Positions 1 through 64,000 of a DNA stretch of 64,000 bases are shown here, in pieces; the stretch's first letter is position 1; each line of letters starts with the position of its first letter. The notes below the pieces were generated by a model. It searched no databases, was not told where the DNA came from, and saw only the letters and a program-made list of their open reading frames with translations. The stretch covers positions 1,440,001 to 1,504,000 of the forward strand of contig OY760686.1 of assembly GCA_963663865.1 (NCBI GenBank). Reading direction: 5' to 3'. Origin of the DNA: Spirochaetota bacterium. GTDB lineage: Bacteria; Spirochaetota; UBA4802; UBA5550. The position numbers were made by a program, and so were the translations under genes.

Positions 1-52
1 CAGATGTGAATCTGTGCCCGCACAGGAAAAAAAATTATTCTGGAGAAAGAGT

Positions 53-580
53 ATGACTTCAAGAGCAGCCGGACTTAAACCCTGCAAAGTCGACGAGGTT
101 GATGAGCAGATCCTTGATATACTGGCCTTTCAGGCGAAGACAACTCATCAGGATATTGCCAGGCAGCTTAAACTCGACGAGTCAGATGTTACAAAGCGGA
201 TTGATCGTCTCGAAAAGGAAGGCGTGATAATCGGATACAGAGCTCATATAAACTGGCAGCGTGTAAGGCAGAATCATGTCAGCGCCCTGATAGAGGTAAA
301 GGTGAGCCCTGAACGCAACGTTGGATTTGATGCGGTCGCTGAAGCAATCTACAAGTTTCCGGAGGTATCTTCCCTCTCTCTTCTTTCCGGGGGATATGAC
401 CTTCTGGTGCAGATTGAGGGTGACAATCTCAGAGAGGTCGCTCTGTTTGTTGCAGAGAAGCTGGCTCCCATAAGCGGTGTTCAGTCAACGGTTTCACACT
501 TTCTTTTGAAAACATACAAAGAAGACGGAGTAATGCTTGTGGAACCGGGCGGCAATAACAGGCTGCCAGTTGCGCCCTGA
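53..580 (+). CDS. Lrp/AsnC family transcriptional regulator
   Basis: N-terminal HTH (VDEVDEQILDIL...IARQLKL...RIDRLEKEGVI) plus AsnC ligand domain (LSGGYDLLVQI). ATG at 53 follows GGAG; the ORF track opens at 14. Confidence 0.9.
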   Translation: MTSRAAGLKPCKVDEVDEQILDILAFQAKTTHQDIARQLKLDESDVTKRIDRLEKEGVIIGYRAHINWQRVRQNHVSALIEVKVSPERNVGFDAVAEAIYKFPEVSSLSLLSGGYDLLVQIEGDNLREVALFVAEKLAPISGVQSTVSHFLLKTYKEDGVMLVEPGGNNRLPVAP

Positions 581-647
581 CCTTTATTCGGGAAAAAGAC
601 TGGACAATTCGGGCCTGTTTTTTATTTAAACACCAGAGGTTTAACAG

Positions 648-3626
648 ATGGAACAGGCACGTTACCGTATTGAGGTTTTTTACAAAGCGGCTGATTACAG
701 AAGCCGTGTTATCGCTGAAAAGCTGAACAGACTCGGCTGCGGTGTTGAACAGGCATGGATGACGGACAATTACCTGCTGAATGCCGATATTACTGAAGAT
801 GATGCCGAAAGGGCGGCCCTATCGCTTGCCCAGGCGGTAACGCAGTCATATAAATTAAACACACCATATAATCCGGGAGATTTCGACTATGCGGTTGAAA
901 TCGGCTATCTGCCCGGAGTCACAGACAACGTATCCCACACAGTCAGGGAATCCATTGAAGATCTTCTAAAAACAGAACTCGATGTTGAGAAGTCGGTTTT
1001 TACAAGCGTGACGTACTTTTTTAAGCTGAAGGATAGGGCTTCCGTTAAGAAGATTGCTGAGGAGCTTCATAATCCGCTTATTCAGCGTTCCCGAATTATG
1101 ACCGCAGACGAGTACATATCTGAAGGCGGAATGGGGCGCCGCATACCGGTCGTTCACATTCACGAGAGGGCGTCTGCCGACATAGTTGATTTGAATATTT
1201 CCGAGGATGAGCTCGCTGTCATAGGGAAAGAGGGAATCGCCGATAGCGATGGTTCCCGCAGGGGGCCTCTGGCCCTCGACAGGCCTTCGCTCATCGCTAT
1301 AAAAGATTACTTTCTTGAAAAAGAGAAGCGGAATCCACGGGACATTGAGCTTGAGTCAATCGCTCAGACCTGGAGCGAACACTGCAAGCACACCATTTTC
1401 GCCGCCGAAATTGACGAGGTAAAGGACGGTATATTCAAGCGGTACATACGTGAGGCTACAGTGCGTATACGCCGCGAGAAGGGCGACAGGGACTTCTGCC
1501 TCTCGGTGTTCACCGACAACGCGGGCGGAATTGAGTTCGATGACGACTATATAGTCGCTGACAAGGTTGAAACCCACAACAGCCCGAGCGCTCTCGATCC
1601 TTTCGGCGGTTCGATTACCGGCATAGTGGGCGTAAACCGTGATGCCATCGGTTTCGGTATGGCTTCAAAGCCGATTGCGAACCGCTATGGCTTTTGTTTC
1701 GCGAACCCATTCGATGAGAAGCCTTTATACAGAGGAAAGACGCCTGACACCGCGCTCCTATCCCCCCGCAGAATAATGGAAGGAGTAATTCACGGAGTCA
1801 ACGCCGGAGGCAACACGTCGGGTATTCCGACTCCGCAGGGCTTTGTCTACTTTGACGACAGGTACAAGGGCAAGCCCCTCGTGTTCGTGGGAACAATAGG
1901 CCTCATTCCAAAAACAGTGAACGGCAAGTCCTCGGTAATGAAGCGCGCTCTGCCGGGTGACAATATTGTAATAATTGGCGGCAGGGTCGGCCGCGACGGA
2001 ATACACGGCGCGACTTTTTCATCTGAGGCGCTTGACTCGGGCAGCCCCGCCACCGCTGTTCAGATAGGCGATCCAATTACCCAGAAAAAGCTCTCCGATG
2101 CCGTTGTCAAAGAGGCGCGCGACATGGGGCTCTACAATTCTGTTACCGACAATGGCGCGGGCGGCATCTCCTGCTCCGTAGCTGAGATGGCGAAGGAGTC
2201 AGGCGGTTTCGAGGTTGACCTTGAGAAGGTGCCGCTGAAGTATCCCGGCCTGGCGCCCTGGCAGATATGGGTCAGCGAGTCTCAGGAGAGAATGACGCTG
2301 TCAGTGCCCGACGAAAGCCTTGATAAGTTTATTGCGCTGATGAAGTCCCGCGGTGTTGAGTCGTCCGTGATTGGAAAGTTCAACGCGGGAACGAGAGGCA
2401 TAGTCAGATACAATGGCGAGGTTATATTCGATCTCGATATGACTTTCCTACACGACGGCCTTCCTAAGAAGGTGCTTAAAACAACGCTTAATCTGCCTGA
2501 ACAGCATCCATCCAGCCTGCCTGAACCGGAAAGTCTGAAATCCGCATTTACGGCGATGATATCGAGGCTCAACACTGCTTCTTTTGAATTCATTTCGCAT
2601 CAGTATGACCATGAGGTACAGGCCAACAGCATGATTAAGCCGTTGCAGGGTAAGGGCAGAGTCAACGGCAACGCGAGCGTTATCGCGCCTGTGCCGGGTT
2701 CAAAAAGAGCCGTTGTAATGTCGCAGGCCCTATATCCCTCTTACAGTGAAATCGATCCTTATAAGATGGCGGCCTGTTCGATTGATACCGCAGTCAGAAA
2801 TGCGGTGTCTGTCGGAGGCAGCGTTGATTACATGGCGCTGCTTGACAACTTCTGCTGGTGCGATTCGAACAATCCGGAGAGGCTGGGACAGTTGAAAGAG
2901 GCGGCACGTGCCTGTTACGAATACGCTGTCGCATACGGCGCTCCTTTCGTCTCGGGAAAGGACAGCATGTTTAACGACTTTAAAGGCTACGATGAGTGTT
3001 TTAATCCGGTCAATTTATCAGTGCCGCCGACGCTGCTGATATCTTCAATAGGCGTTATCACCGACAGCTCGGTGTGCCAGACGCTCGACTTCAAGGCAGC
3101 AGGCGATATAATCTACGTAATCGGTTCTACCGGCGATGAGACCGGCGGAAGCGAGTATGAGTTGTACCTGAAGGGGTGCTGCATCTCTGCGGACGGCGGG
3201 GCCGGTACTGTTCCAGCCGTCTGCGCTGCTTCAAATATCAGAACATACAGGCTCTATGAAGAGGCGATGAAAAGGGGCCTGATAGCCTCGGGAATTAGCG
3301 TCGAAAGAGGCGGGATAGGCGTGGCTCTCGCGAAGTCGGCCATCGGCGGCATGATGGGCTGCAATGTTGATATCTCGGCAATCCCTTCTGAAAATGTTGA
3401 TCGGCCCGATATTCTGCTTTTCAGCGAGACTCAGGGGAGGTTTATCGTTTCGGTATCTCCGGAGTCAACGGACGAGTTTGAAAAGATCATGGGGAATACA
3501 GCCTCAAGGGTCGGCAGTACCACTTCAGACGGAACGCTGACTTTAAGCAGGGACAAAGAGGAGCTTGTCAGCCTGAAGGTTGACGATTTGAATACCGCTT
3601 ACCGCGGTGTGTTCGCCGGGTTTTAA
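648..3626 (+). CDS. purL: Phosphoribosylformylglycinamidine synthase, synthetase subunit, with N-terminal PurS-like extension
   Basis: Motifs WSEHCKH, KVETHNSPS, GRDGIHGATFSS, DNGAGG, SESQERM, QYDHEVQ and SGKDSM. Confidence 0.97.
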   Translation: MEQARYRIEVFYKAADYRSRVIAEKLNRLGCGVEQAWMTDNYLLNADITEDDAERAALSLAQAVTQSYKLNTPYNPGDFDYAVEIGYLPGVTDNVSHTVRESIEDLLKTELDVEKSVFTSVTYFFKLKDRASVKKIAEELHNPLIQRSRIMTADEYISEGGMGRRIPVVHIHERASADIVDLNISEDELAVIGKEGIADSDGSRRGPLALDRPSLIAIKDYFLEKEKRNPRDIELESIAQTWSEHCKHTIFAAEIDEVKDGIFKRYIREATVRIRREKGDRDFCLSVFTDNAGGIEFDDDYIVADKVETHNSPSALDPFGGSITGIVGVNRDAIGFGMASKPIANRYGFCFANPFDEKPLYRGKTPDTALLSPRRIMEGVIHGVNAGGNTSGIPTPQGFVYFDDRYKGKPLVFVGTIGLIPKTVNGKSSVMKRALPGDNIVIIGGRVGRDGIHGATFSSEALDSGSPATAVQIGDPITQKKLSDAVVKEARDMGLYNSVTDNGAGGISCSVAEMAKESGGFEVDLEKVPLKYPGLAPWQIWVSESQERMTLSVPDESLDKFIALMKSRGVESSVIGKFNAGTRGIVRYNGEVIFDLDMTFLHDGLPKKVLKTTLNLPEQHPSSLPEPESLKSAFTAMISRLNTASFEFISHQYDHEVQANSMIKPLQGKGRVNGNASVIAPVPGSKRAVVMSQALYPSYSEIDPYKMAACSIDTAVRNAVSVGGSVDYMALLDNFCWCDSNNPERLGQLKEAARACYEYAVAYGAPFVSGKDSMFNDFKGYDECFNPVNLSVPPTLLISSIGVITDSSVCQTLDFKAAGDIIYVIGSTGDETGGSEYELYLKGCCISADGGAGTVPAVCAASNIRTYRLYEEAMKRGLIASGISVERGGIGVALAKSAIGGMMGCNVDISAIPSENVDRPDILLFSETQGRFIVSVSPESTDEFEKIMGNTASRVGSTTSDGTLTLSRDKEELVSLKVDDLNTAYRGVFAGF

Positions 3627-3659
3627 CGGCGGCAGCAAAATAGAAGACAGGAAGTGAAT

Positions 3660-4466
3660 ATGAAACCAGGGGCTTTAATCCTGACAGGCTACGGAATAAA
3701 CTGCGATGAGGAAACACGTTACGCTTTTGAGCGATCAGGAGCGAGAGCCGATATCGTTCATGTTAACGACCTTATTGCCTCTCCGGGGATGCTTGCTGAT
3801 TATAATATTTTCGTTTTTCCGGGCGGTTTTTCGTACGGAGATGATACTGGAAGCGGCAAGGCGCTTTCAAACCGAATCAGGAACAACCTTTCCGAGGAAC
3901 TCGGCAGCTTTATCGAGAGGGACACTCTGGTGCTTGGTATCTGCAACGGATTTCAGGTCATGGTGAACCTCGGCCTTGTGCCGGCGATTGGTGAGCCGTT
4001 CGGAACAGTTGAGGCGTCGCTTGAGCACAATAAATCCTTCAGATATCAGTGCCGATGGGTTGACCTGAAGGTGGATGCGGACTCTCCCTGTGTTTTTACC
4101 CGCGGCGTGGAGTATATGCATGTTCCTGTCGCTCATGGCGAGGGAAACTTTTACGCTCCTGAAAGCGTCATTGATGTTATCGAAAAAGAGCACCTGTCTG
4201 TTATGAAGTACGTTAACCCGGATGGTTCGCCCGCCTCAGGTTCTTTCCCGGCCAACCCTAACGGTTCACTGAACGATATTGCCGCGCTCTGCAGCCGCTC
4301 GGGCCGTGTAATGGGGATGATGCCGCATCCTGAAAGGGGAATGCTGTTTACCCAGAGAGACGACTGGACCCTTAAGAGGGAAGAGCTTCGCAGAAAGGGA
4401 CAGCCTGTGCCGGAGGAGAGCGACGGCATGATAATCTTTAAAAATGCCGTTTCGTACTTTGAATAG
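3660..4466 (+). CDS. purQ: FGAM synthase glutamine amidotransferase subunit
   Basis: Motifs GYGINCD, PGGFSYGD, LGICNGFQ, AHGEG and MMPHPER; lies directly after purL. Confidence 0.96.
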   Translation: MKPGALILTGYGINCDEETRYAFERSGARADIVHVNDLIASPGMLADYNIFVFPGGFSYGDDTGSGKALSNRIRNNLSEELGSFIERDTLVLGICNGFQVMVNLGLVPAIGEPFGTVEASLEHNKSFRYQCRWVDLKVDADSPCVFTRGVEYMHVPVAHGEGNFYAPESVIDVIEKEHLSVMKYVNPDGSPASGSFPANPNGSLNDIAALCSRSGRVMGMMPHPERGMLFTQRDDWTLKREELRRKGQPVPEESDGMIIFKNAVSYFE

Positions 4467-4519
4467 AATGCAGGACAGGGAAACGGCCCATAAGCCGGGT
4501 CTGTCTGTTGGAGAATAAT

Positions 4520-5548
4520 ATGTCATTTATCTATAAAAAGCCGCTTCCCACACCGGAGGAGATAGCTGATAAGTATCCAATGCCGGCGCATCTTCTTAAG
4601 GTTAAGGAGGCCAGGGACAGGGAAATCAGCCGTGTTTTTACGGGCGAAGACAGCAGGCTCGTTGTCATAATCGGCCCGTGTTCGGCGCACGATATAGACT
4701 CAGTCTGCGACTATGCGGGAAGGCTCTCAGCGCTTCAGGAGAAGGTGGCTGAAAAGCTTATTCTGATTCCTCGAATCTACACAAACAAGCCCCGTACTAC
4801 CGGCGAAGGCTACAAGGGGATGTTTCATCAGCCCGACCATCTGAAAGAGACAGATATCGTAAAAGGAATAGAGATGATAAGATACCTTCATTTGAAGTCT
4901 CTTTCCGAGTCACATCTGACTGCCGCGGACGAGATGCTTTACCCTAACAACTATCCCTATCTTGAGGACCTGCTTTCGTATGTCGCCATCGGGGCCCGTT
5001 CCGTGGAAAATCAGCAGCACAGGCTGACCGTAAGCGGGCTTGACATACCTGTAGGCATGAAAAATCCTACTGCCGGTGATATCAGGGTGATGCTTGATTC
5101 CATTTTCGCGGCACAGGTCAGCCATACCTTCGTTTACAGAAGGCATGAGGTTGAGACTTCCGGGAACCCGCTTGCTCATGGAGTGCTCAGGGGCGCTGTA
5201 GACAGAAACGGAAGGAATATCCCAAATTACCACTTTGAAGATCTTCTGCGAGTGGCCAGGATGTATGACGACAGGGGACTAAAAAATCCCGCGCTTATTG
5301 TTGACGCGAACCATGCCAACTCCTCAAAGCTGTTCAAAGAGCAGATACGGATATCAAAAGAAGTCATGTCGAGCAGAACCTACTCGAAGGCTGTACGTGA
5401 TGCCGTTAAAGGTCTAATGATTGAGAGCTATCTCGAGGAAGGTTATCAGGACCCCAATGGTGACAGATACGGATGCTCCATAACCGATCCATGTCTGGGC
5501 TGGGAGGATTCTGAGAGACTTATCCAGGACATAGCCGATATGGTATAG
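4520..5548 (+). CDS. 3-deoxy-7-phosphoheptulonate (DAHP) synthase, class I-alpha
   Basis: Motifs IGPCSAHD, KPRTTG.GYKG, IGARSVENQQHR, DANHANS and SITDPCLGW. ATG at 4520 follows GGAG. Confidence 0.95.
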   Translation: MSFIYKKPLPTPEEIADKYPMPAHLLKVKEARDREISRVFTGEDSRLVVIIGPCSAHDIDSVCDYAGRLSALQEKVAEKLILIPRIYTNKPRTTGEGYKGMFHQPDHLKETDIVKGIEMIRYLHLKSLSESHLTAADEMLYPNNYPYLEDLLSYVAIGARSVENQQHRLTVSGLDIPVGMKNPTAGDIRVMLDSIFAAQVSHTFVYRRHEVETSGNPLAHGVLRGAVDRNGRNIPNYHFEDLLRVARMYDDRGLKNPALIVDANHANSSKLFKEQIRISKEVMSSRTYSKAVRDAVKGLMIESYLEEGYQDPNGDRYGCSITDPCLGWEDSERLIQDIADMV

Positions 5549-5554
5549 CCTGGG

Positions 5555-6292
5555 ATGAGCGTCTTGCCAGAAACACCGATTGAGGCTGCGGGAGGGCCCG
5601 GAGACATAGTAGTTGTTCGTGTCAATATCCCCCTCCTCATAAAAAATGCACTTCCGAATCTGGATCTCACTTCCGCTGCAACTCGCGGACCTGAAGAGTT
5701 TGAAGTTTCTGATTTTTGTTCAAATATTTTAACTCCCGAAGAGATTGTATCTCTCAATAATTTCAAGACATTAAAAAAACAGATTGAGTGGATTTCCGGA
5801 AGGGCCGCTGCGAAAGCGGCTCTTGCTGCCTTTAACGGAGCAGCCGGTTCCGGCGCAGCAGTCGCATACCGAGAGGGGGGGGCTCCATTCTTCCCGGGCT
5901 ATAGTAATCTTTCGCTTTCCATTACCCACTCCGGAGAGCTGGCCGCGGCAGCAGTATCATCTGATTACATGCTGGGCATTGACGCGGAGAGAATTGAGCC
6001 GCGGGATATTGGCGCAGTTATGAGAGTAGCCTTTTCAGCTGAAGAAAGGAAGATTCACAGAGATTCCGGACTTGAAGAGGTCCTGACATCATTTTGTATC
6101 AAGGAGGCATGGCTGAAGTATCTGGGCAGGGGCTTTGCCGAGAGCCCCGCTGGAGTTGAGTATCTCGACGGTGGAATTTTCTATCGCGGAAAGCGGCAAT
6201 CTGAAATCCAGCTTCAAATTGAATCTGATCAGGCAGACTATATTTTCGCGCTTATTTACGGCCCTGGTTTCGGCTGTGTTACTATTATGTAA
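5555..6292 (+). CDS. 4'-phosphopantetheinyl transferase (Sfp-type size)
   Basis: PPTase motifs SGRAAAK, LSITHSG, GIDAE and FCIKEAWLK. Confidence 0.85.
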   Translation: MSVLPETPIEAAGGPGDIVVVRVNIPLLIKNALPNLDLTSAATRGPEEFEVSDFCSNILTPEEIVSLNNFKTLKKQIEWISGRAAAKAALAAFNGAAGSGAAVAYREGGAPFFPGYSNLSLSITHSGELAAAAVSSDYMLGIDAERIEPRDIGAVMRVAFSAEERKIHRDSGLEEVLTSFCIKEAWLKYLGRGFAESPAGVEYLDGGIFYRGKRQSEIQLQIESDQADYIFALIYGPGFGCVTIM

Positions 6293-6402
6293 ACTCCATG
6301 TCTCTGGTTAAAAAATAACTTGAACAGTCTCTTTTTTTAATGTAAAATGAGCTTCTTCTCTTAATATACCCCTTTCGGGGTTTTGCAGGGCATGGAGGCG
6401 CG

Positions 6403-8544
6403 ATGGATACAGTATTACTCCGCGGTCTGATTAACAGCGGAGCACTTCTTATGGCGCTCGTTTTTATATACACGCTGATCAGGCCCGATCCATCGGGGCC
6501 GCTCTACAAGCGCAAGCAGGTATTGGCCGGACTGCTGGTCGGATTTATTTGTATAGCTGTGATGCTTAATGCAGTAGTCACCTCTGACGGAATATTCTTT
6601 GACACGCGTTCAATACTGTTGAGTCTCGCGGCCCTGTACTTCGGCCCGCTGGCCGCTGTTATTGCCGGCCTCATAGGGGCCGGTTTCAGGTTTTTACAGG
6701 GCGGATCAGGGACGGCAATGGGAATTGCTGTGATTTTCGTGTCTGTTTTAACCGGCCTTCTGTGGAGAATGTTCAGAAGCAGGAGGCCGGCTGATTACTC
6801 CTTGCTGGAACTCCTCCTCTTCGGGATAACAGTTCATATCGGAATGCTGCTCTGCACTCCACTGCTTCCTGAAATGGAGTTTGCTGGAACTCTCTCCAGA
6901 ATAGCTCTGCCTATCCTGCTGATTTACCCTCCTGTTACGGTGTTTCTGTCAAAAATACTGACGTTTGAAAATTCACGCATAGAAAAGAGCAGGCTTGCCG
7001 AGGCTCTTGCCGAAAGTGAGGAAAAGTACAGGACTATTGTAGAAACTGCAGATGAAGGGATATGGATGATTGACGCGGATAATCTAATGGTGTTTGTTAA
7101 CGGCAAAATGGGAGATATTCTGGGCTGCAGAGCTGAAGAGATGCTTGGTCAAAGCCTGTTTTCCTATATGGATGAGGTTTCAAAGCTTGAGGCGATAGGA
7201 AATCTTGAAAGGGGCCGTTCCGGCAAAAGAGAAACCCTGACCTTCCGTTTCTCTCACTCAAGCGGAAGGGATGTCTGGACCCGCTTATCTTCAACCCCGC
7301 TTTTCGATAAGTCCGGGCGATACAGGGGGGCTCTGGCGATGGTGACCGACATTACCGGGGAAATCAATACCCGTAAGGAGAAGGAGGATGTTGAGCTTCA
7401 GTTGAGAAGGTCGCAGAAGCTTGAAGCAATCGGGACCCTTGCGGGGGGCATAGCTCACGACTTTAACAATCTCCTCTCGGTGATCATCGGTTTTAGCGAG
7501 CTTGCACTCAAAGCGATCCCCGAAGGTTCACCTGCCAGAGATAAGCTGAGCAATGTGCTCATTGCATCCGATAGGGCCAGGGATCTGGTGAGACAGATTC
7601 TCGCATTCAGCGGCTCTGAGGAGAAGGGCAGCCGTGTTATAAGCCTTTCATCTGTTTGTCTGGAGTCTATTGAGCTTTTAAAGGCGATATTGCCTTCATC
7701 TGTCATACTTGAAGAATCAGTCAGTGATGGTATATTCGTGAACGCTGATCCAGTGCAGATGCAGCAGGTTATTATGAATCTGGCGATGAACGCCAATCAT
7801 GCAATGAGAGACAGGGGAGGCAAGCTGCTCATAAGCCTTTCTCTGATGAGAGGAAACGGTGAGGAAGAGCCGGGGTTTAAAGCCGAGGCGGGAGAAGAGG
7901 GATGGGCGTGTCTGGCGGTAAAGGACAGCGGGACAGGTATGACTAAGGAGCTGATGGAACGCATTTTTGACCCTTTTTTTACAACGAGACCAAGGACCGA
8001 GGGAAGCGGACTTGGACTTTCAGTCGTTCATGGTATTGTAAATAAATTCGGGGGAGAGATAAAGGTCGAGAGCAGCAAGGGAAACGGATCGCTTTTCAAA
8101 ATAATCCTGCCGGCATTTAAGGCTCCCCCATTAAGTGAAAAATCTGAATGCGGCGGGGTGCATACCGGGCTGGAGAAGATTCTGTTCGTTGATGATGAGC
8201 CGCTTCTGCTTCTCATGGGAACTGAGCTTTTGCAGGACATGGGTTACGATGTTACCTCATTCGAGAACAGCGTAAGGGCGCTTGAGGCCTTCAGCAGTTC
8301 ACCTGAATCATTTGACCTCGTTATTACTGATATGACCATGCCGGTAATGGGCGGAGAGGAGCTTGCCAGCAGATTACTTAAGATCAGGCCCGATATACCG
8401 GTGATTCTATGTACCGGGTACAGCGCCGGTTTGACGAGAGATCGGGCTTTTTCAATTGGCATAAGGGAGGTGCTTGAAAAGCCGGTTTCAGGCGCGGGCC
8501 TTTCGGAAGCAATAAAGAGGGTAATGGGGAGCAGCAGTGAATAG
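6403..8544 (+). CDS. Hybrid sensor histidine kinase (5TM LytS/YhcK-type sensor, PAS, HisKA, HATPase, receiver)
   Basis: Hydrophobic N-terminus with FDTRSI, a PAS region, H-box AHDFNNLL, G boxes DSGTGM and GSGLGL, and receiver motifs LFVDDE...ITDMTMP...KP. Confidence 0.93.
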   Translation: MDTVLLRGLINSGALLMALVFIYTLIRPDPSGPLYKRKQVLAGLLVGFICIAVMLNAVVTSDGIFFDTRSILLSLAALYFGPLAAVIAGLIGAGFRFLQGGSGTAMGIAVIFVSVLTGLLWRMFRSRRPADYSLLELLLFGITVHIGMLLCTPLLPEMEFAGTLSRIALPILLIYPPVTVFLSKILTFENSRIEKSRLAEALAESEEKYRTIVETADEGIWMIDADNLMVFVNGKMGDILGCRAEEMLGQSLFSYMDEVSKLEAIGNLERGRSGKRETLTFRFSHSSGRDVWTRLSSTPLFDKSGRYRGALAMVTDITGEINTRKEKEDVELQLRRSQKLEAIGTLAGGIAHDFNNLLSVIIGFSELALKAIPEGSPARDKLSNVLIASDRARDLVRQILAFSGSEEKGSRVISLSSVCLESIELLKAILPSSVILEESVSDGIFVNADPVQMQQVIMNLAMNANHAMRDRGGKLLISLSLMRGNGEEEPGFKAEAGEEGWACLAVKDSGTGMTKELMERIFDPFFTTRPRTEGSGLGLSVVHGIVNKFGGEIKVESSKGNGSLFKIILPAFKAPPLSEKSECGGVHTGLEKILFVDDEPLLLLMGTELLQDMGYDVTSFENSVRALEAFSSSPESFDLVITDMTMPVMGGEELASRLLKIRPDIPVILCTGYSAGLTRDRAFSIGIREVLEKPVSGAGLSEAIKRVMGSSSE

Positions 8545-8567
8545 ACGATTTTTATCAGGAGTACGCT

Positions 8568-9206
8568 ATGGATTTAACTCAATGGAGCTACGAGGCGCTT
8601 GGCAAAAAAGCCTGCGAGGCGCTAAAAAAGAACGGATTTGATGCCCGTTTTGTTTCGACGCCTGCCGAGGCGTTTAGCATCATTATGGGGTTTGTGAATA
8701 AGGCCGGCAATGCCGCCTTCGGAGGTTCTCTGACTCTTAAGGAGCTGGGGATACGGGAAGCGGCTTCTGAAATTGGGGTTTCAATCATTGATCACAGCAG
8801 GCCAGGGCTTTCACCTGAAGAGAAGCTTGATGCAATGAGGCGTGAGCTTACATCTGATCTTTTCCTGACGGGAGCGAATGCGGTAACGCTTGACGGGCGT
8901 ATTATGAACGTGGACATGATCGGCAACCGTCTCGCGGCGATGCTTTTCGGACCAAAAAAGGTCGTGGCCGTCGCCGGCGCGAATAAGATTGTCAGAAACG
9001 AGGATGAGGCCCTGACAAGGATTGAGCTTGCCGCAGGCCCGATGAACAGCAAAAGGCTGGGACTGAACAACCCCTGCGCGGTTACAGGAGTGTGTTCGGA
9101 TTGCAACTCTGATACCAGGATATGCAGGGCCTATCAGGTTCTGAGGAAAAGGCCGCGCGAGACTGATTTTACGGTGATTATTGTCGGCACCGCGATGGGG
9201 CTTTAA
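8568..9206 (+). CDS. LUD-domain (lactate utilization protein C-like) protein
   Basis: Motifs GGSLTL, NAVTLDG..MNVD..GNR and VAGANKIV, with a C-terminal Cys cluster PC...G.C.DC....RIC. Confidence 0.8.
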   Translation: MDLTQWSYEALGKKACEALKKNGFDARFVSTPAEAFSIIMGFVNKAGNAAFGGSLTLKELGIREAASEIGVSIIDHSRPGLSPEEKLDAMRRELTSDLFLTGANAVTLDGRIMNVDMIGNRLAAMLFGPKKVVAVAGANKIVRNEDEALTRIELAAGPMNSKRLGLNNPCAVTGVCSDCNSDTRICRAYQVLRKRPRETDFTVIIVGTAMGL

Positions 9207-9491
9207 TCAGCCGAACTTGTGACTTATGCCGCAGCCGCCCTTCGGAAAACGCCACTTAATGTTCTTATACGGGCAGCCTATTCTGCATGAACCGCACTCA
9301 AGGCAGCCCTCGTAGTTTACCGCAATTCTGCCGTCTTCCGGACGGTAGACAAAGGCCGGGCAGAAGGTGACACAGGGCTGGCCCTTGCACTTTGTGAGAC
9401 ATACAGACTGATCAATTATTTCGAGATGGCTGTCCGTGTCGACTCTGAATCGGTTGTGAAACAGCTTATCATCAATGTTTTCCTTTTTCAT
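9207..9491 (-). CDS. fixX: Ferredoxin-like protein FixX
   Basis: Motifs C...C....C...CPA and YEGCLECGSCRIGC, ending W.FP.GG.G. Overlaps the fixC stop. Confidence 0.9.
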   Translation of the reverse strand: MKKENIDDKLFHNRFRVDTDSHLEIIDQSVCLTKCKGQPCVTFCPAFVYRPEDGRIAVNYEGCLECGSCRIGCPYKNIKWRFPKGGCGISHKFG

Positions 9492-10792
9492 CTTACTGAT
9501 ATGAACCCCCTAATAGCTATGAGCGCCAGTTTGAAAAGGCCCGTCTTTTTGCGGATGTGGCGGAATATGGCCTTCTGCTTTTTCTTCTTGGTGATTCCGT
9601 CAACTGTAAGCATCTCCCTTCCGGCGAACTGGGCAGCGTCAGGCAGTGAGTTGAAGAGGGCCGATGTGTTTTGCAGAAAGCCCGGAAAGCCCCTGTACTT
9701 CTTCATGTCCTTCATCACGAAAGACCTTTTCATTCTAACTGCGTATTCAGAGAGCATGGACTTGCTGAAGTCGTGCTTGCGCGCCGCGTGAATAAGCGTA
9801 AGGGCAGCCATTTTTCCGGAGGCCATTGCCAGATTGCTTCCTTCGCGGTGCAGGGCGTTGAACAGCATGGCTGAGTCGCCCGCTATCAGATATCCGTTTC
9901 CGTAGAGATTGGGAATGGTTCTGTAGCCTCCTTCCGCGAGCCAGTGGGCTGTGTACTCAAGCGTGCGGCCTCCTTCAATCAGCGGGGCTATCATCGGGTG
10001 CTGTTTGAATCTATCCATCAGGTCGTAAGGTCTGGTTCCGGTCTTGACAAAGTGTTTGAGGTTAGCCCCTATTACGAGGGATATGGACCCCCGGTTCGTG
10101 TAGAGCGCGCCGACACCGTTCATGCCGGCCGTAATTGATCCGAGTATTTCGGTTGTAACTCCGTTTTCCCGGCCGACATTGAATCGTGTATCAATGATGT
10201 GCGGATCAAGCTCAATGGTTTCCTTGACAGCGAGCGCGACGTGATCCGGATGCGGGTCTGGCCTGTAGCCAGCTTCAACGGCGAGCGGTGAGTTTATGCC
10301 GTCAGCCAGGATTACAGCGTCGGCGAAGACATCTCCGTCAGGGCGGTTAGTCCTCAGGCCGATAACTTTGCCTTTTTTGTCTCTGATAAGCCCTGTAACG
10401 GTTGTCCCTGACACAACGAGGGCGCCCTTTTGAGAGGCTATGCCGGCGAACCAGCGGTCAAACCTGGCTCTTCCGGCTGTAAAGGCGTTGAGCTTTCTTT
10501 CTTCTGAAAACGCTTTATCGCGGTAACCAATGCTGAAACCGGCCTCGTCTGAGAGATAGAATATTCGCGATTCGACAATATTCCTTTCGACAGGACAATG
10601 CAATTCTTCAAAGCCGGGTACTATTTCAGAAAGGTTATGTCCATATAGAACACCGCCGGACATGTTCTTCGCTCCGGGGTATTCGCCTCTGTCGAGAACG
10701 ATAGTTTTAACGCCGGCATCGGCAAGAACACATGCCGCGGAGAGGCCCGCGGGGCCTGCTCCTACTACCGCTACGGTGAATTTCTCTTCCAT
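9488..10792 (-). CDS. fixC: FAD-dependent ETF-quinone oxidoreductase FixC
   Basis: Motifs GAGPAG, ERG/DRG.YPGAKNMSGG, RARFDRW and AGDSAM...EGSNLAMASG; lies between the etf genes and fixX. Confidence 0.9.
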   Translation of the reverse strand: MEEKFTVAVVGAGPAGLSAACVLADAGVKTIVLDRGEYPGAKNMSGGVLYGHNLSEIVPGFEELHCPVERNIVESRIFYLSDEAGFSIGYRDKAFSEERKLNAFTAGRARFDRWFAGIASQKGALVVSGTTVTGLIRDKKGKVIGLRTNRPDGDVFADAVILADGINSPLAVEAGYRPDPHPDHVALAVKETIELDPHIIDTRFNVGRENGVTTEILGSITAGMNGVGALYTNRGSISLVIGANLKHFVKTGTRPYDLMDRFKQHPMIAPLIEGGRTLEYTAHWLAEGGYRTIPNLYGNGYLIAGDSAMLFNALHREGSNLAMASGKMAALTLIHAARKHDFSKSMLSEYAVRMKRSFVMKDMKKYRGFPGFLQNTSALFNSLPDAAQFAGREMLTVDGITKKKKQKAIFRHIRKKTGLFKLALIAIRGFISVR

Positions 10793-10799
10793 ATAATGT

Positions 10800-12050
10800 T
10801 TACCTTTCTCCCTTGAGCACAGCTTCAGCGCCGCGGGCCTTTATGCGTTCTATCAGCAAAGGCACTATCTCCGCGTAGTCGCCTATTATGGAGTAGTCTG
10901 CCATCGATACCATGGGCGAGTTCCGGTCTGAGTTGATAGCAATTATTTTTTCTGAGCCCTGAATTCCCGCCATGTGCTGAACAGCTCCCGAAACCCCTAT
11001 GCCCACATATAGTCTGGGCGACACAGTACGGCCGGTCTGCCCGACCTGTCTTTCGTAGGGAAATAGCCCGGCTTCGACAAGGGGCCTGGAACAGGCAAGT
11101 GTGCCTCCGAGCAGATGAGCAAGCTCATCAAGCATACCGTAGTGCAGGCTGCTGTTTACTCCCTTGCCAAGGACTATCAGGGATTTGAAGCTTGAGATGT
11201 TAGCTGCCTCAGAGACAGAAGGGATTGTCTGCACAATGCGCGGATATTCAGGCGGGACAACATTGTAGTCTATTGTTTTTACTGTTCCCTTTCTTGAGCC
11301 GTCACGGTCACGTTTTTTCATGACTCCAGGGCGGACGGTGCTCATTTGCGGTCTCTTTTTGCGGCAGAGAATTGTTGCCATGATGTTCCCTCCGAATGTC
11401 GGCCTTGTCATTACCAGAAGGCGGTCATCCGTTATATCGAGTTCGGTGCAGTCGGCGGTAAGACCTGTTTCAAGCTTTGTTGCACAAAGCCCGGAAATTT
11501 CACTTCCGCGGTGAGTCGTGCCGATGAGCAGTATCTCCGGCTTTATCTGTCTGGTCAGCTCCGCGAGCGCCTCTCCGAAGTATCCGGCGGTGTAGCTTTC
11601 GAAATGAGCGCTCTGCATCCGGTAGACAGAGTCGCAGCCCATGGCGATAGCGTCGCTGCATGCGGCATCATCCCCCCCTAAAATAAAACCGATGACCTCG
11701 GTGCCCATTTTCTCGGCCATTTCGCGCGCCTTTCCCGTCAATTCCCAGGAGACATCGGCGACCTTTCCACTTTTGTATTCAAGAAGAACGGCGATTCCCC
11801 GCCAGGTGCCATTGGCTTCGGCTGAGGCCTGGGAAGAGCGTTTGCGAACCGGCCTGCTGAAGATTATCGCATCGCTGGGGCAGCTGCTGACACAGAGCGT
11901 GCATCCGGTGCACTTTTCGGGATCGATGAGGGCCACCCCGTCCTCCATGACAATGGCGTCAAAGGCGCATTCGGCTATGCATATCTGACAGCCTGAACAC
12001 TTTGAGGATATTACTTCGGCAACATCTTTGCCCTTGCTGTTTTTAGGCAT
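10800..12050 (-). CDS. fixB: Electron transfer flavoprotein alpha subunit (FixB/EtfA) with N-terminal 2x[4Fe-4S] domain
   Basis: Two CxxCxxCxxxC motifs, then TGLTADCT, RPTFGGN, QVGQTG and GVSGAVQH. The likely start (MPKNSK) at 12050 overlaps the fixA stop. Confidence 0.92.
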   Translation of the reverse strand: MPKNSKGKDVAEVISSKCSGCQICIAECAFDAIVMEDGVALIDPEKCTGCTLCVSSCPSDAIIFSRPVRKRSSQASAEANGTWRGIAVLLEYKSGKVADVSWELTGKAREMAEKMGTEVIGFILGGDDAACSDAIAMGCDSVYRMQSAHFESYTAGYFGEALAELTRQIKPEILLIGTTHRGSEISGLCATKLETGLTADCTELDITDDRLLVMTRPTFGGNIMATILCRKKRPQMSTVRPGVMKKRDRDGSRKGTVKTIDYNVVPPEYPRIVQTIPSVSEAANISSFKSLIVLGKGVNSSLHYGMLDELAHLLGGTLACSRPLVEAGLFPYERQVGQTGRTVSPRLYVGIGVSGAVQHMAGIQGSEKIIAINSDRNSPMVSMADYSIIGDYAEIVPLLIERIKARGAEAVLKGER

Positions 12051-12891
12051 TACTTTTTCCTCCGTTCGCAGCCAGCTCGACGATGCCGGGTTCATCCTTA
12101 AGGAGTTTTTTCAGAAGCGATCTTACTGATTCGGCAGCTCCGCTTTCCGAGCAGTCGAAGACGGGGCCTCCTTTCCGCTGAGGGGGTGCAAAGATGGTCT
12201 TTACTGAAGTCGGAGAGCCCTTCAGTCCGATTTTGCCGGGGTCAACATTGAGCATCTCTGCGGTCCATACAGGAATTTCCTTTCTCACCGAGGCTACAAG
12301 CTCAGGCAGCGACGGATAATGAGGCTCGACGCAGTTGAGTTCTACTGTAATCAGAGCAGGGAGCTTTGACTCAATTATCTCGCTTCCGGCTCCGGTTTCG
12401 CGCCTTACGGTTATAGTGTTTTTTGAGCTGTCCGTTTTTTCTATGGAGATAACGTTTGTAAGGAGCGTGTATCCAAGCCTTGAAGCGATGCCGGGGCCTG
12501 TCTGGGCTGTATCTCCGTCAACCGCCTGCTTTCCGCAGATCACGAGGCTGACGGGGTCGGATTCAGATATTCTGGATATTGCCGCTGAAAGCGTGGCGCT
12601 TGTCGCGAGGGTGTCAGCCCCGGCAAAGGCCCTGTCAGAGAGCAGTACGGCGTCGTCCGCGCCGAGGGCAAGACATTCCCTGAGAGCGCTTTCTGCCTGC
12701 GGTATTCCCATTGTAATGACTGTTACTCTGGCTTTTGACTCATGTGCGATTTTTACGGCGCATTCCGCGGCAACCAGGTCGTAAGGATTGCATATTGATT
12801 CTACTCCCGCCCTCATCAGTGTGTTTGTTTCGGGATCAATTCTGACCTGCGCGGTGTCGGGAACCTGTTTGATGCAGCATACTATATTCAT
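12043..12891 (-). CDS. fixA: Electron transfer flavoprotein beta subunit (FixA/EtfB)
   Basis: Motifs CIKQVPDT, NPYD, DRAFAGADTLAT, GKQAVDGDTAQTGP and GLKGSPT. Confidence 0.94.
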   Translation of the reverse strand: MNIVCCIKQVPDTAQVRIDPETNTLMRAGVESICNPYDLVAAECAVKIAHESKARVTVITMGIPQAESALRECLALGADDAVLLSDRAFAGADTLATSATLSAAISRISESDPVSLVICGKQAVDGDTAQTGPGIASRLGYTLLTNVISIEKTDSSKNTITVRRETGAGSEIIESKLPALITVELNCVEPHYPSLPELVASVRKEIPVWTAEMLNVDPGKIGLKGSPTSVKTIFAPPQRKGGPVFDCSESGAAESVRSLLKKLLKDEPGIVELAANGGKSNA

Positions 12892-13254
12892 GTCGATAAC
12901 ACCGGTTACGCGTATTTTTGAGAATCTGGCGCCTCAGCCGGAGGCGCCGTTTAATAAGGGGAACCATTCTGGTATTTCGGGTTTATAAGTCAACGTTAAA
13001 ACCCGGGATACGGTTGCTGTGCCGCGCTAATTCTCGAATTAAACATCTCAGAAGGCATTGAAATATCAATAAGAATTTACTGCTTTATACAGGCGCTGAA
13101 CGGGATGCTCAATTTCTGCTATTTGGATATGAAATTCAGAAAGCTGTATCTCAGGTGAAAATCTTTATAATCTCACTGTATAATCTTTATAAAAAATTAA
13201 CATGGAATTGCGAATTTAGCCGTGTGGTAAAATTTATGGAGAAAAGATTTTTTA

Positions 13255-14961
13255 ATGCGCTTTATTATGGATTTACTAAGACGTTTCAAGTCGGCTTCAA
13301 TCCTCATATCCCTCGCAACAATTGCTCTTCTGGTTTCCGTACAGAACATAATGATCTTTTACTTTGTATCAAAAAAGGATTCGGCGGTTGCTGAAATGCT
13401 GAAAGTACAGGACTCAAACAGTAAAATACGCGACGGCTGCATAGATTTTCTCGCGTGGAAGAACGAGCTCATCGAATCCATTTCCTCCGGCAGGGAATTT
13501 GCAGGAGAACTGAACCATAATGAAACGGGGCTTGCCAGGTGGTATTATTCTTTTTCGGGTACAGCCGAGTACTGGGAGATGGATGATGAACGGAGAGGGG
13601 TCTTCGACTCCATTGGTCCGGCCAATGTTGACCTTCATAATACCGCCAGGATGATGTTCGGAGCCAGGAACGCCGCGGAGAGAATGGAGATATATAACAG
13701 CAGCACGCGGCATGTTTCCGATCATGTCGGAAGCCTCATGCGGCAGTATATTGAGCTGAACAGAAAGTATCTGCTTTCCATGCGTGAGAAGATTGAGGAA
13801 ATATCATGGGAAACTACGGCATACTCTCTCGCCCTGGGTCTGCTGATAACGGCGTTTACAGTCTTTCTCGGATACAGGATTGCACGGTCTCTAATGAATA
13901 ATATGCGCGGATTTTCTGAAAGCTTCAGTAAAATGGCAAGGGGAGACCTGAAGGCTGATATTGAAAAAATATCAAGGGATGAATATGGTACTCTGGCGGT
14001 GGAGTTTAACAGATTTCTGGCGAGCATGAGGACGATGATTTTCGCGATAAGAGAGAACTGCGGTAACCTGGCTCTTTCGACCGAAGAAATCAGCAGAACA
14101 GTATCGAGTTTTACCGGAAACGCGCAAATGCAGGCCTCTCGCTCAGAGGAGATTGCGGCGCTCATGGATGATTTTGGCGGCGAAATAGACGGTATCGCCG
14201 AGGCCGCCGGGAATCACTCGGCCAGCTTTAACGCGTTGACTCAGATTATTTCAAGCCTATCCGATGTGATAATACTCATGAACGAAAATGTCGCATCGTC
14301 GTCGAAAAAGATTGACCGCATTGTTGACGAGGCCGAAGAGAGCCGAAAGCTATTTGCCAATATGAATTCGCTGATGAACAATCTCTCTGAAAGCTCAGGA
14401 GAAATGCGGGAGGCAGTACAGATGATTCATGACATCTCTGAACAGATTAATCTGCTTTCTCTTAACGCGGCTATCGAGGCGGCGAGGGCCGGCAAAGCCG
14501 GCGGAGGCTTCGCTGTTGTTGCGGGAGAAATATCCAAGCTTGCCGATGCTACTTCAAAGGGAATGTCCGGAATTGATTTGATAATCAATAGGAACTTTGA
14601 GGATACAGAAAGCGGTATCGAAGCCGTCAAAGCGGCGTCAGAGAGATTCATGGGCATAGTCAGGGAGATGAACTCAATACGTACCATGATGGGTTCAATA
14701 ATGGAGCTTACTGAGAGCCAGAACATGATCAATGAGGCGGTAAGCTCGGAAAACGAGAGAGTTCACGAGTACGAAAAAGCCGTCAATCACGCCATATATG
14801 AACAGAGGAAGGCGGTTGATGAGATTGTTGAGGCTGCAAAATCCATCGCGGAACTTAGTACGTTGAACGCTGCATGTATTGAAGAGATGTCGCTTTCCGT
14901 TGATTCAATCAACGAGAAGGCCTCCGAGCTTAATCAGATGGCGGGTCTTTTCAATGTTTAA
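13255..14961 (+). CDS. Methyl-accepting chemotaxis protein (2 TM, HAMP, signalling domain)
   Basis: Two TM segments, HAMP (GDL...[11 protein letters not shown]) and hairpin tip [29 protein letters not shown]. Confidence 0.93.
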
Positions 14962-16783
14962 TCTTTCAACTGTTAACGGAGTGAATCCAATGGATGTTCC
15001 CGCGTCCGGTCCGGAGGATATTATCCCCCTTGATGAGAAGTGGCGGCAGGTTGTTGCCGTGCTGGACTTCGCATTTCAGCCCATAGTAAACTACTACAGC
15101 GGTTCCATCTACGCGGTCGAAGCCCTTGTGAGAAACAGCGCCGAGGCGGGTTTCAGAGGCATCTTTGATATGTTTGACCAGGCTTACAGGGACGGTGTTC
15201 TCTATTCTTTCGATCTCGCTCTTCGCGACATGGCAGTAGGCAAGTTCAGTGAGCTGCCTTTTCATTCCCGAATTAAGCTTTTTTATAACTACGACCCCCG
15301 TGTTCACGAGATGCCTGATTATTCCTTCGGCCATACTGAAAGAATACTCGACTTTTACCGTGTGTCGTACGATTCTCTCTGTTTTGAGCTTTCAGAGCAG
15401 CACCGGATAAGCTCAGTGGGTGTTTTTGGTGACTTCATCGCGAAGACAAGGGGCAGAGGCTTTAAAATAGCGATGGACGATTTTGGTGCCGGATTCGCGG
15501 GATATGAGCTCTTTTACCACTCCGAGCCGGATTTTCTAAAGGTTGACAGGTTTCTGATCAGCGGGATTGACTCTGATATGAAGAAGAAGACCTTCTGTTC
15601 TTACATAATAGGCCTGGCAAAGTTTCTCGGTGTTGTCGTCATAGCGGAAGGGATAGAAACCGAGAGCGAGTTTCTTGCATGCCGTGACCTCGGATTTGAC
15701 CTCATGCAGGGATACTTTGTGAGCAGGCCGGTTACTGACATGAGCTGTATTCAGGAGGATTATCAATGTGTCAGATCCGCTATCATTATGAAGAGAAGAG
15801 GGCCGGATGCCGGGCGTGACCTGATTGGGCGTGAGATAATGTATCTTGATCCTATCTCGGTGAACGACCCGGTTGAAATACTCTTTAAAAGGTTTAACAG
15901 AAATTCGGAGTTAAACTTTTTTCCCGTCCTCGATACGCATGGAATGCCGCTTGGGATAATCCACGAGCGCAGCATCAAGAAATACATATATTCCCCATTC
16001 GGATACGATCTTCTGCATAACACGTCGGTGACGGAGTCGATATCCACGTTTATCGAAACGTGCCCGGTCGTAGATGAATCAATGAGTCAGGAAAAGATAC
16101 TGGAGATTGTCGCGAACAGCCCTGAACTCGACGGTGTTATTGTGACTTCAGAGCTTAAGTACAGGGGCTTTCTGTCAGCGAGGTCGATTTTAAAGATACT
16201 AAACGAGAGCAATCTGGCCTACGCGAGGGAGGTTAATCCCCTGACCAAGCTTCCCGGCAATATTCTCATCTCCCGTTATATTACAGTTTCAATGCAGACT
16301 GGAGCGAAGTATTCAATTTTCTTTTACTTTGATTTCAACAACTTCAAGCCTTTTAACGACAAATACGGTTTTAGAAAAGGTGACAGGGTAATAATGCTGT
16401 TTGCCGACATCCTCCAGAAGGAGATGGGAAGCTCAGGTTACTTTATCGGGCATGTGGGGGGCGACGACTTCTTTGCGGCCTGCTCATCGTCAGTTGATGA
16501 TGTTGATGTTCATATTCAGAAGGCTGTAAAAATATCAAAGGCATTTTCAGAATCAGTGACAGCCTTTTACGACAGGAAGGATATTGAGTCAGGCTATTAT
16601 CTTTCCGTTAACAGAGGCGGGGTTATGAAACGCTACCCTCTTCTTTCGGTAAGCTCTGCGGTTTTAAGAGTCTCGCCGCGTACTGTAAGTGAAGCGGAGC
16701 TTTCCGACAGGCTTGCCGAAGTTAAGGGGCGAGCGAAGCTGGATCCTGAAAATCTGGCCTATCTTGATCTGGTTTCCAGCTAG
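14954..16783 (+). CDS. EAL-CBS-GGDEF cyclic-di-GMP metabolism protein
   Basis: EAL motifs FQPIV, EALVR, DDFGAG, KVDR, AEGIET and QGY; a CBS pair; then NPLTKLPGN, FKPFNDKYG and HVGGDDF. ATG 14954 overlaps the MCP stop. Confidence 0.92.
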   Translation: MFNLSTVNGVNPMDVPASGPEDIIPLDEKWRQVVAVLDFAFQPIVNYYSGSIYAVEALVRNSAEAGFRGIFDMFDQAYRDGVLYSFDLALRDMAVGKFSELPFHSRIKLFYNYDPRVHEMPDYSFGHTERILDFYRVSYDSLCFELSEQHRISSVGVFGDFIAKTRGRGFKIAMDDFGAGFAGYELFYHSEPDFLKVDRFLISGIDSDMKKKTFCSYIIGLAKFLGVVVIAEGIETESEFLACRDLGFDLMQGYFVSRPVTDMSCIQEDYQCVRSAIIMKRRGPDAGRDLIGREIMYLDPISVNDPVEILFKRFNRNSELNFFPVLDTHGMPLGIIHERSIKKYIYSPFGYDLLHNTSVTESISTFIETCPVVDESMSQEKILEIVANSPELDGVIVTSELKYRGFLSARSILKILNESNLAYAREVNPLTKLPGNILISRYITVSMQTGAKYSIFFYFDFNNFKPFNDKYGFRKGDRVIMLFADILQKEMGSSGYFIGHVGGDDFFAACSSSVDDVDVHIQKAVKISKAFSESVTAFYDRKDIESGYYLSVNRGGVMKRYPLLSVSSAVLRVSPRTVSEAELSDRLAEVKGRAKLDPENLAYLDLVSS

Positions 16784-16835
16784 ACTGTCCCTCCGTCAAG
16801 CCGGGGATTGTTCCGGCCGCATCTATCCTTACCTA

Positions 16836-16864
16836 TTGACTTATCTGCCTCCGGGTAATATTAT
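16836..16864 (+). promoter_or_regulatory. Putative sigma70 promoter P1 of the FAS/PKS operon
   Basis: TTGACT-N17-TATTAT. Confidence 0.55.
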
Positions 16865-16912
16865 AGCGATATCTTACAGATGAAGCTGTTTCGCTCACTC
16901 CTGAAAGTCCGG

Positions 16913-16941
16913 TTGACAGAAAGATCTGTGAATAATATAAA
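16913..16941 (+). promoter_or_regulatory. Putative sigma70 promoter P2 of the FAS/PKS operon
   Basis: TTGACA-N17-TATAAA. Confidence 0.6.
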
Positions 16942-17064
16942 ATAATATATACAAATAAGATAAATAGGGCTGAACCACGGTTTTTTTTATTGACATCAAC
17001 CTCAAATCCGGGTGTCTGGTAAATCTTGAAAACGGACGGACGAGTCAGTCCGCAGGAGGAAAAA

Positions 17065-20000
17065 ATGATTAAGAGAATTATCAATACACCGCTGCCCTGC
17101 ATGGTTTACAATCCAGTAAAAACCGCAGATGCTTCTTACGCGGTTGCCGCCTATGAAGCCGGAGCTATGCCGGTTATTGATACCGAGTTTATCCAGACCG
17201 GGGATGTGCTGACGCTTGTGGATCAGCTTGCCGCACGGAACATTATATTCGGAGTCAGGCTGTTCGCTTCTGATACAGAGCTCATCGGCTCCCTGAGTGA
17301 AAGAAGGATAGACAACCTGGATCTGGTGGTGTTAGCCTACAGGAGGGCAGATGAGCTGTCAGGATTCGATTCATCTATGCCTTACCGGATATTCATTGAA
17401 ACAACTGATATAAACATTAATGATAAAATAGATTCAATCTCTCCGCAGGCGCTTATTGTCAAAGGCTTTGAAGGGGCAGGAAAGGTCTCGAAGTACACAT
17501 CGTATGTCCTTCTTCAGTGGTATCTTGACAAGACTTCATATCCGGTCGTCGTACACGGAGGAGTCGGGCAGTACACTGCATCGGGAATGTTCGCTGCGGG
17601 TGCGTCAGGCGTAGTACTCGACAGCCAGCTTTATCTTGCTGATGAGTCCCCGCTTTCAGATAATTTCAGAGACCTGCTCAGAAAGGTTGAGGAGAACAGC
17701 TCTTCGGTGATTGGAAAGGCAACGGGAATACCGTACAGGTTCTTTGCAAAGCTGGGCACAAAAATCGTAAAAGAGCTTAAGGAGAAGGAGAGCGTCCTTG
17801 CAGCTGAGGCTGACGGAAGCGCAAAGCTTTACAGGCTCATTGAAGAGCACTTAACTTCCATGAACGACTCATCGGCCAATACTCTTCAGTCGCTGTTCTA
17901 CCTCGGCCAGGACGGCGTCTTCTCAAAAAACTTTGTAAAAAACGGCACAAAGCTTAAAGATATGCTTCACGGCTTCTTCAAAACGGTCGGTGAGAACCTT
18001 GCGGACATCGAAGACTATGACCCGATCAGGGAGAACACAACTCTCGCCAGGGAACATGGAACCAGGTTCCCGATCGTACAGGGCCCTATGGGCAATATCA
18101 GCGACAGCCCTGATTTCGCGAAAAACGTATATGATTCAGGAGCACTCCCTTTCTTCGCTCTCGGAAATCTGCCGGTGAATCTCGCTGAGAATATGGTCAA
18201 AGGCGGAGCGGAAAAGAAGATATCTTTCGGCGCGGGAATGATAGGCATCGGGGCCATGAACAAGAGCTTTCAGGAACACATTGACATGGTGAAGAGGCAT
18301 AAGGCCCCGTTTGCGCTTTTCGCGGCCGGAATACCGGCTCAGGTTCTTGAGCTTGAAGCGGCAGGCACAAAGACCTATCTTCATACCCCTTCAATGCAGA
18401 TGCTTGAGAATGCGATGAAGAGCGGATGCTCCAGATTCATCTTCGAGGGCAATGAGGCTGGCGGCCACGTCGGCGGACAGACCAGCATGGTTCTGTGGGA
18501 GCTTGGAATGAACAGGCTCATGGAACTTGACGCTGAAAAGGTGAAAAACGTCAGAGCCGTATTCGGAGGCGGAATCGGTACCTCAAGAGGATCATGGTTC
18601 GTTTCAGGAATGACATCGTGTCTCGCGAGAAAGGGAGGGATGGTAGGTATACAGGTCGGTACGCTCTACCTGATGACCGAGGAGATCGTAAAGACAGGCG
18701 CCCTGAGCAAGGTGTACCACGAGCTTATACTGAAATCATGCGAGACAATAGTAATGGGAGAGACAGTGGGCCTCATGTCCAGAAGTCTTCCTTCTGTTTT
18801 CTCTCAGAAGATGATTGAGAATGAGCATCAGCGTATCCGCGACGGACTTCCTCTTGGCGACAGAAAGGTTGCCTTTGAGCATGACAATGTGGGAGCGCTT
18901 CTCGTTGGCGCGAAGGGCTACAGGCCAAAGTTCAATCCTGATGGAAAGGTTGAGCTGGTCAAGCATACTGAAAAAGACCAGTTCGATATGGGCAACTTCA
19001 TGGCCGGTGATTCAATCGCTTGCGAGGACAGGCAGATTAACGTTCCAGAGGTCAGCGATATCCTGATAAACAGGAAAAAAGGAATGTTCGCCAACCTTGA
19101 CCGCCTTGAAGTGATGACGAGCCGGGATTCAATTATACACGATGAGATTGCCGTTATCGGAATGGGCTGCGTGCTTCCCGATGCCGGAAGCCCGGAGGAG
19201 CTTTGGAAGAATATTCTCGATAAAAAATACTCTATTACTCGAATTGATGAAAAAAGGCTCTCTTCCGAATACTATTTCAGTGAGGACAGAAAGGCCGAGG
19301 GAAAAGCGTATTCAAGGATAGCCGGGCAGGTAAGCAATTTTAAATTTGATTACAGGAGATTCGGATTTACATCGGAAGAAGCCGGGGGGCTTTCAAGAAG
19401 CCAGCAGATGATCTTGGAATCGGCCGCAAGGGCTGCTGATGATGCTGGACTGTCGAAGGACAGTATTCCCGGTAACAGATCAGCTGTAGTAATAGGAACA
19501 TGCCTGTCAAGCGAGCTGATGAACGACCTGCTTCTCAAGTATAACTATCCCGAAATCAAATACTACATTGAACAGATTGAGGAGTTCAAGAGTCTCGACG
19601 CTAAGACGAAAAAATCCCTTCTGGAGGAATTAAAGAAGGCCGTTTCTCAGGGGCATACAGCTGAGTCTCCTGAAGGAGCCATGAACCACATGGAGGCGTC
19701 CAGAATCGCCGAATACCTGGGCATCAAAGGGCCGAATTACACGGTGGACGCCGCATGCGCGACGTCGCTTGCCGCTATCGACTCGGGAATCAAGGAGCTC
19801 AGGTCCGGGAAAAGCGATCTGGTTCTTGCCGGCGGTATAAACACTAATCTTTCTCCTGAATCCTTCATCGGCTTCTGCAAGATGGGAGCGCTCTCAGGCG
19901 AAGGGTCATATCCGTTCGATGAGAGATCAGGCGGCTTCGTGCTTGGTGAAGGTGCAGGCGTGTTCGTCCTCAAGAGGATGAAGGACGCTCTTAGAGACGG

Positions 20001-23000
20001 CGACAGAATACACGCTGTCATAAAGGCGACGGGCGCCAGCTCAGACGGAAAGGGGAAGGCAATTGCTGCTCCGAACCCTGCAGGCCAGGAATACGCGCTC
20101 AACCGTTGCTTTGAAAACATGCTGGATAACACCAGGATATCCGATGTTGATTTCATTGAATGTCATGGAACTTCCACTTTGATGGGCGACCTCGTTGAAA
20201 CGCAGACTGTAAAGAAGGTTTACAATACAGGAAAGGACGTTTACGTCAGTTCCGTAAAATCACAGATAGGCCACCTTCTGGGAGGGGCAGGCTCTGCCGG
20301 TATGCTGAAGCTCGTCATGGCTCTGAAGAACAAAATCCTTCCCCCAAACGGCCAGTTTAAAAAGCACTCACCCCGCCTTGAAATAGAGGGCACTCATATT
20401 AAGGTGGTAACTGACGCACTCGAATGGAAGAAAGCAGAAGGCCCGAGAATTGGAGCTATCAGTTCATTCGGTTTCGGCGGGATAAACTATCACTGCGTAG
20501 TCCAGGAGTTTACTGAAGGCTATACTAAGATCAGAAGGCGCATATTCTCGGAACCGTCATTCAACTACAACATGAACCGAGTGGTCATAACCGGTGTGGG
20601 AGTCAAGCTTCCCGGAGCTGAGAGCGTCGAAGAGATGTGGGCGGTTCTCGATTCCGGAAAGAGCGTGCTCGGGGCTATTCCGGAGGCCCGCTATCACGCT
20701 GAGGCTTTCACAACAGAAGAGGACTCTTTGTTCCGCCTCGCTCCCGTAAAAGCGGGTGTCATCACGGGAGATGTTGACAGCAAATCCTACCGCGTCCCTC
20801 CGGCTGCTGCAAGGGTCATTGACAGAGGACAGTTCTACGCTCTTGAGGCGGCGGGAAGGGCAATGAAGCAGTGCGGTCTTGACAAAAAGCTCGATAAGGG
20901 AAACAAAATCGCAGCAGTGTTCGGCGCCCTGACCGGCGAGATGCTGATGGAGAATGTTATACGAATCAGAATTCCGCTGCTGCAGGAGGCAATCCATTCT
21001 GTTAAGGGGCTCAGCGATTCTCTGAAAAACTCCATCTCGGAAAAGATTGCCGAGAGCCTGAAGGAGAGATACGCGGCGATAAACGAAGACACCGTTCCGG
21101 GCATGCTCAGCAACATCATAAGCGGAAGAGTCGCAAACTTCTACGGACTTAACGGAGCCAACTTCATAGTTGATGCTGGAAGCATGTCATCCGCTGTAGC
21201 GTGCAATCTCGCCATGAAGGGGCTGCAGTCAGGGGAATACGACTTCGCTCTTGCCGGCGGTGTTGAGTCCAACATTTCGGCCCCGACTATGAGGGCCTTC
21301 CAGAGAATGGGCATTATCGGCGAAAATGGCGGCTCAATCTTTGACGGGAAATCAACAGGAACAAGCCTGTCCGAGGGGGCTGTGGTTTTCGCGCTCACTA
21401 CTCTTGAAAAGGCCCTTGAGAACAACATGCCTGTTCTCGGGGAGATCAACGGCATAGCCATTGACAGCTCGGCGGGCGCCCGCTCGGGAGAGCTTTCAAC
21501 GGAAGCTCTTGTACGTTCAATGAATGACTCATTGAACAATTCTCCTCTGAAAAAGGAAGACATATCATATATTGACATATATGGGGCTTCAAGAGCGGAA
21601 TCAGATAAAAACGAAATAGCTGCCGTCGAGAGGGTTTTCGGAGCTAAGGCGGCTGTCGGAAGCTCAAAGCCGGTATTCGGCTATCTGAGATCAGCAAGCC
21701 CGGCTTTCGCAATCGCCAAGCTCATCGGCGCGAGGAAGTTCGGGAAAACACCGGGTTTCAATGCTATTAAACCCGGCGCTGCGCTGCTCAAGGCATCGTC
21801 AGCTAAAATTGAAGGCGCAATGTCGATAGGCAAACATGATTACGCTGCCGCAAATATATTCGGAATCGGCGGCAATCACGGATTTGTTGTTACGGGCGCT
21901 GTCCCTGACTGGGCTATGAAAAAGACAAGACAGTTTCCGGCCGGCGCTGTTGTGCCGAGGCCTGTCCCTCTTGCCGCTCAGCCGTCAGTAAGGGGAGGCG
22001 GAGATAAAATAACGGCGCTTCTATCCGGCCAGGGCGCTCAGCGTTCGGGCATGATGAAGGAACTCTATGAGTCTGTTTCAATTATCAGAGATACCCTTGA
22101 CCGTGGAAACGAGATATTCAGGAAGGAGCGTGGACAAAACCTCCTCGATATCATGTTCGGTGATGATCCCTCAATTAACTCGACTGAGATTACTCAACCC
22201 GCGGTATTCCTTTCGTCAGCGGCACTCTATGATTACGCCGCTTCGTCAGGGTTCTCGCCTGATTACTTCATCGGCCACAGCCTCGGCGAAATCACGGCTC
22301 TTTACTGCTCGGGAATTCTCGCTTTTGAGGATGCCATGAGGCTTGTAATAAAGCGTTCTGAGCTTATGAAGGCTGACGCCGAAAGAACAGCCGGAAGGAT
22401 TATGGTTCTGTTCAAGGGATGGGAGGAGTCTCAGGGGCTGATAGATGAATCCGGAATAAAGAACGTGTTTGTGGCCAACAAAAACAGCGAGGTCCAGACG
22501 GCTGTTTCAGGAGCGGCGGGGGATATAGACTCGTTCATGTCATATCTCAAGCAGAAGAACGTCACTTTTAAAGCACTGAACCTGTCCGGAGCGTTCCATA
22601 CTCCTTTCTATGCTCAGGCTTCGGACTCTATAAGGTTGTTCCTTAAAGATGTAAAATTCAAATCCGCTGATTACACAAAGGTAATATCAAATGTGACAGG
22701 ACTCCCTTATCCGCAAAACGAGGATGGGGTAAAGGACCTTGTAGCGAGACAGATCGTTTCGCCGGTGAACTTCATTCAGTCGGTCGGTTACGCTTTTAAC
22801 AATGGAAGCGGGCACTTCGTTGAGTTCGGCCCCGGCAGGCTTCTTGTAAACCTTCTTAAGAATATCACCCTCAATTACAGGACTGTGGAATCCGCGGTTG
22901 ATGTTAAAGCAGGCGAGCTTGCCTCACTCCGTTCATTAGATTCACACCTGAAGTCTCTGACAGGCGGGGCGGCATCTTCTGCGGCGTCGATTGCATCAGA

Positions 23001-26000
23001 CAGCAGCGACCCGGAGTTCAAGAGATTCCTTGAGGAAAAGAAAGACGAGATTAACACCTTGCTTGCCAACGAGTTTAATAAGTACAAAATGGAAGATGCC
23101 GGCAACGCGGTGAAGCGCTTCGGCTTCTACACCGGGAAAATTGTTGTTTCCGGCGCGGCAATAGGACTTCCGGGCTCCGCCAACAGGGTATTTGCCGAGA
23201 ATAACTTTGACCGTATCATCGCAGGCGAGAACTTTATTGATTCGCTCACCGCACAAGATAAGGCAGAGATGCTTAATAAAAACATCGTCAGGGTATATAA
23301 GGATCCTGCCGGCAACGCTAAGTTTATTCAGATCAGCAAAGAGGAAGAGGTTATTCAGCTTGCGGGAAAGCTCGGCTATTTCAGCCTCGCCAATGACTAC
23401 GGGATCGACTTTGAGCACGACTACCCCGAGGCGCTTGCCATGGCAGCGGGAATAGAGGCTCTGAAAGACGCGGGCATCCCGCTGGTACAGGGATTCAAAA
23501 AAGCCTCCAATGGCGCCATGATTCCAGGAGCCTATGAACTGCCGCAGGAAATGCAGGACCGCACGGGGGTAATATGCACCTCTGTATTTGCCGGACTTGA
23601 GACGTTTTCGAAGGAGCTCAGGGCTTACTATGAGCACAGGTTCCTCACTGAGCCATATGAAGAGTTCAAGAAGATGTACTACTTCATGATGGAGAAGATA
23701 TCCGATACCGGAGTCAAAGACAGGCTTACCGAATGGTTCTCGTCGCTCAGAAAGGCCGGAAGCGAAAAGGCTTACAACTTCGACAGAACCATTCTGTTCA
23801 AGATTATTAACCTCGCGCCAGCCCACTTTGCCCAGCACATTAAAGCAAAGGGGCCGAACACGCATACAAGCGCAGCCTGCGCTTCTACAACACAGGCGAT
23901 ATGTATCGCTGAAGACTGGATAAGGACCGGACGCTGCGACAGGGTTATTCTTATTGGCGGAGAAGCGGCGAATGGGGAAGGACAGGGACAGTGGATACAG
24001 TCCGGATTTTTAGCCCTCGGGGCCGCAACGGTTAAGAAGACAGTGCAGGAAGCGGCAAAGCCCTTTGACGAAGACCGCAATGGAACGATTGTCGGAAGCG
24101 GAGCAGTGGCCCTAATCATTGAGAAGGAAGAATGCGCCGTCAGACGCGGTCAAAAAGGACAGGCCGAGATTCTCGGTACATATTTCGGCAACAGCGCCTT
24201 CCACGCGACCAGAATTGACGTTGAACATGTCGCCAGAGAAATGAAGAATGCTGTAATTCAGATTGAGAAGCGTCATGGCCTTAACCGTGACGATTACGCA
24301 AGGCACATGGTTTTCATGTCGCATGAGACGTATACTCCGGCAAGAGGCGGAAGCGCGTCGGCAGAGGTAATGGCCCTGAGAGAAGCCTATCCTCAGCATT
24401 ACAGAGAAATAACAATAACCAACACAAAGGGATTTACGGGACATACCCTGGGCGCGGGAATAGAGGACGCCATACTCATCAAGGCGCTTTTAAAAGGGAA
24501 AGTGCCTCCTATTGCGAACCTTGTCAAGATTCCGCAGGAGTTTGCTGACCTTAAGTTCAGCAAGGGAGAACCGGGAGATTACAGATACGGTATGCACTTT
24601 GGTGCCGGCTTCGGTTCTCACTTTGCCTTTGCCCTGATTAAAAAAGGCCAGGAGAACTGTTTCGAGAATAACCCTGAATATACCAGGTGGTTGAAGGAGA
24701 TATCCGGAAGCGACAATCCCGAGCTTGTTGTAATGAACGGGGCCCTCTGCATCAAGTCTGCCGGGAAGCCGCTGATGCCGCGCAGGGCACCCGAGGTAAA
24801 AGCTCCGGCGTCTCAGGCTGTACAGACAGCTGTGACAGCGCCATCTGCCCCGGCAGGTGGAGCCGTTCACGCTGTGAAGGAGATCATTTCCGAGTACACC
24901 GGCTATTCTGAGGACATGCTTGATGAGAACCTCGACCTTGAAGGCGACCTCGGCATCGACACAGTTAAGCAGGTCGAGATATTCGGCGCGGTGTCTCAGA
25001 AGTTCGGTTTTGATGTGCCTGAAGACCTTAAACTCGGAGAGCTCAATACGATAGCGAAGCTCGCTGCCTACATCGCGAAGTCCGTTCCCGGACTGGCTGC
25101 TCCGTCAGCTTCGGCGCTGGTTCAGGCAGCAGCCCCCGCAGCAGCGCCTGCATCAGGCGGAGCTGTTCAAGCGGTGAAGGAGATCATTTCCGAGTACACC
25201 GGCTACTCTGAGGACATGCTTGATGAGAACCTCGACCTTGAAGGCGATCTTGGCATCGACACAGTGAAGCAGGTCGAGATATTCGGAGTGGTGTCTCAGA
25301 AGTTCGGCTTTGATGTGCCAGAAGACCTTAAACTCGGAGAGCTCAATACGATAGCGAAGCTTGCTGCATATATCGCGCAGGCCGTTCCCGGACTCGCTGT
25401 TGCTCCGTCACCATCGGCGCCGGTTCAGGCAGCAGCCCCCGCGGCAGCGCCTGCATCAGGCGGAGCTGTTCAAGCGGTGAAGGAGATTATTTCTGAGTAC
25501 ACCGGCTACGAGGTGGAGATGCTGGATGAGACACTTGACCTTGAAGGCGACCTCGGCATCGACACAGTAAAGCAGGTCGAGATATTCGGCGCGGTGTCAC
25601 AGAAGTTCGGATTTGACGTGCCGGAAGACTTGAAGTTAGGCGAGCTCAATACGATAGCAAAGCTTGCTGCATATATAGCGCAGGCTGTTCCCGGACTTGC
25701 TGTTGCTCCGTCAGTTTCGGCGCCGGTACAGGCAGCAGCGCCTGCGTCAGGCGGAGCTGTTCAAGCGGTGAAGGAGATTATATCGGAGTACACCGGCTAT
25801 GAGGTGGAAATGCTGGATGAGACACTTGACCTTGAAGGCGATCTCGGCATCGACACAGTCAAGCAGGTCGAGATATTCGGCGCGGTGTCACAGAAGTTCG
25901 GCTTTGATGTTCCTGAAGATCTTAAACTCGGCGAGCTCAATACGATAGCGAAGCTTGCTGCATATATAGCGCAGGCCGTTCCCGGACTCGCTGTTGCTCC

Positions 26001-29000
26001 GTCAGCATCGGCGCAGGTTCAGGCAGCAGCCCCCGCGGTAGCGCCTGCATCGGGTGGAGCTGCTCAAGCGGTGAAGGAGATTATATCGGAGTATACCGGC
26101 TATGAGGTGGAGATGCTGGATGAGACCCTTGACCTTGAAGGCGACCTCGGCATCGACACAGTTAAGCAGGTCGAAATATTCGGCGCGGTGTCTCAGAAGT
26201 TCGGCTTTGACGTGCCGGAAGACCTTAAACTCGGCGAGCTCAATACGATAGCGAAGCTCGCTGCATACATCGCGCAGGCCGTTCCCGGACTCGCTTCTGC
26301 TCCGTCAGCTTCAGCGCCGGTTCAGGCAGCAGCCCCCGCTGCAGCAGCACCTGCATCAGGCGGAGCGGCTCAAGCGGTGAAGGAGATTATATCGGAGTAC
26401 ACCGGCTATGAGGTGGAGATGCTGGATGAGACCCTTGACCTTGAAGGCGACCTCGGCATCGACACGGTCAAGCAGGTCGAGATATTCGGCGCGGTGTCAC
26501 AGAAGTTCGGCTTTGATGTTCCTGAAGACCTTAAACTCGGCGAGCTCAATACTATAGCGAAGCTTGCGGCTTACATCGCGAAAGAGGTTCCGGGCGCCGG
26601 TGCAGCAGTTCAGCCATCTGCGGCAGAACAGCCCGCTGTAGCGGTTGCAACTGAGGCTGGCGGATCGGGAATAAAGCGCTTTGAGGTCGGAATAGCTGAG
26701 GCGGCACCTGTTTCACAGAAGGTGAAAGACCTCAAAGGGAAGACCTATCTTGTAACGCTTGATAAATCCGGATTTTCAGACCGGGTAACTAAAAGGCTCA
26801 AAGCAATGGGCGCAAAGGTTGTAACTCTTGGAGTTAAAGGCGCCGACTACAATTCTATGGGCAGCTTCGAGAAGCTTGAGTCTGACATCAGGGCCATTGC
26901 ATCAGATGAAAGCCTGTACGGAGTTATTCACTGCGCACCTGTTGCCTGGGCAGGCAAGCCTGCTGATGAAGAGTCGATAAATGTTTCAGTCAAAAGTCTG
27001 TTCCTTATAATAAAGGGGCTCTACGGGCTGCTGAACAGAAAGGGAGGAATCATTGCAGCTCCCGCATTTGACTCTGTTGTGTTCCCGTATTCAGGAGAAG
27101 AGGCATCCATCTCGCCGGTTTCAGGAGGAGTGGCAGGAATGCTGAAGACCGCTTCAAAGGAGATGAAGGACACGGCCTGCAAGGTCGTTGACTTCAGCTT
27201 CAGGAAAGCCGGCGAGAGCTTTGACATAGCTGCCGATATCTTCATGAACGAAATCTTTTCCGGTGACAGGACAGTTGAAACCGGATACAGGGACGGCGTT
27301 AGATATAAAATATCACTGAAGGAAGCTGCGGCAGTGAAGGGCGATTTCGTACTGAAAGAAGGCGATACCGTCATAGTCACAGGCGGTGCCGGAGGTATTA
27401 CCTTTGAAATGCTCAAGGATATCGCCTCAAGAATTAATGTGAAATTCGTAATACTCGGAAGAAGCCGTATCGACGGTATTGAGCCTGACTTTATGAGGCT
27501 GGAAGCTGATGAGAGGTATATCCTGGGCAAGCTCAAGGACAGAATGCAGGGAGCCAAACCGCTTGAGCTGAAAAAAGAGGCCGGCAGAATAATCCGTGCC
27601 AGATCGGCGGCAGACAATATTGAGACGCTCAGAAAAACCGGATGCGAGGTTGAGTACCATGCCGCGGATGTCGCTGACGCTGTCTCTGTCGAAAAAGCTC
27701 TGAAGGGAATCAAAAATGCCGCTGGAATTATTCACGCGGCTGGAATTGAGGAAAGCCAGTTCATAGAAAAAAAGGAATTCTCCCAGTTCAATCGGGTATT
27801 TGATGTAAAGGTTTACGGTGCCCTTAATATTCTGAAGGCTGTGCCGAAATACAGGTTCCTGGCAACCTTCTCTTCGGTAGCTGCCAGATTCGGGAACGAG
27901 GGGCAGATTGATTACAGTTCAGCAAACGATCTTCTTTCGAAGATAGTTCTGAGAGAGAACCAGCTTAACAGCGGTAAAATATGCAAGATCATTGACTGGA
28001 CAGCCTGGGATGGCGCGGGTATGGCGACAAACGAAACCGTAATGAAGGTCCTGAAGGAGAGAGGCATGAAATTCCTTCCGTTGAAGGAAGGTGTGCGCTT
28101 CTTCATGGATGAGCTGTCAGATCCGAGAAGCATTGAAACCGCGGTAATGGGCCTCGATCTGGAATTCGACCCTGACCGTATTCTTCCGGGATCAGGTTCG
28201 CCGTCGTGCGGAAGATATCCTTTCCTGGGTACGCCAATATCCTCTGACGAAAAAAAAGCCGTCTATTCGCGTGTTCTCGATATAAACACGGACCTCTTCC
28301 TGCTTAATCACTCAAGGGAAGGAGTACCTCTGTTCCTTGGCGCTACCGGGGTTGAATCACTCGCAGAAGCATCTTCAAGGGTTATGCCGGAAGGACGCAG
28401 ACTTATCAGCCTGAAGGACTTCACGATACCCTATGGAATCAAAATTCTGCAGGGACGTCCAAAGGAGATTATGATAGAGGCCGAGGCCCTCGGAGATGAG
28501 GCTGCCTGCCGCATAGTGTCCCAGTTTAAAAACAAGGCCGGCATTGCTATGGGTGACATGACAGTTCATTACAACGGCACATGTGTTTTCAGCGGCGCCG
28601 AAGCGAAGGCAAAGAAGATAAGTCTGCCGGAATTCAAGCCGGTAACTGTTGAAGGAGATTTCCAGGAGCTTATATATCATCCTGAAAGGCTCTTTATGGA
28701 TGGCGTGTTCAGAAGTATTCAGGGAATTCTTTCTTTCGACGGCAAAAAGCTTGTTACGAAGGTGAGAAACCCTCTCAGCGGAGAATTCTTCAGGGGATGC
28801 GTTGAGCCCGAGTTTGTCACAGATCCGGTGCTCGTTGACGCAATGTTCCAGACCGGAGGTGTCGTTGAATTTCTGACTTCCGGGGTCATCATTCTTCCGT
28901 CGTCAATTCGCGTGATGAATTTTTACGCGGGTACTGAGGCGATGAAGGATTACCTGTGCATTACAGAGAAAAAACATGACGGTGAAGAGACGAACACCTT

Positions 29001-29124
29001 CGATCTCTGGCTCACAGACGAAGCGGGAAATGTCTTCGTTGAGGTTCTCGATTTTCAGATGATCAAGATTAAGGGAACATCAGGAGACACAAATCTAAAA
29101 AATAGAATTAGGACGTCGTTCTGA
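17065..29124 (+). CDS. Giant type I fatty-acid/polyketide synthase: pseudoER-ER-KS-pseudoKS-AT-KS-6xACP-KR-DH
   Basis: Two FabK/nitronate-monooxygenase-like barrels (the second has GNEAGGH). KS1 has DAAC/ECHGT/IGHLL. KS2 is degenerate (DAGS/DIYGA/FGYL). AT has GQGAQ/GHSLG/GAFH. KS3 has SAAC/SHETYT/TGHTLG. Six ACP repeats follow, then KR (TGGAGGI...HAAG...DYSSAN) and DH (NHSREG...DAMFQ). ATG 17065 follows GGAGG. Confidence 0.92.
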   Translation: MIKRIINTPLPCMVYNPVKTADASYAVAAYEAGAMPVIDTEFIQTGDVLTLVDQLAARNIIFGVRLFASDTELIGSLSERRIDNLDLVVLAYRRADELSGFDSSMPYRIFIETTDININDKIDSISPQALIVKGFEGAGKVSKYTSYVLLQWYLDKTSYPVVVHGGVGQYTASGMFAAGASGVVLDSQLYLADESPLSDNFRDLLRKVEENSSSVIGKATGIPYRFFAKLGTKIVKELKEKESVLAAEADGSAKLYRLIEEHLTSMNDSSANTLQSLFYLGQDGVFSKNFVKNGTKLKDMLHGFFKTVGENLADIEDYDPIRENTTLAREHGTRFPIVQGPMGNISDSPDFAKNVYDSGALPFFALGNLPVNLAENMVKGGAEKKISFGAGMIGIGAMNKSFQEHIDMVKRHKAPFALFAAGIPAQVLELEAAGTKTYLHTPSMQMLENAMKSGCSRFIFEGNEAGGHVGGQTSMVLWELGMNRLMELDAEKVKNVRAVFGGGIGTSRGSWFVSGMTSCLARKGGMVGIQVGTLYLMTEEIVKTGALSKVYHELILKSCETIVMGETVGLMSRSLPSVFSQKMIENEHQRIRDGLPLGDRKVAFEHDNVGALLVGAKGYRPKFNPDGKVELVKHTEKDQFDMGNFMAGDSIACEDRQINVPEVSDILINRKKGMFANLDRLEVMTSRDSIIHDEIAVIGMGCVLPDAGSPEELWKNILDKKYSITRIDEKRLSSEYYFSEDRKAEGKAYSRIAGQVSNFKFDYRRFGFTSEEAGGLSRSQQMILESAARAADDAGLSKDSIPGNRSAVVIGTCLSSELMNDLLLKYNYPEIKYYIEQIEEFKSLDAKTKKSLLEELKKAVSQGHTAESPEGAMNHMEASRIAEYLGIKGPNYTVDAACATSLAAIDSGIKELRSGKSDLVLAGGINTNLSPESFIGFCKMGALSGEGSYPFDERSGGFVLGEGAGVFVLKRMKDALRDGDRIHAVIKATGASSDGKGKAIAAPNPAGQEYALNRCFENMLDNTRISDVDFIECHGTSTLMGDLVETQTVKKVYNTGKDVYVSSVKSQIGHLLGGAGSAGMLKLVMALKNKILPPNGQFKKHSPRLEIEGTHIKVVTDALEWKKAEGPRIGAISSFGFGGINYHCVVQEFTEGYTKIRRRIFSEPSFNYNMNRVVITGVGVKLPGAESVEEMWAVLDSGKSVLGAIPEARYHAEAFTTEEDSLFRLAPVKAGVITGDVDSKSYRVPPAAARVIDRGQFYALEAAGRAMKQCGLDKKLDKGNKIAAVFGALTGEMLMENVIRIRIPLLQEAIHSVKGLSDSLKNSISEKIAESLKERYAAINEDTVPGMLSNIISGRVANFYGLNGANFIVDAGSMSSAVACNLAMKGLQSGEYDFALAGGVESNISAPTMRAFQRMGIIGENGGSIFDGKSTGTSLSEGAVVFALTTLEKALENNMPVLGEINGIAIDSSAGARSGELSTEALVRSMNDSLNNSPLKKEDISYIDIYGASRAESDKNEIAAVERVFGAKAAVGSSKPVFGYLRSASPAFAIAKLIGARKFGKTPGFNAIKPGAALLKASSAKIEGAMSIGKHDYAAANIFGIGGNHGFVVTGAVPDWAMKKTRQFPAGAVVPRPVPLAAQPSVRGGGDKITALLSGQGAQRSGMMKELYESVSIIRDTLDRGNEIFRKERGQNLLDIMFGDDPSINSTEITQPAVFLSSAALYDYAASSGFSPDYFIGHSLGEITALYCSGILAFEDAMRLVIKRSELMKADAERTAGRIMVLFKGWEESQGLIDESGIKNVFVANKNSEVQTAVSGAAGDIDSFMSYLKQKNVTFKALNLSGAFHTPFYAQASDSIRLFLKDVKFKSADYTKVISNVTGLPYPQNEDGVKDLVARQIVSPVNFIQSVGYAFNNGSGHFVEFGPGRLLVNLLKNITLNYRTVESAVDVKAGELASLRSLDSHLKSLTGGAASSAASIASDSSDPEFKRFLEEKKDEINTLLANEFNKYKMEDAGNAVKRFGFYTGKIVVSGAAIGLPGSANRVFAENNFDRIIAGENFIDSLTAQDKAEMLNKNIVRVYKDPAGNAKFIQISKEEEVIQLAGKLGYFSLANDYGIDFEHDYPEALAMAAGIEALKDAGIPLVQGFKKASNGAMIPGAYELPQEMQDRTGVICTSVFAGLETFSKELRAYYEHRFLTEPYEEFKKMYYFMMEKISDTGVKDRLTEWFSSLRKAGSEKAYNFDRTILFKIINLAPAHFAQHIKAKGPNTHTSAACASTTQAICIAEDWIRTGRCDRVILIGGEAANGEGQGQWIQSGFLALGAATVKKTVQEAAKPFDEDRNGTIVGSGAVALIIEKEECAVRRGQKGQAEILGTYFGNSAFHATRIDVEHVAREMKNAVIQIEKRHGLNRDDYARHMVFMSHETYTPARGGSASAEVMALREAYPQHYREITITNTKGFTGHTLGAGIEDAILIKALLKGKVPPIANLVKIPQEFADLKFSKGEPGDYRYGMHFGAGFGSHFAFALIKKGQENCFENNPEYTRWLKEISGSDNPELVVMNGALCIKSAGKPLMPRRAPEVKAPASQAVQTAVTAPSAPAGGAVHAVKEIISEYTGYSEDMLDENLDLEGDLGIDTVKQVEIFGAVSQKFGFDVPEDLKLGELNTIAKLAAYIAKSVPGLAAPSASALVQAAAPAAAPASGGAVQAVKEIISEYTGYSEDMLDENLDLEGDLGIDTVKQVEIFGVVSQKFGFDVPEDLKLGELNTIAKLAAYIAQAVPGLAVAPSPSAPVQAAAPAAAPASGGAVQAVKEIISEYTGYEVEMLDETLDLEGDLGIDTVKQVEIFGAVSQKFGFDVPEDLKLGELNTIAKLAAYIAQAVPGLAVAPSVSAPVQAAAPASGGAVQAVKEIISEYTGYEVEMLDETLDLEGDLGIDTVKQVEIFGAVSQKFGFDVPEDLKLGELNTIAKLAAYIAQAVPGLAVAPSASAQVQAAAPAVAPASGGAAQAVKEIISEYTGYEVEMLDETLDLEGDLGIDTVKQVEIFGAVSQKFGFDVPEDLKLGELNTIAKLAAYIAQAVPGLASAPSASAPVQAAAPAAAAPASGGAAQAVKEIISEYTGYEVEMLDETLDLEGDLGIDTVKQVEIFGAVSQKFGFDVPEDLKLGELNTIAKLAAYIAKEVPGAGAAVQPSAAEQPAVAVATEAGGSGIKRFEVGIAEAAPVSQKVKDLKGKTYLVTLDKSGFSDRVTKRLKAMGAKVVTLGVKGADYNSMGSFEKLESDIRAIASDESLYGVIHCAPVAWAGKPADEESINVSVKSLFLIIKGLYGLLNRKGGIIAAPAFDSVVFPYSGEEASISPVSGGVAGMLKTASKEMKDTACKVVDFSFRKAGESFDIAADIFMNEIFSGDRTVETGYRDGVRYKISLKEAAAVKGDFVLKEGDTVIVTGGAGGITFEMLKDIASRINVKFVILGRSRIDGIEPDFMRLEADERYILGKLKDRMQGAKPLELKKEAGRIIRARSAADNIETLRKTGCEVEYHAADVADAVSVEKALKGIKNAAGIIHAAGIEESQFIEKKEFSQFNRVFDVKVYGALNILKAVPKYRFLATFSSVAARFGNEGQIDYSSANDLLSKIVLRENQLNSGKICKIIDWTAWDGAGMATNETVMKVLKERGMKFLPLKEGVRFFMDELSDPRSIETAVMGLDLEFDPDRILPGSGSPSCGRYPFLGTPISSDEKKAVYSRVLDINTDLFLLNHSREGVPLFLGATGVESLAEASSRVMPEGRRLISLKDFTIPYGIKILQGRPKEIMIEAEALGDEAACRIVSQFKNKAGIAMGDMTVHYNGTCVFSGAEAKAKKISLPEFKPVTVEGDFQELIYHPERLFMDGVFRSIQGILSFDGKKLVTKVRNPLSGEFFRGCVEPEFVTDPVLVDAMFQTGGVVEFLTSGVIILPSSIRVMNFYAGTEAMKDYLCITEKKHDGEETNTFDLWLTDEAGNVFVEVLDFQMIKIKGTSGDTNLKNRIRTSF
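24871..26583 (+). repeat. Six tandem ~300-bp ACP-encoding repeats with Ala/Pro-rich linkers
   Basis: Units start at about 24871, 25171, 25474, 25765, 26068 and 26374 (periods 300, 303, 291, 303, 306 nt) and encode near-identical protein. Confidence 0.97.
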
Positions 29125-29135
29125 TTGAAACGTGA

Positions 29136-29179
29136 CGGGGATCATCCTGCCCGATTTTTGGCGGGGGGATGATGTCCCG
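29136..29179 (+). other. Intergenic stem-loop between the FAS/PKS gene and birA
   Basis: Imperfect inverted repeat CGGGGATCATCC...GGATGATGTCCCG with no U-tract. Confidence 0.5.
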
Positions 29180-29196
29180 GAAAACCGGAGGCGGCA

Positions 29197-29925
29197 ATGA
29201 ATCACGTCAGACTTGAAAGCGTCGACTCAACCAACAGCTATATAAGAAGAACGCCGTCTCTTCTGGCTGAAAAGTGCGTGCTCGTGTCAGCGCGAGAACA
29301 GACATCCGGCCGGGGCAGGGATGAACGCTCCTGGTATTCAAGGCCGGGGCTGGACCTGACTTTTTCGATGTCCTTCAGAACGGACTGCCGGACATCCGAT
29401 GTTCCGGCCTTCACCGCGGCCGCCGGGGTTTCACTATACAGGGCGGTAAGACCGCTTGTCGGGGAAGGCCTTTTTTTGAAGTGGCCGAATGATCTCTATT
29501 TCAAAGGCCGAAAGCTCTCGGGCATACTGTGCGAGTTTGTACAGGAAGGGGATATTCAGGCCGTTATCGTCGGCATTGGAATCAATGTCAGGGCGGGCGC
29601 TTTCTGTCAGGCGATTGCCACGGAAGCTGTTTCGCTTGAAGAGGCCGCAGAACGGAGCTTTGAGCTTGATTCGCTGCTCTATCTAATAAGCAGCCGTTTG
29701 AGAGATGAGCTTGTTGCTTTTTCGGGTCAGCTCGATAAAAACACCTGCGAAGACTGGATTGAATTTTCAGACCGGGACCGCGTGGTGATGACTGAGATGA
29801 AAGGGGTTTTGCGAAGCGGATACATTGCCGCCCTCAACCCTGACGCGTCGCTGAGAATACAGGACGCTGAGACAGGACAAATAAACAATTACAGAGGCGA
29901 GGTATTTTATGCCGGCGAAAGGTAA
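29197..29925 (+). CDS. birA: Biotin--protein ligase (no N-terminal HTH)
   Basis: Motifs VDSTN, QTSGRGR, KWPND, KLSGIL and GIGIN; GGAGG RBS. Confidence 0.93.
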   Translation: MNHVRLESVDSTNSYIRRTPSLLAEKCVLVSAREQTSGRGRDERSWYSRPGLDLTFSMSFRTDCRTSDVPAFTAAAGVSLYRAVRPLVGEGLFLKWPNDLYFKGRKLSGILCEFVQEGDIQAVIVGIGINVRAGAFCQAIATEAVSLEEAAERSFELDSLLYLISSRLRDELVAFSGQLDKNTCEDWIEFSDRDRVVMTEMKGVLRSGYIAALNPDASLRIQDAETGQINNYRGEVFYAGER

Positions 29926-32900
29926 ACATACTGGCGAAGCGATGAAAGGGGCGGTCCTTCCCGCGCTCACTGATACGGAAAAGCAGGATTTCAATAAATC
30001 ACTGGAATACCTGAAGAAGCTGAACGTATCTGCTGACGGGAGGAGTTCAACTGAGCCCGCGCGGAAGGAAGGTAAGCTGAAGAAGGTCCTTATTGCCAAC
30101 AGGGGGGAAATAGCCAAAAGGTTTTTTCTGGCGCTCCATGAGGAGAATATTCCTTCAGTGGCAGTAATCACAGACGCCGACAGGGGTCAGAGCTGGTATG
30201 AATTCGCCGACGAGGAGCTGTATATCGGCGCCAATGAGAACTACACAGGTATCAACATAATTATTGCTGCTGCGGTCCTCTCGGGCGCAAATGCGATATA
30301 TGCGGGTTACGGCTTCCTGTCTGAAAATCACGGCTTCGTAAAGCGGATCAGGCAGATTTCAGAATGGCTCGGCACTGAATTGATATTTATGGGACCGCGC
30401 TATGATGTAATGGAGGTCATGGGTGATAAGATCAGTGCCCGTGAGGTAGCTCGTAAAAACGGGGTACCTCTCTTCGAAAGCTCCGACGCTTTAAGCGACA
30501 GCGATATAGACCACGTTAAAAAAGAAGCCGCAAGAATCGGCTATCCGGTAATCATTAAACTCTCAGCGGGAGGCGGGGGCAAGGGAATGTACCCTGTGTT
30601 CTCTGAGGGCGAAATTGAGTCGGCTGTCCAGTCGACATGCCGGATAGGACGCGAGCTGTATAATGACAGCTCATTCTATATGGAAAAGTTTATACAGCGG
30701 CCTGTTCACATAGAGGTGCAGGTTTTCAACGGCAGCGCTATTGGAATCAGAAAATGTGCGGTTCAGAGACGTAATCAGAAGATAATCGAAGAGAGCGGCC
30801 ATACATTTCTGGAAGATCATCAGTTTATGTCGTTTCTCTCATCAGCTGAAAGGCTTGCGATTGCTTCAGGTTATTCGGACGGTTGCGGCGCCGGTACGGT
30901 TGAGTTTCTTATAGACAGTGAGAACGGAAGCTTCGGTTTCATGGAGATGAATACAAGGCTTCAGGTCGAGTATGCTGTGACTGACCAGTCACTCGGCATA
31001 GACCTTGTCAAGTGGCAGATTATGTTCTACGACGGACGGGGTAATGAAATTGCTAATCCCCAGATGATGAAGTACAAGACCCTTGACCGCTATCATTCAA
31101 TCGAGTGCCGAATATACGCTGAAGACCCGGAGAATGACTATCTGCCTTCGCCGGGTTCAATTGTTGAGGTAGATCTTCCCACCTTCAACGGAATCAGGTG
31201 CGACTTCGGATTTACAAAGGGCGATAACATTCTGCCGATGTACGATCCTATGATAGGAAAGCTGATCGCACACGGCAGCACGAGGCGTGAAGCGATAATC
31301 AGGCTGGAAAGGGCCCTGCAGGAGTTCTACGTTAAGGGAATCAAGACGAACACCAACCAGTTGCTGCAGATAGTAAGGCATCCTGAATTTCAGGACGGAG
31401 GTTACTCAAACAAGCTGCTTGACGATAATCCGGAGCTTCAGTTTAAGGCCGAAGCTGAAAAAAACAATGCCTGCTCTTCGGCTGATACCATTGAACCGGT
31501 AATATTCGGGGCATTCTGCGAATACATTTCGGCTCTGCACAGGGCCGCCCAGGATTACGCGGTCATAGTCTCGCTTGAGGGGGCCGGCAACGCTCCCGCG
31601 GTTACTCTGCCTCCAGCAGCATTTACTGTTCAGTACAGGGGGGGCAGCAGCAGGGTTGATTTTCTGCAGACAGAAATTGACAGCTTTATCGTCTCTCTTA
31701 ACGGTGTTAATCACGGCAGGGTGACGCTAAGCTACTTCAATGACAGGGACGATGATTTTATTGTTCAGTACGGCACTGGCTCAAAAAGGATAAGGTGCGA
31801 AAGACAGTCCGACATGCTTGTGGTCAAGCTACGTGACTCGCAGAACAAAGCTAATTACCACAGGATGCTTATTGTCCCCGAGGGGCAGGGCGCAGCGGCC
31901 AATGAAGGACTTGTGAAGTCTCCATTTCAGGGGACATTTGTCTCGCTTGGAAGTGCCGGCCTTGAGGTTGGCGCAGATGTTAAGGCTGGAGACCCGCTGA
32001 TTGTTCTTTCGTCGATGAAGATGGAAACTGTGGTTAAAGCTCCGGTTGACGGCACAATTGAGTATTTGATTGAAGACGGTGACGAGTCCAGGCTCGTATT
32101 GTCAAAAACACCTGACGGCAGAATAATCGGCAGGAGTATTCAGGAAGGCGAAGTCCTGGTGCGCATCAAAACCGAAGATGTTGATGACTCTGAAACCTGC
32201 TCCGGAGAAAAGAAAGTCAATACAGGCACTACTGCACTCGATTTGCTGAGAAGCGGTGTGCCGGTGGAAAACATAGTTTCAGATATCGAAAAACACTTCG
32301 ACGATATTCTTGAGATGTTTCTTGCTTCAGTCAAAGGCTTTATCAGCGACAGCGTTCTTATCGATTCAATGATTGAAGTCCTTGAGAAGATTGATCATGT
32401 CGCGTGGGGTAGTATAATAAACGAAAAGAGGGCGGAAGGTGTAAATGATATAGTACTTCACTATACTAATATACGAAAAATATTCTCACCGGTCATTTCT
32501 GAAAACGGATTTTCCTATCAGGATGAACTTGACAGGTATTCGAGAGACTGGAACGAGCCGGGAGTGAAGTTTCCCGGAGAGTTTACTTCGCTTATTAACG
32601 AGCTTCTTGCCAATTTCGGAATATCCTCAGCTAAGCCTTCAAACGTAATGGAAGAGATATACAGAGCTCACTTCAATCTTCTAATGCGGCTTTCTTATGA
32701 TTACTGTGTCAGAAACTGGAAGCGGATCGGTCCGCATTTTAATGTAGTTACCACGCTTCTGCCTTCGAAGGACAAGACTCTTCTTACAATGAAGCGTCTT
32801 CTGCTTCACACCCAGACGGAATCGGACGACTCGGCATACAAAAAGATCAGGAGCTATCTTATTGAAAAGTATCCTCATTGCTACGCCGAGTTTTCAACCG

Positions 32901-35734
32901 GTGGATGGAGCGATATCCCCAATATAGAGAAACAGCTTTCAGGAAACGGCGAGACCGTGTCATGCGAGCCGGCGGGAGAGCATGAATTTATTGAAAGCCT
33001 CCTGCCCGAAGGCTTCAATGAAGAGGCATCACGAAGAATGGAAGAGAAGCTGGCTATTCTAAAGCTGAAGTACGATATTAAGCGCCTGAAGAATTCGCTT
33101 TCGGAAACCTCAGTCTACAGGCTTGAGCCGATAGACCCCGAGGGGGAGGTGATGTACGCGGCTTTTACTGCCATTGATGCAGCCGGGGGCAGCGTTATGA
33201 AGAATGTTCGTTCCGCCTTCACCGGAATATCCGAGGCTATATGCAGGGTGACAGGAGACTGCTGCAGCACTCCAAACTGGATAGAGGTTATTCTAACGGG
33301 TCATCAGGTAGTGATTGACTGCGACGGCTCGGATGAGAGGCCTGGATACGGTCTTGTAAAAAGCCTCGCTTCCGATCTGGATCCTTATTTCTGCGACAGG
33401 AATATTCTTGCCTTTGCTTTAGATACTGAATTGGCTCCTTCAGCAGATGCTCCATCTGCGAGAAAGACGCTTGTACTTGCGATAACTGAAGGAAGACCGT
33501 CTTTTACGATTATGCAGCAGGACGATGCTGGTAACCCGTATTCAGATTCAAAACAATATAACAGAAAAAACCAGTCCCTGTACGACGACGCCAAGTGGCC
33601 CATTGACGTCTGGTCTGAAGAAACACTGGACAAAGGTACTTCAAGGGAGCTGACAATTCCTTCCATAGATGATGACCCTGAGAACCCCGTCGCCGCCAGA
33701 ATAATACTCGGCAGCATGAACGGAACGCAGGCGCTGTTCTACATGAAGGACTTCCGCATCAGGGGAGGATCCACCGGAGACAGAGAAGGCCGCAAGTATG
33801 TTGCTGCCGGGTACATTGCCTTAATGAAGGGCATTCCGCTGTATGTGTGGAACGACAGCGGCGGAGCGAATATAAAAGAAGGCGTAGTGTCTCTCAACAG
33901 GGGCGCCCAGGGCTTCATGATGAACACCTTCCTTGCGGGGACTGCCGGAATTGATAAGTTCTTAAGATACAGAAAGAACCTGCCTGACAGCGGAATGAGT
34001 GCGCTTTTTGATGAGCTCGACTCATTGCTCTCTCTGAATGAGGCTGAGGCCCGCAGAGGTAAGGCCATGCTCGTAGCCATCGGAATAGGGGCTTCCGCGG
34101 GGCTCGATGTATACGGCTCAAGCCAGGCAACCATACAGCTGCTGCTTGACTCGCAGAAATCTTACAGGGTTCTGACAGGGGCAAATGTCATCAGGGCCGT
34201 TATGGGTGAGGATATCAGCAACTACGATATAGGAGGCGCGAAGGTGCTCGGCAAGTGGGCCGGAATTGTAGACCTCGTTGCCGGTGACAGGGTTGAGATG
34301 GTGGCCTTTGTAAGAAAGATTCACAGCTATTTCTGCACTCTCAATACGGCTTTCGCGCAAATCGAAGCTCCGCTGTTGAATGACGCGGCAGACAGGGCTG
34401 GAGACGGTTATACTGTATTTACGGAGACAACTGTTCACAGAAATGTTGACGGCGGAAGGTTTTGGACTTTCAAGGACGACTACTACGGAGCAAACGCCCT
34501 CATAGGAGGATTTGCCTCACTCAGGGGAAAGCGTGCTCTTATTATGGGCCCCAGAACGAACAGCGGACTTACTACATCTCCGTCACTCAACAAGTCAAGA
34601 GAGCTTCTGAGGATCGCACGGAGAACCGGAGTGCACCAGATTCTTGTCTTCGGAAAGTGCTGGCACAGGGTCCGCAGCAATATCGAGAATGTGAGCATGA
34701 GACCGCGGATGGACTTTGTTAAAACGCTGGGAAGCCGAAGAAGCGGCGCCAGAATACACATTGTTACCGATATCGAGGGACTTAAGGCTGCTGAAATCAA
34801 CAGCTATGCCGACTTTATCATATTTATCAAGGACAGGGAGCTTCCACAGGCGGATTACAATTTCGCGAGAAAAAATACCTCGTTCATGGTCAAGTCGTTC
34901 AGCGAAGCTTTTTCCCTTTCAGCTGACCTTCTGGGCCTTCTGAGTAATCCCGAGATATCGGATTCAGTTAAGCCTGAGATTAAACCGGATATCCCTTCAG
35001 ATTCCGGAGAGCCCTATGACATGATTGAAAGGGTAATAAACAGGACTTTTGATTCGGGAAGCTTTATTGAGGTCTACAGGGGAATGAATGACCCTATGAC
35101 GGGGCCCAATCTGATTACAGGGCTGGCCCGGCTCAACGGCCGAACGGTCGGTATAATCGCCGATCAGCCCCTTGTTAAGGGAGGAGGCGCAGATTCCGCC
35201 GGAACTGAAAAGTTCAGGATATTCGTGGAACTTTTATCCAGCAGGAATATTCCACTTGTGATGCTTTCAAATTCCTCGGGATTTGTGCCGGGTTCGAAGG
35301 AAGAGCGTTTCCGTATTCAGGCCATTGGTGCCGATTCGCTAGATGTGAATATTGAAAGCACAATACCCGTCGTTTCTGTCGTACTCAATCAGAACTTCGG
35401 CGGAAGAATGATACACGCGTTTAACCGCTACCTGCGCCCTGGAATAGTGTATCTTGCGCTTGACCACGCGGTTATCGCCGTACTTGGAGAAACAGTGGCT
35501 TTTGAGCTGCTTCAGAAAAAGGAATTCAACAGGCTCATCTCTGAAGGCAAACAGCAGGAGGCTGAGGAGTTTTACAGACAGGCGATGTCGGCATTCCGTG
35601 AAAAGGCTCGGGCTGAAAACGACTGCCTCGCCACAGGTGTTCTTGACTGGGTAATTAAGGACAGCGAGAACCTGAGGGAACATCTTCTAAAGGGAATGGA
35701 GAAGGCGGTGGCTGAGGCCGCGACAATCGCGTAG
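29909..35734 (+). CDS. Single-chain biotin-dependent acyl-CoA (probably acetyl-CoA) carboxylase: BC-BT-BCCP-central region-CT
   Basis: BC motifs LIANRGEIA, GYGFLSEN, GGGGKG, EMNTRLQVE, RIYAEDP and YDPMIGKLI. BCCP motif SMKME (Lys codon 32018). CT motifs DFRIRGGS, DSGGANIKEG, TGLARLNG..VGIIADQP and SGFVPG. Confidence 0.9.
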   Translation: MPAKGKHTGEAMKGAVLPALTDTEKQDFNKSLEYLKKLNVSADGRSSTEPARKEGKLKKVLIANRGEIAKRFFLALHEENIPSVAVITDADRGQSWYEFADEELYIGANENYTGINIIIAAAVLSGANAIYAGYGFLSENHGFVKRIRQISEWLGTELIFMGPRYDVMEVMGDKISAREVARKNGVPLFESSDALSDSDIDHVKKEAARIGYPVIIKLSAGGGGKGMYPVFSEGEIESAVQSTCRIGRELYNDSSFYMEKFIQRPVHIEVQVFNGSAIGIRKCAVQRRNQKIIEESGHTFLEDHQFMSFLSSAERLAIASGYSDGCGAGTVEFLIDSENGSFGFMEMNTRLQVEYAVTDQSLGIDLVKWQIMFYDGRGNEIANPQMMKYKTLDRYHSIECRIYAEDPENDYLPSPGSIVEVDLPTFNGIRCDFGFTKGDNILPMYDPMIGKLIAHGSTRREAIIRLERALQEFYVKGIKTNTNQLLQIVRHPEFQDGGYSNKLLDDNPELQFKAEAEKNNACSSADTIEPVIFGAFCEYISALHRAAQDYAVIVSLEGAGNAPAVTLPPAAFTVQYRGGSSRVDFLQTEIDSFIVSLNGVNHGRVTLSYFNDRDDDFIVQYGTGSKRIRCERQSDMLVVKLRDSQNKANYHRMLIVPEGQGAAANEGLVKSPFQGTFVSLGSAGLEVGADVKAGDPLIVLSSMKMETVVKAPVDGTIEYLIEDGDESRLVLSKTPDGRIIGRSIQEGEVLVRIKTEDVDDSETCSGEKKVNTGTTALDLLRSGVPVENIVSDIEKHFDDILEMFLASVKGFISDSVLIDSMIEVLEKIDHVAWGSIINEKRAEGVNDIVLHYTNIRKIFSPVISENGFSYQDELDRYSRDWNEPGVKFPGEFTSLINELLANFGISSAKPSNVMEEIYRAHFNLLMRLSYDYCVRNWKRIGPHFNVVTTLLPSKDKTLLTMKRLLLHTQTESDDSAYKKIRSYLIEKYPHCYAEFSTGGWSDIPNIEKQLSGNGETVSCEPAGEHEFIESLLPEGFNEEASRRMEEKLAILKLKYDIKRLKNSLSETSVYRLEPIDPEGEVMYAAFTAIDAAGGSVMKNVRSAFTGISEAICRVTGDCCSTPNWIEVILTGHQVVIDCDGSDERPGYGLVKSLASDLDPYFCDRNILAFALDTELAPSADAPSARKTLVLAITEGRPSFTIMQQDDAGNPYSDSKQYNRKNQSLYDDAKWPIDVWSEETLDKGTSRELTIPSIDDDPENPVAARIILGSMNGTQALFYMKDFRIRGGSTGDREGRKYVAAGYIALMKGIPLYVWNDSGGANIKEGVVSLNRGAQGFMMNTFLAGTAGIDKFLRYRKNLPDSGMSALFDELDSLLSLNEAEARRGKAMLVAIGIGASAGLDVYGSSQATIQLLLDSQKSYRVLTGANVIRAVMGEDISNYDIGGAKVLGKWAGIVDLVAGDRVEMVAFVRKIHSYFCTLNTAFAQIEAPLLNDAADRAGDGYTVFTETTVHRNVDGGRFWTFKDDYYGANALIGGFASLRGKRALIMGPRTNSGLTTSPSLNKSRELLRIARRTGVHQILVFGKCWHRVRSNIENVSMRPRMDFVKTLGSRRSGARIHIVTDIEGLKAAEINSYADFIIFIKDRELPQADYNFARKNTSFMVKSFSEAFSLSADLLGLLSNPEISDSVKPEIKPDIPSDSGEPYDMIERVINRTFDSGSFIEVYRGMNDPMTGPNLITGLARLNGRTVGIIADQPLVKGGGADSAGTEKFRIFVELLSSRNIPLVMLSNSSGFVPGSKEERFRIQAIGADSLDVNIESTIPVVSVVLNQNFGGRMIHAFNRYLRPGIVYLALDHAVIAVLGETVAFELLQKKEFNRLISEGKQQEAEEFYRQAMSAFREKARAENDCLATGVLDWVIKDSENLREHLLKGMEKAVAEAATIA

Positions 35735-35755
35735 CGCCACGATTACAGGATAACA

Positions 35756-36385
35756 ATGGAGAAAAACATGACACTAAATACAGCTTATAACAGATACATT
35801 GATGTTCTCAATTCATTTCACAGCTGGCGGCTACGAAGCGGGGCATTGACAGGAATGTTCCTTGCCGCCTGCGCTGCGCTTTTCACAGGCATAATGGCAC
35901 AGGCCGCCATATATCTTCCGTGGACGCCGGTCCCTGTTACCGGCCATACGGTAGCCGTGTTCGCGGGCGCTGCTCTTCTCGGCAGGTGGGGCGGAGCAGC
36001 CCAGCTGATGTACATCGCGGGAGGCGCCGCTGGCCTTAACTGGTTCGCCGGCCAAAACGGGGGACTCCCGGCCCTCTGCGGGCCAACAGCCGGCTACCTT
36101 GCCGGATACGCTCTTGCTGCATGGGTTCTCGGCGAGGTTTTGCAGTCCTCAAAAACTCCAAGAAGGTTTGTCAGACTCCAGCTTTTAATGGCGGCGCTTA
36201 ACTTTGGGGTTGTGTACCCTGTGGGGCTGGCGGGGCTGTACATGTGGACAACCTCTGTGAAAGGAAGCGCGCCGGGAATTTTTGAACTTCTGAACATGGG
36301 ATTATTTCCTTTTATCCCGGGGGATATTGTCAAAATTGGAATCACATCAACCCTGATATACCAGCTGCTTCCCAAAAGAAGGTGA
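35756..36385 (+). CDS. bioY: Biotin transporter substrate-binding component
   Basis: Motifs PWTPVPVTG, GPTAGYLAGY and FIPGDIVK; hydrophobic; adjacent to birA and the carboxylase. Confidence 0.9.
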   Translation: MEKNMTLNTAYNRYIDVLNSFHSWRLRSGALTGMFLAACAALFTGIMAQAAIYLPWTPVPVTGHTVAVFAGAALLGRWGGAAQLMYIAGGAAGLNWFAGQNGGLPALCGPTAGYLAGYALAAWVLGEVLQSSKTPRRFVRLQLLMAALNFGVVYPVGLAGLYMWTTSVKGSAPGIFELLNMGLFPFIPGDIVKIGITSTLIYQLLPKRR

Positions 36386-36398
36386 CACCCTGCTGAAT

Positions 36399-36438
36399 GA
36401 GGGTCCTGCTGCTTTTTATTCAAAACAGCAGGGCCCTC
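36399..36438 (+). other. Stem-loop after bioY (possible terminator or processing site)
   Basis: GAGGGTCCTGCTG...CAGCAGGGCCCTC, with no clear downstream U-tract. Confidence 0.55.
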
Positions 36439-36470
36439 TCAAAACCAACCGTATTTATCACAGAGGAAAA

Positions 36471-37250
36471 ATGAGAAGATTTATCACAGCGGTGTTTGTC
36501 TCTCTGTGTCTTTGCGCGCTGCCGGGTATTCTAAAGGCAGAACAGGCTCAGACAGGAAGGACATGGACCTATGTCTACATGCAGGGAAATCTTGATCCCG
36601 ATTGGTCACTGGTCATTATGCCGGGGGCCAAATATGAATTTGCCCGAAACGGAGGGAGTGACACGATTGGATTTTACGTGTACGAACTCTTCGTCGGGCC
36701 TCAGTACACAGTTAAGTGGGACGATTTTACCCTTACTGTCCCGTTCTGGTATTACTATGTTGGAATGCCCTATAAACCATTGGACGATTATTACTATACT
36801 CACAACCTGTCTGTCTCGCCCAGGCTGACCTGGAGGCATGGGCGGCTGTCCCTGTATTTTAGGCTCTTTACTTACAACACACTGTATTCAAATTACTATG
36901 ACACCGCATCGGAGAGAAGGGGATATTCTCTGATGACAACTCAGATGCTTGGCGTCTCTTACTGGATTGGCCGCGGCTTTTCTATCGAAGCTGGAGACGA
37001 GATATTCACTGGAATAATCGATGACGGCGGAACAGCTGCCTCAGGATTTGGCTTTATCAGAACAGGGTTTCAGAAGAATAAGCTATATGCCGGTCTGTCC
37101 TACAGTGTAATGAAGGGTGTAAGCCTGAAGCTTCAGTATGTGAATGAAAGAAATTACAACACAGATTTAAGATGCACCGAAAATCATCATCTGGTCTATA
37201 CGGTAATGTCTTTAGCGGCTGATTTCTTTTCGAGAGATGCGGGACGTTGA
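36471..37250 (+). CDS. Exported, probable outer-membrane beta-barrel protein (DUF2490-like)
   Basis: Signal peptide followed by Tyr/Trp-rich amphipathic strands (EAGDEIF, KNKLYAGLSY, LKLQYV). The family assignment is tentative. Confidence 0.6.
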   Translation: MRRFITAVFVSLCLCALPGILKAEQAQTGRTWTYVYMQGNLDPDWSLVIMPGAKYEFARNGGSDTIGFYVYELFVGPQYTVKWDDFTLTVPFWYYYVGMPYKPLDDYYYTHNLSVSPRLTWRHGRLSLYFRLFTYNTLYSNYYDTASERRGYSLMTTQMLGVSYWIGRGFSIEAGDEIFTGIIDDGGTAASGFGFIRTGFQKNKLYAGLSYSVMKGVSLKLQYVNERNYNTDLRCTENHHLVYTVMSLAADFFSRDAGR

Positions 37251-38209
37251 ACAGACGCTGCATCGTAATCCCTGCGGTTTCCGGCAGTAAGGTTGTGCAG
37301 GAAGCTTACTGCCGGGCCGGTTTCGACGCTTAGTTCCTGATTTTCTGCCTGATAGATGTCTCCGTCAATTGTGTACTCAATCGGCGAGTCTGTTACGAGC
37401 TTAAGGCCGCGTGTTGTGCGGTCTATGTGCATAGGGTCGTTGATTATATCCCCTTTTTTGAACCTGTTGAGATTGAACAGCATTTTTATGGGAGATACCG
37501 AAGTAAGAATCGCCTGAAAGGACTCGGGGTCGGTGCATGCCCGGCAGAGCGGTGTGAAGCCCATGCCGATGTGTTCGACTGTGCCCGCAAGAACGGCCCT
37601 GACATGTCCGATCGGCAGCTTCTCGCCGTCGGCGTAGAAACAGCCCTGAGTAGTGGAGAACATCTCGGAGCGTTCACCGTCAACAATGGCGTGAAGTATC
37701 GACTTCAGTGCCGTATGCAGGTTCTGAATGTTTCCTTTCTCGCGTCCAGAGTAGGCATCCTTTAAAAACCTGGTTGTGAAGCCTGCTCCAAAGATAAAGC
37801 CGTATCTATTGTTCACCTTAAGGGTTCTGCGATATGATCGCGGTACATCGGAGGCGCTGCTGTAGGAGTCAAGAATTGACCTGATGAGCTCGGGGCCAGA
37901 GGTGTCTAGTCCGATTGAGTTTGCCACGTTATTCATGGTGCCGCTCTTGAGCAGTATGAAGGGAGGAAGCTCCTTCTCTCCATAAACGCTGACAGCGGCA
38001 GTGAGAACCTGATGAAGGGTGCCGTCACCGCCGGCAACACCGAGGGCGTCAATACCGCTTATACGAAGAGACTCAAGCTCTTTACGCATCTGTTTCAGAT
38101 CCTTTGTCAGCCTCACATCGACTGACCTCATCCCAAAGACAGACGCCGGATCCTTCTTCATTAGCCGTATCTGCTTTGCTCTGGCATTGACAATGACTCC
38201 GATTTTCAG
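37196..38209 (-). CDS. Diacylglycerol-kinase-family lipid kinase
   Basis: Motifs GGDGT, GTMNNVANSIG and YTIDGD. The ORF track starts at ATG 38161, but the conserved first strand KIGVIVNARA lies upstream, behind a CTG at 38209 with a GGAGG RBS. Confidence 0.85.
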   Translation of the reverse strand: MKIGVIVNARAKQIRLMKKDPASVFGMRSVDVRLTKDLKQMRKELESLRISGIDALGVAGGDGTLHQVLTAAVSVYGEKELPPFILLKSGTMNNVANSIGLDTSGPELIRSILDSYSSASDVPRSYRRTLKVNNRYGFIFGAGFTTRFLKDAYSGREKGNIQNLHTALKSILHAIVDGERSEMFSTTQGCFYADGEKLPIGHVRAVLAGTVEHIGMGFTPLCRACTDPESFQAILTSVSPIKMLFNLNRFKKGDIINDPMHIDRTTRGLKLVTDSPIEYTIDGDIYQAENQELSVETGPAVSFLHNLTAGNRRDYDAASVQRPASLEKKSAAKDITV

Positions 38210-38367
38210 CGTATGCCTCCAGTTGCTCTGTCCGAGTTCTCGACGTGAATGTAGAGATACTGTGTTAAGGTATTATTAGGGCTATGTTAATTTACTGTGA
38301 GAATCCTCATGATTAAATAAAGCGAACATAACAGCCTGCGGGCGGGTTTCGCTCCTTAATGGCTGTT

Positions 38368-38395
38368 ATTGTATGAATCTGTGTTAAAAAGTCAA
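38368..38395 (-). promoter_or_regulatory. Putative sigma70 promoter for the lipid kinase gene
   Basis: Minus strand TTGACT-N16-TACAAT. Confidence 0.5.
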
Positions 38396-38603
38396 GCCAA
38401 ATGATTTTAGTAATATAAATTGTTACACCTTCAAGGTTCTGCGTAAAGAATGCTGTGTGGCCGGGAAAGACCGGTTCAGGTCCGGTATCATGAATAAAAT
38501 TGTCTTGATATATTTGTACCGTAATGAGTTGATAATTCAGGGATTTTTGTCCGGCAGGGAAGTATGGACGGCCCCATAAATTAGCGGATCAGGTGTTTTG
38601 AAT

Positions 38604-39662
38604 ATGAGGATGAGACTATTTATTATTATTCTGACGGTCTTTTCCATTTCCTGCGGGAAGTGGAAGGTCAGCAGTCTAAAGCCGTCTGACTACATGGAGA
38701 TTAAAAATGGTAAAGAGCCCGGCAATGTTCTGATAAACTACGACGAGTTTGCTCTGAGTGAGCTGTCCTTCGGAATAGGAATTCACAGGGATAATGTTCT
38801 TCTTGTGGATAATAATCTCAAGAGGATTCAGCTTCTGGACTCTGAAGGCAAGCCGGAGCTTGTAATTGGCTCCGTAAAGGACATCGAACATAAGGATATT
38901 AAGACCGCGCCATTTAATTTCAGCTCAATAGGCGTTTTTACAATGAGTGGAGACGGGAACATCTATGTTCAAAACCGTTTTACGCAGAGGTCAAACATCC
39001 CTGGCGGTCAGGACTCCATGAACTTCTCGCCGTCTTATATTCTGGTTTTTGATGAGAATGGGAAGCTGCACAGCACCCTTGGTCAGAGAGGAAATCCGGA
39101 TCTGCCTTTTTATTACATCGAGGAGATGAAGGTTGACGACCGGGACAGACTCATTGTTGTCTCCCGTTCATTTGACGCATGGAGTGTTTTTCGATTCGCA
39201 AAAAAGAAGCGTGATTACTATAAGAACCTGAGTTCGATTGAGTTCAAGGAAAAAGACGGTGACGATGTATACGAGGGCAAAATAGAGAATGTTAAGCCCT
39301 ACCAGAACGGTGAAACACTCATGATCAGCGTCGCCTATTATCACAAGAACAGGCTCAAGTTCCGCCGGATATACGATTTTTCAATACAGGGAGACAGGCT
39401 TGAACGTTCGGTTATTGATATTCCGGATCCGAGGAATGTTCTTTTCAGCATTATTGATGACAGACTTATTTATTTTTGGAACATGGATTCCACTGACGTC
39501 AAGTTTATGGTAAGCAACATGGACGGAACAATATTAAACAACCTGAGCCTTGATTTCAAGGATAAGAGCTGTCTGTATTCCAAGATTATTTCGAACGAGG
39601 AAGGGGAGCTCTTTTCATTTCATGTTACAAAGAAAGGAATCAATATCAGGAAGTGGGATTGA
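38604..39662 (+). CDS. Lipoprotein with NHL/beta-propeller-like repeats (resembles the Leptospira LIC_12708 family)
   Basis: Lipobox-like FSISC. Repeats such as LVDNNLKRIQLLD, GNIYVQ and ILVFDENGK...LGQRG. The family name is from recollection, not a search. Confidence 0.6.
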   Translation: MRMRLFIIILTVFSISCGKWKVSSLKPSDYMEIKNGKEPGNVLINYDEFALSELSFGIGIHRDNVLLVDNNLKRIQLLDSEGKPELVIGSVKDIEHKDIKTAPFNFSSIGVFTMSGDGNIYVQNRFTQRSNIPGGQDSMNFSPSYILVFDENGKLHSTLGQRGNPDLPFYYIEEMKVDDRDRLIVVSRSFDAWSVFRFAKKKRDYYKNLSSIEFKEKDGDDVYEGKIENVKPYQNGETLMISVAYYHKNRLKFRRIYDFSIQGDRLERSVIDIPDPRNVLFSIIDDRLIYFWNMDSTDVKFMVSNMDGTILNNLSLDFKDKSCLYSKIISNEEGELFSFHVTKKGINIRKWD

Positions 39663-39664
39663 AA

Positions 39665-41209
39665 ATGAAAGCTGTGACAGCCGCAGAGATGAGCGGCATT
39701 GACCGCCGGGCTATTGAAGAGTATGGTGTTCCACAGAAGCTGCTTATGGGTTATGCCGGCCGTGAGGTATGCAGCTATGTCATGTCTGAGTTCTCTGAAG
39801 CTGAAAGAATATGTGTCTTCTGCGGAGACGGCAACAATGGTGGAGACGGCTTCGCGGCCGCCTATCTTCTCTCAAATGTTGGTAAAAGCGTCAAAGCAGT
39901 TTTTGCCGGTGATGAGAGAAAGCTCTCTTCGGCTTCGGCTGTATTCCTTTCAATATGCCGGAAATCATCGGTTCCAGTAATAGCGGTCACTGACAGGGAA
40001 GATGTCGTAAGAGAACTGGCTTCCACAGACCTTATTGTTGACTCGGTACTTGGCACGGGGACTTCGGGGGCGCCCAGGGGACTCAAGGCCGAAGCGGTGA
40101 CCCTGATTAATCAGTCCGGCTTGCCCGTCCTTTCCGTCGATATTCCGAGCGGCCTGCCTTCAGACGGGCATGCTCCTGAAGGCGAGGCAGTTAAGGCATC
40201 TGCAACAGTCACTTTCGGCCTGCCGAAATTGGGCATGGTCGTGATGCCGGGCAGGGAGTATTGCGGCAAGGTTGCGGTTGCGGATATCGGTTTTCCCCTT
40301 CCACTTGTTAACAGCAGTGATCTCGGCTGCAGCCTGATTGACAGAGGCTATATCTCAAGGCTCCAGCTGAACCCGCTCAGGTCCGATACACATAAGGGAG
40401 AGAGAGGTCACCTTCTTATAGTGGGCGGCTTTGACGGAATGGAGGGGGCTGCAATCCTCGCTGCCGAAGCGGCGCTCGAGGCAGGTGTCGGGCTGGTAAC
40501 GGTCATGACAACCGGCAGCTCGCGCAAGGTCATAGCTGGCAGACAGCCGGAAATAATGACTGTGTCCCTCCCCGCAGGCCCTGATGAAAGCGAATTCAGG
40601 GCGCTCATACAGTCGCGCCGTTACGATGTTGTCCTGGCCGGGCCGGGAATGGGCCGTTCGGAGTATTCCCGCTCTGTGTTTCACCTGCTCCTTAAACTTA
40701 TCCCTGAGACTCAGGTTCAACGTGTTCTTCTTGACGCGGACGCGCTTTTTCACTACGAAGCTTCCTGTTCTTCAGGCTGCGCTCTTCCCGAAGGTGCCGG
40801 TTTTTTAATCACGCCGCATTTCATGGAGGCATCACGTATTCTTGGTGAGGGCATTGCTCAAATCAAAGCCGACAGGCCTGCGGCAGCCAGAAGGCTGGCG
40901 GAAATGACCGGATCGGCTGTTCTTCTGAAGGGGCCGGCTTCAATCGCGGTTTCAGGGCATACTATGAACATAAACACATCGGGGAATCCGGTACTGGCAA
41001 CCGGAGGGACAGGCGATGTCCTCGCCGGAATCGCGGCGGCATTTCTCCTGAGGGACATATCTGTTCTTGATGCCGCTTCCGCCGCCGCCTTTGTGCACGG
41101 AGCGGCGGCTGATATTTTCCGTGAGGAAAATGGACCGGTAATGAAGTCCTCAGATCTTCTGCGCTATATCAGGCGCGCTATTACGGGAAGGCCGGCCGCC
41201 GCCAATTAA
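39665..41209 (+). CDS. nnr: Bifunctional NAD(P)H-hydrate epimerase/dehydratase
   Basis: Motifs CGDGNNGGDG, DIPSG, HKGERG, GPGMG, LDADAL, TPHFMEA and ATGGTGDVLAG. Confidence 0.95.
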   Translation: MKAVTAAEMSGIDRRAIEEYGVPQKLLMGYAGREVCSYVMSEFSEAERICVFCGDGNNGGDGFAAAYLLSNVGKSVKAVFAGDERKLSSASAVFLSICRKSSVPVIAVTDREDVVRELASTDLIVDSVLGTGTSGAPRGLKAEAVTLINQSGLPVLSVDIPSGLPSDGHAPEGEAVKASATVTFGLPKLGMVVMPGREYCGKVAVADIGFPLPLVNSSDLGCSLIDRGYISRLQLNPLRSDTHKGERGHLLIVGGFDGMEGAAILAAEAALEAGVGLVTVMTTGSSRKVIAGRQPEIMTVSLPAGPDESEFRALIQSRRYDVVLAGPGMGRSEYSRSVFHLLLKLIPETQVQRVLLDADALFHYEASCSSGCALPEGAGFLITPHFMEASRILGEGIAQIKADRPAAARRLAEMTGSAVLLKGPASIAVSGHTMNINTSGNPVLATGGTGDVLAGIAAAFLLRDISVLDAASAAAFVHGAAADIFREENGPVMKSSDLLRYIRRAITGRPAAAN

Positions 41210-41248
41210 GTACGGCCGGTTCTATCCACCCACAAAAAAAGGAATAAT

Positions 41249-43681
41249 ATGAAAAGATATACACTTGAGAGGCTGGGGCCTCTGCTCCACTCTGTACAAA
41301 AACCCGCTTCATACATAGGCGGTGAGGTCAATGCGGTCGTTAAGGAAAAAGCTGACGTGCGAATGGCTGTGTCATATCCCGACCTTTATGAGATTGGAAT
41401 GTCCAACAATGGAATCCGCATTCTTTACGAGGCAGTCAATTCGCTTCCATACGCGGCATGCGAGAGGGTCTTTTCGCCTGCTGCCGATTTCGAAGGGGCG
41501 CTAAGGGGGGCCGGGTTAAAGCTCTTCACGCTTGAGACTCTGACACCTCTGTCCGAGCTCGATCTGCTCGGCATCAACGCGGCTCATGAGCTGCTGTATT
41601 CTAATATTCTGCAGCTGATTGATCTCGGCGGAATACCGCTTCTGACGAAGGATAGGGGAGACGGAGATCCCATTGTGCTGATAGGCGGGCAGGCGGTTTC
41701 AAATCCGCTGCCTCTGTTTGATTTTGCCGACGCCTTTTTTATCGGTGACGGAGAGGATGGCCTGAAAGAGGTTGCCGCGGCCATAGCCGGGGGTAAGAAA
41801 AACGCTGCTTCCCGCACGGAACTTATCAAAATGATCGGCAAGCTCGAAGGTATCCTGATTCCGGACGACTATATTTCCGGTCATGAAGGTGCTTCTCCGG
41901 TCAAAAAGAGGGTCTACAGGTCAAATGAACTCTCAGACCCGGAAAGGCCGATAGTTCCGAACATAAGGATTTCTCAGGACAGGGCGGTTGTTGAGGTGAC
42001 CAGGGGATGCTGGAACCTGTGCAAGTTCTGCCATTCGGGATACTACGATCTTCCTTACCGGGCCTACGATGAGGACAGGGTATTGAGCCGGGTTCTCAAG
42101 GTGCTTCAAAATACCGGTTACAGCGACCTTACCCTTTCCTCTCTGTCCTTGAGCGATTACCGCCCTCTGACAGGTCTTCTGCCGAGGCTGCTTCCGATTC
42201 TCAATGAGAAAGGTGTGAGTATTTCTCTGCCTTCACTGAAGGTTGATATGGGGACTTTGCCTCTTATTGAGCTCGTCAGCGATGTCAGAAAGACGTCTCT
42301 GACCTTTGCTGTAGAATCGGCCTCGGAGACAATGAGGTCGATATCTAACAAAAAGGTTCTTGAGGAGGACCTGCTTGACATAATACGCCATGTTTCCGGG
42401 AAGGGCTGGAAAAGGATCAAGTTCTATTTCATGCTCGGGCTGCCCGGCTGCAATAAGACCGATGAGGCTGAGGATGTGATAGTTCTTTTGAAGAAAGTCC
42501 AGTATGCGGGAAGAAAGAGACTCGAGATTAATGTGACCCTTTCACCATTTGTGCCTAAACCCCACACCCCGTTTCAGTGGGAGGCGCAGATGGATGCTGA
42601 CTACTTCAACGACGCGGTCTTGAGAATTAAACGCGGCCTTCCGCGGTCTATAAAGATTAAGAACCACGATGTCAACTCAACAATACTCGAAGGGGTTTTG
42701 GCCAGGGGAGATGAGAAGCTTGGAGCGGTAATTTATAAATCCTATCTTGACGGATGCCGAATGGATTCATGGCATGAACATTTCCGCTACAGCCTGTGGG
42801 AAAAGAATCTAAACGAGCTGCTGCCCGAGTGGAAGAGCTACACAGCTGCCCGTAATCCTGAAAAGCCACTTCCATGGTCAATAGTGGATACTGGATTCGG
42901 GAGGCTTGTCGGTGCATGGCGGGAGCGATGCGCTGATTTACAGAAGCTCAAGGACAGAGCAGGGCTTCCTCAGGAAGCTCCCGCGGCGGCCGAAAGCCTT
43001 GAGACTGATCCGCTGGCTGGAAAATACGAGGCTGTAACAACGCTCAGGCTCAGGCTCTCAAAAACCGGAAGGGCCAAATTTATACCGCATATCGACCAGA
43101 TTGAGATAATTAAGCGCTCGCTTCGCCGAAGCGGTATTCCAGCGGCCTTCACCCGGGGATTCAACCGTCACGAGAGGGTTGACCTGAGCTTTCCGGTCCC
43201 GATTGGTGTTGAAAGCCTTGCAGAGATCTGTGACGTACAGCTCTACGCGATTCCCGATGATGGTTTTAAAGACAGATTTGCTGAAACGCTTCCGGAGGGT
43301 ATCGGTCTCGTAGCCGCTGAATTCATCCCGGGCAGGGAGTCTGTGATGGGAATAACAGCGGCGTTTGGCTACACGGTTGAATGTCTGACTGATGATGCGG
43401 CTCTTGCTCTCAGGGCGGGAATTGATTCGAGGCCTGCTCTTATTAAAGAGACAAAAAAGGAATCAAAAGAGGTCCTGTTTGATGATGCGGTTCTTGATTT
43501 CAGCTTTCCGTCGGAGATGAAGCTTGAAATGACAACAAGGGCAGCGACCGGGAACGCGGTGAGGGCTGATTCTCTTGTTCTTCAGCTCGCAGGGTTTGAG
43601 CAAAGCCGTGTTTCAGAATTCAGGATCGTTAAAACGGCGCAGTATAGAGAAAAAGCGGATGGAGCTCTGGAGATTATTTGA
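41249..43681 (+). CDS. Radical SAM protein (TIGR03960-like) fused to a radical-SAM-linked domain (TIGR03936-like)
   Basis: Motifs KPASYIGGE, YPDLYEIGMSN, RGCWNLCKFC (CxxxCxxC) and FVPKPHTPFQW; C-terminal K.G.AKFI.H...RRSGIP.AFTRGFN.H. Confidence 0.88.
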   Translation: MKRYTLERLGPLLHSVQKPASYIGGEVNAVVKEKADVRMAVSYPDLYEIGMSNNGIRILYEAVNSLPYAACERVFSPAADFEGALRGAGLKLFTLETLTPLSELDLLGINAAHELLYSNILQLIDLGGIPLLTKDRGDGDPIVLIGGQAVSNPLPLFDFADAFFIGDGEDGLKEVAAAIAGGKKNAASRTELIKMIGKLEGILIPDDYISGHEGASPVKKRVYRSNELSDPERPIVPNIRISQDRAVVEVTRGCWNLCKFCHSGYYDLPYRAYDEDRVLSRVLKVLQNTGYSDLTLSSLSLSDYRPLTGLLPRLLPILNEKGVSISLPSLKVDMGTLPLIELVSDVRKTSLTFAVESASETMRSISNKKVLEEDLLDIIRHVSGKGWKRIKFYFMLGLPGCNKTDEAEDVIVLLKKVQYAGRKRLEINVTLSPFVPKPHTPFQWEAQMDADYFNDAVLRIKRGLPRSIKIKNHDVNSTILEGVLARGDEKLGAVIYKSYLDGCRMDSWHEHFRYSLWEKNLNELLPEWKSYTAARNPEKPLPWSIVDTGFGRLVGAWRERCADLQKLKDRAGLPQEAPAAAESLETDPLAGKYEAVTTLRLRLSKTGRAKFIPHIDQIEIIKRSLRRSGIPAAFTRGFNRHERVDLSFPVPIGVESLAEICDVQLYAIPDDGFKDRFAETLPEGIGLVAAEFIPGRESVMGITAAFGYTVECLTDDAALALRAGIDSRPALIKETKKESKEVLFDDAVLDFSFPSEMKLEMTTRAATGNAVRADSLVLQLAGFEQSRVSEFRIVKTAQYREKADGALEII

Positions 43682-43705
43682 AATAATTGAGGTTTTTTAA
43701 TAAGT

Positions 43706-43760
43706 AAGCCGCAGGGCCGGAATTCAGCCTCCGAAAGATTACGGAGGCTGACTGCGGCTT
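43706..43760. terminator. Hairpin between convergent genes (probable bidirectional terminator)
   Basis: Nested inverted repeats AAGCCGCAG/CTGCGGCTT and CAGCCTCCG/CGGAGGCTG. Confidence 0.65.
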
Positions 43761-43767
43761 GTGAGCA

Positions 43768-45426
43768 TTAGAAGCTGTTTCTGTGTGTCTTCCACATATC
43801 GTCAACAAACTGCGACTTGGAGGTCTGCACCGGATGCGTGTAAACCGGGTGACCGCAAGCCGCGAGGTGTTCCGGCGTTTCACTCATCCATCTGTCCGTA
43901 TACTCAAGGTAGTACGGGAAAGCGAGGTTTTCCTCTGCGCCGAAGACTCGTGCGCACAGCGAGAAACCTGTCATATATGCTGAATGCATTCGTCTATACG
44001 TTTCCTGTTTTTCGCCGCCGCCGGGATATGCTTCTTCAAGCCAGCCCCACTCTTCCGGGTGCAGAATCTCGTGTTCAGTATCATTGCCGCTTGTGCCGTC
44101 TCTCCATAGATATTTGGCCCCTGTCCAGCTCTCTCCGTACAAGAGTATTTCGCTGAAAACGGAACGTCTGGTTTCTTCGAAGACGTACAGCTGGCCTTCT
44201 CCGTAGGACGGGCTGTTGTTATCTCCATTGACCCACATGTCTCTCATCTCATCATCATTGAGTATTATGCCGGCGAAGATTACAGGCCAGCGGTAGTTGT
44301 AGGCCCCTGTGCCTGGTGATTTAAGCATTGTGTAGTAATCGATGGCCACCTGGATGTAATTCTGAACAAGAACTGTCCTGTCGCCCCAGTCGGTCATACA
44401 CAGCACTGCTCCGTGGCTGAGAAGCAGGGCAACATCCTGGTGATAGGATGGGCTGTTCTGTACCGGCATAATGTAACGGTGTGTCCAGCCGGCGTTGTGA
44501 AGCAGCCATGGCCTTTCAAACCAGCGCTCATAATTCTTTTTAATTGTGTCGGCTGTCGGGGTTGATGAAACCGCATTGAGTGAAGGAAGCCTGTCCCATT
44601 GAATCTCGCTCGTGTTGTATATTCTTTTCTCCGTGCCGATTATTCCGGGCCTGAATGAGCCTTCTGACGGAACATCGGTCAGAACGGTCAGAACTGATGC
44701 TGAGTAGACTGACGGTCTCGGATTTGTTTCATTTTCATCCTCTGATATTGTGGAAACAAGAGAGGAGTCTGCTTCGATCTCAACAGGGAAGCTGACCTTG
44801 TACTTGTCGGTATATCCCACCGACCTTGAATCGTATGAGTGACCGCCATTCGGGGGATTGATCATAGATCCGTTGATATAGTATCCATTGGCTGTTGTAC
44901 GGGGCGAGGGAGATACCTCTTCAACGGTTACGGGCCCGACTACCCAGTAGTCGCCTGTTACGAAACGTCCATACGTTACTGTTTTGCTGAAGGTCCAGGT
45001 AATACCGTTATGTGTGATAGTACTGCCTTCGGTGGTTTCAGCCGGAACCGTGCCGCTGTTCTCATCTTCCTGTTCATCGCTCACGTCGCCACTTTCAGAA
45101 TCGTCATCATCGGTGGTGTATCCTTCATCAGTTGTGTCTGATGAGTCGGCCGTTTCCGTTTCATCTGCAGCTTCAGATTCGTCAACATCATCAGCTTCGG
45201 AGACATCTGATGATGTTTCACTTTCGTTTTCTTCATCAGACTGGTAATCTGATGAAGTACTTGGCTGAGATGAAACAGGGTCAGAGCCGGTTTCAACTGT
45301 TGTTTCGACCGGTTCTCCGGGAATGTACGTCCCGCTGCATCCTGTGCTCAGAATAAAAATTCCGGCAGCTGCCGCAGCAAGGGTTGCTAAGATTTTATTG
45401 CTCAAGGTTATGGTTTTTGTTTTCAT
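43768..45426 (-). CDS. Lipoprotein of unknown function with an acidic low-complexity stalk (paralog 1)
   Basis: Signal ending LSTGC, a ~100-aa D/E/S/T-rich tract, then a ~415-aa domain shared with 45635..47041. GGAG RBS. Confidence 0.85.
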   Translation of the reverse strand: MKTKTITLSNKILATLAAAAAGIFILSTGCSGTYIPGEPVETTVETGSDPVSSQPSTSSDYQSDEENESETSSDVSEADDVDESEAADETETADSSDTTDEGYTTDDDDSESGDVSDEQEDENSGTVPAETTEGSTITHNGITWTFSKTVTYGRFVTGDYWVVGPVTVEEVSPSPRTTANGYYINGSMINPPNGGHSYDSRSVGYTDKYKVSFPVEIEADSSLVSTISEDENETNPRPSVYSASVLTVLTDVPSEGSFRPGIIGTEKRIYNTSEIQWDRLPSLNAVSSTPTADTIKKNYERWFERPWLLHNAGWTHRYIMPVQNSPSYHQDVALLLSHGAVLCMTDWGDRTVLVQNYIQVAIDYYTMLKSPGTGAYNYRWPVIFAGIILNDDEMRDMWVNGDNNSPSYGEGQLYVFEETRRSVFSEILLYGESWTGAKYLWRDGTSGNDTEHEILHPEEWGWLEEAYPGGGEKQETYRRMHSAYMTGFSLCARVFGAEENLAFPYYLEYTDRWMSETPEHLAACGHPVYTHPVQTSKSQFVDDMWKTHRNSF

Positions 45427-45574
45427 GTCAGTGCTCCTGTTTATATGTTGCTCTTTGTTCCCAACTCCGGAATTGGCGAACAGAGGAATGTATAAAAAGG
45501 ATTTGAAATCGGCGAAAAAAAGTTAATAAACTTGAAAAAAAAACGTCAAAATGCTCATTAATAGAGATGTGACA

Positions 45575-45610
45575 TAAATAAAAGCGGGCAGGGAGAGTTA
45601 TTGCCCGCTC
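45575..45610 (-). terminator. Rho-independent terminator of paralog 2
   Basis: Minus strand AGCGGGCA-loop-TGCCCGCT followed by TTTATTTAT. Confidence 0.7.
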
Positions 45611-45634
45611 CGGCGGTAAAAGACTGAGGAGAAA

Positions 45635-47041
45635 CTACTTATAAGTACTTCTGTACTGTTTCCACATGTCGTCGACAAATTCAGATTTTGAGGTCTGAGC
45701 CGGGTGTGTCCCTACGGGGTGACCGCAGTCAGCCAGGTGTTCGGGCGTCTCGCTCATCCATCTGTCGGTGTACTCGAGATAGTACTTAAAAGCCAGCTTG
45801 TCTTTAGCGTTAAAAGCGTGTACGCAGAGTGAAAAGCCTGCCATATAGGCCGAGTGCATGCGCCTGTAGGTTTCCATCTTCTCGCCGCCCCCGGTGTAGG
45901 CTTCTTCAAGCCAGTACCATTCGTTAGGGTGAAGCAGTTCGTGTTCTGAGTCGTTGCCGTTTGTGCCGTCCCTCCAGAGATAGGTTGCATCGGTCCAGCT
46001 TTTCCCTTTGGGCAGTAGTATATTACTAAAAATAGTCCTGTTAGTCTCTTCGAAAATGTACAGCTGACCCTCTCCATATGAAGGGGAATTGTTGGTCTTG
46101 TTTATCCACATATCTGTCATTTCGGTGTTATTCAGCATAATTCCTGCAAATATTACCGGCCATCGGTAGTTGTAGGCCCCTGTCCCAGGGGATTTCAGCA
46201 TTGTGAAGTAATCGATTCCTACCTGTATGTAGTTCTGTACAAGCGTGGTCCTGTCTCCCCAGTCTGTAATACACAGAACAGCTCCGTGGCTGAGCAGGAG
46301 GGCCACATCCTGATGATAGGAAGGGCTGTTCTCAACCGGCATAATATAGCGGTGCGTCCAGCCGCTGTTGTGAAGAAGCCACGGTCTTTCGAACCACCTT
46401 TCGTAGTTCTCCTTTATCGACTCGGCTGAGGGAATTGAAGAGGGGGGCTCAAGCGCAGGCAGGCGGTCCCACTGAATGTCTTTTACGTTGTAAAGGGTTT
46501 TTTCAGTGCCTATGACTCCGGGCCTGAACGAGCCCTCCGGAGGGGCTTCAGCCAGCACCGTGAGCACTGACGCCGAGTGGACTGAGGGCCTCGGGTTATC
46601 TTCAGATGCGTCCTCAGATACGGTCGAAACAAGGGAAGAGCCGGGTTCAATCGTTACCGGAAACGTGAAAATGTGTTCTTCCGAGTATCCGACAGAGCGG
46701 GAGTCATATGAGTGGCTTCCATTTGCGGGATTGATCATGGATCCGTTTATATAGTTGCCCTTTTCTTCCTGTGGCGGCGGATATACAGAATCGACTGTAA
46801 CGGGGCCCACTACCCAGTAATCTCCTGTAACAAATCTTCCGTATTGAACGGGATTTTCAAATGACCAGGTTATATCATAGGAGGTTATTGAGTTCTCTGT
46901 TGTCGTGCGCTTCGGCTGATACGTCTTTTGCTGGCACGTTGCGGTCGACAGCAAAAGCAGCATGACAATTGAGGCAAGAACATTCATACTGAAATTCTCA
47001 GCCTTTAAGGAACCCGATCCTCTTTTGAACACTTCTTTCAT
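45635..47041 (-). CDS. Probable lipoprotein of unknown function (paralog 2)
   Basis: Hydrophobic stretch ending LSTATC; same conserved domain as paralog 1 but without the acidic stalk. Confidence 0.85.
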   Translation of the reverse strand: MKEVFKRGSGSLKAENFSMNVLASIVMLLLLSTATCQQKTYQPKRTTTENSITSYDITWSFENPVQYGRFVTGDYWVVGPVTVDSVYPPPQEEKGNYINGSMINPANGSHSYDSRSVGYSEEHIFTFPVTIEPGSSLVSTVSEDASEDNPRPSVHSASVLTVLAEAPPEGSFRPGVIGTEKTLYNVKDIQWDRLPALEPPSSIPSAESIKENYERWFERPWLLHNSGWTHRYIMPVENSPSYHQDVALLLSHGAVLCITDWGDRTTLVQNYIQVGIDYFTMLKSPGTGAYNYRWPVIFAGIMLNNTEMTDMWINKTNNSPSYGEGQLYIFEETNRTIFSNILLPKGKSWTDATYLWRDGTNGNDSEHELLHPNEWYWLEEAYTGGGEKMETYRRMHSAYMAGFSLCVHAFNAKDKLAFKYYLEYTDRWMSETPEHLADCGHPVGTHPAQTSKSEFVDDMWKQYRSTYK

Positions 47042-47399
47042 AAAGACTCCCCTGTTGGAAAAGGAATTATGTAGTAAATAGCAAAAGAACCACTACAATG
47101 TAATGTTAAAATCAAATCAAGGATGAATCAAATAATAAATTAAAGATTTTCGTGTAGAAATATAATAAGTTCAATTAGGAATACATCCCTAAGATTTTAA
47201 TATCGAGTCACAGCTAAACAGGGAAAGGCCAGCAGGCACTGATTAAGAGTGAAATTCTTAAAATGATTGACATATTTGAGGGATGACGATAGGTTTTCAC
47301 CCGGGTACAACAGGGCAATTATGCATGATGTTTGCCCCCAGGAGGCATTTGCCGGACTGTGTATCAACGGCAAGGGATATTCACGGGAAAAACAGAAAG

Positions 47400-48317
47400 A
47401 TGCTCACAATAATTTTCGTTAACTACAGAAGTTCAGCGCTTCTTGACAGGTGCCTCCTTTCCATTGAAAAGTATGAGGCTGACTATCGCAGGTATGAGAT
47501 TGTAGTTGTTGATAATAACTCCTCGGACCCGGGACTCGCTGAGGTCCTGTCCAGATTTCCATACATTAAACTTATTCAGGCGCCTGAAAACGGGGGCTTC
47601 GCTTACGGAAATAATATTGGAATTCGAACCGCAAAATACAATACAATTCTCCTGCTTAATCCGGACACATACCTGACTGATAATGCCATAAGCAAGCTTT
47701 ACCGTCGAATGAATGACATTCCGGAAACTGACATCATCGGGCCAAAGCTTCTCAATCCCGACGGAAGCAATCAATCATATTTTCTGCCCAAGACATATCT
47801 TACGCTGTGGAGGCTCTTCTGCGAGAGGTTGTTTCTGCATCGTCTTTTCAGGAGAAGCCGTTTCTTCAACTCCTATCTGAGAACGTATATGGATTATGAC
47901 AGCGAGAGCCCTGTTGAGCAGGTTTCCGGTGCGGCGTTCATGTTCAGGCGGAGGGTTGTCAGGGAGATAGGCCTGTTCGACGAGAGGTACTTCATGTATT
48001 TTGAGGAAAGTGATTTCTGCAGAAAGGCAGCGAGACGCGGCTTCCGGCTTCTCTACTATCCGGGCAGCTCAATTGTTCACGATTCCGGGCTTGGCTCCGA
48101 GGCCAACTGGTCAAGGTCCTGCGGATGGTATATATCCTCATTTAAACAGTATTTCAAAAATAATTTTTCTTGCTTTTCGTACGCACTGGCTTTAATAATT
48201 TATTTCACCGGGGCTTTGCTAAGGTTTGCCGGATCGCTTGTAACCGGCAGGAAGAAATGCCGTTATTATTTTTTCGAAATGATATATATTATCGGCTTTG
48301 GAGCGGGTCGCAACTGA
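47400..48317 (+). CDS. Glycosyltransferase family 2 (WbbL-like)
   Basis: Motifs IIFVNY, VVDNNSSD, NGGFAYGNN, LLNPDT, VSGAAFM and FDERYFMYFEESDFC. The start is probably ATG 47400. Confidence 0.9.
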   Translation: MLTIIFVNYRSSALLDRCLLSIEKYEADYRRYEIVVVDNNSSDPGLAEVLSRFPYIKLIQAPENGGFAYGNNIGIRTAKYNTILLLNPDTYLTDNAISKLYRRMNDIPETDIIGPKLLNPDGSNQSYFLPKTYLTLWRLFCERLFLHRLFRRSRFFNSYLRTYMDYDSESPVEQVSGAAFMFRRRVVREIGLFDERYFMYFEESDFCRKAARRGFRLLYYPGSSIVHDSGLGSEANWSRSCGWYISSFKQYFKNNFSCFSYALALIIYFTGALLRFAGSLVTGRKKCRYYFFEMIYIIGFGAGRN

Positions 48318-48363
48318 CCGGGCGGTGGTCTGTGTCATAAACCGGATATCAGAGGAGCGGAGT

Positions 48364-48816
48364 TTGAAAAAGATACTGCTTGTTGCGTCTTCGGGCGGCC
48401 ATCTCTATCAGCTGCACAGCCTGAAGAATTTCTGGGGCTCCAGAGAACACTGCTGGGTGAGCTTCCCGTCGCAGGATTCCAGGGTGATGCTTGAAAAGGA
48501 GAAAGTCTACTGGGCCCATTATCCCACAAACCGAAGCATTAAAAATCTCTTTAAAAACCTCGTCCTCGCCGTAAAAATTATCCGAAAGGAGAGGCCCTCT
48601 CTGATAATCTCGACTGGAGCGGGGGTTGCTGTTCCATTCATAGTCTGCGGTTTCATTATGAGGGTGAAGACGGTTTACCTCGAATCAATAACCAGAAACG
48701 AAAAGCTCTCACTCTCAGCGTTGCTGATATATCCCTTCGTGAGCATGCTGCTTGTGCAGTGGCCTCAGCTCGCTGCCAGATACAAAAAAGCAAGGTACGA
48801 AGGGAGGATAATATGA
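48364..48816 (+). CDS. PssD/Cps14F (Alg14-like) glycosyltransferase subunit
   Basis: Motifs LVASSGGHL.QL, ISTGAGVAVPF, YLESITR and VQWP. TTG 48364 follows GAGGAG. Confidence 0.88.
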   Translation: MKKILLVASSGGHLYQLHSLKNFWGSREHCWVSFPSQDSRVMLEKEKVYWAHYPTNRSIKNLFKNLVLAVKIIRKERPSLIISTGAGVAVPFIVCGFIMRVKTVYLESITRNEKLSLSALLIYPFVSMLLVQWPQLAARYKKARYEGRII

Positions 48817-49298
48817 TCTTTGTCATGACTGGAACAGAGGCTTTTCCCTTTAACAGGTTTATTGTTGAAGTAGACTCTATGATTGAGGACAATGTTTTTG
48901 GTGAAGAAGTCTTCATGCAGATCGGTTCATGCACGGCAGAACCCCGTCACTGCAAGTGGGTAAAGTACATGCCGTTTAATGAGGTTTGTGAGAAAATAGT
49001 TAAGTCAACAGCTGTTATCACGCATGCCGGGGCCGGATCGACCCTGCTTTGCCTTGAGTTGGGAAAGAAGCCCCTTATTGTCACGAGGAGGAAGGAACAC
49101 GGTGAGCACCTCGACGACCACCAGGTGCCTTTCGCCCGGATGATGGAATCGCTTGACTATGCGGTTCCAGCGTATGATGTAAACGATCTCCGAAAATCAT
49201 ATTCGCAGATCAGGAATTCAGCCGACAGTGACTTTACGATTAAGCGGGACAACTCAGCGTTAACCGGGTTTCTTGAACGCTATTACGACTCAGTTTAA
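48813..49298 (+). CDS. PssE/Cps14G (Alg13-like) glycosyltransferase subunit
   Basis: Motifs MIFVMTGT..FPFNR, ITHAGAGS and EHLDDHQ; ATGA overlap with the upstream gene. Confidence 0.88.
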   Translation: MIFVMTGTEAFPFNRFIVEVDSMIEDNVFGEEVFMQIGSCTAEPRHCKWVKYMPFNEVCEKIVKSTAVITHAGAGSTLLCLELGKKPLIVTRRKEHGEHLDDHQVPFARMMESLDYAVPAYDVNDLRKSYSQIRNSADSDFTIKRDNSALTGFLERYYDSV

Positions 49299-49329
49299 TC
49301 CATCCTCCCGGGCTTTCCGAAGATATCTT

Positions 49330-50502
49330 TCAGAAGTACTTTGTTGAAGTTCCTTTGAGATAATCGTTTTCCAGGATTGAGCAGATGCTTCGGATGAGAT
49401 TTCTTCGGATATCCAGCTCAATCGGGAGATCGGGATCCTGATGGGCCTGGTTGACCCTTGTGCCGACGTAAAATTCAATGATGTCGTTGGAAAGGAGAAG
49501 CTCTTTGAGCATCTCAGCCCCGTTTCTCTTTGTGAGGGAGGAGCTTCGTCCAGCGAGAAGCTCTCTGCAGAAGCTCAGGGTTATGCAGCCTTCGGTCATC
49601 AGGGTTATCCCCGGCATGGTCGAAGTCGCCGGAATGACAGGGTCAATCGAACTCAAGTCAACCTCGGCGCAAAGACCGAGCTCTCTTTCAATGATGTTGC
49701 CTGTTGTGCCTCCGCAGACGGCGCAGGGGCCTTCCCATTTCCCCACGAGCGCTGAATACTCCGTGTCCCTGGCAGGATCTACCGGAGGCCCGGTGAGCAC
49801 TCTGAGCACCCTGGGATTGCGTATGTAAGTCACAATGCTGCTGATGTCGTCGCCCGCTTTGAGTGCATCGTTCGATATCGCCTTTTCGCAGATTGAACGG
49901 GCAAGCGATGTTGAGCTCGCTTCAGGATCGCGGCCGATGATGCCGGAAATAAAATCGGCGGTTCTGTCCATGCCGAAGCCCATCGGCCACTCCGGGCTGC
50001 CCATGCCTGAGCCAGTTATGCCGTCGGAGAGAAGAATGAGCCTGTCGCCCGGTCTGAGACGGAAACGTGTATGCAGGAGTTCGCGTCTGGCCCATCTTCC
50101 TTTGTCGATTCTTTCCGGCGGATGATACAGCCTTTCGCTTCCCCTGAAGATGAGAAATTGAGGGTTGCCGTGTTCAATGATGTCGGCTATTCTGCTTTCA
50201 CTGAGATGAAATATGGTAAAGGTCGAAAAGCTGATTTTTCTGACCGGGCATACAGGAAGCGCGTTCATCAGGAGCTCAGCCGAACGGATAGGGCTCAGCT
50301 CTGAAGATATATACTCAAGCCCCATTGATGCGGTAAAGCTTGCCAGCACATTTGCCTCTACGCCGCTTCCAAGGCCGTCGCAGAGTATCGACACATAGGA
50401 GGATGTGCCGGTTTTTTTCGTAAGGCAGATATCTCCGTTAACCGGATTTGAGTATTTCGACTGCTGGTATGAGTCTATTTCAACAAAAAAGTTTTCAGGC
50501 AT
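49330..50502 (-). CDS. SpoIIE/PP2C-family Ser/Thr phosphatase (HfsC-like)
   Basis: Motifs NGD, LCDGLGSGV.AN, LPVC..RKISFSTF, SDGIT, GDDIS, TGPP, CGGTT and TEG.ITL. Confidence 0.88.
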   Translation of the reverse strand: MPENFFVEIDSYQQSKYSNPVNGDICLTKKTGTSSYVSILCDGLGSGVEANVLASFTASMGLEYISSELSPIRSAELLMNALPVCPVRKISFSTFTIFHLSESRIADIIEHGNPQFLIFRGSERLYHPPERIDKGRWARRELLHTRFRLRPGDRLILLSDGITGSGMGSPEWPMGFGMDRTADFISGIIGRDPEASSTSLARSICEKAISNDALKAGDDISSIVTYIRNPRVLRVLTGPPVDPARDTEYSALVGKWEGPCAVCGGTTGNIIERELGLCAEVDLSSIDPVIPATSTMPGITLMTEGCITLSFCRELLAGRSSSLTKRNGAEMLKELLLSNDIIEFYVGTRVNQAHQDPDLPIELDIRRNLIRSICSILENDYLKGTSTKYF

Positions 50503-52219
50503 TTCCCGGTCCGTTTCCGTCTTCTTCGGCAGAAAAGCTTTCTATCAAGGAGTTTAATATCTTTTCAGACTGGGCCGCGTTTTTCCCCATGAGAAAGGCT
50601 ATCTGCTGCGCTGTCACCGATGTATTTCTAATGACTTCGCGCGCCTTGCCGATTATCTGTTCCCTCTTTGATTCGGAGAGTGTCGCATCCCTTATGATGG
50701 CACCCGCGATTCTTGACCTTTCAACCGTAAATACAGTGACTGCCATGACATTGTCTTTGTGCTTTACAAACTGCTGGGTTATGTCCTCGCCGGATTCAAG
50801 CACATTCTTAAACAGCCTGTAGAAGGGTACGACACGGCTGATATCGGCACCGATCAGCCCCGGAATAAGCCTGGAGAGCGAAGCCGCCTCTTCTCCGAGC
50901 ATTTCTGTGAAGTGATCGTTGCTGTCAATAATCTGGAGGCTGCTGTCGACGATTACCACTCCGTAGGGTATCGTCTTGATGAGCGCGTTAGCTTTCTTCT
51001 GTGCGAGCTGTCTCATGTACGAGCTGCACATACAGGGTTCCGCCTGGCCGGTTACGAGAGCTCTGGCGAAGTTTCTGCATGTGCCGTATCCGCAAGAGTC
51101 GCAGTTGAGTTCCTCTTCTTCGGAAAACTTGCCGATTGAACACAGCGCTTCTGTTGTAAGGCCGCCGCTTATTTCGCCCGGGGATATCAGCTCGGGCGAG
51201 TAAGTATGACTGATGTCGGATGAATAAAGCCCATCGGGCTCTCCCTTTTTTGATTCTGCGTAGTTGAGAACAGCGAGTCTTGAGCCGATTGAGGTCGAAG
51301 AAGAGCATCCGGGGCCGCCTATGCATCCGTTTTCGCAGGCGAGAAGTTCCAGAAAAAGCGCGCCCTCTCCGCCGTGTCCGCTCATCTCGTCGAAGGCTCT
51401 CTGAATGGTGCTGATGCCGGACAGCGTCATGTATCTGTAGCCGCAATCCTTACCGCTGAGGGTTGATATCATCCCCCCCTCAATAGGGTAAAGAGAGCCG
51501 TTTTCAGAGTTCCTGGGAATAAAAACATCGTTTTCATCGGTTACCTGCTGCCTGAGGTCAATGCACGAGCTGTTAAACCAGTGTTTCAGGTCATTGAATG
51601 TTATAGCTATATCGAGCAGGTCAGGAAACTGATCGGCCTCCTTCTTTTTTGCGACACAGGGTCCGGCGAACACAATGCCGATGTCGCTGCCGTATATTTT
51701 CTTGAGCATAACGCAGTGTGAAAGAAGTGGCGAATGCAGCTCTGAGAGATTCTGAGTGAATTCAGGGTAGTATTTCCGTACAAGCTCGACGGCGGAGGGG
51801 CAGGCTGTAGAAATTGTCATGGGTTTATTCTCAGCGGTGAGGTTTTGTCTGAGGGCTGCACTGACCTCTTCGGCTCCGAGGGCTGTTTCTGAAACACCGA
51901 AAAAACCGAGCACTTTTGCCGCGCTGACGATCTGTTCAGGTAAAATCCCTCTGAATTCTCCGGCAAAGGACGGCGCCAGGGAGAGAATAACCCTGCTTTT
52001 TCTTTTTAAAAGGTGTAGGACTCTTCGAAGATCATCTCTGATTTTCTTTGCTCCAACCGGGCAGACCTCTACGCATCTCCCGCAAAGAATGCACCTGTCG
52101 GGTACAACCTCTGCTTCGCCGTCAACCACGCGTATCGCTTTTACGGGGCATTCTCTGATGCATCGGTAACAGTCACGGCATCTTGTTTCCTCTGAGTATA
52201 TGGGGTTTTTCTGTTCCAT
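50495..52219 (-). CDS. PAS-containing sensory [FeFe]-hydrogenase-like protein (HfsB/HydS, group C)
   Basis: N-terminal 2x[4Fe-4S]; H-cluster-like motifs ISTACP, GPCVAKKKE and ELLACENGCIGG; FeS motif LNCDSCGYGTC; C-terminal PAS. Confidence 0.9.
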   Translation of the reverse strand: MEQKNPIYSEETRCRDCYRCIRECPVKAIRVVDGEAEVVPDRCILCGRCVEVCPVGAKKIRDDLRRVLHLLKRKSRVILSLAPSFAGEFRGILPEQIVSAAKVLGFFGVSETALGAEEVSAALRQNLTAENKPMTISTACPSAVELVRKYYPEFTQNLSELHSPLLSHCVMLKKIYGSDIGIVFAGPCVAKKKEADQFPDLLDIAITFNDLKHWFNSSCIDLRQQVTDENDVFIPRNSENGSLYPIEGGMISTLSGKDCGYRYMTLSGISTIQRAFDEMSGHGGEGALFLELLACENGCIGGPGCSSSTSIGSRLAVLNYAESKKGEPDGLYSSDISHTYSPELISPGEISGGLTTEALCSIGKFSEEEELNCDSCGYGTCRNFARALVTGQAEPCMCSSYMRQLAQKKANALIKTIPYGVVIVDSSLQIIDSNDHFTEMLGEEAASLSRLIPGLIGADISRVVPFYRLFKNVLESGEDITQQFVKHKDNVMAVTVFTVERSRIAGAIIRDATLSESKREQIIGKAREVIRNTSVTAQQIAFLMGKNAAQSEKILNSLIESFSAEEDGNGPGNA

Positions 52220-52225
52220 TTTACC

Positions 52226-52474
52226 TTACAGCACATGCTTGAGAATGTCGATGAGGCTTCCCTGGTCAACGTTTGAGTATAGCTTTTCGTTTATCCAGAT
52301 GTTGGGGCCGTCCATGCAAAGGTCTCCGCAGCGGCAGCCTTTGATGTTTACGCTAATCCCTGAATCTCTGCTCTCAAGATATCCGGTTATTATCTCATAG
52401 TTTTTACCGTTTCCGCGGGAGAAGCATGAGCTTCCCATGCATATCGTTATAGTTACCTGGCTGTCATTTTCCAT
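52226..52474 (-). CDS. Thioredoxin-like [2Fe-2S] ferredoxin (HfsA-like)
   Basis: Motif ICMGSSCFSRGN...GCRCGDLCMDGP. Confidence 0.88.
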   Translation of the reverse strand: MENDSQVTITICMGSSCFSRGNGKNYEIITGYLESRDSGISVNIKGCRCGDLCMDGPNIWINEKLYSNVDQGSLIDILKHVL

Positions 52475-52765
52475 TTGAGCCCGCTTTCATGATATTTATA
52501 ATTGCCTCCGGAATGAGTCTCCCTGCGGAAGAGGCAGCATATTCGTGTTATGATTACAGAAGAAACCGGGCGCTGTTTATGTCAAGAAGTCTGGCTTTTT
52601 TTATGCGGCGTTTTTGCCGATAATGAAGGAGTAAGAGAAGGATGAGCTGAAAAAATTGGCAAGCCGGGTTGTCAATACGTTAAATTTGTTGCCAATATAA
52701 AAGCATCTGCAATATTACATATCAGATCAGCGGCTGATTGCCGCGAGATCCCCGCAGGAGAAAAC

Positions 52766-53581
52766 ATGGCTATAGGTAAGGCTGAGAAGGCTGCGTACAA
52801 CGACGAAATCAAGGATATTAAACGAGAGGTTGATGATATCCAGAGAGGCGTAAATGAGCTTTCTGCTTTAAAAAAGCAGAGGCCGAATCTGGCTTACTAT
52901 TACAATCTGGAGATATGTATCTCCTCAATGAAGATAATGGACCTTAATCTCAAAATGAGCGATCTTTCAATAGACATGCTGGGAATCAAGAACGAGAACT
53001 TCCTCAACAACTCCAGAAAGGAGTTCTATAAGGTTCTCACCATGCTTGAAGAGATAGTAGGCGACGATGTTGACCGTTCTCTGCGGGAGAATGACGCCTA
53101 CATAGCAAGAATTGACAGGATGAACCCGAAGCAGATTCTGGAGTTTGTCGACAAGGTTCACTCGGTATTTCTTAATCTAAGAAACAAGGTGGGCGAGGGA
53201 TCAAAGTGGAAGTGGGCTTTCGTTGAACTCCAGGCAAGGGTCGCTGTCGTAACCAAGAACCTGACAAATTTTTCGGATGTAGCTAAATACAGAGATCCGA
53301 GGGTTGAGTTTTACAGAGAGCGTATTGACCTTATGGAGTTGTGTAAGCAGTCCCTCGAAGAAGCCGCGAAGCAATACCGGACGAAGTACGAGCTGTCAGG
53401 AAAGGCGAGAGATGACCTGAAAAAATCTATTGAACTTCTTTCCGCTTTAAGAAAAATTCATGTCCTTTTCAGCGAGGACGAGGATGCAGGCAGACTCAAA
53501 ACCACCATAGATGCCGCCAGGCAGGTCCTTGAAGCAGAGGATTTGGAAAGGGAAAACAAAAAAAAGACCAAAAGCAGGTAG
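52766..53581 (+). CDS. Conserved hypothetical alpha-helical protein
   Basis: 271-aa ORF with an AGGAG RBS, rich in charged residues, upstream of hrcA. No motif recognised. Confidence 0.8.
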   Translation: MAIGKAEKAAYNDEIKDIKREVDDIQRGVNELSALKKQRPNLAYYYNLEICISSMKIMDLNLKMSDLSIDMLGIKNENFLNNSRKEFYKVLTMLEEIVGDDVDRSLRENDAYIARIDRMNPKQILEFVDKVHSVFLNLRNKVGEGSKWKWAFVELQARVAVVTKNLTNFSDVAKYRDPRVEFYRERIDLMELCKQSLEEAAKQYRTKYELSGKARDDLKKSIELLSALRKIHVLFSEDEDAGRLKTTIDAARQVLEAEDLERENKKKTKSR

Positions 53582-53607
53582 CTCTTTAAAAAAAAGGGCT
53601 TTTAGGC

Positions 53608-53636
53608 TTGACCGCGAGAAAAATGATTGTTATATT
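53608..53636 (+). promoter_or_regulatory. sigma70 promoter of the hrcA-grpE-dnaK-dnaJ operon
   Basis: TTGACC-N17-TATATT with a TG extension, immediately upstream of CIRCE. Confidence 0.8.
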
Positions 53637-53637
53637 A

Positions 53638-53664
53638 TTAGCACTCGATCTTAATGAGTGCTAA
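53638..53664 (+). promoter_or_regulatory. CIRCE element (HrcA operator)
   Basis: Perfect TTAGCACTC-N9-GAGTGCTAA. Confidence 0.98.
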
Positions 53665-53679
53665 TAATGGGTTGGTTTT

Positions 53680-54735
53680 ATGATCGCAGGAAATGGAATA
53701 GAAAGAAAGCTTGATGAGCGTGAGGCCGCTATCCTTAAGGCTCTGGTGTATGAGTATATAATAACCGGCAAGCCGGTTGGCTCAAGGTCGTTCGTTCAAA
53801 AGTATTCATTTTCAATATCTCCAGCAACAATGCGAAACGTAATGTCCGATTTGGAAGCCCTCGGATACCTTAAACAGCCGCATACCTCGGCAGGGCGCAT
53901 CCCAACTGACAGGGGTTACAGGTATTACGTTGATTCCATTATGGACAAGTACAGTTTAGGTGTGGATTCAGAGGTGAAGGTCAAAGATCAGATAGCCGCT
54001 CGTGAGGTGCAACTTGACAAGATATTCGAGTCGGTAACCCGAAGGCTGTCTGAGGCCTCGAAATATGCAGGCGTAATGTTGACTCCCCGTCCGGATTTCG
54101 CGGTCGTAAAGAGGATTGAGCTTATCCCGGTAGATAATGGCGAGCTTCTGATGATCTTGATAGCGAGAACCGGCGCCATCGTTACAAAAAAAATAACAGT
54201 TTCTGACAATATCACGCAGGACGCTTTGAGGGAGTTCTCAAGTTACCTGACTGCGGAGCTGTGCGGTTATTCCATCCATGAAATAAAGGTCAATGTTTTC
54301 AAGCAGCTCAGGGCTTCTGGACGCAGGGAGGCTGCATCAGGCGTGGCTGTTGATATCGCGGAGCTCGGACTTGGCGGTGAGGAGGAGTCGTCGTTGAGGA
54401 TTGACGGAATAGAGAACCTGCTGAGGATACCCGAGATGTCCGAGCAGGATACTCTGGTAAGTTTTCTGAATATAATTGAAGAGAAAAATATCCTCAGAGA
54501 AATATTTGAGGATACCATGAAAAATGAAACCCTGAGGACCCTGATTGGAGAAGAGATTGAGGATCCCAGAGTTACAGGCTGCAGCGTTGTTGCAACACCG
54601 TACAAGATAGGAAATGCAAATGTAGGAGTAGTAGGGGTGCTGGGGCCCACCAGAATGGATTATGAAAAGGTGGTCCCAATGGTTGACTATACCGGGCGCA
54701 TAATGTCGGATCTTTTGACCAAGATGTCCAGGTAG
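53680..54735 (+). CDS. hrcA: Heat-inducible transcription repressor
   Basis: Motifs PVGS, SPATMRNVMSDLE, QPHTSAGRIPT..GYRYYVD and LGPTRMDY. Confidence 0.97.
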   Translation: MIAGNGIERKLDEREAAILKALVYEYIITGKPVGSRSFVQKYSFSISPATMRNVMSDLEALGYLKQPHTSAGRIPTDRGYRYYVDSIMDKYSLGVDSEVKVKDQIAAREVQLDKIFESVTRRLSEASKYAGVMLTPRPDFAVVKRIELIPVDNGELLMILIARTGAIVTKKITVSDNITQDALREFSSYLTAELCGYSIHEIKVNVFKQLRASGRREAASGVAVDIAELGLGGEEESSLRIDGIENLLRIPEMSEQDTLVSFLNIIEEKNILREIFEDTMKNETLRTLIGEEIEDPRVTGCSVVATPYKIGNANVGVVGVLGPTRMDYEKVVPMVDYTGRIMSDLLTKMSR

Positions 54736-54774
54736 AAGGCGCCTGTTTTAAAATATTAAACGGAGATAGTATTG

Positions 54775-55494
54775 ATGGGTAAAAGCAAAAAAATACACGA
54801 AGATGAGTCCATGGAAGATGTAAGCGTCGAAACTGCTGAAGATTCCGGAGACAACAGATCCGGATCTGACAGAAGAAAGGCGGACAGGCGGCAGGCGGCA
54901 GAAGAAGGGCCGGCTGTATCACAGGAGGAGTTGTCAGCACTTAAGGAAGAACTTGCGAAGGCCAGATCAGAGGTTGACTCGCTGAAGGATCTGCTACAAA
55001 GGAGACAGGCTGATTTTGAGAACTATAAGAAGAGAATGATGCGTCAGATGGAGGACTCAAGGAAGTTTACCTTGCGCGATATAGCCTCTGATGTAATTAC
55101 GGTAAATGACGACATTCTAAGGGCGCTTGATGCTTCAACCACCGTTTCCGCGGCAGGGCTTGATGAAGCGAATGCCTCCATTGTTGAAGGTATCAGAATG
55201 ATATCCGGCCGAATGGAACAGGTATTATCCAAATACGGTATTGAGGAGATAGAGGCGCTGAACACGGAATTTGACCCAAATTTCCACGAGGCTTATGAGA
55301 TTGAGATGAGCCCCGATGTAGAGGCGGACACTGTTGTCTTTGTTCACCAGAAGGGTTATAAACTCGACGACCTTGTTATCCGGTCGTCTAAAGTGAAGGT
55401 CGCAAAGCCGGGCAAAGGAACGGCAGTTGACGCGCCAGGAGATGGAGCTGCGGAAGAACAGCCCGAAGGCGGCGTTTCAGGTTCAGAGTCTTGA
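54775..55494 (+). CDS. grpE: Nucleotide exchange factor
   Basis: Motifs ADFENYKKR, FDPNFHEA and QKGYKL...VIR...VKVAK. Confidence 0.96.
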   Translation: MGKSKKIHEDESMEDVSVETAEDSGDNRSGSDRRKADRRQAAEEGPAVSQEELSALKEELAKARSEVDSLKDLLQRRQADFENYKKRMMRQMEDSRKFTLRDIASDVITVNDDILRALDASTTVSAAGLDEANASIVEGIRMISGRMEQVLSKYGIEEIEALNTEFDPNFHEAYEIEMSPDVEADTVVFVHQKGYKLDDLVIRSSKVKVAKPGKGTAVDAPGDGAAEEQPEGGVSGSES

Positions 55495-55579
55495 TGAGAC
55501 AAAATTGAAAAAGGGAAGCTCAGGCTAAGGCCTGTAATAAATGGATTAAATTTACAGTATAAATATAAGGAGCAAAACT

Positions 55580-57505
55580 ATGAGTAAAATTATCGGTATT
55601 GACCTCGGTACAACTAACTCTTGCGTAGCTGTTATGTCAGGCGGAGAGCCTGTGGTAATACAGAATTCCGAGGGACAAAGAACTACTCCATCAATCGTTG
55701 CTTTCAACGATAAAGGGGAGAGGCTGGTTGGACAGGTTGCAAAGAACCAGATTATCACAAACCCGGAAAACACAATCAGATCAATCAAAAGGTTTATGGG
55801 AATAAGCCATGCTGATATCAGCCATGAGATGAAAATGGTGCCTTACAGGGTAAACGAGGACGGCAGCGGAAATGTTATCGTAAAAACTGTTGCAGGAGAT
55901 TTTACACCTCAGGAGATATCTGCCAGAGTCCTGCAGAAAATGAAACAGACAGCTGAAGACTTCCTGGGGGAGACTGTCAGCAGAGCGGTCATAACAGTTC
56001 CCGCTTACTTTAACGATGCCCAGAGACAGGCTACAAAGGACGCAGGAAAAATAGCCGGCCTTGAGGTTGAGAGAATTATCAACGAGCCGACTGCGGCGGC
56101 GCTTGCTTACGGTCTCGACAAGAAGAAGGAAAATGAAAAGATTGCCGTCTACGACCTCGGGGGCGGTACTTTTGACATATCGATTCTTGAGCTTGGCGAT
56201 GGAGTTTTTGAGGTAAAATCGACGAACGGAAACACTCACCTCGGGGGAGATGACTTTGACCAGAGAGTAATGGAATGGCTCATATCCGAGTTTAAAAAGC
56301 AGACAGGAATTGATGTTTCGTCCGACAAGATGGCGCTTCAGAGGTTGAAAGAGGGCGCGGAAAAGGCCAAAATTGAGCTGTCTTCAAAAATGCAGGCTGA
56401 GATAAACATCCCGTTTCTTACAGCTGACCAGAACGGCCCGAAGCACCTGATTGTAACTTTAACACGGGCCAAGTTTGAACAGTTGATTGAAGATCTTGTC
56501 CAGTCAACAAAGACACCCTGTGTGCAGGCGCTTGAGGACGCTGGGCTTACAGCTGGAGAAATAGATGAGGTTATTCTTGTCGGAGGTTCAACAAGGATTC
56601 CAGCTGTTCAGGAGCTTGTAAAGCAGATATTCGGCAGAGATCCTCACAGGGGGGTTAATCCTGACGAGGTTGTCGCAATTGGAGCAGCGATTCAGGGAGG
56701 AGTATTGGCAGGTGATGTCCATGATGTTCTTCTTCTTGATGTTACTCCGCTCTCCCTTGGAATTGAGACTCTCGGTGGTGTAATGACAAGACTGATTGAG
56801 CGGAACACAACTATTCCAACACGCAAAAGCCAGGTGTTTTCGACAGCTGCCGACAATCAGCCTGCTGTTTCAATACATGTTCTTCAGGGAGAAAGGGAGC
56901 TTGCGTCTCAGAACAGGACACTCGGAAGGTTTGATCTGACTGATATTCCGCCTGCACCGAGGGGAGTGCCTCAGATTGAAGTAGCTTTCGATATCGACGC
57001 TAACGGTATAGTACATGTTTCCGCTAAAGACCTTGGAACAGGCAAAGAGCAGAAAATCAAGATTGAGTCTTCAAGCGGACTCAGTGAAGACGATATCAAC
57101 AAAATGGTTCGTGAAGCCGAGTCCCACGCAGAGGAGGACAAGAAGGCAAGAGAACTAATCGAGGCCAAAAATGAAGCTGACACTCTTATCTACTCCATTG
57201 AAAAGATGGTGAAGGAAAACGAGGCCAAGCTTGAGGCATCCGAAAAGTCAGCTATTGAGACAGAAATAGCCTCTCTCAGAAAAGCAGCAGAGGGTACTGA
57301 TCTGGCCGCGATTCGAGAGGCTAAAGGAAAGCTTGAGCAGGCTTCACATTCCTTTGCCCAGAAAATATACCAGGAAGCTTCCGCTAAACAGCAGGAAGGA
57401 GCACAATCTCAGCCTTCTTCTGAAAAAACGGAGCAGGCAGCATCTGAATCAGAAAAGGTTTATGACGCGGATTATGAAGTAGTTGACGATGAGGACAAAA
57501 AATAA
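55580..57505 (+). CDS. dnaK: Chaperone Hsp70
   Basis: Motifs [40 protein letters not shown] and GVPQIEV. Confidence 0.99.
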
Positions 57506-57522
57506 AAAAAGGTATTAACGGC

Positions 57523-57557
57523 TCCGGCAGCGGGTTATGTGAATATCAGCTGCCGGA
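57523..57557 (+). other. Intergenic stem-loop between dnaK and dnaJ
   Basis: TCCGGCAGC...GCTGCCGGA, a 9-bp perfect stem. Confidence 0.6.
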
Positions 57558-57597
57558 TTAAACCGAGTTTTGTTTTTTATATCACGAGAGGACCAAA

Positions 57598-58677
57598 TTG
57601 GGAAAAAGAGATTACTACGAAGTTCTGGGAGTGCCTAAAAACGTCAGTGAGCAGGACCTTAAGCAGGCTTATCGGAAGCTGGCTCTTAAATATCACCCTG
57701 ATAAAAACAAGGGCAACCCGGAGGCGGAAGAGAAGTTTAAGGAAGCCACTGAAGCGTATGAGGTACTCAGAGACCCCAAGAAAAGAGCTTCGTATGATAA
57801 ATTCGGCCATGAGGGACTGTCTGGGTTTGAAGGTTTCGGAAAAGGGTCCTATACAGACTTCTCTGATATTTTTGAGGACATCGGCGGTTTCGGAGATATC
57901 TTTGAAAACTTTTTCGGTTCTTCGTTCGGAGGAAGGCAGCGCACTCAGCGGGTACGCAGAGGTGCCGATATACAGTATGATCTGCAGATAACCCTTGAAG
58001 AGGCAGCGAGCGGCAAAGAGGTTCACATCGAAATTCCGCGTCACGAGGCCTGCGAGGTATGCGGAGGCAGCGGGTCCAAGGCCGGGACTAAGCCCAATGT
58101 GTGTCCAGTCTGTAACGGGACAGGGCAGGTCAGACAAACACAGGGCTTTTTCTCCATCACGCAGACTTGTCCGAGATGCCGCGGCGAGGGGCGCATAATA
58201 ACTTCGCCGTGTAAGAGCTGCAACGGATCAGGTCTGACACTCAAGAAGCGAGCCATAAGCGTAAAGGTTCCAGCGGGTGTTGAATCAGGTTCAAGGCTGA
58301 AAATCTCCGGAGAAGGAGAGCAGGGGCCCGGCGGGGGGCCGAGAGGAGATCTGTACGTTGTGATGCACGTAAAAAAACACGATGTTTTTGAGCGTCATGG
58401 CAATGATATACTAAGCGTTGTAAATATTTCATATTCTCTTGCCTGTTTGGGCGGAGAAATCGAGGTCCCAATTATCAGCGGAGGTAAGGCCAAAATGAAG
58501 ATTCCTGCCGGTACTGAATCGAACCAGGTATTCAGGCTTAAAGGCAACGGTATTCCGTATCTCGGCTCTTACGGCAGGGGAGATCAGCTAGTTAAGATCA
58601 ACATCACTGTTCCGAAGAAGCTTACCGGACGGCAAAAGGAATTGCTCAAAGAGCTTTCAGGGCTTGAAGCAGAGTAA
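57598..58677 (+). CDS. dnaJ: Chaperone Hsp40
   Basis: J-domain HPDKN, a G/F-rich region and four CxxCxGxG repeats; TTG start after GAGG. Confidence 0.98.
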
Positions 58678-58706
58678 AACGCATTTTTTTGAGAGAATTT
58701 GCATAT

Positions 58707-58744
58707 AAACCCGCAGAATGGAACCGTTTTGCGGGTTTTTTGTT
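58707..58744 (+). terminator. Rho-independent terminator of the dnaK operon
   Basis: AAACCCGCAGAA...TTTTGCGGGTTT followed by a T-run. Confidence 0.8.
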
Positions 58745-58840
58745 CCAAACCAGCAAAGACTGACAGCTTTTTTGCTCTTGACTAAACTTTTAATGCCAAT
58801 CAGCCTGACTTTGAATTTGACACAAAAGAAGGAGATTAAC

Positions 58841-59134
58841 ATGGTTCCTGTGATTGATTATGGAAATTTAGCTGTAGTCGTATCAAAAGTTACAGCTGTG
58901 GGAATGATTATATGCGATGAAGGCGACTACGGGTTTGAAGTCTATCTTGATGGACTGCACGAGCCTCTGATAATAGGTTTCCAGAGCGAGCAGGATGCGT
59001 CACTTGCCCGTGCGGAGCTGATTGCGGCAGTAGCCGGGTTCCACCATGAGTCCGTATCCGGCCTCTCGTCTGACAATGAGCTGTTGTCTTCTGGTGAAAG
59101 CGGTTCGGACGATGGCGGTCAGAAGAACCACTGA
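58841..59134 (+). CDS. Small hypothetical protein (97 aa)
   Basis: Strong AAGGAG RBS before ATG 58841; the ORF-track extension runs through the dnaJ terminator. Confidence 0.7.
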   Translation: MVPVIDYGNLAVVVSKVTAVGMIICDEGDYGFEVYLDGLHEPLIIGFQSEQDASLARAELIAAVAGFHHESVSGLSSDNELLSSGESGSDDGGQKNH

Positions 59135-59287
59135 CACAGGTTGCCGCTTTTTTGAATTGATGTCATTATAAATAGAGACATTTCCTCATCATGATTAAGG
59201 TGAACTGCCCTCTGTTTGTGAACGTTTTGGTATCCCGCCCCCTGAGTTCCCTCAGAGCGGAAATAAATAGTGCAGCAGGTATATAGA

Positions 59288-60511
59288 ATGGTAAAAAATA
59301 ACTTTGAGCTTATAGAACGCGGGATTGAAGAGATTATTCCTTATGAGGAGTTTAAAACCCGCTTAAATGAATCGGAGAAGAACAACAAACCCCTGGTTAT
59401 TAAGGCGGGATTTGACCCTACAGCCCCTGATATTCATCTCGGTCACACTGTACTTTTAAGGAAACTGCGCCATTTTCAGGATATGGGGCATACGGTCGTT
59501 TTTCTTATAGGCGATTTTACAGGTATGATCGGCGATCCATCGGGAAAGTCGGAAACGAGAAAACGCCTTACAAAGGAACAGGTGCTTGAGAACGCGGAAA
59601 CCTACAAAAAACAGGCTTTTAAGATTCTTGACCGCGAAAAAACCATCATTGAGTTTAATTCAAAATGGTGTTCATCTATGTCATTTGCCGAGGTGCTTGA
59701 GCTGACAGCGAAATACAATGTCGCGCGGATGATGGAGCGTGATGACTTCTCCAAGCGGTTTAAATCAGGCAGGCCCATATCCATACTTGAGTTCATGTAT
59801 CCCCTTATTCAGGGATATGACTCCGTCGCACTCAAAGCTGATGTTGAGCTTGGAGGAACGGATCAGAAGTTCAATCTTCTGGTGGGACGCGATCTTCAGA
59901 AAGAATACGGGGTCTCGCAGCAGATAATAATGACTCTCCCTCTTCTTGTAGGGCTTGACGGTGTTCAGAAAATGAGCAAGTCGCTGAACAACTATATCGG
60001 GATTGACGAAGAGCCATCACAGATTTTTGGAAAGGTAATGTCCATTTCGGATGAGCTGATGTTCAGGTATTACGAGCTTGTTACCGATGTTCCACTGCAT
60101 GATGTGGAGACAATGAAAGCCGGAGTTGCTGATGGAAGTGTACATCCCCGGGCTGTTAAGGTCCGCCTCGCGAAGGAGATTTGTGAGCAGTTCTACGATT
60201 CTGACACGGCGGACAGGGCAGAATCGGAATTTAACAGGATCTTTGTCCAAAAAGATGTTCCTGAAGATATTGATGAGTTCCTGGTCCAGCAGTCCGAATT
60301 GAGCGAAGGCTCGATATGGATAGTAAAGCTCCTTGTAGTTTCGGGATTGGCAAAATCTAACGGCGAAGCCAGAAGGCTTATTGAAGGCGGAGGCGTATCG
60401 CTGGACGGTGAAAAGATATCGGATGCTTCTTCTGAACTTGCCTTTCCACTTACTGGAGACGGTGTTTTGAAGGTCGGCAAAAGGCGCTTTTTGAAGTTGG
60501 TTTCATCATAA
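59288..60511 (+). CDS. tyrS: Tyrosine--tRNA ligase
   Basis: Motifs [30 protein letters not shown] and KMSKS; C-terminal S4 domain. Confidence 0.98.
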
Positions 60512-60544
60512 AAAATAAAAAATTGTAACACCGGCCGGGGAAAT

Positions 60545-61117
60545 ATGTCCAATTCAGAAGATTTGAAAGTTATTGATAGTGTGTTGAAAGGTGACGTTGA
60601 CGCCTATGCTTACCTGATTGAAAAATATCAGAATATGGTATTCAGGTATGTCAACACTCAATTCAATAATGAAGATGATTCTATGGATATTACGCAGGAT
60701 ATTTTTATCATGGCACTTGAAGCGCTCAAGAGTTTCAGACAAGAGTCGAAGTTTTCCACCTGGCTTTACAGTATTATGGTGAATTACTGTAAGAATTACA
60801 GAAAAAAATCAAGAAGGCATTTTTCTTTTTCACTGCTTACGCAGAGAGATAATGAGGAGTACGAGATACAGATTCCGGATGAGAGGGCCGACCATGAGAA
60901 GGATATCGTTGAAAAAGACACCTTGAGAATTCTCAAGGAGGAGATTTACGCCCTCCCAGATGATTATAAAAAGGTTCTGGTGCTTCGTGATATCCAGGGA
61001 CTTTCATATAACGAAATTTCAGATGTACTAAAACTTAATCTATCAAATGTTAAGGTTAGAATACACAGGGGGAGAGAGCTTCTTAAAAACAGACTCTCCG
61101 AAAGGGGGTTGGTATGA
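60545..61117 (+). CDS. ECF RNA polymerase sigma factor
   Basis: Region 2 DITQDIF...FSTWLYSI.VN and region 4 LRDIQGLSYNEIS...VKVRIHRGR. Confidence 0.95.
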   Translation: MSNSEDLKVIDSVLKGDVDAYAYLIEKYQNMVFRYVNTQFNNEDDSMDITQDIFIMALEALKSFRQESKFSTWLYSIMVNYCKNYRKKSRRHFSFSLLTQRDNEEYEIQIPDERADHEKDIVEKDTLRILKEEIYALPDDYKKVLVLRDIQGLSYNEISDVLKLNLSNVKVRIHRGRELLKNRLSERGLV

Positions 61118-61821
61118 AAACCGCACATGTAACATTTGCCCAGCTGTCAGATCTTTACGACGGGATTTTAACTGAACAGGAGGAAAAGCTGGTTGCTGAC
61201 CATCTTGAGAGCTGCCTGGAGTGTCAGAGGGAATTTGAGATGTTGAAAAAAACCCTTTGCTGTCTGGCTCCTCTCCGCGAAACGGCTTTTTGCACCGAAG
61301 AGTTCAGTCCACGTACCATGAAACTTGTTAAAAAGAGGGCATCCCGCAGTGCTTCCGGACGCTTTGTTCCGGCTGCAGCCGCTGCAGCTTTTATTATTGG
61401 CGGATATACTTTTTTCTTTAGCGGACCGGCAAACAATTACGGTACAGATTCCACAGATTTTGTAATAGCAGGATCAACAGGAAATAACAGGTTTGAAAAT
61501 GCCGTTTCAAGAACCGCTTCAAAGAATGTAAAAAATACAACCAGAGACGTAATAAATGCAATAGCTGATAACAAAGCCCGGATTGTCCGGATATCGGATT
61601 CCTTCATAGAGGGAGAAGTAAGTCTTTCCGAGTTTTTAAACCTTAAGTCGCAGCTTGGAGCAAGACATATTGATTTTGCACAGATCAGTGAGTCCTCAGA
61701 CGCTGACAGAATCCGGTGGAATTCTGGTATTGAAGAGGTATCTCTTTCAAATGTTACGTGGCAGGACGAAGAAGCAAGGGGTCCTGAAAAGGACTTAATA
61801 CGTTTCAGGGTGTTTAAGTAA
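61114..61821 (+). CDS. Zinc-finger (ZAS) transmembrane anti-sigma factor
   Basis: HLESCLEC (HxxxCxxC) plus one TM segment; ATGA overlap with the sigma gene. Confidence 0.88.
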   Translation: MKTAHVTFAQLSDLYDGILTEQEEKLVADHLESCLECQREFEMLKKTLCCLAPLRETAFCTEEFSPRTMKLVKKRASRSASGRFVPAAAAAAFIIGGYTFFFSGPANNYGTDSTDFVIAGSTGNNRFENAVSRTASKNVKNTTRDVINAIADNKARIVRISDSFIEGEVSLSEFLNLKSQLGARHIDFAQISESSDADRIRWNSGIEEVSLSNVTWQDEEARGPEKDLIRFRVFK

Positions 61822-62479
61822 AGTCGCCGCTTTCCATGCCCTGAATGAATTCTTCAGTTGTTTGGATGTTTCCGCCGCATACGCCTCGAGAGCTGTAGAG
61901 TGATGCGATGTGGCTTTCATGCGAGTAGTCCGCCTGGGCGTCCTCTATGTGGATTATTCTGTATCCCCTGTCTGACGCGTCCCTTGCGGTTGTTTCGACA
62001 CATTGGCTTGTTGCGAGTCCGGTAAATGCGAGACAGGAGGGCGAGAGCTTGGTCAGAAGCTGTTGAAGTTTTGGATTGGTAAAGCCGCTGTATGCCTGCT
62101 TAACGATAGTCTCGGCTTTATCGTATGGTGTAAAAATATTCAGCTCAGGAATCAAGTCTGACATGGGATCTCCAATAAGAGGATAGATGTTTACTATGCC
62201 CTGGCTCCGCGCTCTTTCCCAGGCTTCTCTGAACGAGTAATGCAGGTCGCTTCTGTCTTCCATCTTGCCGGCAATTTTTAGAAAAATTACATTCAGCCTG
62301 TTGTCAGTGTAATACTTTAATACTTTTGCTATATTGGGAATTACGGTTCTTCTGCATCTCTCTGAAATATACTGCATACATCCCGCCTGAAGGCTGTCAA
62401 AAAAACGGCAGTAGTCTGAATCGCTCTCAAGATAATATCTCTGCATATCAGTTATTACCAGGACGGTTTTATCTCTCAT
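61814..62479 (-). CDS. Isochorismatase-family cysteine hydrolase
   Basis: D-K-C triad motifs VITDMQ, K.AYSGF and GLATSQCVETTARDA.DRGY. Start MRDKT follows GGAG. Confidence 0.9.
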   Translation of the reverse strand: MRDKTVLVITDMQRYYLESDSDYCRFFDSLQAGCMQYISERCRRTVIPNIAKVLKYYTDNRLNVIFLKIAGKMEDRSDLHYSFREAWERARSQGIVNIYPLIGDPMSDLIPELNIFTPYDKAETIVKQAYSGFTNPKLQQLLTKLSPSCLAFTGLATSQCVETTARDASDRGYRIIHIEDAQADYSHESHIASLYSSRGVCGGNIQTTEEFIQGMESGDFT

Positions 62480-62657
62480 TGGGACTCCAATAAAGCAGTA
62501 TCGAAAAAACAAACGCCATGACATAGGAGCAGCTGGTTATTTTTTTTAATTATATTCCAATATGGTCAACAAAGTGCAAATCTTTTTTAGCCCGCAGCTT
62601 GACATTGCTGTCTATAATTTATTAATTTAAGTTTAATAATCGTTGCGGGGGTTTGAT

Positions 62658-63002
62658 ATGAGGAGAATGGAGCAGGAGATATCTTTCGTGGAGAGGCGTG
62701 AAGAGATAAATCTCTGCAACCCTTTCTATGGGGATGGTGTTTCCAATGAGCTGAAGGAAATCGATAAACATGAGATACTTGTTAAAATATGCAGCATCCT
62801 CGGCGCATCTCCGGAAAATTTCTCCGTGGCTGAAAATATATTTAATGATATCAGATTTGAAATAGCCAGATATGTTCTTCATCATGAGTATTGCAGGAGC
62901 AACACAATACGTTCAAAGCTTCTTCTATGGCTCGATTCTAAAATCAGCCCTGATAACGCGGCCATACTGGAAAAGTTCTGCGAACAGTATCTTAAAAGAT
63001 GA
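62658..63002 (+). CDS. Hypothetical protein
   Basis: Its stop overlaps the queH start (ATGA). The start could be 62658 or 62667. No motif recognised. Confidence 0.65.
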   Translation: MRRMEQEISFVERREEINLCNPFYGDGVSNELKEIDKHEILVKICSILGASPENFSVAENIFNDIRFEIARYVLHHEYCRSNTIRSKLLLWLDSKISPDNAAILEKFCEQYLKR

Positions 63003-63625
63003 GAAGTATTCTGCTTCATGTCTGCTGCGCGCCCTGTTTTTCGCACGTGAACGAGGTCTTGTCCCGGGAGTGGGAAGTTGTTCCTTTTTTCTACAATCCT
63101 AATATTTCGCCTGCCAGTGAATATTACAAAAGGCTTGATGAACTCGAAAAATATACACGGAAATATGGTTTTGGGCTTAAGGCAGGCAAATACAATATCA
63201 GGCAATGGGTTTCAGCTGTTTCTGAATACAGATATATGGGCGAGCGTTCAATCAGGTGCGTGGAGTGCATCAAGTTCCGGCTTGAAGAAGTCTTCAGAAA
63301 TGCCGTCAGCATGGGGATTGGTGCTGTATGTACTACCCTCACGGTCAGTCCTCACAAAGACGCGGCTGCGATAAACCTGGCCGGGAGTGAGCTTGCGGCC
63401 AGATATAATGTTGAGTTTGTGACATCCGATTTTAAAAAGAATAACGGCTATAAAAGGTCTGTAGAAATATCCAGAGAAGAGGGGTTCTACAGGCAAAGCT
63501 ACTGCGGATGCGTTTATTCAATGCTTGAAAGAGACAGGGAAAGCGGTTTTGCGAGAAAGGGCAGTCTGTTCAGGAGCCGGCTGGAGAACAGCCCGCAGAA
63601 GATCGGTGATAGTAGTCATTCATAA
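62999..63625 (+). CDS. queH: Epoxyqueuosine reductase QueH (DUF208)
   Basis: Motifs LLHVCCAPC, FFYNPNI.P..EY..R, RCVEC, SPHK and YRQSYCGC. Confidence 0.93.
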   Translation: MRSILLHVCCAPCFSHVNEVLSREWEVVPFFYNPNISPASEYYKRLDELEKYTRKYGFGLKAGKYNIRQWVSAVSEYRYMGERSIRCVECIKFRLEEVFRNAVSMGIGAVCTTLTVSPHKDAAAINLAGSELAARYNVEFVTSDFKKNNGYKRSVEISREEGFYRQSYCGCVYSMLERDRESGFARKGSLFRSRLENSPQKIGDSSHS

Positions 63626-63848
63626 GCATTTCGATGAAATCGTGTGATAAGTCATCCGGCTCAGAATTCAGCTTGCCGACAACAAACCTGGTGGAAGGGG
63701 TTTCGCTCTCACAGGAGTACTTGCTTGCAGTATAGCCTCTGTCGCGCCATTTGAAGATTACAGTCTTGTCTTCCTGAAAGGAGTCGATTATTTTAAGCTT
63801 ATCGTCTTCCGGCAGAGAACAACAGAGCACTTCAATTATTTCTTCCAT
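63570..63848 (-). CDS. Small hypothetical protein
   Basis: 92-aa ORF preceded by an AT-rich promoter-like region; its 3' end overlaps queH. Confidence 0.5.
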   Translation of the reverse strand: MEEIIEVLCCSLPEDDKLKIIDSFQEDKTVIFKWRDRGYTASKYSCESETPSTRFVVGKLNSEPDDLSHDFIEMLMNDYYHRSSAGCSPAGS

Positions 63849-64000
63849 TAGATTCCCGTACCAACAGATATTTTAATGAGACATAACTTTTAATAAATAA
63901 ATTGTAATCTTATAGCCTTTCTCTAAAGATATAGTCAAGAATAAAAATTAAAATTTATAAAATATACACCATTTTTTTTATTTCTGTATCTACAGATTAT

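What the first reader, a model, noticed from the sequence alone, without database searches (positions are those of the whole stretch)
24871..26583. All six carrier domains have Thr instead of the phosphopantetheine-accepting Ser
Seen: every ACP reads DLEGDLGID-T-VKQVE, with Thr codons ACA at 24961, 25261, 25564, 25855 and 26158 and ACG at 26464. Established: ACPs, including the tandem ACPs of Pfa synthases (LGIDSIKRVE type), are modified on an invariant Ser at this position. I find no Ser-type ACP elsewhere in the protein or the window. The rest of the synthase, its malonyl-CoA supply genes and a PPTase all look intact. Inference: either phosphopantetheine is attached to threonine (a non-canonical modification), or the domains carry another prosthetic group or role.
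Basis: partly seen in the sequence, partly recalled or inferred. Interest (0 to 1): 0.92.

Follow-up and report, generated by a model that had tools for sequence, protein, structure and literature searches.

The report
Threonine-type carrier domains in fatty-acid megasynthase
All six carrier domains of a giant fatty-acid synthase have threonine where textbooks require the cofactor-accepting serine, and the same swap is kept in hundreds of related enzymes from many bacterial and archaeal phyla, so it looks like an unrecognised, working variant of a universal protein modification.

Summary
Six tandem PP-binding domains (24871-26592) in a 4032-aa ORF read DLGIDTVKQVE, with Thr codons at the stated positions. 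The Thr aligns with the phosphopantetheine (Ppant) Ser of solved ACPs and opens helix II of a confident ACP-fold model.

It is not decay. Among 263 homologues, 1175 carrier domains have T 875, S 290 and other 10. T-type and S-type separate on a KS tree with 3 changes. The motif occurs in at least 120 genome stretches from more than 10 phyla, with all four Thr codons.

The synthase holds the genome's only ketosynthases, and no FabA/FabZ was found. BirA, a single-chain acetyl-CoA carboxylase and BioY lie beside it.

In two archaeal genomes, the only carrier domains detected are Thr-type. They lie in the same ORF as the only PPTase domain.

Best reading (about 0.7): Thr is the Ppant acceptor, served by Sfp-type PPTases. 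There is no chemical proof. Ten full-text searches found no report of this. E. coli ACP S36T is described as unmodifiable.

The parts
17026..29124 (+). Megasynthase ORF, 4032 aa from TTG. The database record P0003 starts at the ATG at 17065 (4019 aa). Domain order: ER(NMO-like)-KS-KS(no Cys, CLF-like)-AT-KS-6xACP-KR-DH.
   Evidence: TIGR02813 PfaA scores 979.7 bits, just under its cut-off of 1010.1.
17065..18900 (+). N-terminal enoyl-reductase-like region (NMO family, two stretches; best stretch residues 412-587). The outer boundaries are approximate.
   Evidence: PF03060, E 5.4e-19.
19141..20517 (+). KS1, with the Cys motif at 19747-19767 and His motifs at 20161-20283.
20572..21414 (+). Second KS-like domain (N-terminal half). 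The active-site position reads DAGSMSS with no Cys, so it is chain-length-factor-like.
22021..22863 (+). Acyltransferase domain, with GHSLG at 22273-22290.
   Evidence: (fabD-like, 4.2e-59).
23746..24453 (+). Third KS domain (the part that was matched), with Cys at 23869-23889 and His motifs at 24316-24453.
24871..25089 (+). ACP1; Thr codon ACA at 24961.
25171..25389 (+). ACP2; Thr codon ACA at 25261.
25474..25692 (+). ACP3; Thr codon ACA at 25564.
25765..25983 (+). ACP4; Thr codon ACA at 25855.
26068..26286 (+). ACP5; Thr codon ACA at 26158.
26374..26592 (+). ACP6; Thr codon ACG at 26464.
27367..28011 (+). Ketoreductase domain.
   Evidence: PF08659, 4.2e-31.
28219..29070 (+). PKS-type dehydratase domain (PKS_DH_N plus PS-DH).
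   Evidence: (LNHSREGVP at 28303-28329).
29197..29925 (+). Biotin-protein ligase (BirA-like).
   Evidence: PF03099; TIGR00121, 126.7 bits, cut-off 83.1.
29909..35734 (+). Single-chain biotin carboxylase-BCCP-carboxyltransferase, 1941 aa. Probable acetyl-CoA carboxylase supplying malonyl-CoA.
35756..36385 (+). BioY biotin transporter component.
   Evidence: PF02632, 8.6e-29.
5555..6292 (+). Sfp/EntD-type 4'-phosphopantetheinyl transferase, 245 aa. Candidate modifier of the Thr-ACPs. It is one of only two PPTases in the genome.

Best explanation
The six domains are working acyl carrier domains of a self-contained iterative type I fatty-acid/polyketide synthase related to PfaA. They belong to a large, old, phylum-spanning clade of tandem-ACP synthases in which the universal Ppant-accepting Ser has been replaced by Thr. 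The site motif is DLG[IV]D-T-VKQ[VA]E, against DLGID-S-IKRVE in canonical Pfa ACPs.

The most likely mechanism is as follows. The hydroxyl of this Thr, at the N-terminus of helix II, attacks the beta-phosphate of CoA in an Sfp-type PPTase. Here that PPTase is the product of 5555-6292. In relatives it is encoded next to the synthase, and in several archaeal forms it is fused to its C-terminus. The reaction gives an O-(4'-phosphopantetheinyl)threonine arm, which then carries malonyl and acyl thioesters between the KS, AT, KR, DH and ER domains as usual.

In this genome the enzyme is probably the only de novo fatty-acid synthase. The adjacent single-chain carboxylase, BirA and BioY would supply it.

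Shown here: the Thr, its position in the fold, its conservation, the clade structure and the gene contexts. Inferred: that Thr is modified, which PPTase does it, and what the product is.
For: 1. Site identity. The Thr aligns with the Ppant Ser of solved ACPs. In an AF2 model (pLDDT 87.9) it is residue 32, the first residue of helix 32-46. The model superposes on ACPs at TM 0.75-0.83.

2. Conservation. 1339 homologues have E<=1e-3, and 2141 representative clusters have E<=1e-10. In the 263 proteins I could read, 1175 carrier domains carry T 875, S 290 and other 10. By protein: 196 all-T, 54 all-S, 6 with both T and S. A hydroxyl is therefore kept in 1165 of 1175 domains.

3. Selection on the residue. 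All four Thr codons occur at the site in 120 loci: ACC 155, ACG 120, ACT 17, ACA 15. Window repeats 3 and 4 are 92% identical in DNA and 100% identical in protein.

4. Clade structure. On a KS1 tree of 171 rows (140 T, 26 S, 5 mixed), the T/S label needs 3 changes, against a shuffled mean of 24-29 with 0 of 500 shuffles as low. An all-Ser protein (P0172) and single Ser domains (P0012, P0117) sit inside T neighbourhoods. T and S therefore interchange at this site.

5. PPTase linkage.
- Pfam PF01648 is fused in P0030, P0080, P0098, P0103, P0115 and P0117. Five of the six have only Thr at sites with the DLG[IV]D-x-VKQ motif; P0117 has one Ser among five Thr. The HMM census adds two degenerate carrier-like matches in each of P0098 and P0115 (site residues P, K and E, D), which are not Ser.
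- The window PPTase matches four of these domains at E 7e-15 to 2e-7.
- In two archaeal genomes, whole-genome six-frame PF00550 scans find only Thr-type carriers. G062 has 2 and G063 has 3. All lie in the same ORF as the only PF01648 match.
- In the complete archaeal chromosome G061, the array reads S, T, S beside a fused PPTase.
- All 12 relatives with an ACP match carry the Thr motif. 10 of those 12 have a homologue of the window PPTase, against 7 of 48 relatives without an ACP match.
- In G002 the PPTase homologue lies directly upstream of the synthase.
- The 11 PPTases aligned in A1, six of which lie on the synthase's own contig, keep the catalytic D-x-E and KEA..K motifs (motif meaning recalled).

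6. Need for a thiol arm. All partner domains keep their catalytic motifs. The three KS domains of this ORF are the only PF00109 matches in a 98%-complete genome, and no FabA/FabZ was found.

7. Coupled change. The residue after the site is V in 865 of 874 T sites, but I in 255 of 289 S sites. The +3 residue is Q in 874 of 874 T sites, against R in 233 of 289 S sites. This fits a conserved docking volume (inference).
Against: - There is no direct chemical evidence that the Thr is modified.
- Passages of PMC3340395 describe the one experimental precedent I could read, E. coli ACP S36T. They say it cannot be modified with 4'-PP and is non-functional. Thr is therefore not a generic PPTase substrate.
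- I found no sequence feature that would explain Thr acceptance in the PPTases linked to Thr-ACP synthases. Their motifs look canonical.
- This genome has an AcpP-like Ser carrier and an AcpS, so a trans-acting Ser-ACP is not excluded here.
- Most relatives lack FabA/FabZ whether or not they have the synthase (only 20 of 60 relatives have a match). The absence of FAS II therefore does not by itself prove that the synthase is essential.
- The completeness of archaeal genomes G062 and G063 is not given, and PF00550 could miss divergent carriers.
- The counts of T against S come from lists ranked by similarity to a T-type query, and kin are not independent.
Confidence: 0.7

Rival explanations
1. 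The Thr domains are never modified. They act as structural or docking pseudo-ACPs, and a free-standing Ser-type ACP (the AcpP-like gene at genome position 1365619, activated by AcpS) carries the intermediates in trans.
For: An AcpP-like 77-aa ORF with GIDSIDMVEL lies between rpmF and rnc, and a 123-aa AcpS is present. E. coli ACP S36T is reported as unmodifiable (passages).
Against: - In G062 and G063 no Ser carrier was detected in the whole genome, yet the synthase carries a PPTase domain.
- The whole PPTase and partner recognition motif around the site is invariant (A2 invariant columns).
- The site holds only hydroxyl residues in 1165 of 1175 domains.
- The copy number varies from 2 to 8, as in working Pfa ACP arrays.
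- Ser variants occur at the same site inside the clade.
Confidence: 0.12
2. The Thr carries a different prosthetic group, such as the phosphoribosyl-dephospho-CoA of CitD/MdcC-type carriers. Alternatively, it is acylated directly as an oxyester without any arm.
For: Only the departure from the Ser rule. Nothing here shows which group is attached.
Against: - No CitX or CitG family match was found in the genome.
- The transferases fused to, or next to, these synthases are Sfp-type PPTases with canonical motifs.
- The KS, AT, KR and DH domains are of the kind that act on Ppant thioesters (established knowledge).
- A direct oxyester would lack the swinging arm (inference).
Confidence: 0.06
3. Lineage-specific decay, a pseudogene or a sequencing artefact.
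For: None found.
Against: - The 12-kb frame is open.
- The motif is identical in 196 all-Thr homologues and in at least 120 genome stretches from many phyla.
- Synonymous codons vary at the site.
Confidence: 0.01

Closest known systems
Tandem ACP domains of PfaA-type PUFA synthases (motif DLGIDSIKRVE)
   Same: Tandem arrays of 2-10 carrier domains separated by Ala/Pro-rich linkers, lying between KS-AT and KR-DH. The DLGID core and the four-helix fold are the same. The window protein scores 979.7 bits on TIGR02813. S-type homologues with exactly this motif appear in the same searches.
   Different: The acceptor is Thr, not Ser, with coupled +1 Ile->Val and +3 Arg->Gln changes. The T-type forms a separate part of the KS tree. 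ER, KS-CLF and a third KS are fused into one chain. The TIGR02813 score is below its cut-off of 1010.1.
Shulse and Allen 2011 'Type S' (Desulfobacterium autotrophicum) and 'Type R' secondary lipid synthases (PMC3098273, passages read)
   Same: These are uncharacterised pfaA-like synthases with 3-6 tandem ACPs. Type R is followed by a PPTase gene and sometimes an acetyl-CoA carboxylase gene. It is spread over Acidobacteria, Elusimicrobia and Chloroflexi. Type S was proposed to be the core FAS of an organism lacking fabA/fabZ. My hits come from the same taxa and show the same contexts.
   Different: The words 'threonine' and 'serine' do not occur in that paper's main text.
E. coli ACP S36T mutant
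   Same: Thr sits at the Ppant site of an ACP.
   Different: This engineered mutant is described as not modifiable by 4'-PP and non-functional (PMC3340395, passages). The natural Thr-ACPs here are conserved under selection and linked to Sfp-type PPTases, not AcpS-type ones.
Sfp/EntD-type (group II) PPTases
   Same: ORF 5555-6292 matches PF01648 and PF17837 above their cut-offs. It aligns to EntD (7bcz, E 1.3e-5) and weakly to Sfp (E 0.06). It keeps the GIDxE and KEAxxK motifs.
   Different: It is divergent: only 2 free-standing homologues were found by the word-indexed search. Its presumed substrates carry Thr. No residue that would explain this was identified.
CitD/MdcC carriers of citrate lyase and malonate decarboxylase
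   Same: These are carrier proteins with a non-Ppant, CoA-derived arm on a hydroxyl residue (recalled).
   Different: They use Ser and the CitX/CitG enzymes. Neither family was found in this genome. They have a different fold family and do not form tandem arrays.

Membership tests
PP-binding carrier domain (Pfam PF00550) | Profile match above the gathering score | tested here: met
   Six stretches, 182.7 bits in all. A single domain scores 38.6 bits against a cut-off of 20.8.
PP-binding carrier domain (Pfam PF00550) | Four-helix ACP fold with the acceptor at the N-terminus of helix II | tested here: met
   AF2 model with pLDDT 87.9. Helices at 2-11, 32-46, 56-59 and 62-72, with the Thr at residue 32. 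Foldseek TM 0.75-0.83 to solved ACPs.
PP-binding carrier domain (Pfam PF00550) | Ser as the phosphopantetheine acceptor | tested here: not met
   Thr in all six domains. It aligns with the Ser of PigH, AcpM and AcpP-type ACPs.
PP-binding carrier domain (Pfam PF00550) | The domain is actually phosphopantetheinylated | not testable with these tools
   This needs mass spectrometry of the protein.
PfaA-type PUFA synthase (TIGR02813) | Score over the curated cut-off | tested here: not met
   979.7 bits against 1010.1.
PfaA-type PUFA synthase (TIGR02813) | Tandem ACP array between AT and KR-DH | tested here: met
   and the positions.
PfaA-type PUFA synthase (TIGR02813) | Separate PfaB/PfaC/PfaD partners and a PUFA product | tested here: not met
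   ER, KS-CLF and a further KS are fused into the same ORF. No other KS is present in the genome. The product is unknown.
Shulse-Allen Type S / Type R secondary lipid synthases | pfaA-like gene with 3-6 tandem ACPs; linked PPTase and sometimes ACC; taxa Desulfobacteraceae, Acidobacteria, Chloroflexi, Elusimicrobia | tested here: inconclusive
   Architecture, contexts and taxa agree. The paper's gene list is in a supplement I could not open, so no gene-by-gene check was made.
Sfp-type PPTase (for ORF 5555-6292) | PF01648 plus the N-terminal 4PPT_N domain, with Mg-binding D-x-E and catalytic KE motifs | tested here: met
   42.0 bits (cut-off 25) and 37.0 bits (cut-off 27). GIDAE and IKEAWLK are present and invariant in alignment A1. 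The motif meaning is recalled.

The most novel reading that the evidence does not exclude
O-phosphopantetheinyl-threonine is the native cofactor linkage of a whole, ancient clade of self-contained type I fatty-acid synthases. The clade is found in more than ten bacterial phyla and in Heimdallarchaeota and other archaea. Its members are served by co-adapted Sfp-type PPTases. This would be a second carrier-protein chemistry, possibly orthogonal to AcpS/Ser systems and chemically more stable. The coupled Ser-Ile to Thr-Val 'methyl swap' would mark the adapted docking surface.
Probability: 0.6. Interest if true: 0.9.

Novelty: new variant of a known kind. Interest (0 to 1): 0.82.

Why it matters
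- **A textbook rule would need an exception.** The serine acceptor of phosphopantetheine is treated as invariant in fatty-acid, polyketide and non-ribosomal peptide biochemistry. Motif rules such as PROSITE's attachment-site pattern (recalled) and "inactive ACP" calls in genome mining rest on it. A phylum-spanning clade that uses Thr would mean those rules mislabel hundreds of working synthases.
- **A possible orthogonal pair.** E. coli ACP S36T is reported as dead. A naturally orthogonal carrier/PPTase pair would therefore be useful for engineering.
- **Basic lipid metabolism may be involved.** Here, and probably in several Desulfobacteraceae, the enzyme may be the only fatty-acid synthase.
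- **The archaeal members add to the lipid-divide question.** Versions with a fused PPTase give some archaea a complete, self-priming fatty-acid machine. This bears on how archaea make fatty acids without ACP.
- **The test is short.** One co-expression and one mass spectrum would decide it.

Tried and rejected
- **Complex prediction.** I submitted the window PPTase (alignment A1), CoA, Mg and the ACP domain (alignment A2). The result was "no answer": the score was 0.85, but one unrelated control scored 0.72. It is not used as evidence either way.
- **Sequencing runs.** No RNA holder was listed, so nothing can be said on expression.
- **PPTase homologue searches.** The "near" length search gave only the protein itself plus 2 weak hits. 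The "longer" search gave none, and it covers only 430-2000 aa. I could not build a broad PPTase family this way.
- **A PPTase residue that explains Thr acceptance.** I looked for one by aligning 11 PPTases from relatives whose genomes carry Thr-type synthases, six of them on the synthase's own contig, and by PDB alignments. None was seen, and the motifs look canonical.
- **Literature.**
  - Motif strings returned only unrelated hits.
  - Topic searches found no paper on Thr-type ACPs.
  - Phrases for threonine phosphopantetheinylation returned 0 papers.
  - The Minicystis paper mentions threonine only for kinases.
  - These searches cover open-access full text and bioRxiv only. Subscription papers and all supplements were not searched.
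  - The Shulse and Allen supplementary gene table could bear on whether their Types R and S are these genes.
- **Decay, pseudogene or artefact** was considered and rejected.
- **CitX/CitG-type prosthetic group** was considered and found unsupported.
- **"No FAS II, so the synthase is essential"** was considered as an argument and weakened. Only 20 of 60 relatives have a FabA/FabZ-family match. Many relatives seem to have neither system.

Full report
**Observation**

ORF 17026-29124 (+) encodes 4032 aa. Translation of 24871-26583 gives six near-identical repeats, each with DLGIDTVKQVE. The Thr codons are ACA at 24961, 25261, 25564, 25855 and 26158, and ACG at 26464.

Pfam finds six PP-binding stretches, three KS, one AT, one KR, a PKS-type DH and an N-terminal NMO-like enoyl reductase. 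The domain order is ER-KS-KS(no Cys)-AT-KS-6xACP-KR-DH. The expected catalytic motifs of KS1, KS3, AT, KR and DH are present (the motif definitions are recalled knowledge).

In PDB alignments the Thr falls on the Ppant Ser of PigH, AcpM and AcpP-type ACPs. An AlphaFold2 model of one domain, built on a 20-row alignment, has pLDDT 87.9. The Thr is residue 32, the first residue of helix 32-46. The model superposes on solved ACPs at TM 0.75-0.83.

**Not decay: a conserved clade**

A search with the ACP region found 1339 homologues at E<=1e-3. Nearly all of the best 120 carry 3-8 tandem DLG[IV]DTVKQ[VA]E sites. An exhaustive profile-free search of cluster representatives with one ACP domain gave 4754 hits at E<=1e-3, 2141 at E<=1e-10 and 370 at E<=1e-30.

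I located every carrier domain in the 263 proteins returned by the two searches and read the acceptor column.
- By domain (1175 in all): T 875, S 290, other or gap 10.
- By protein: 196 all-T, 54 all-S (almost all the canonical Pfa motif DSIKRVE), 6 with both T and S, 6 T plus other, 1 S plus other.

These lists are ranked by similarity to a T-type query, so the T share is inflated. The point is that T-type is common and uniform.

On a FastTree of KS1 domains (171 rows: 140 T, 26 S, 5 mixed), the T/S label needs only 3 changes. The shuffled mean is 24-29, and 0 of 500 shuffles are as low. Three long S rows are poorly placed.

Ser does reappear inside T neighbourhoods. P0172 is all-Ser (DSVKVAE) among T rows, and P0012 and P0117 each have one DSVKQVE domain among Thr ones.

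The 80 rows printed name the following:
- Bacteria: Elusimicrobia, Acidobacteriota, Chloroflexota, Actinomycetota (including isolates of Mycolicibacterium and Amycolatopsis), Desulfobacterota, Myxococcota, Gemmatimonadetes, Rhodothermales and Bdellovibrionales.
- Archaea: Heimdallarchaeota and another archaeon.

At the site, all four Thr codons occur in these loci: ACC 155, ACG 120, ACT 17, ACA 15. The amino acid is therefore what is kept.

The neighbouring residues co-vary with the acceptor. The +1 residue is V in 865 of 874 T sites, but I in 255 of 289 S sites. The +3 residue is Q in 874 of 874 T sites, against R in 233 of 289 S sites. Ser-Ile and Thr-Val have the same total atoms. This fits a docking surface of conserved volume. 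That is my inference, and the data are not phylogenetically independent.

**Genomic context**

The window lies in a 3.16-Mb single-contig genome that is 98% complete. Directly downstream of the synthase lie three genes:
- a BirA-like biotin ligase (29197-29925)
- a 1941-aa single-chain biotin carboxylase-BCCP-carboxyltransferase (29909-35734)
- BioY (35756-36385)

The three KS domains of the synthase are the only PF00109 matches in the genome. No FabA/FabZ-family match exists. So there is no type II FAS, and this enzyme is the only candidate for de novo fatty-acid synthesis.

This argument is weaker than it looks. Only 20 of 60 relatives have a FabA/FabZ match, and many appear to have neither system.

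The genome has three Ser-type carriers elsewhere:
- an AcpP-like 77-aa ORF between rpmF and rnc
- a carrier inside an acyl-ligase/ACP/acyltransferase fusion
- an 83-aa carrier beside an asparagine-synthase-like gene

It has two PPTases: a 123-aa AcpS and the Sfp/EntD-type ORF 5555-6292.

**Why Thr is probably the Ppant acceptor**

1. A hydroxyl residue is kept at the site in 1165 of 1175 domains, and T and S interchange there.

2. Six homologues carry a fused PPTase domain by Pfam: P0030, P0080, P0098, P0103, P0115 and P0117. Five have only Thr at sites with the carrier motif, and P0117 has one Ser among five Thr. In P0098 and P0115 the census also picks up two degenerate carrier-like matches each, none of them Ser. 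The window PPTase matches four of these domains at E 7e-15 to 2e-7. That is better than its best free-standing hit, E 4e-6.

3. Three archaeal genomes act as natural closed systems.
   - In G062 the whole-genome six-frame PF00550 scan finds 2 carrier domains, both Thr. They lie in the 3376-aa ORF that also holds the only PF01648 matches.
   - In G063 it finds 3 carrier domains, all Thr. They lie in the 3501-aa ORF that also holds the only PF01648 match.
   - In the complete chromosome G061 the array reads S, T, S, next to a fused PPTase.
   - The caveat is that completeness of G062 and G063 is not given.

4. Among 60 relatives, 12 have an ACP match, and all 12 carry the Thr motif.
   - There are two subfamilies: ...KQVE (ER-fused, about 4000 aa) and ...KQAE (about 3000 aa).
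   - 10 of these 12 have a homologue of the window PPTase, against 7 of the 48 without an ACP match. Kin are not independent.
   - In G002 the PPTase homologue lies just upstream of the synthase. In G008, G010, G035, G040 and G056 a PPTase lies a few kb from the ...KQAE synthase on the same contig.

5. These PPTases keep the canonical Sfp-type motifs.

6. No CitX or CitG, the enzymes of the other known carrier prosthetic group, is present.

**Against**

- Nothing here shows the modification chemically.
- E. coli ACP S36T is described as unable to receive 4'-PP and as non-functional (PMC3340395, passages). Thr acceptance would therefore need an adapted PPTase.
- I could not point to any adapting residue.

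**Comparison with what is known**

The closest family is PfaA of PUFA synthases (TIGR02813, 979.7 bits, just below the 1010.1 cut-off). It has the same tandem-ACP logic but a Ser acceptor.

Shulse and Allen (PMC3098273; passages read) described uncharacterised Type R and Type S synthases.
- Type R is KS-MAT-CLF-ACP3-6-KR followed by a PPTase, sometimes with an ACC gene. It occurs in Acidobacteria, Elusimicrobia and Chloroflexi.
- Type S occurs in Desulfobacterium autotrophicum. The authors proposed it as the core FAS of an organism lacking fabA/fabZ.

Architectures, contexts and taxa match what I see. The gene family is therefore known, but its main text contains neither "threonine" nor "serine". 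I could not open its supplement to confirm gene identity.

Ten full-text searches found no report of a Thr-type ACP or of threonine phosphopantetheinylation. Subscription literature was not covered.

**Verdict**

- Most likely (about 0.7), these are functional carrier domains that use an O-phosphopantetheinyl-threonine linkage made by Sfp-type PPTases. They sit in a synthase that is probably this organism's fatty-acid synthase.
- I rate it a new variant of a known kind. It is highly interesting because it breaks a rule treated as universal, it is widespread, and it can be settled by one co-expression and mass-spectrometry experiment.

Noticed in passing
window 29909-35734 (+), with 29197-29925 and 35756-36385: A 1941-aa single-chain biotin carboxylase-BCCP-carboxyltransferase (eukaryote-like layout) lies between a BirA-like ligase and BioY, directly after the synthase. 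Together they look like a compact 'fatty-acid island'.
   Followed up: partly
whole genome G000: No ketosynthase was found outside the megasynthase, and no FabA/FabZ-family gene. The genome lacks a type II FAS. Only 20 of 60 relatives have a FabA/FabZ match.
   Followed up: partly
L008 = G000:C1:787192-790383: An ORF of about 790-840 aa fuses an acyl-AMP ligase, a Ser-type carrier domain (KIDSLGLVDL) and a PlsC-like acyltransferase. It may be the route from free fatty acid to lipid.
   Followed up: no
L028/L136 (G061), L065/L135 (G062), L077/L137 (G063): Heimdallarchaeota and another archaeon encode 2700-3500-aa synthases with 2-3 carrier domains and a fused C-terminal PPTase. These are the only carrier and PPTase domains detected in those genomes. 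G061 also has a second PPTase match with the same score about 2.7 kb downstream, in a 208-aa frame. This could be a duplicated segment.
   Followed up: partly
relatives G008 and G010: Two different Thr-type synthase subfamilies (...KQVE and ...KQAE) co-exist in the same genome.
   Followed up: no
window 9488-12891 (-): An ETF-alpha with an N-terminal ferredoxin domain, an ETF-beta and an ETF-QO-like flavoprotein form a FixABC-like set on the minus strand.
   Followed up: no
window 38598-39662 (+), 43768-45426 (-), 45635-47041 (-): Three ORFs of 354, 552 and 468 aa have no Pfam match at E<=0.001.
   Followed up: no
window 25474-25983 (ACP3 and ACP4): The two repeats are 100% identical in protein but only 92% identical in DNA over 79 codons. 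This shows purifying selection on each copy, not recent gene conversion alone.
   Followed up: partly
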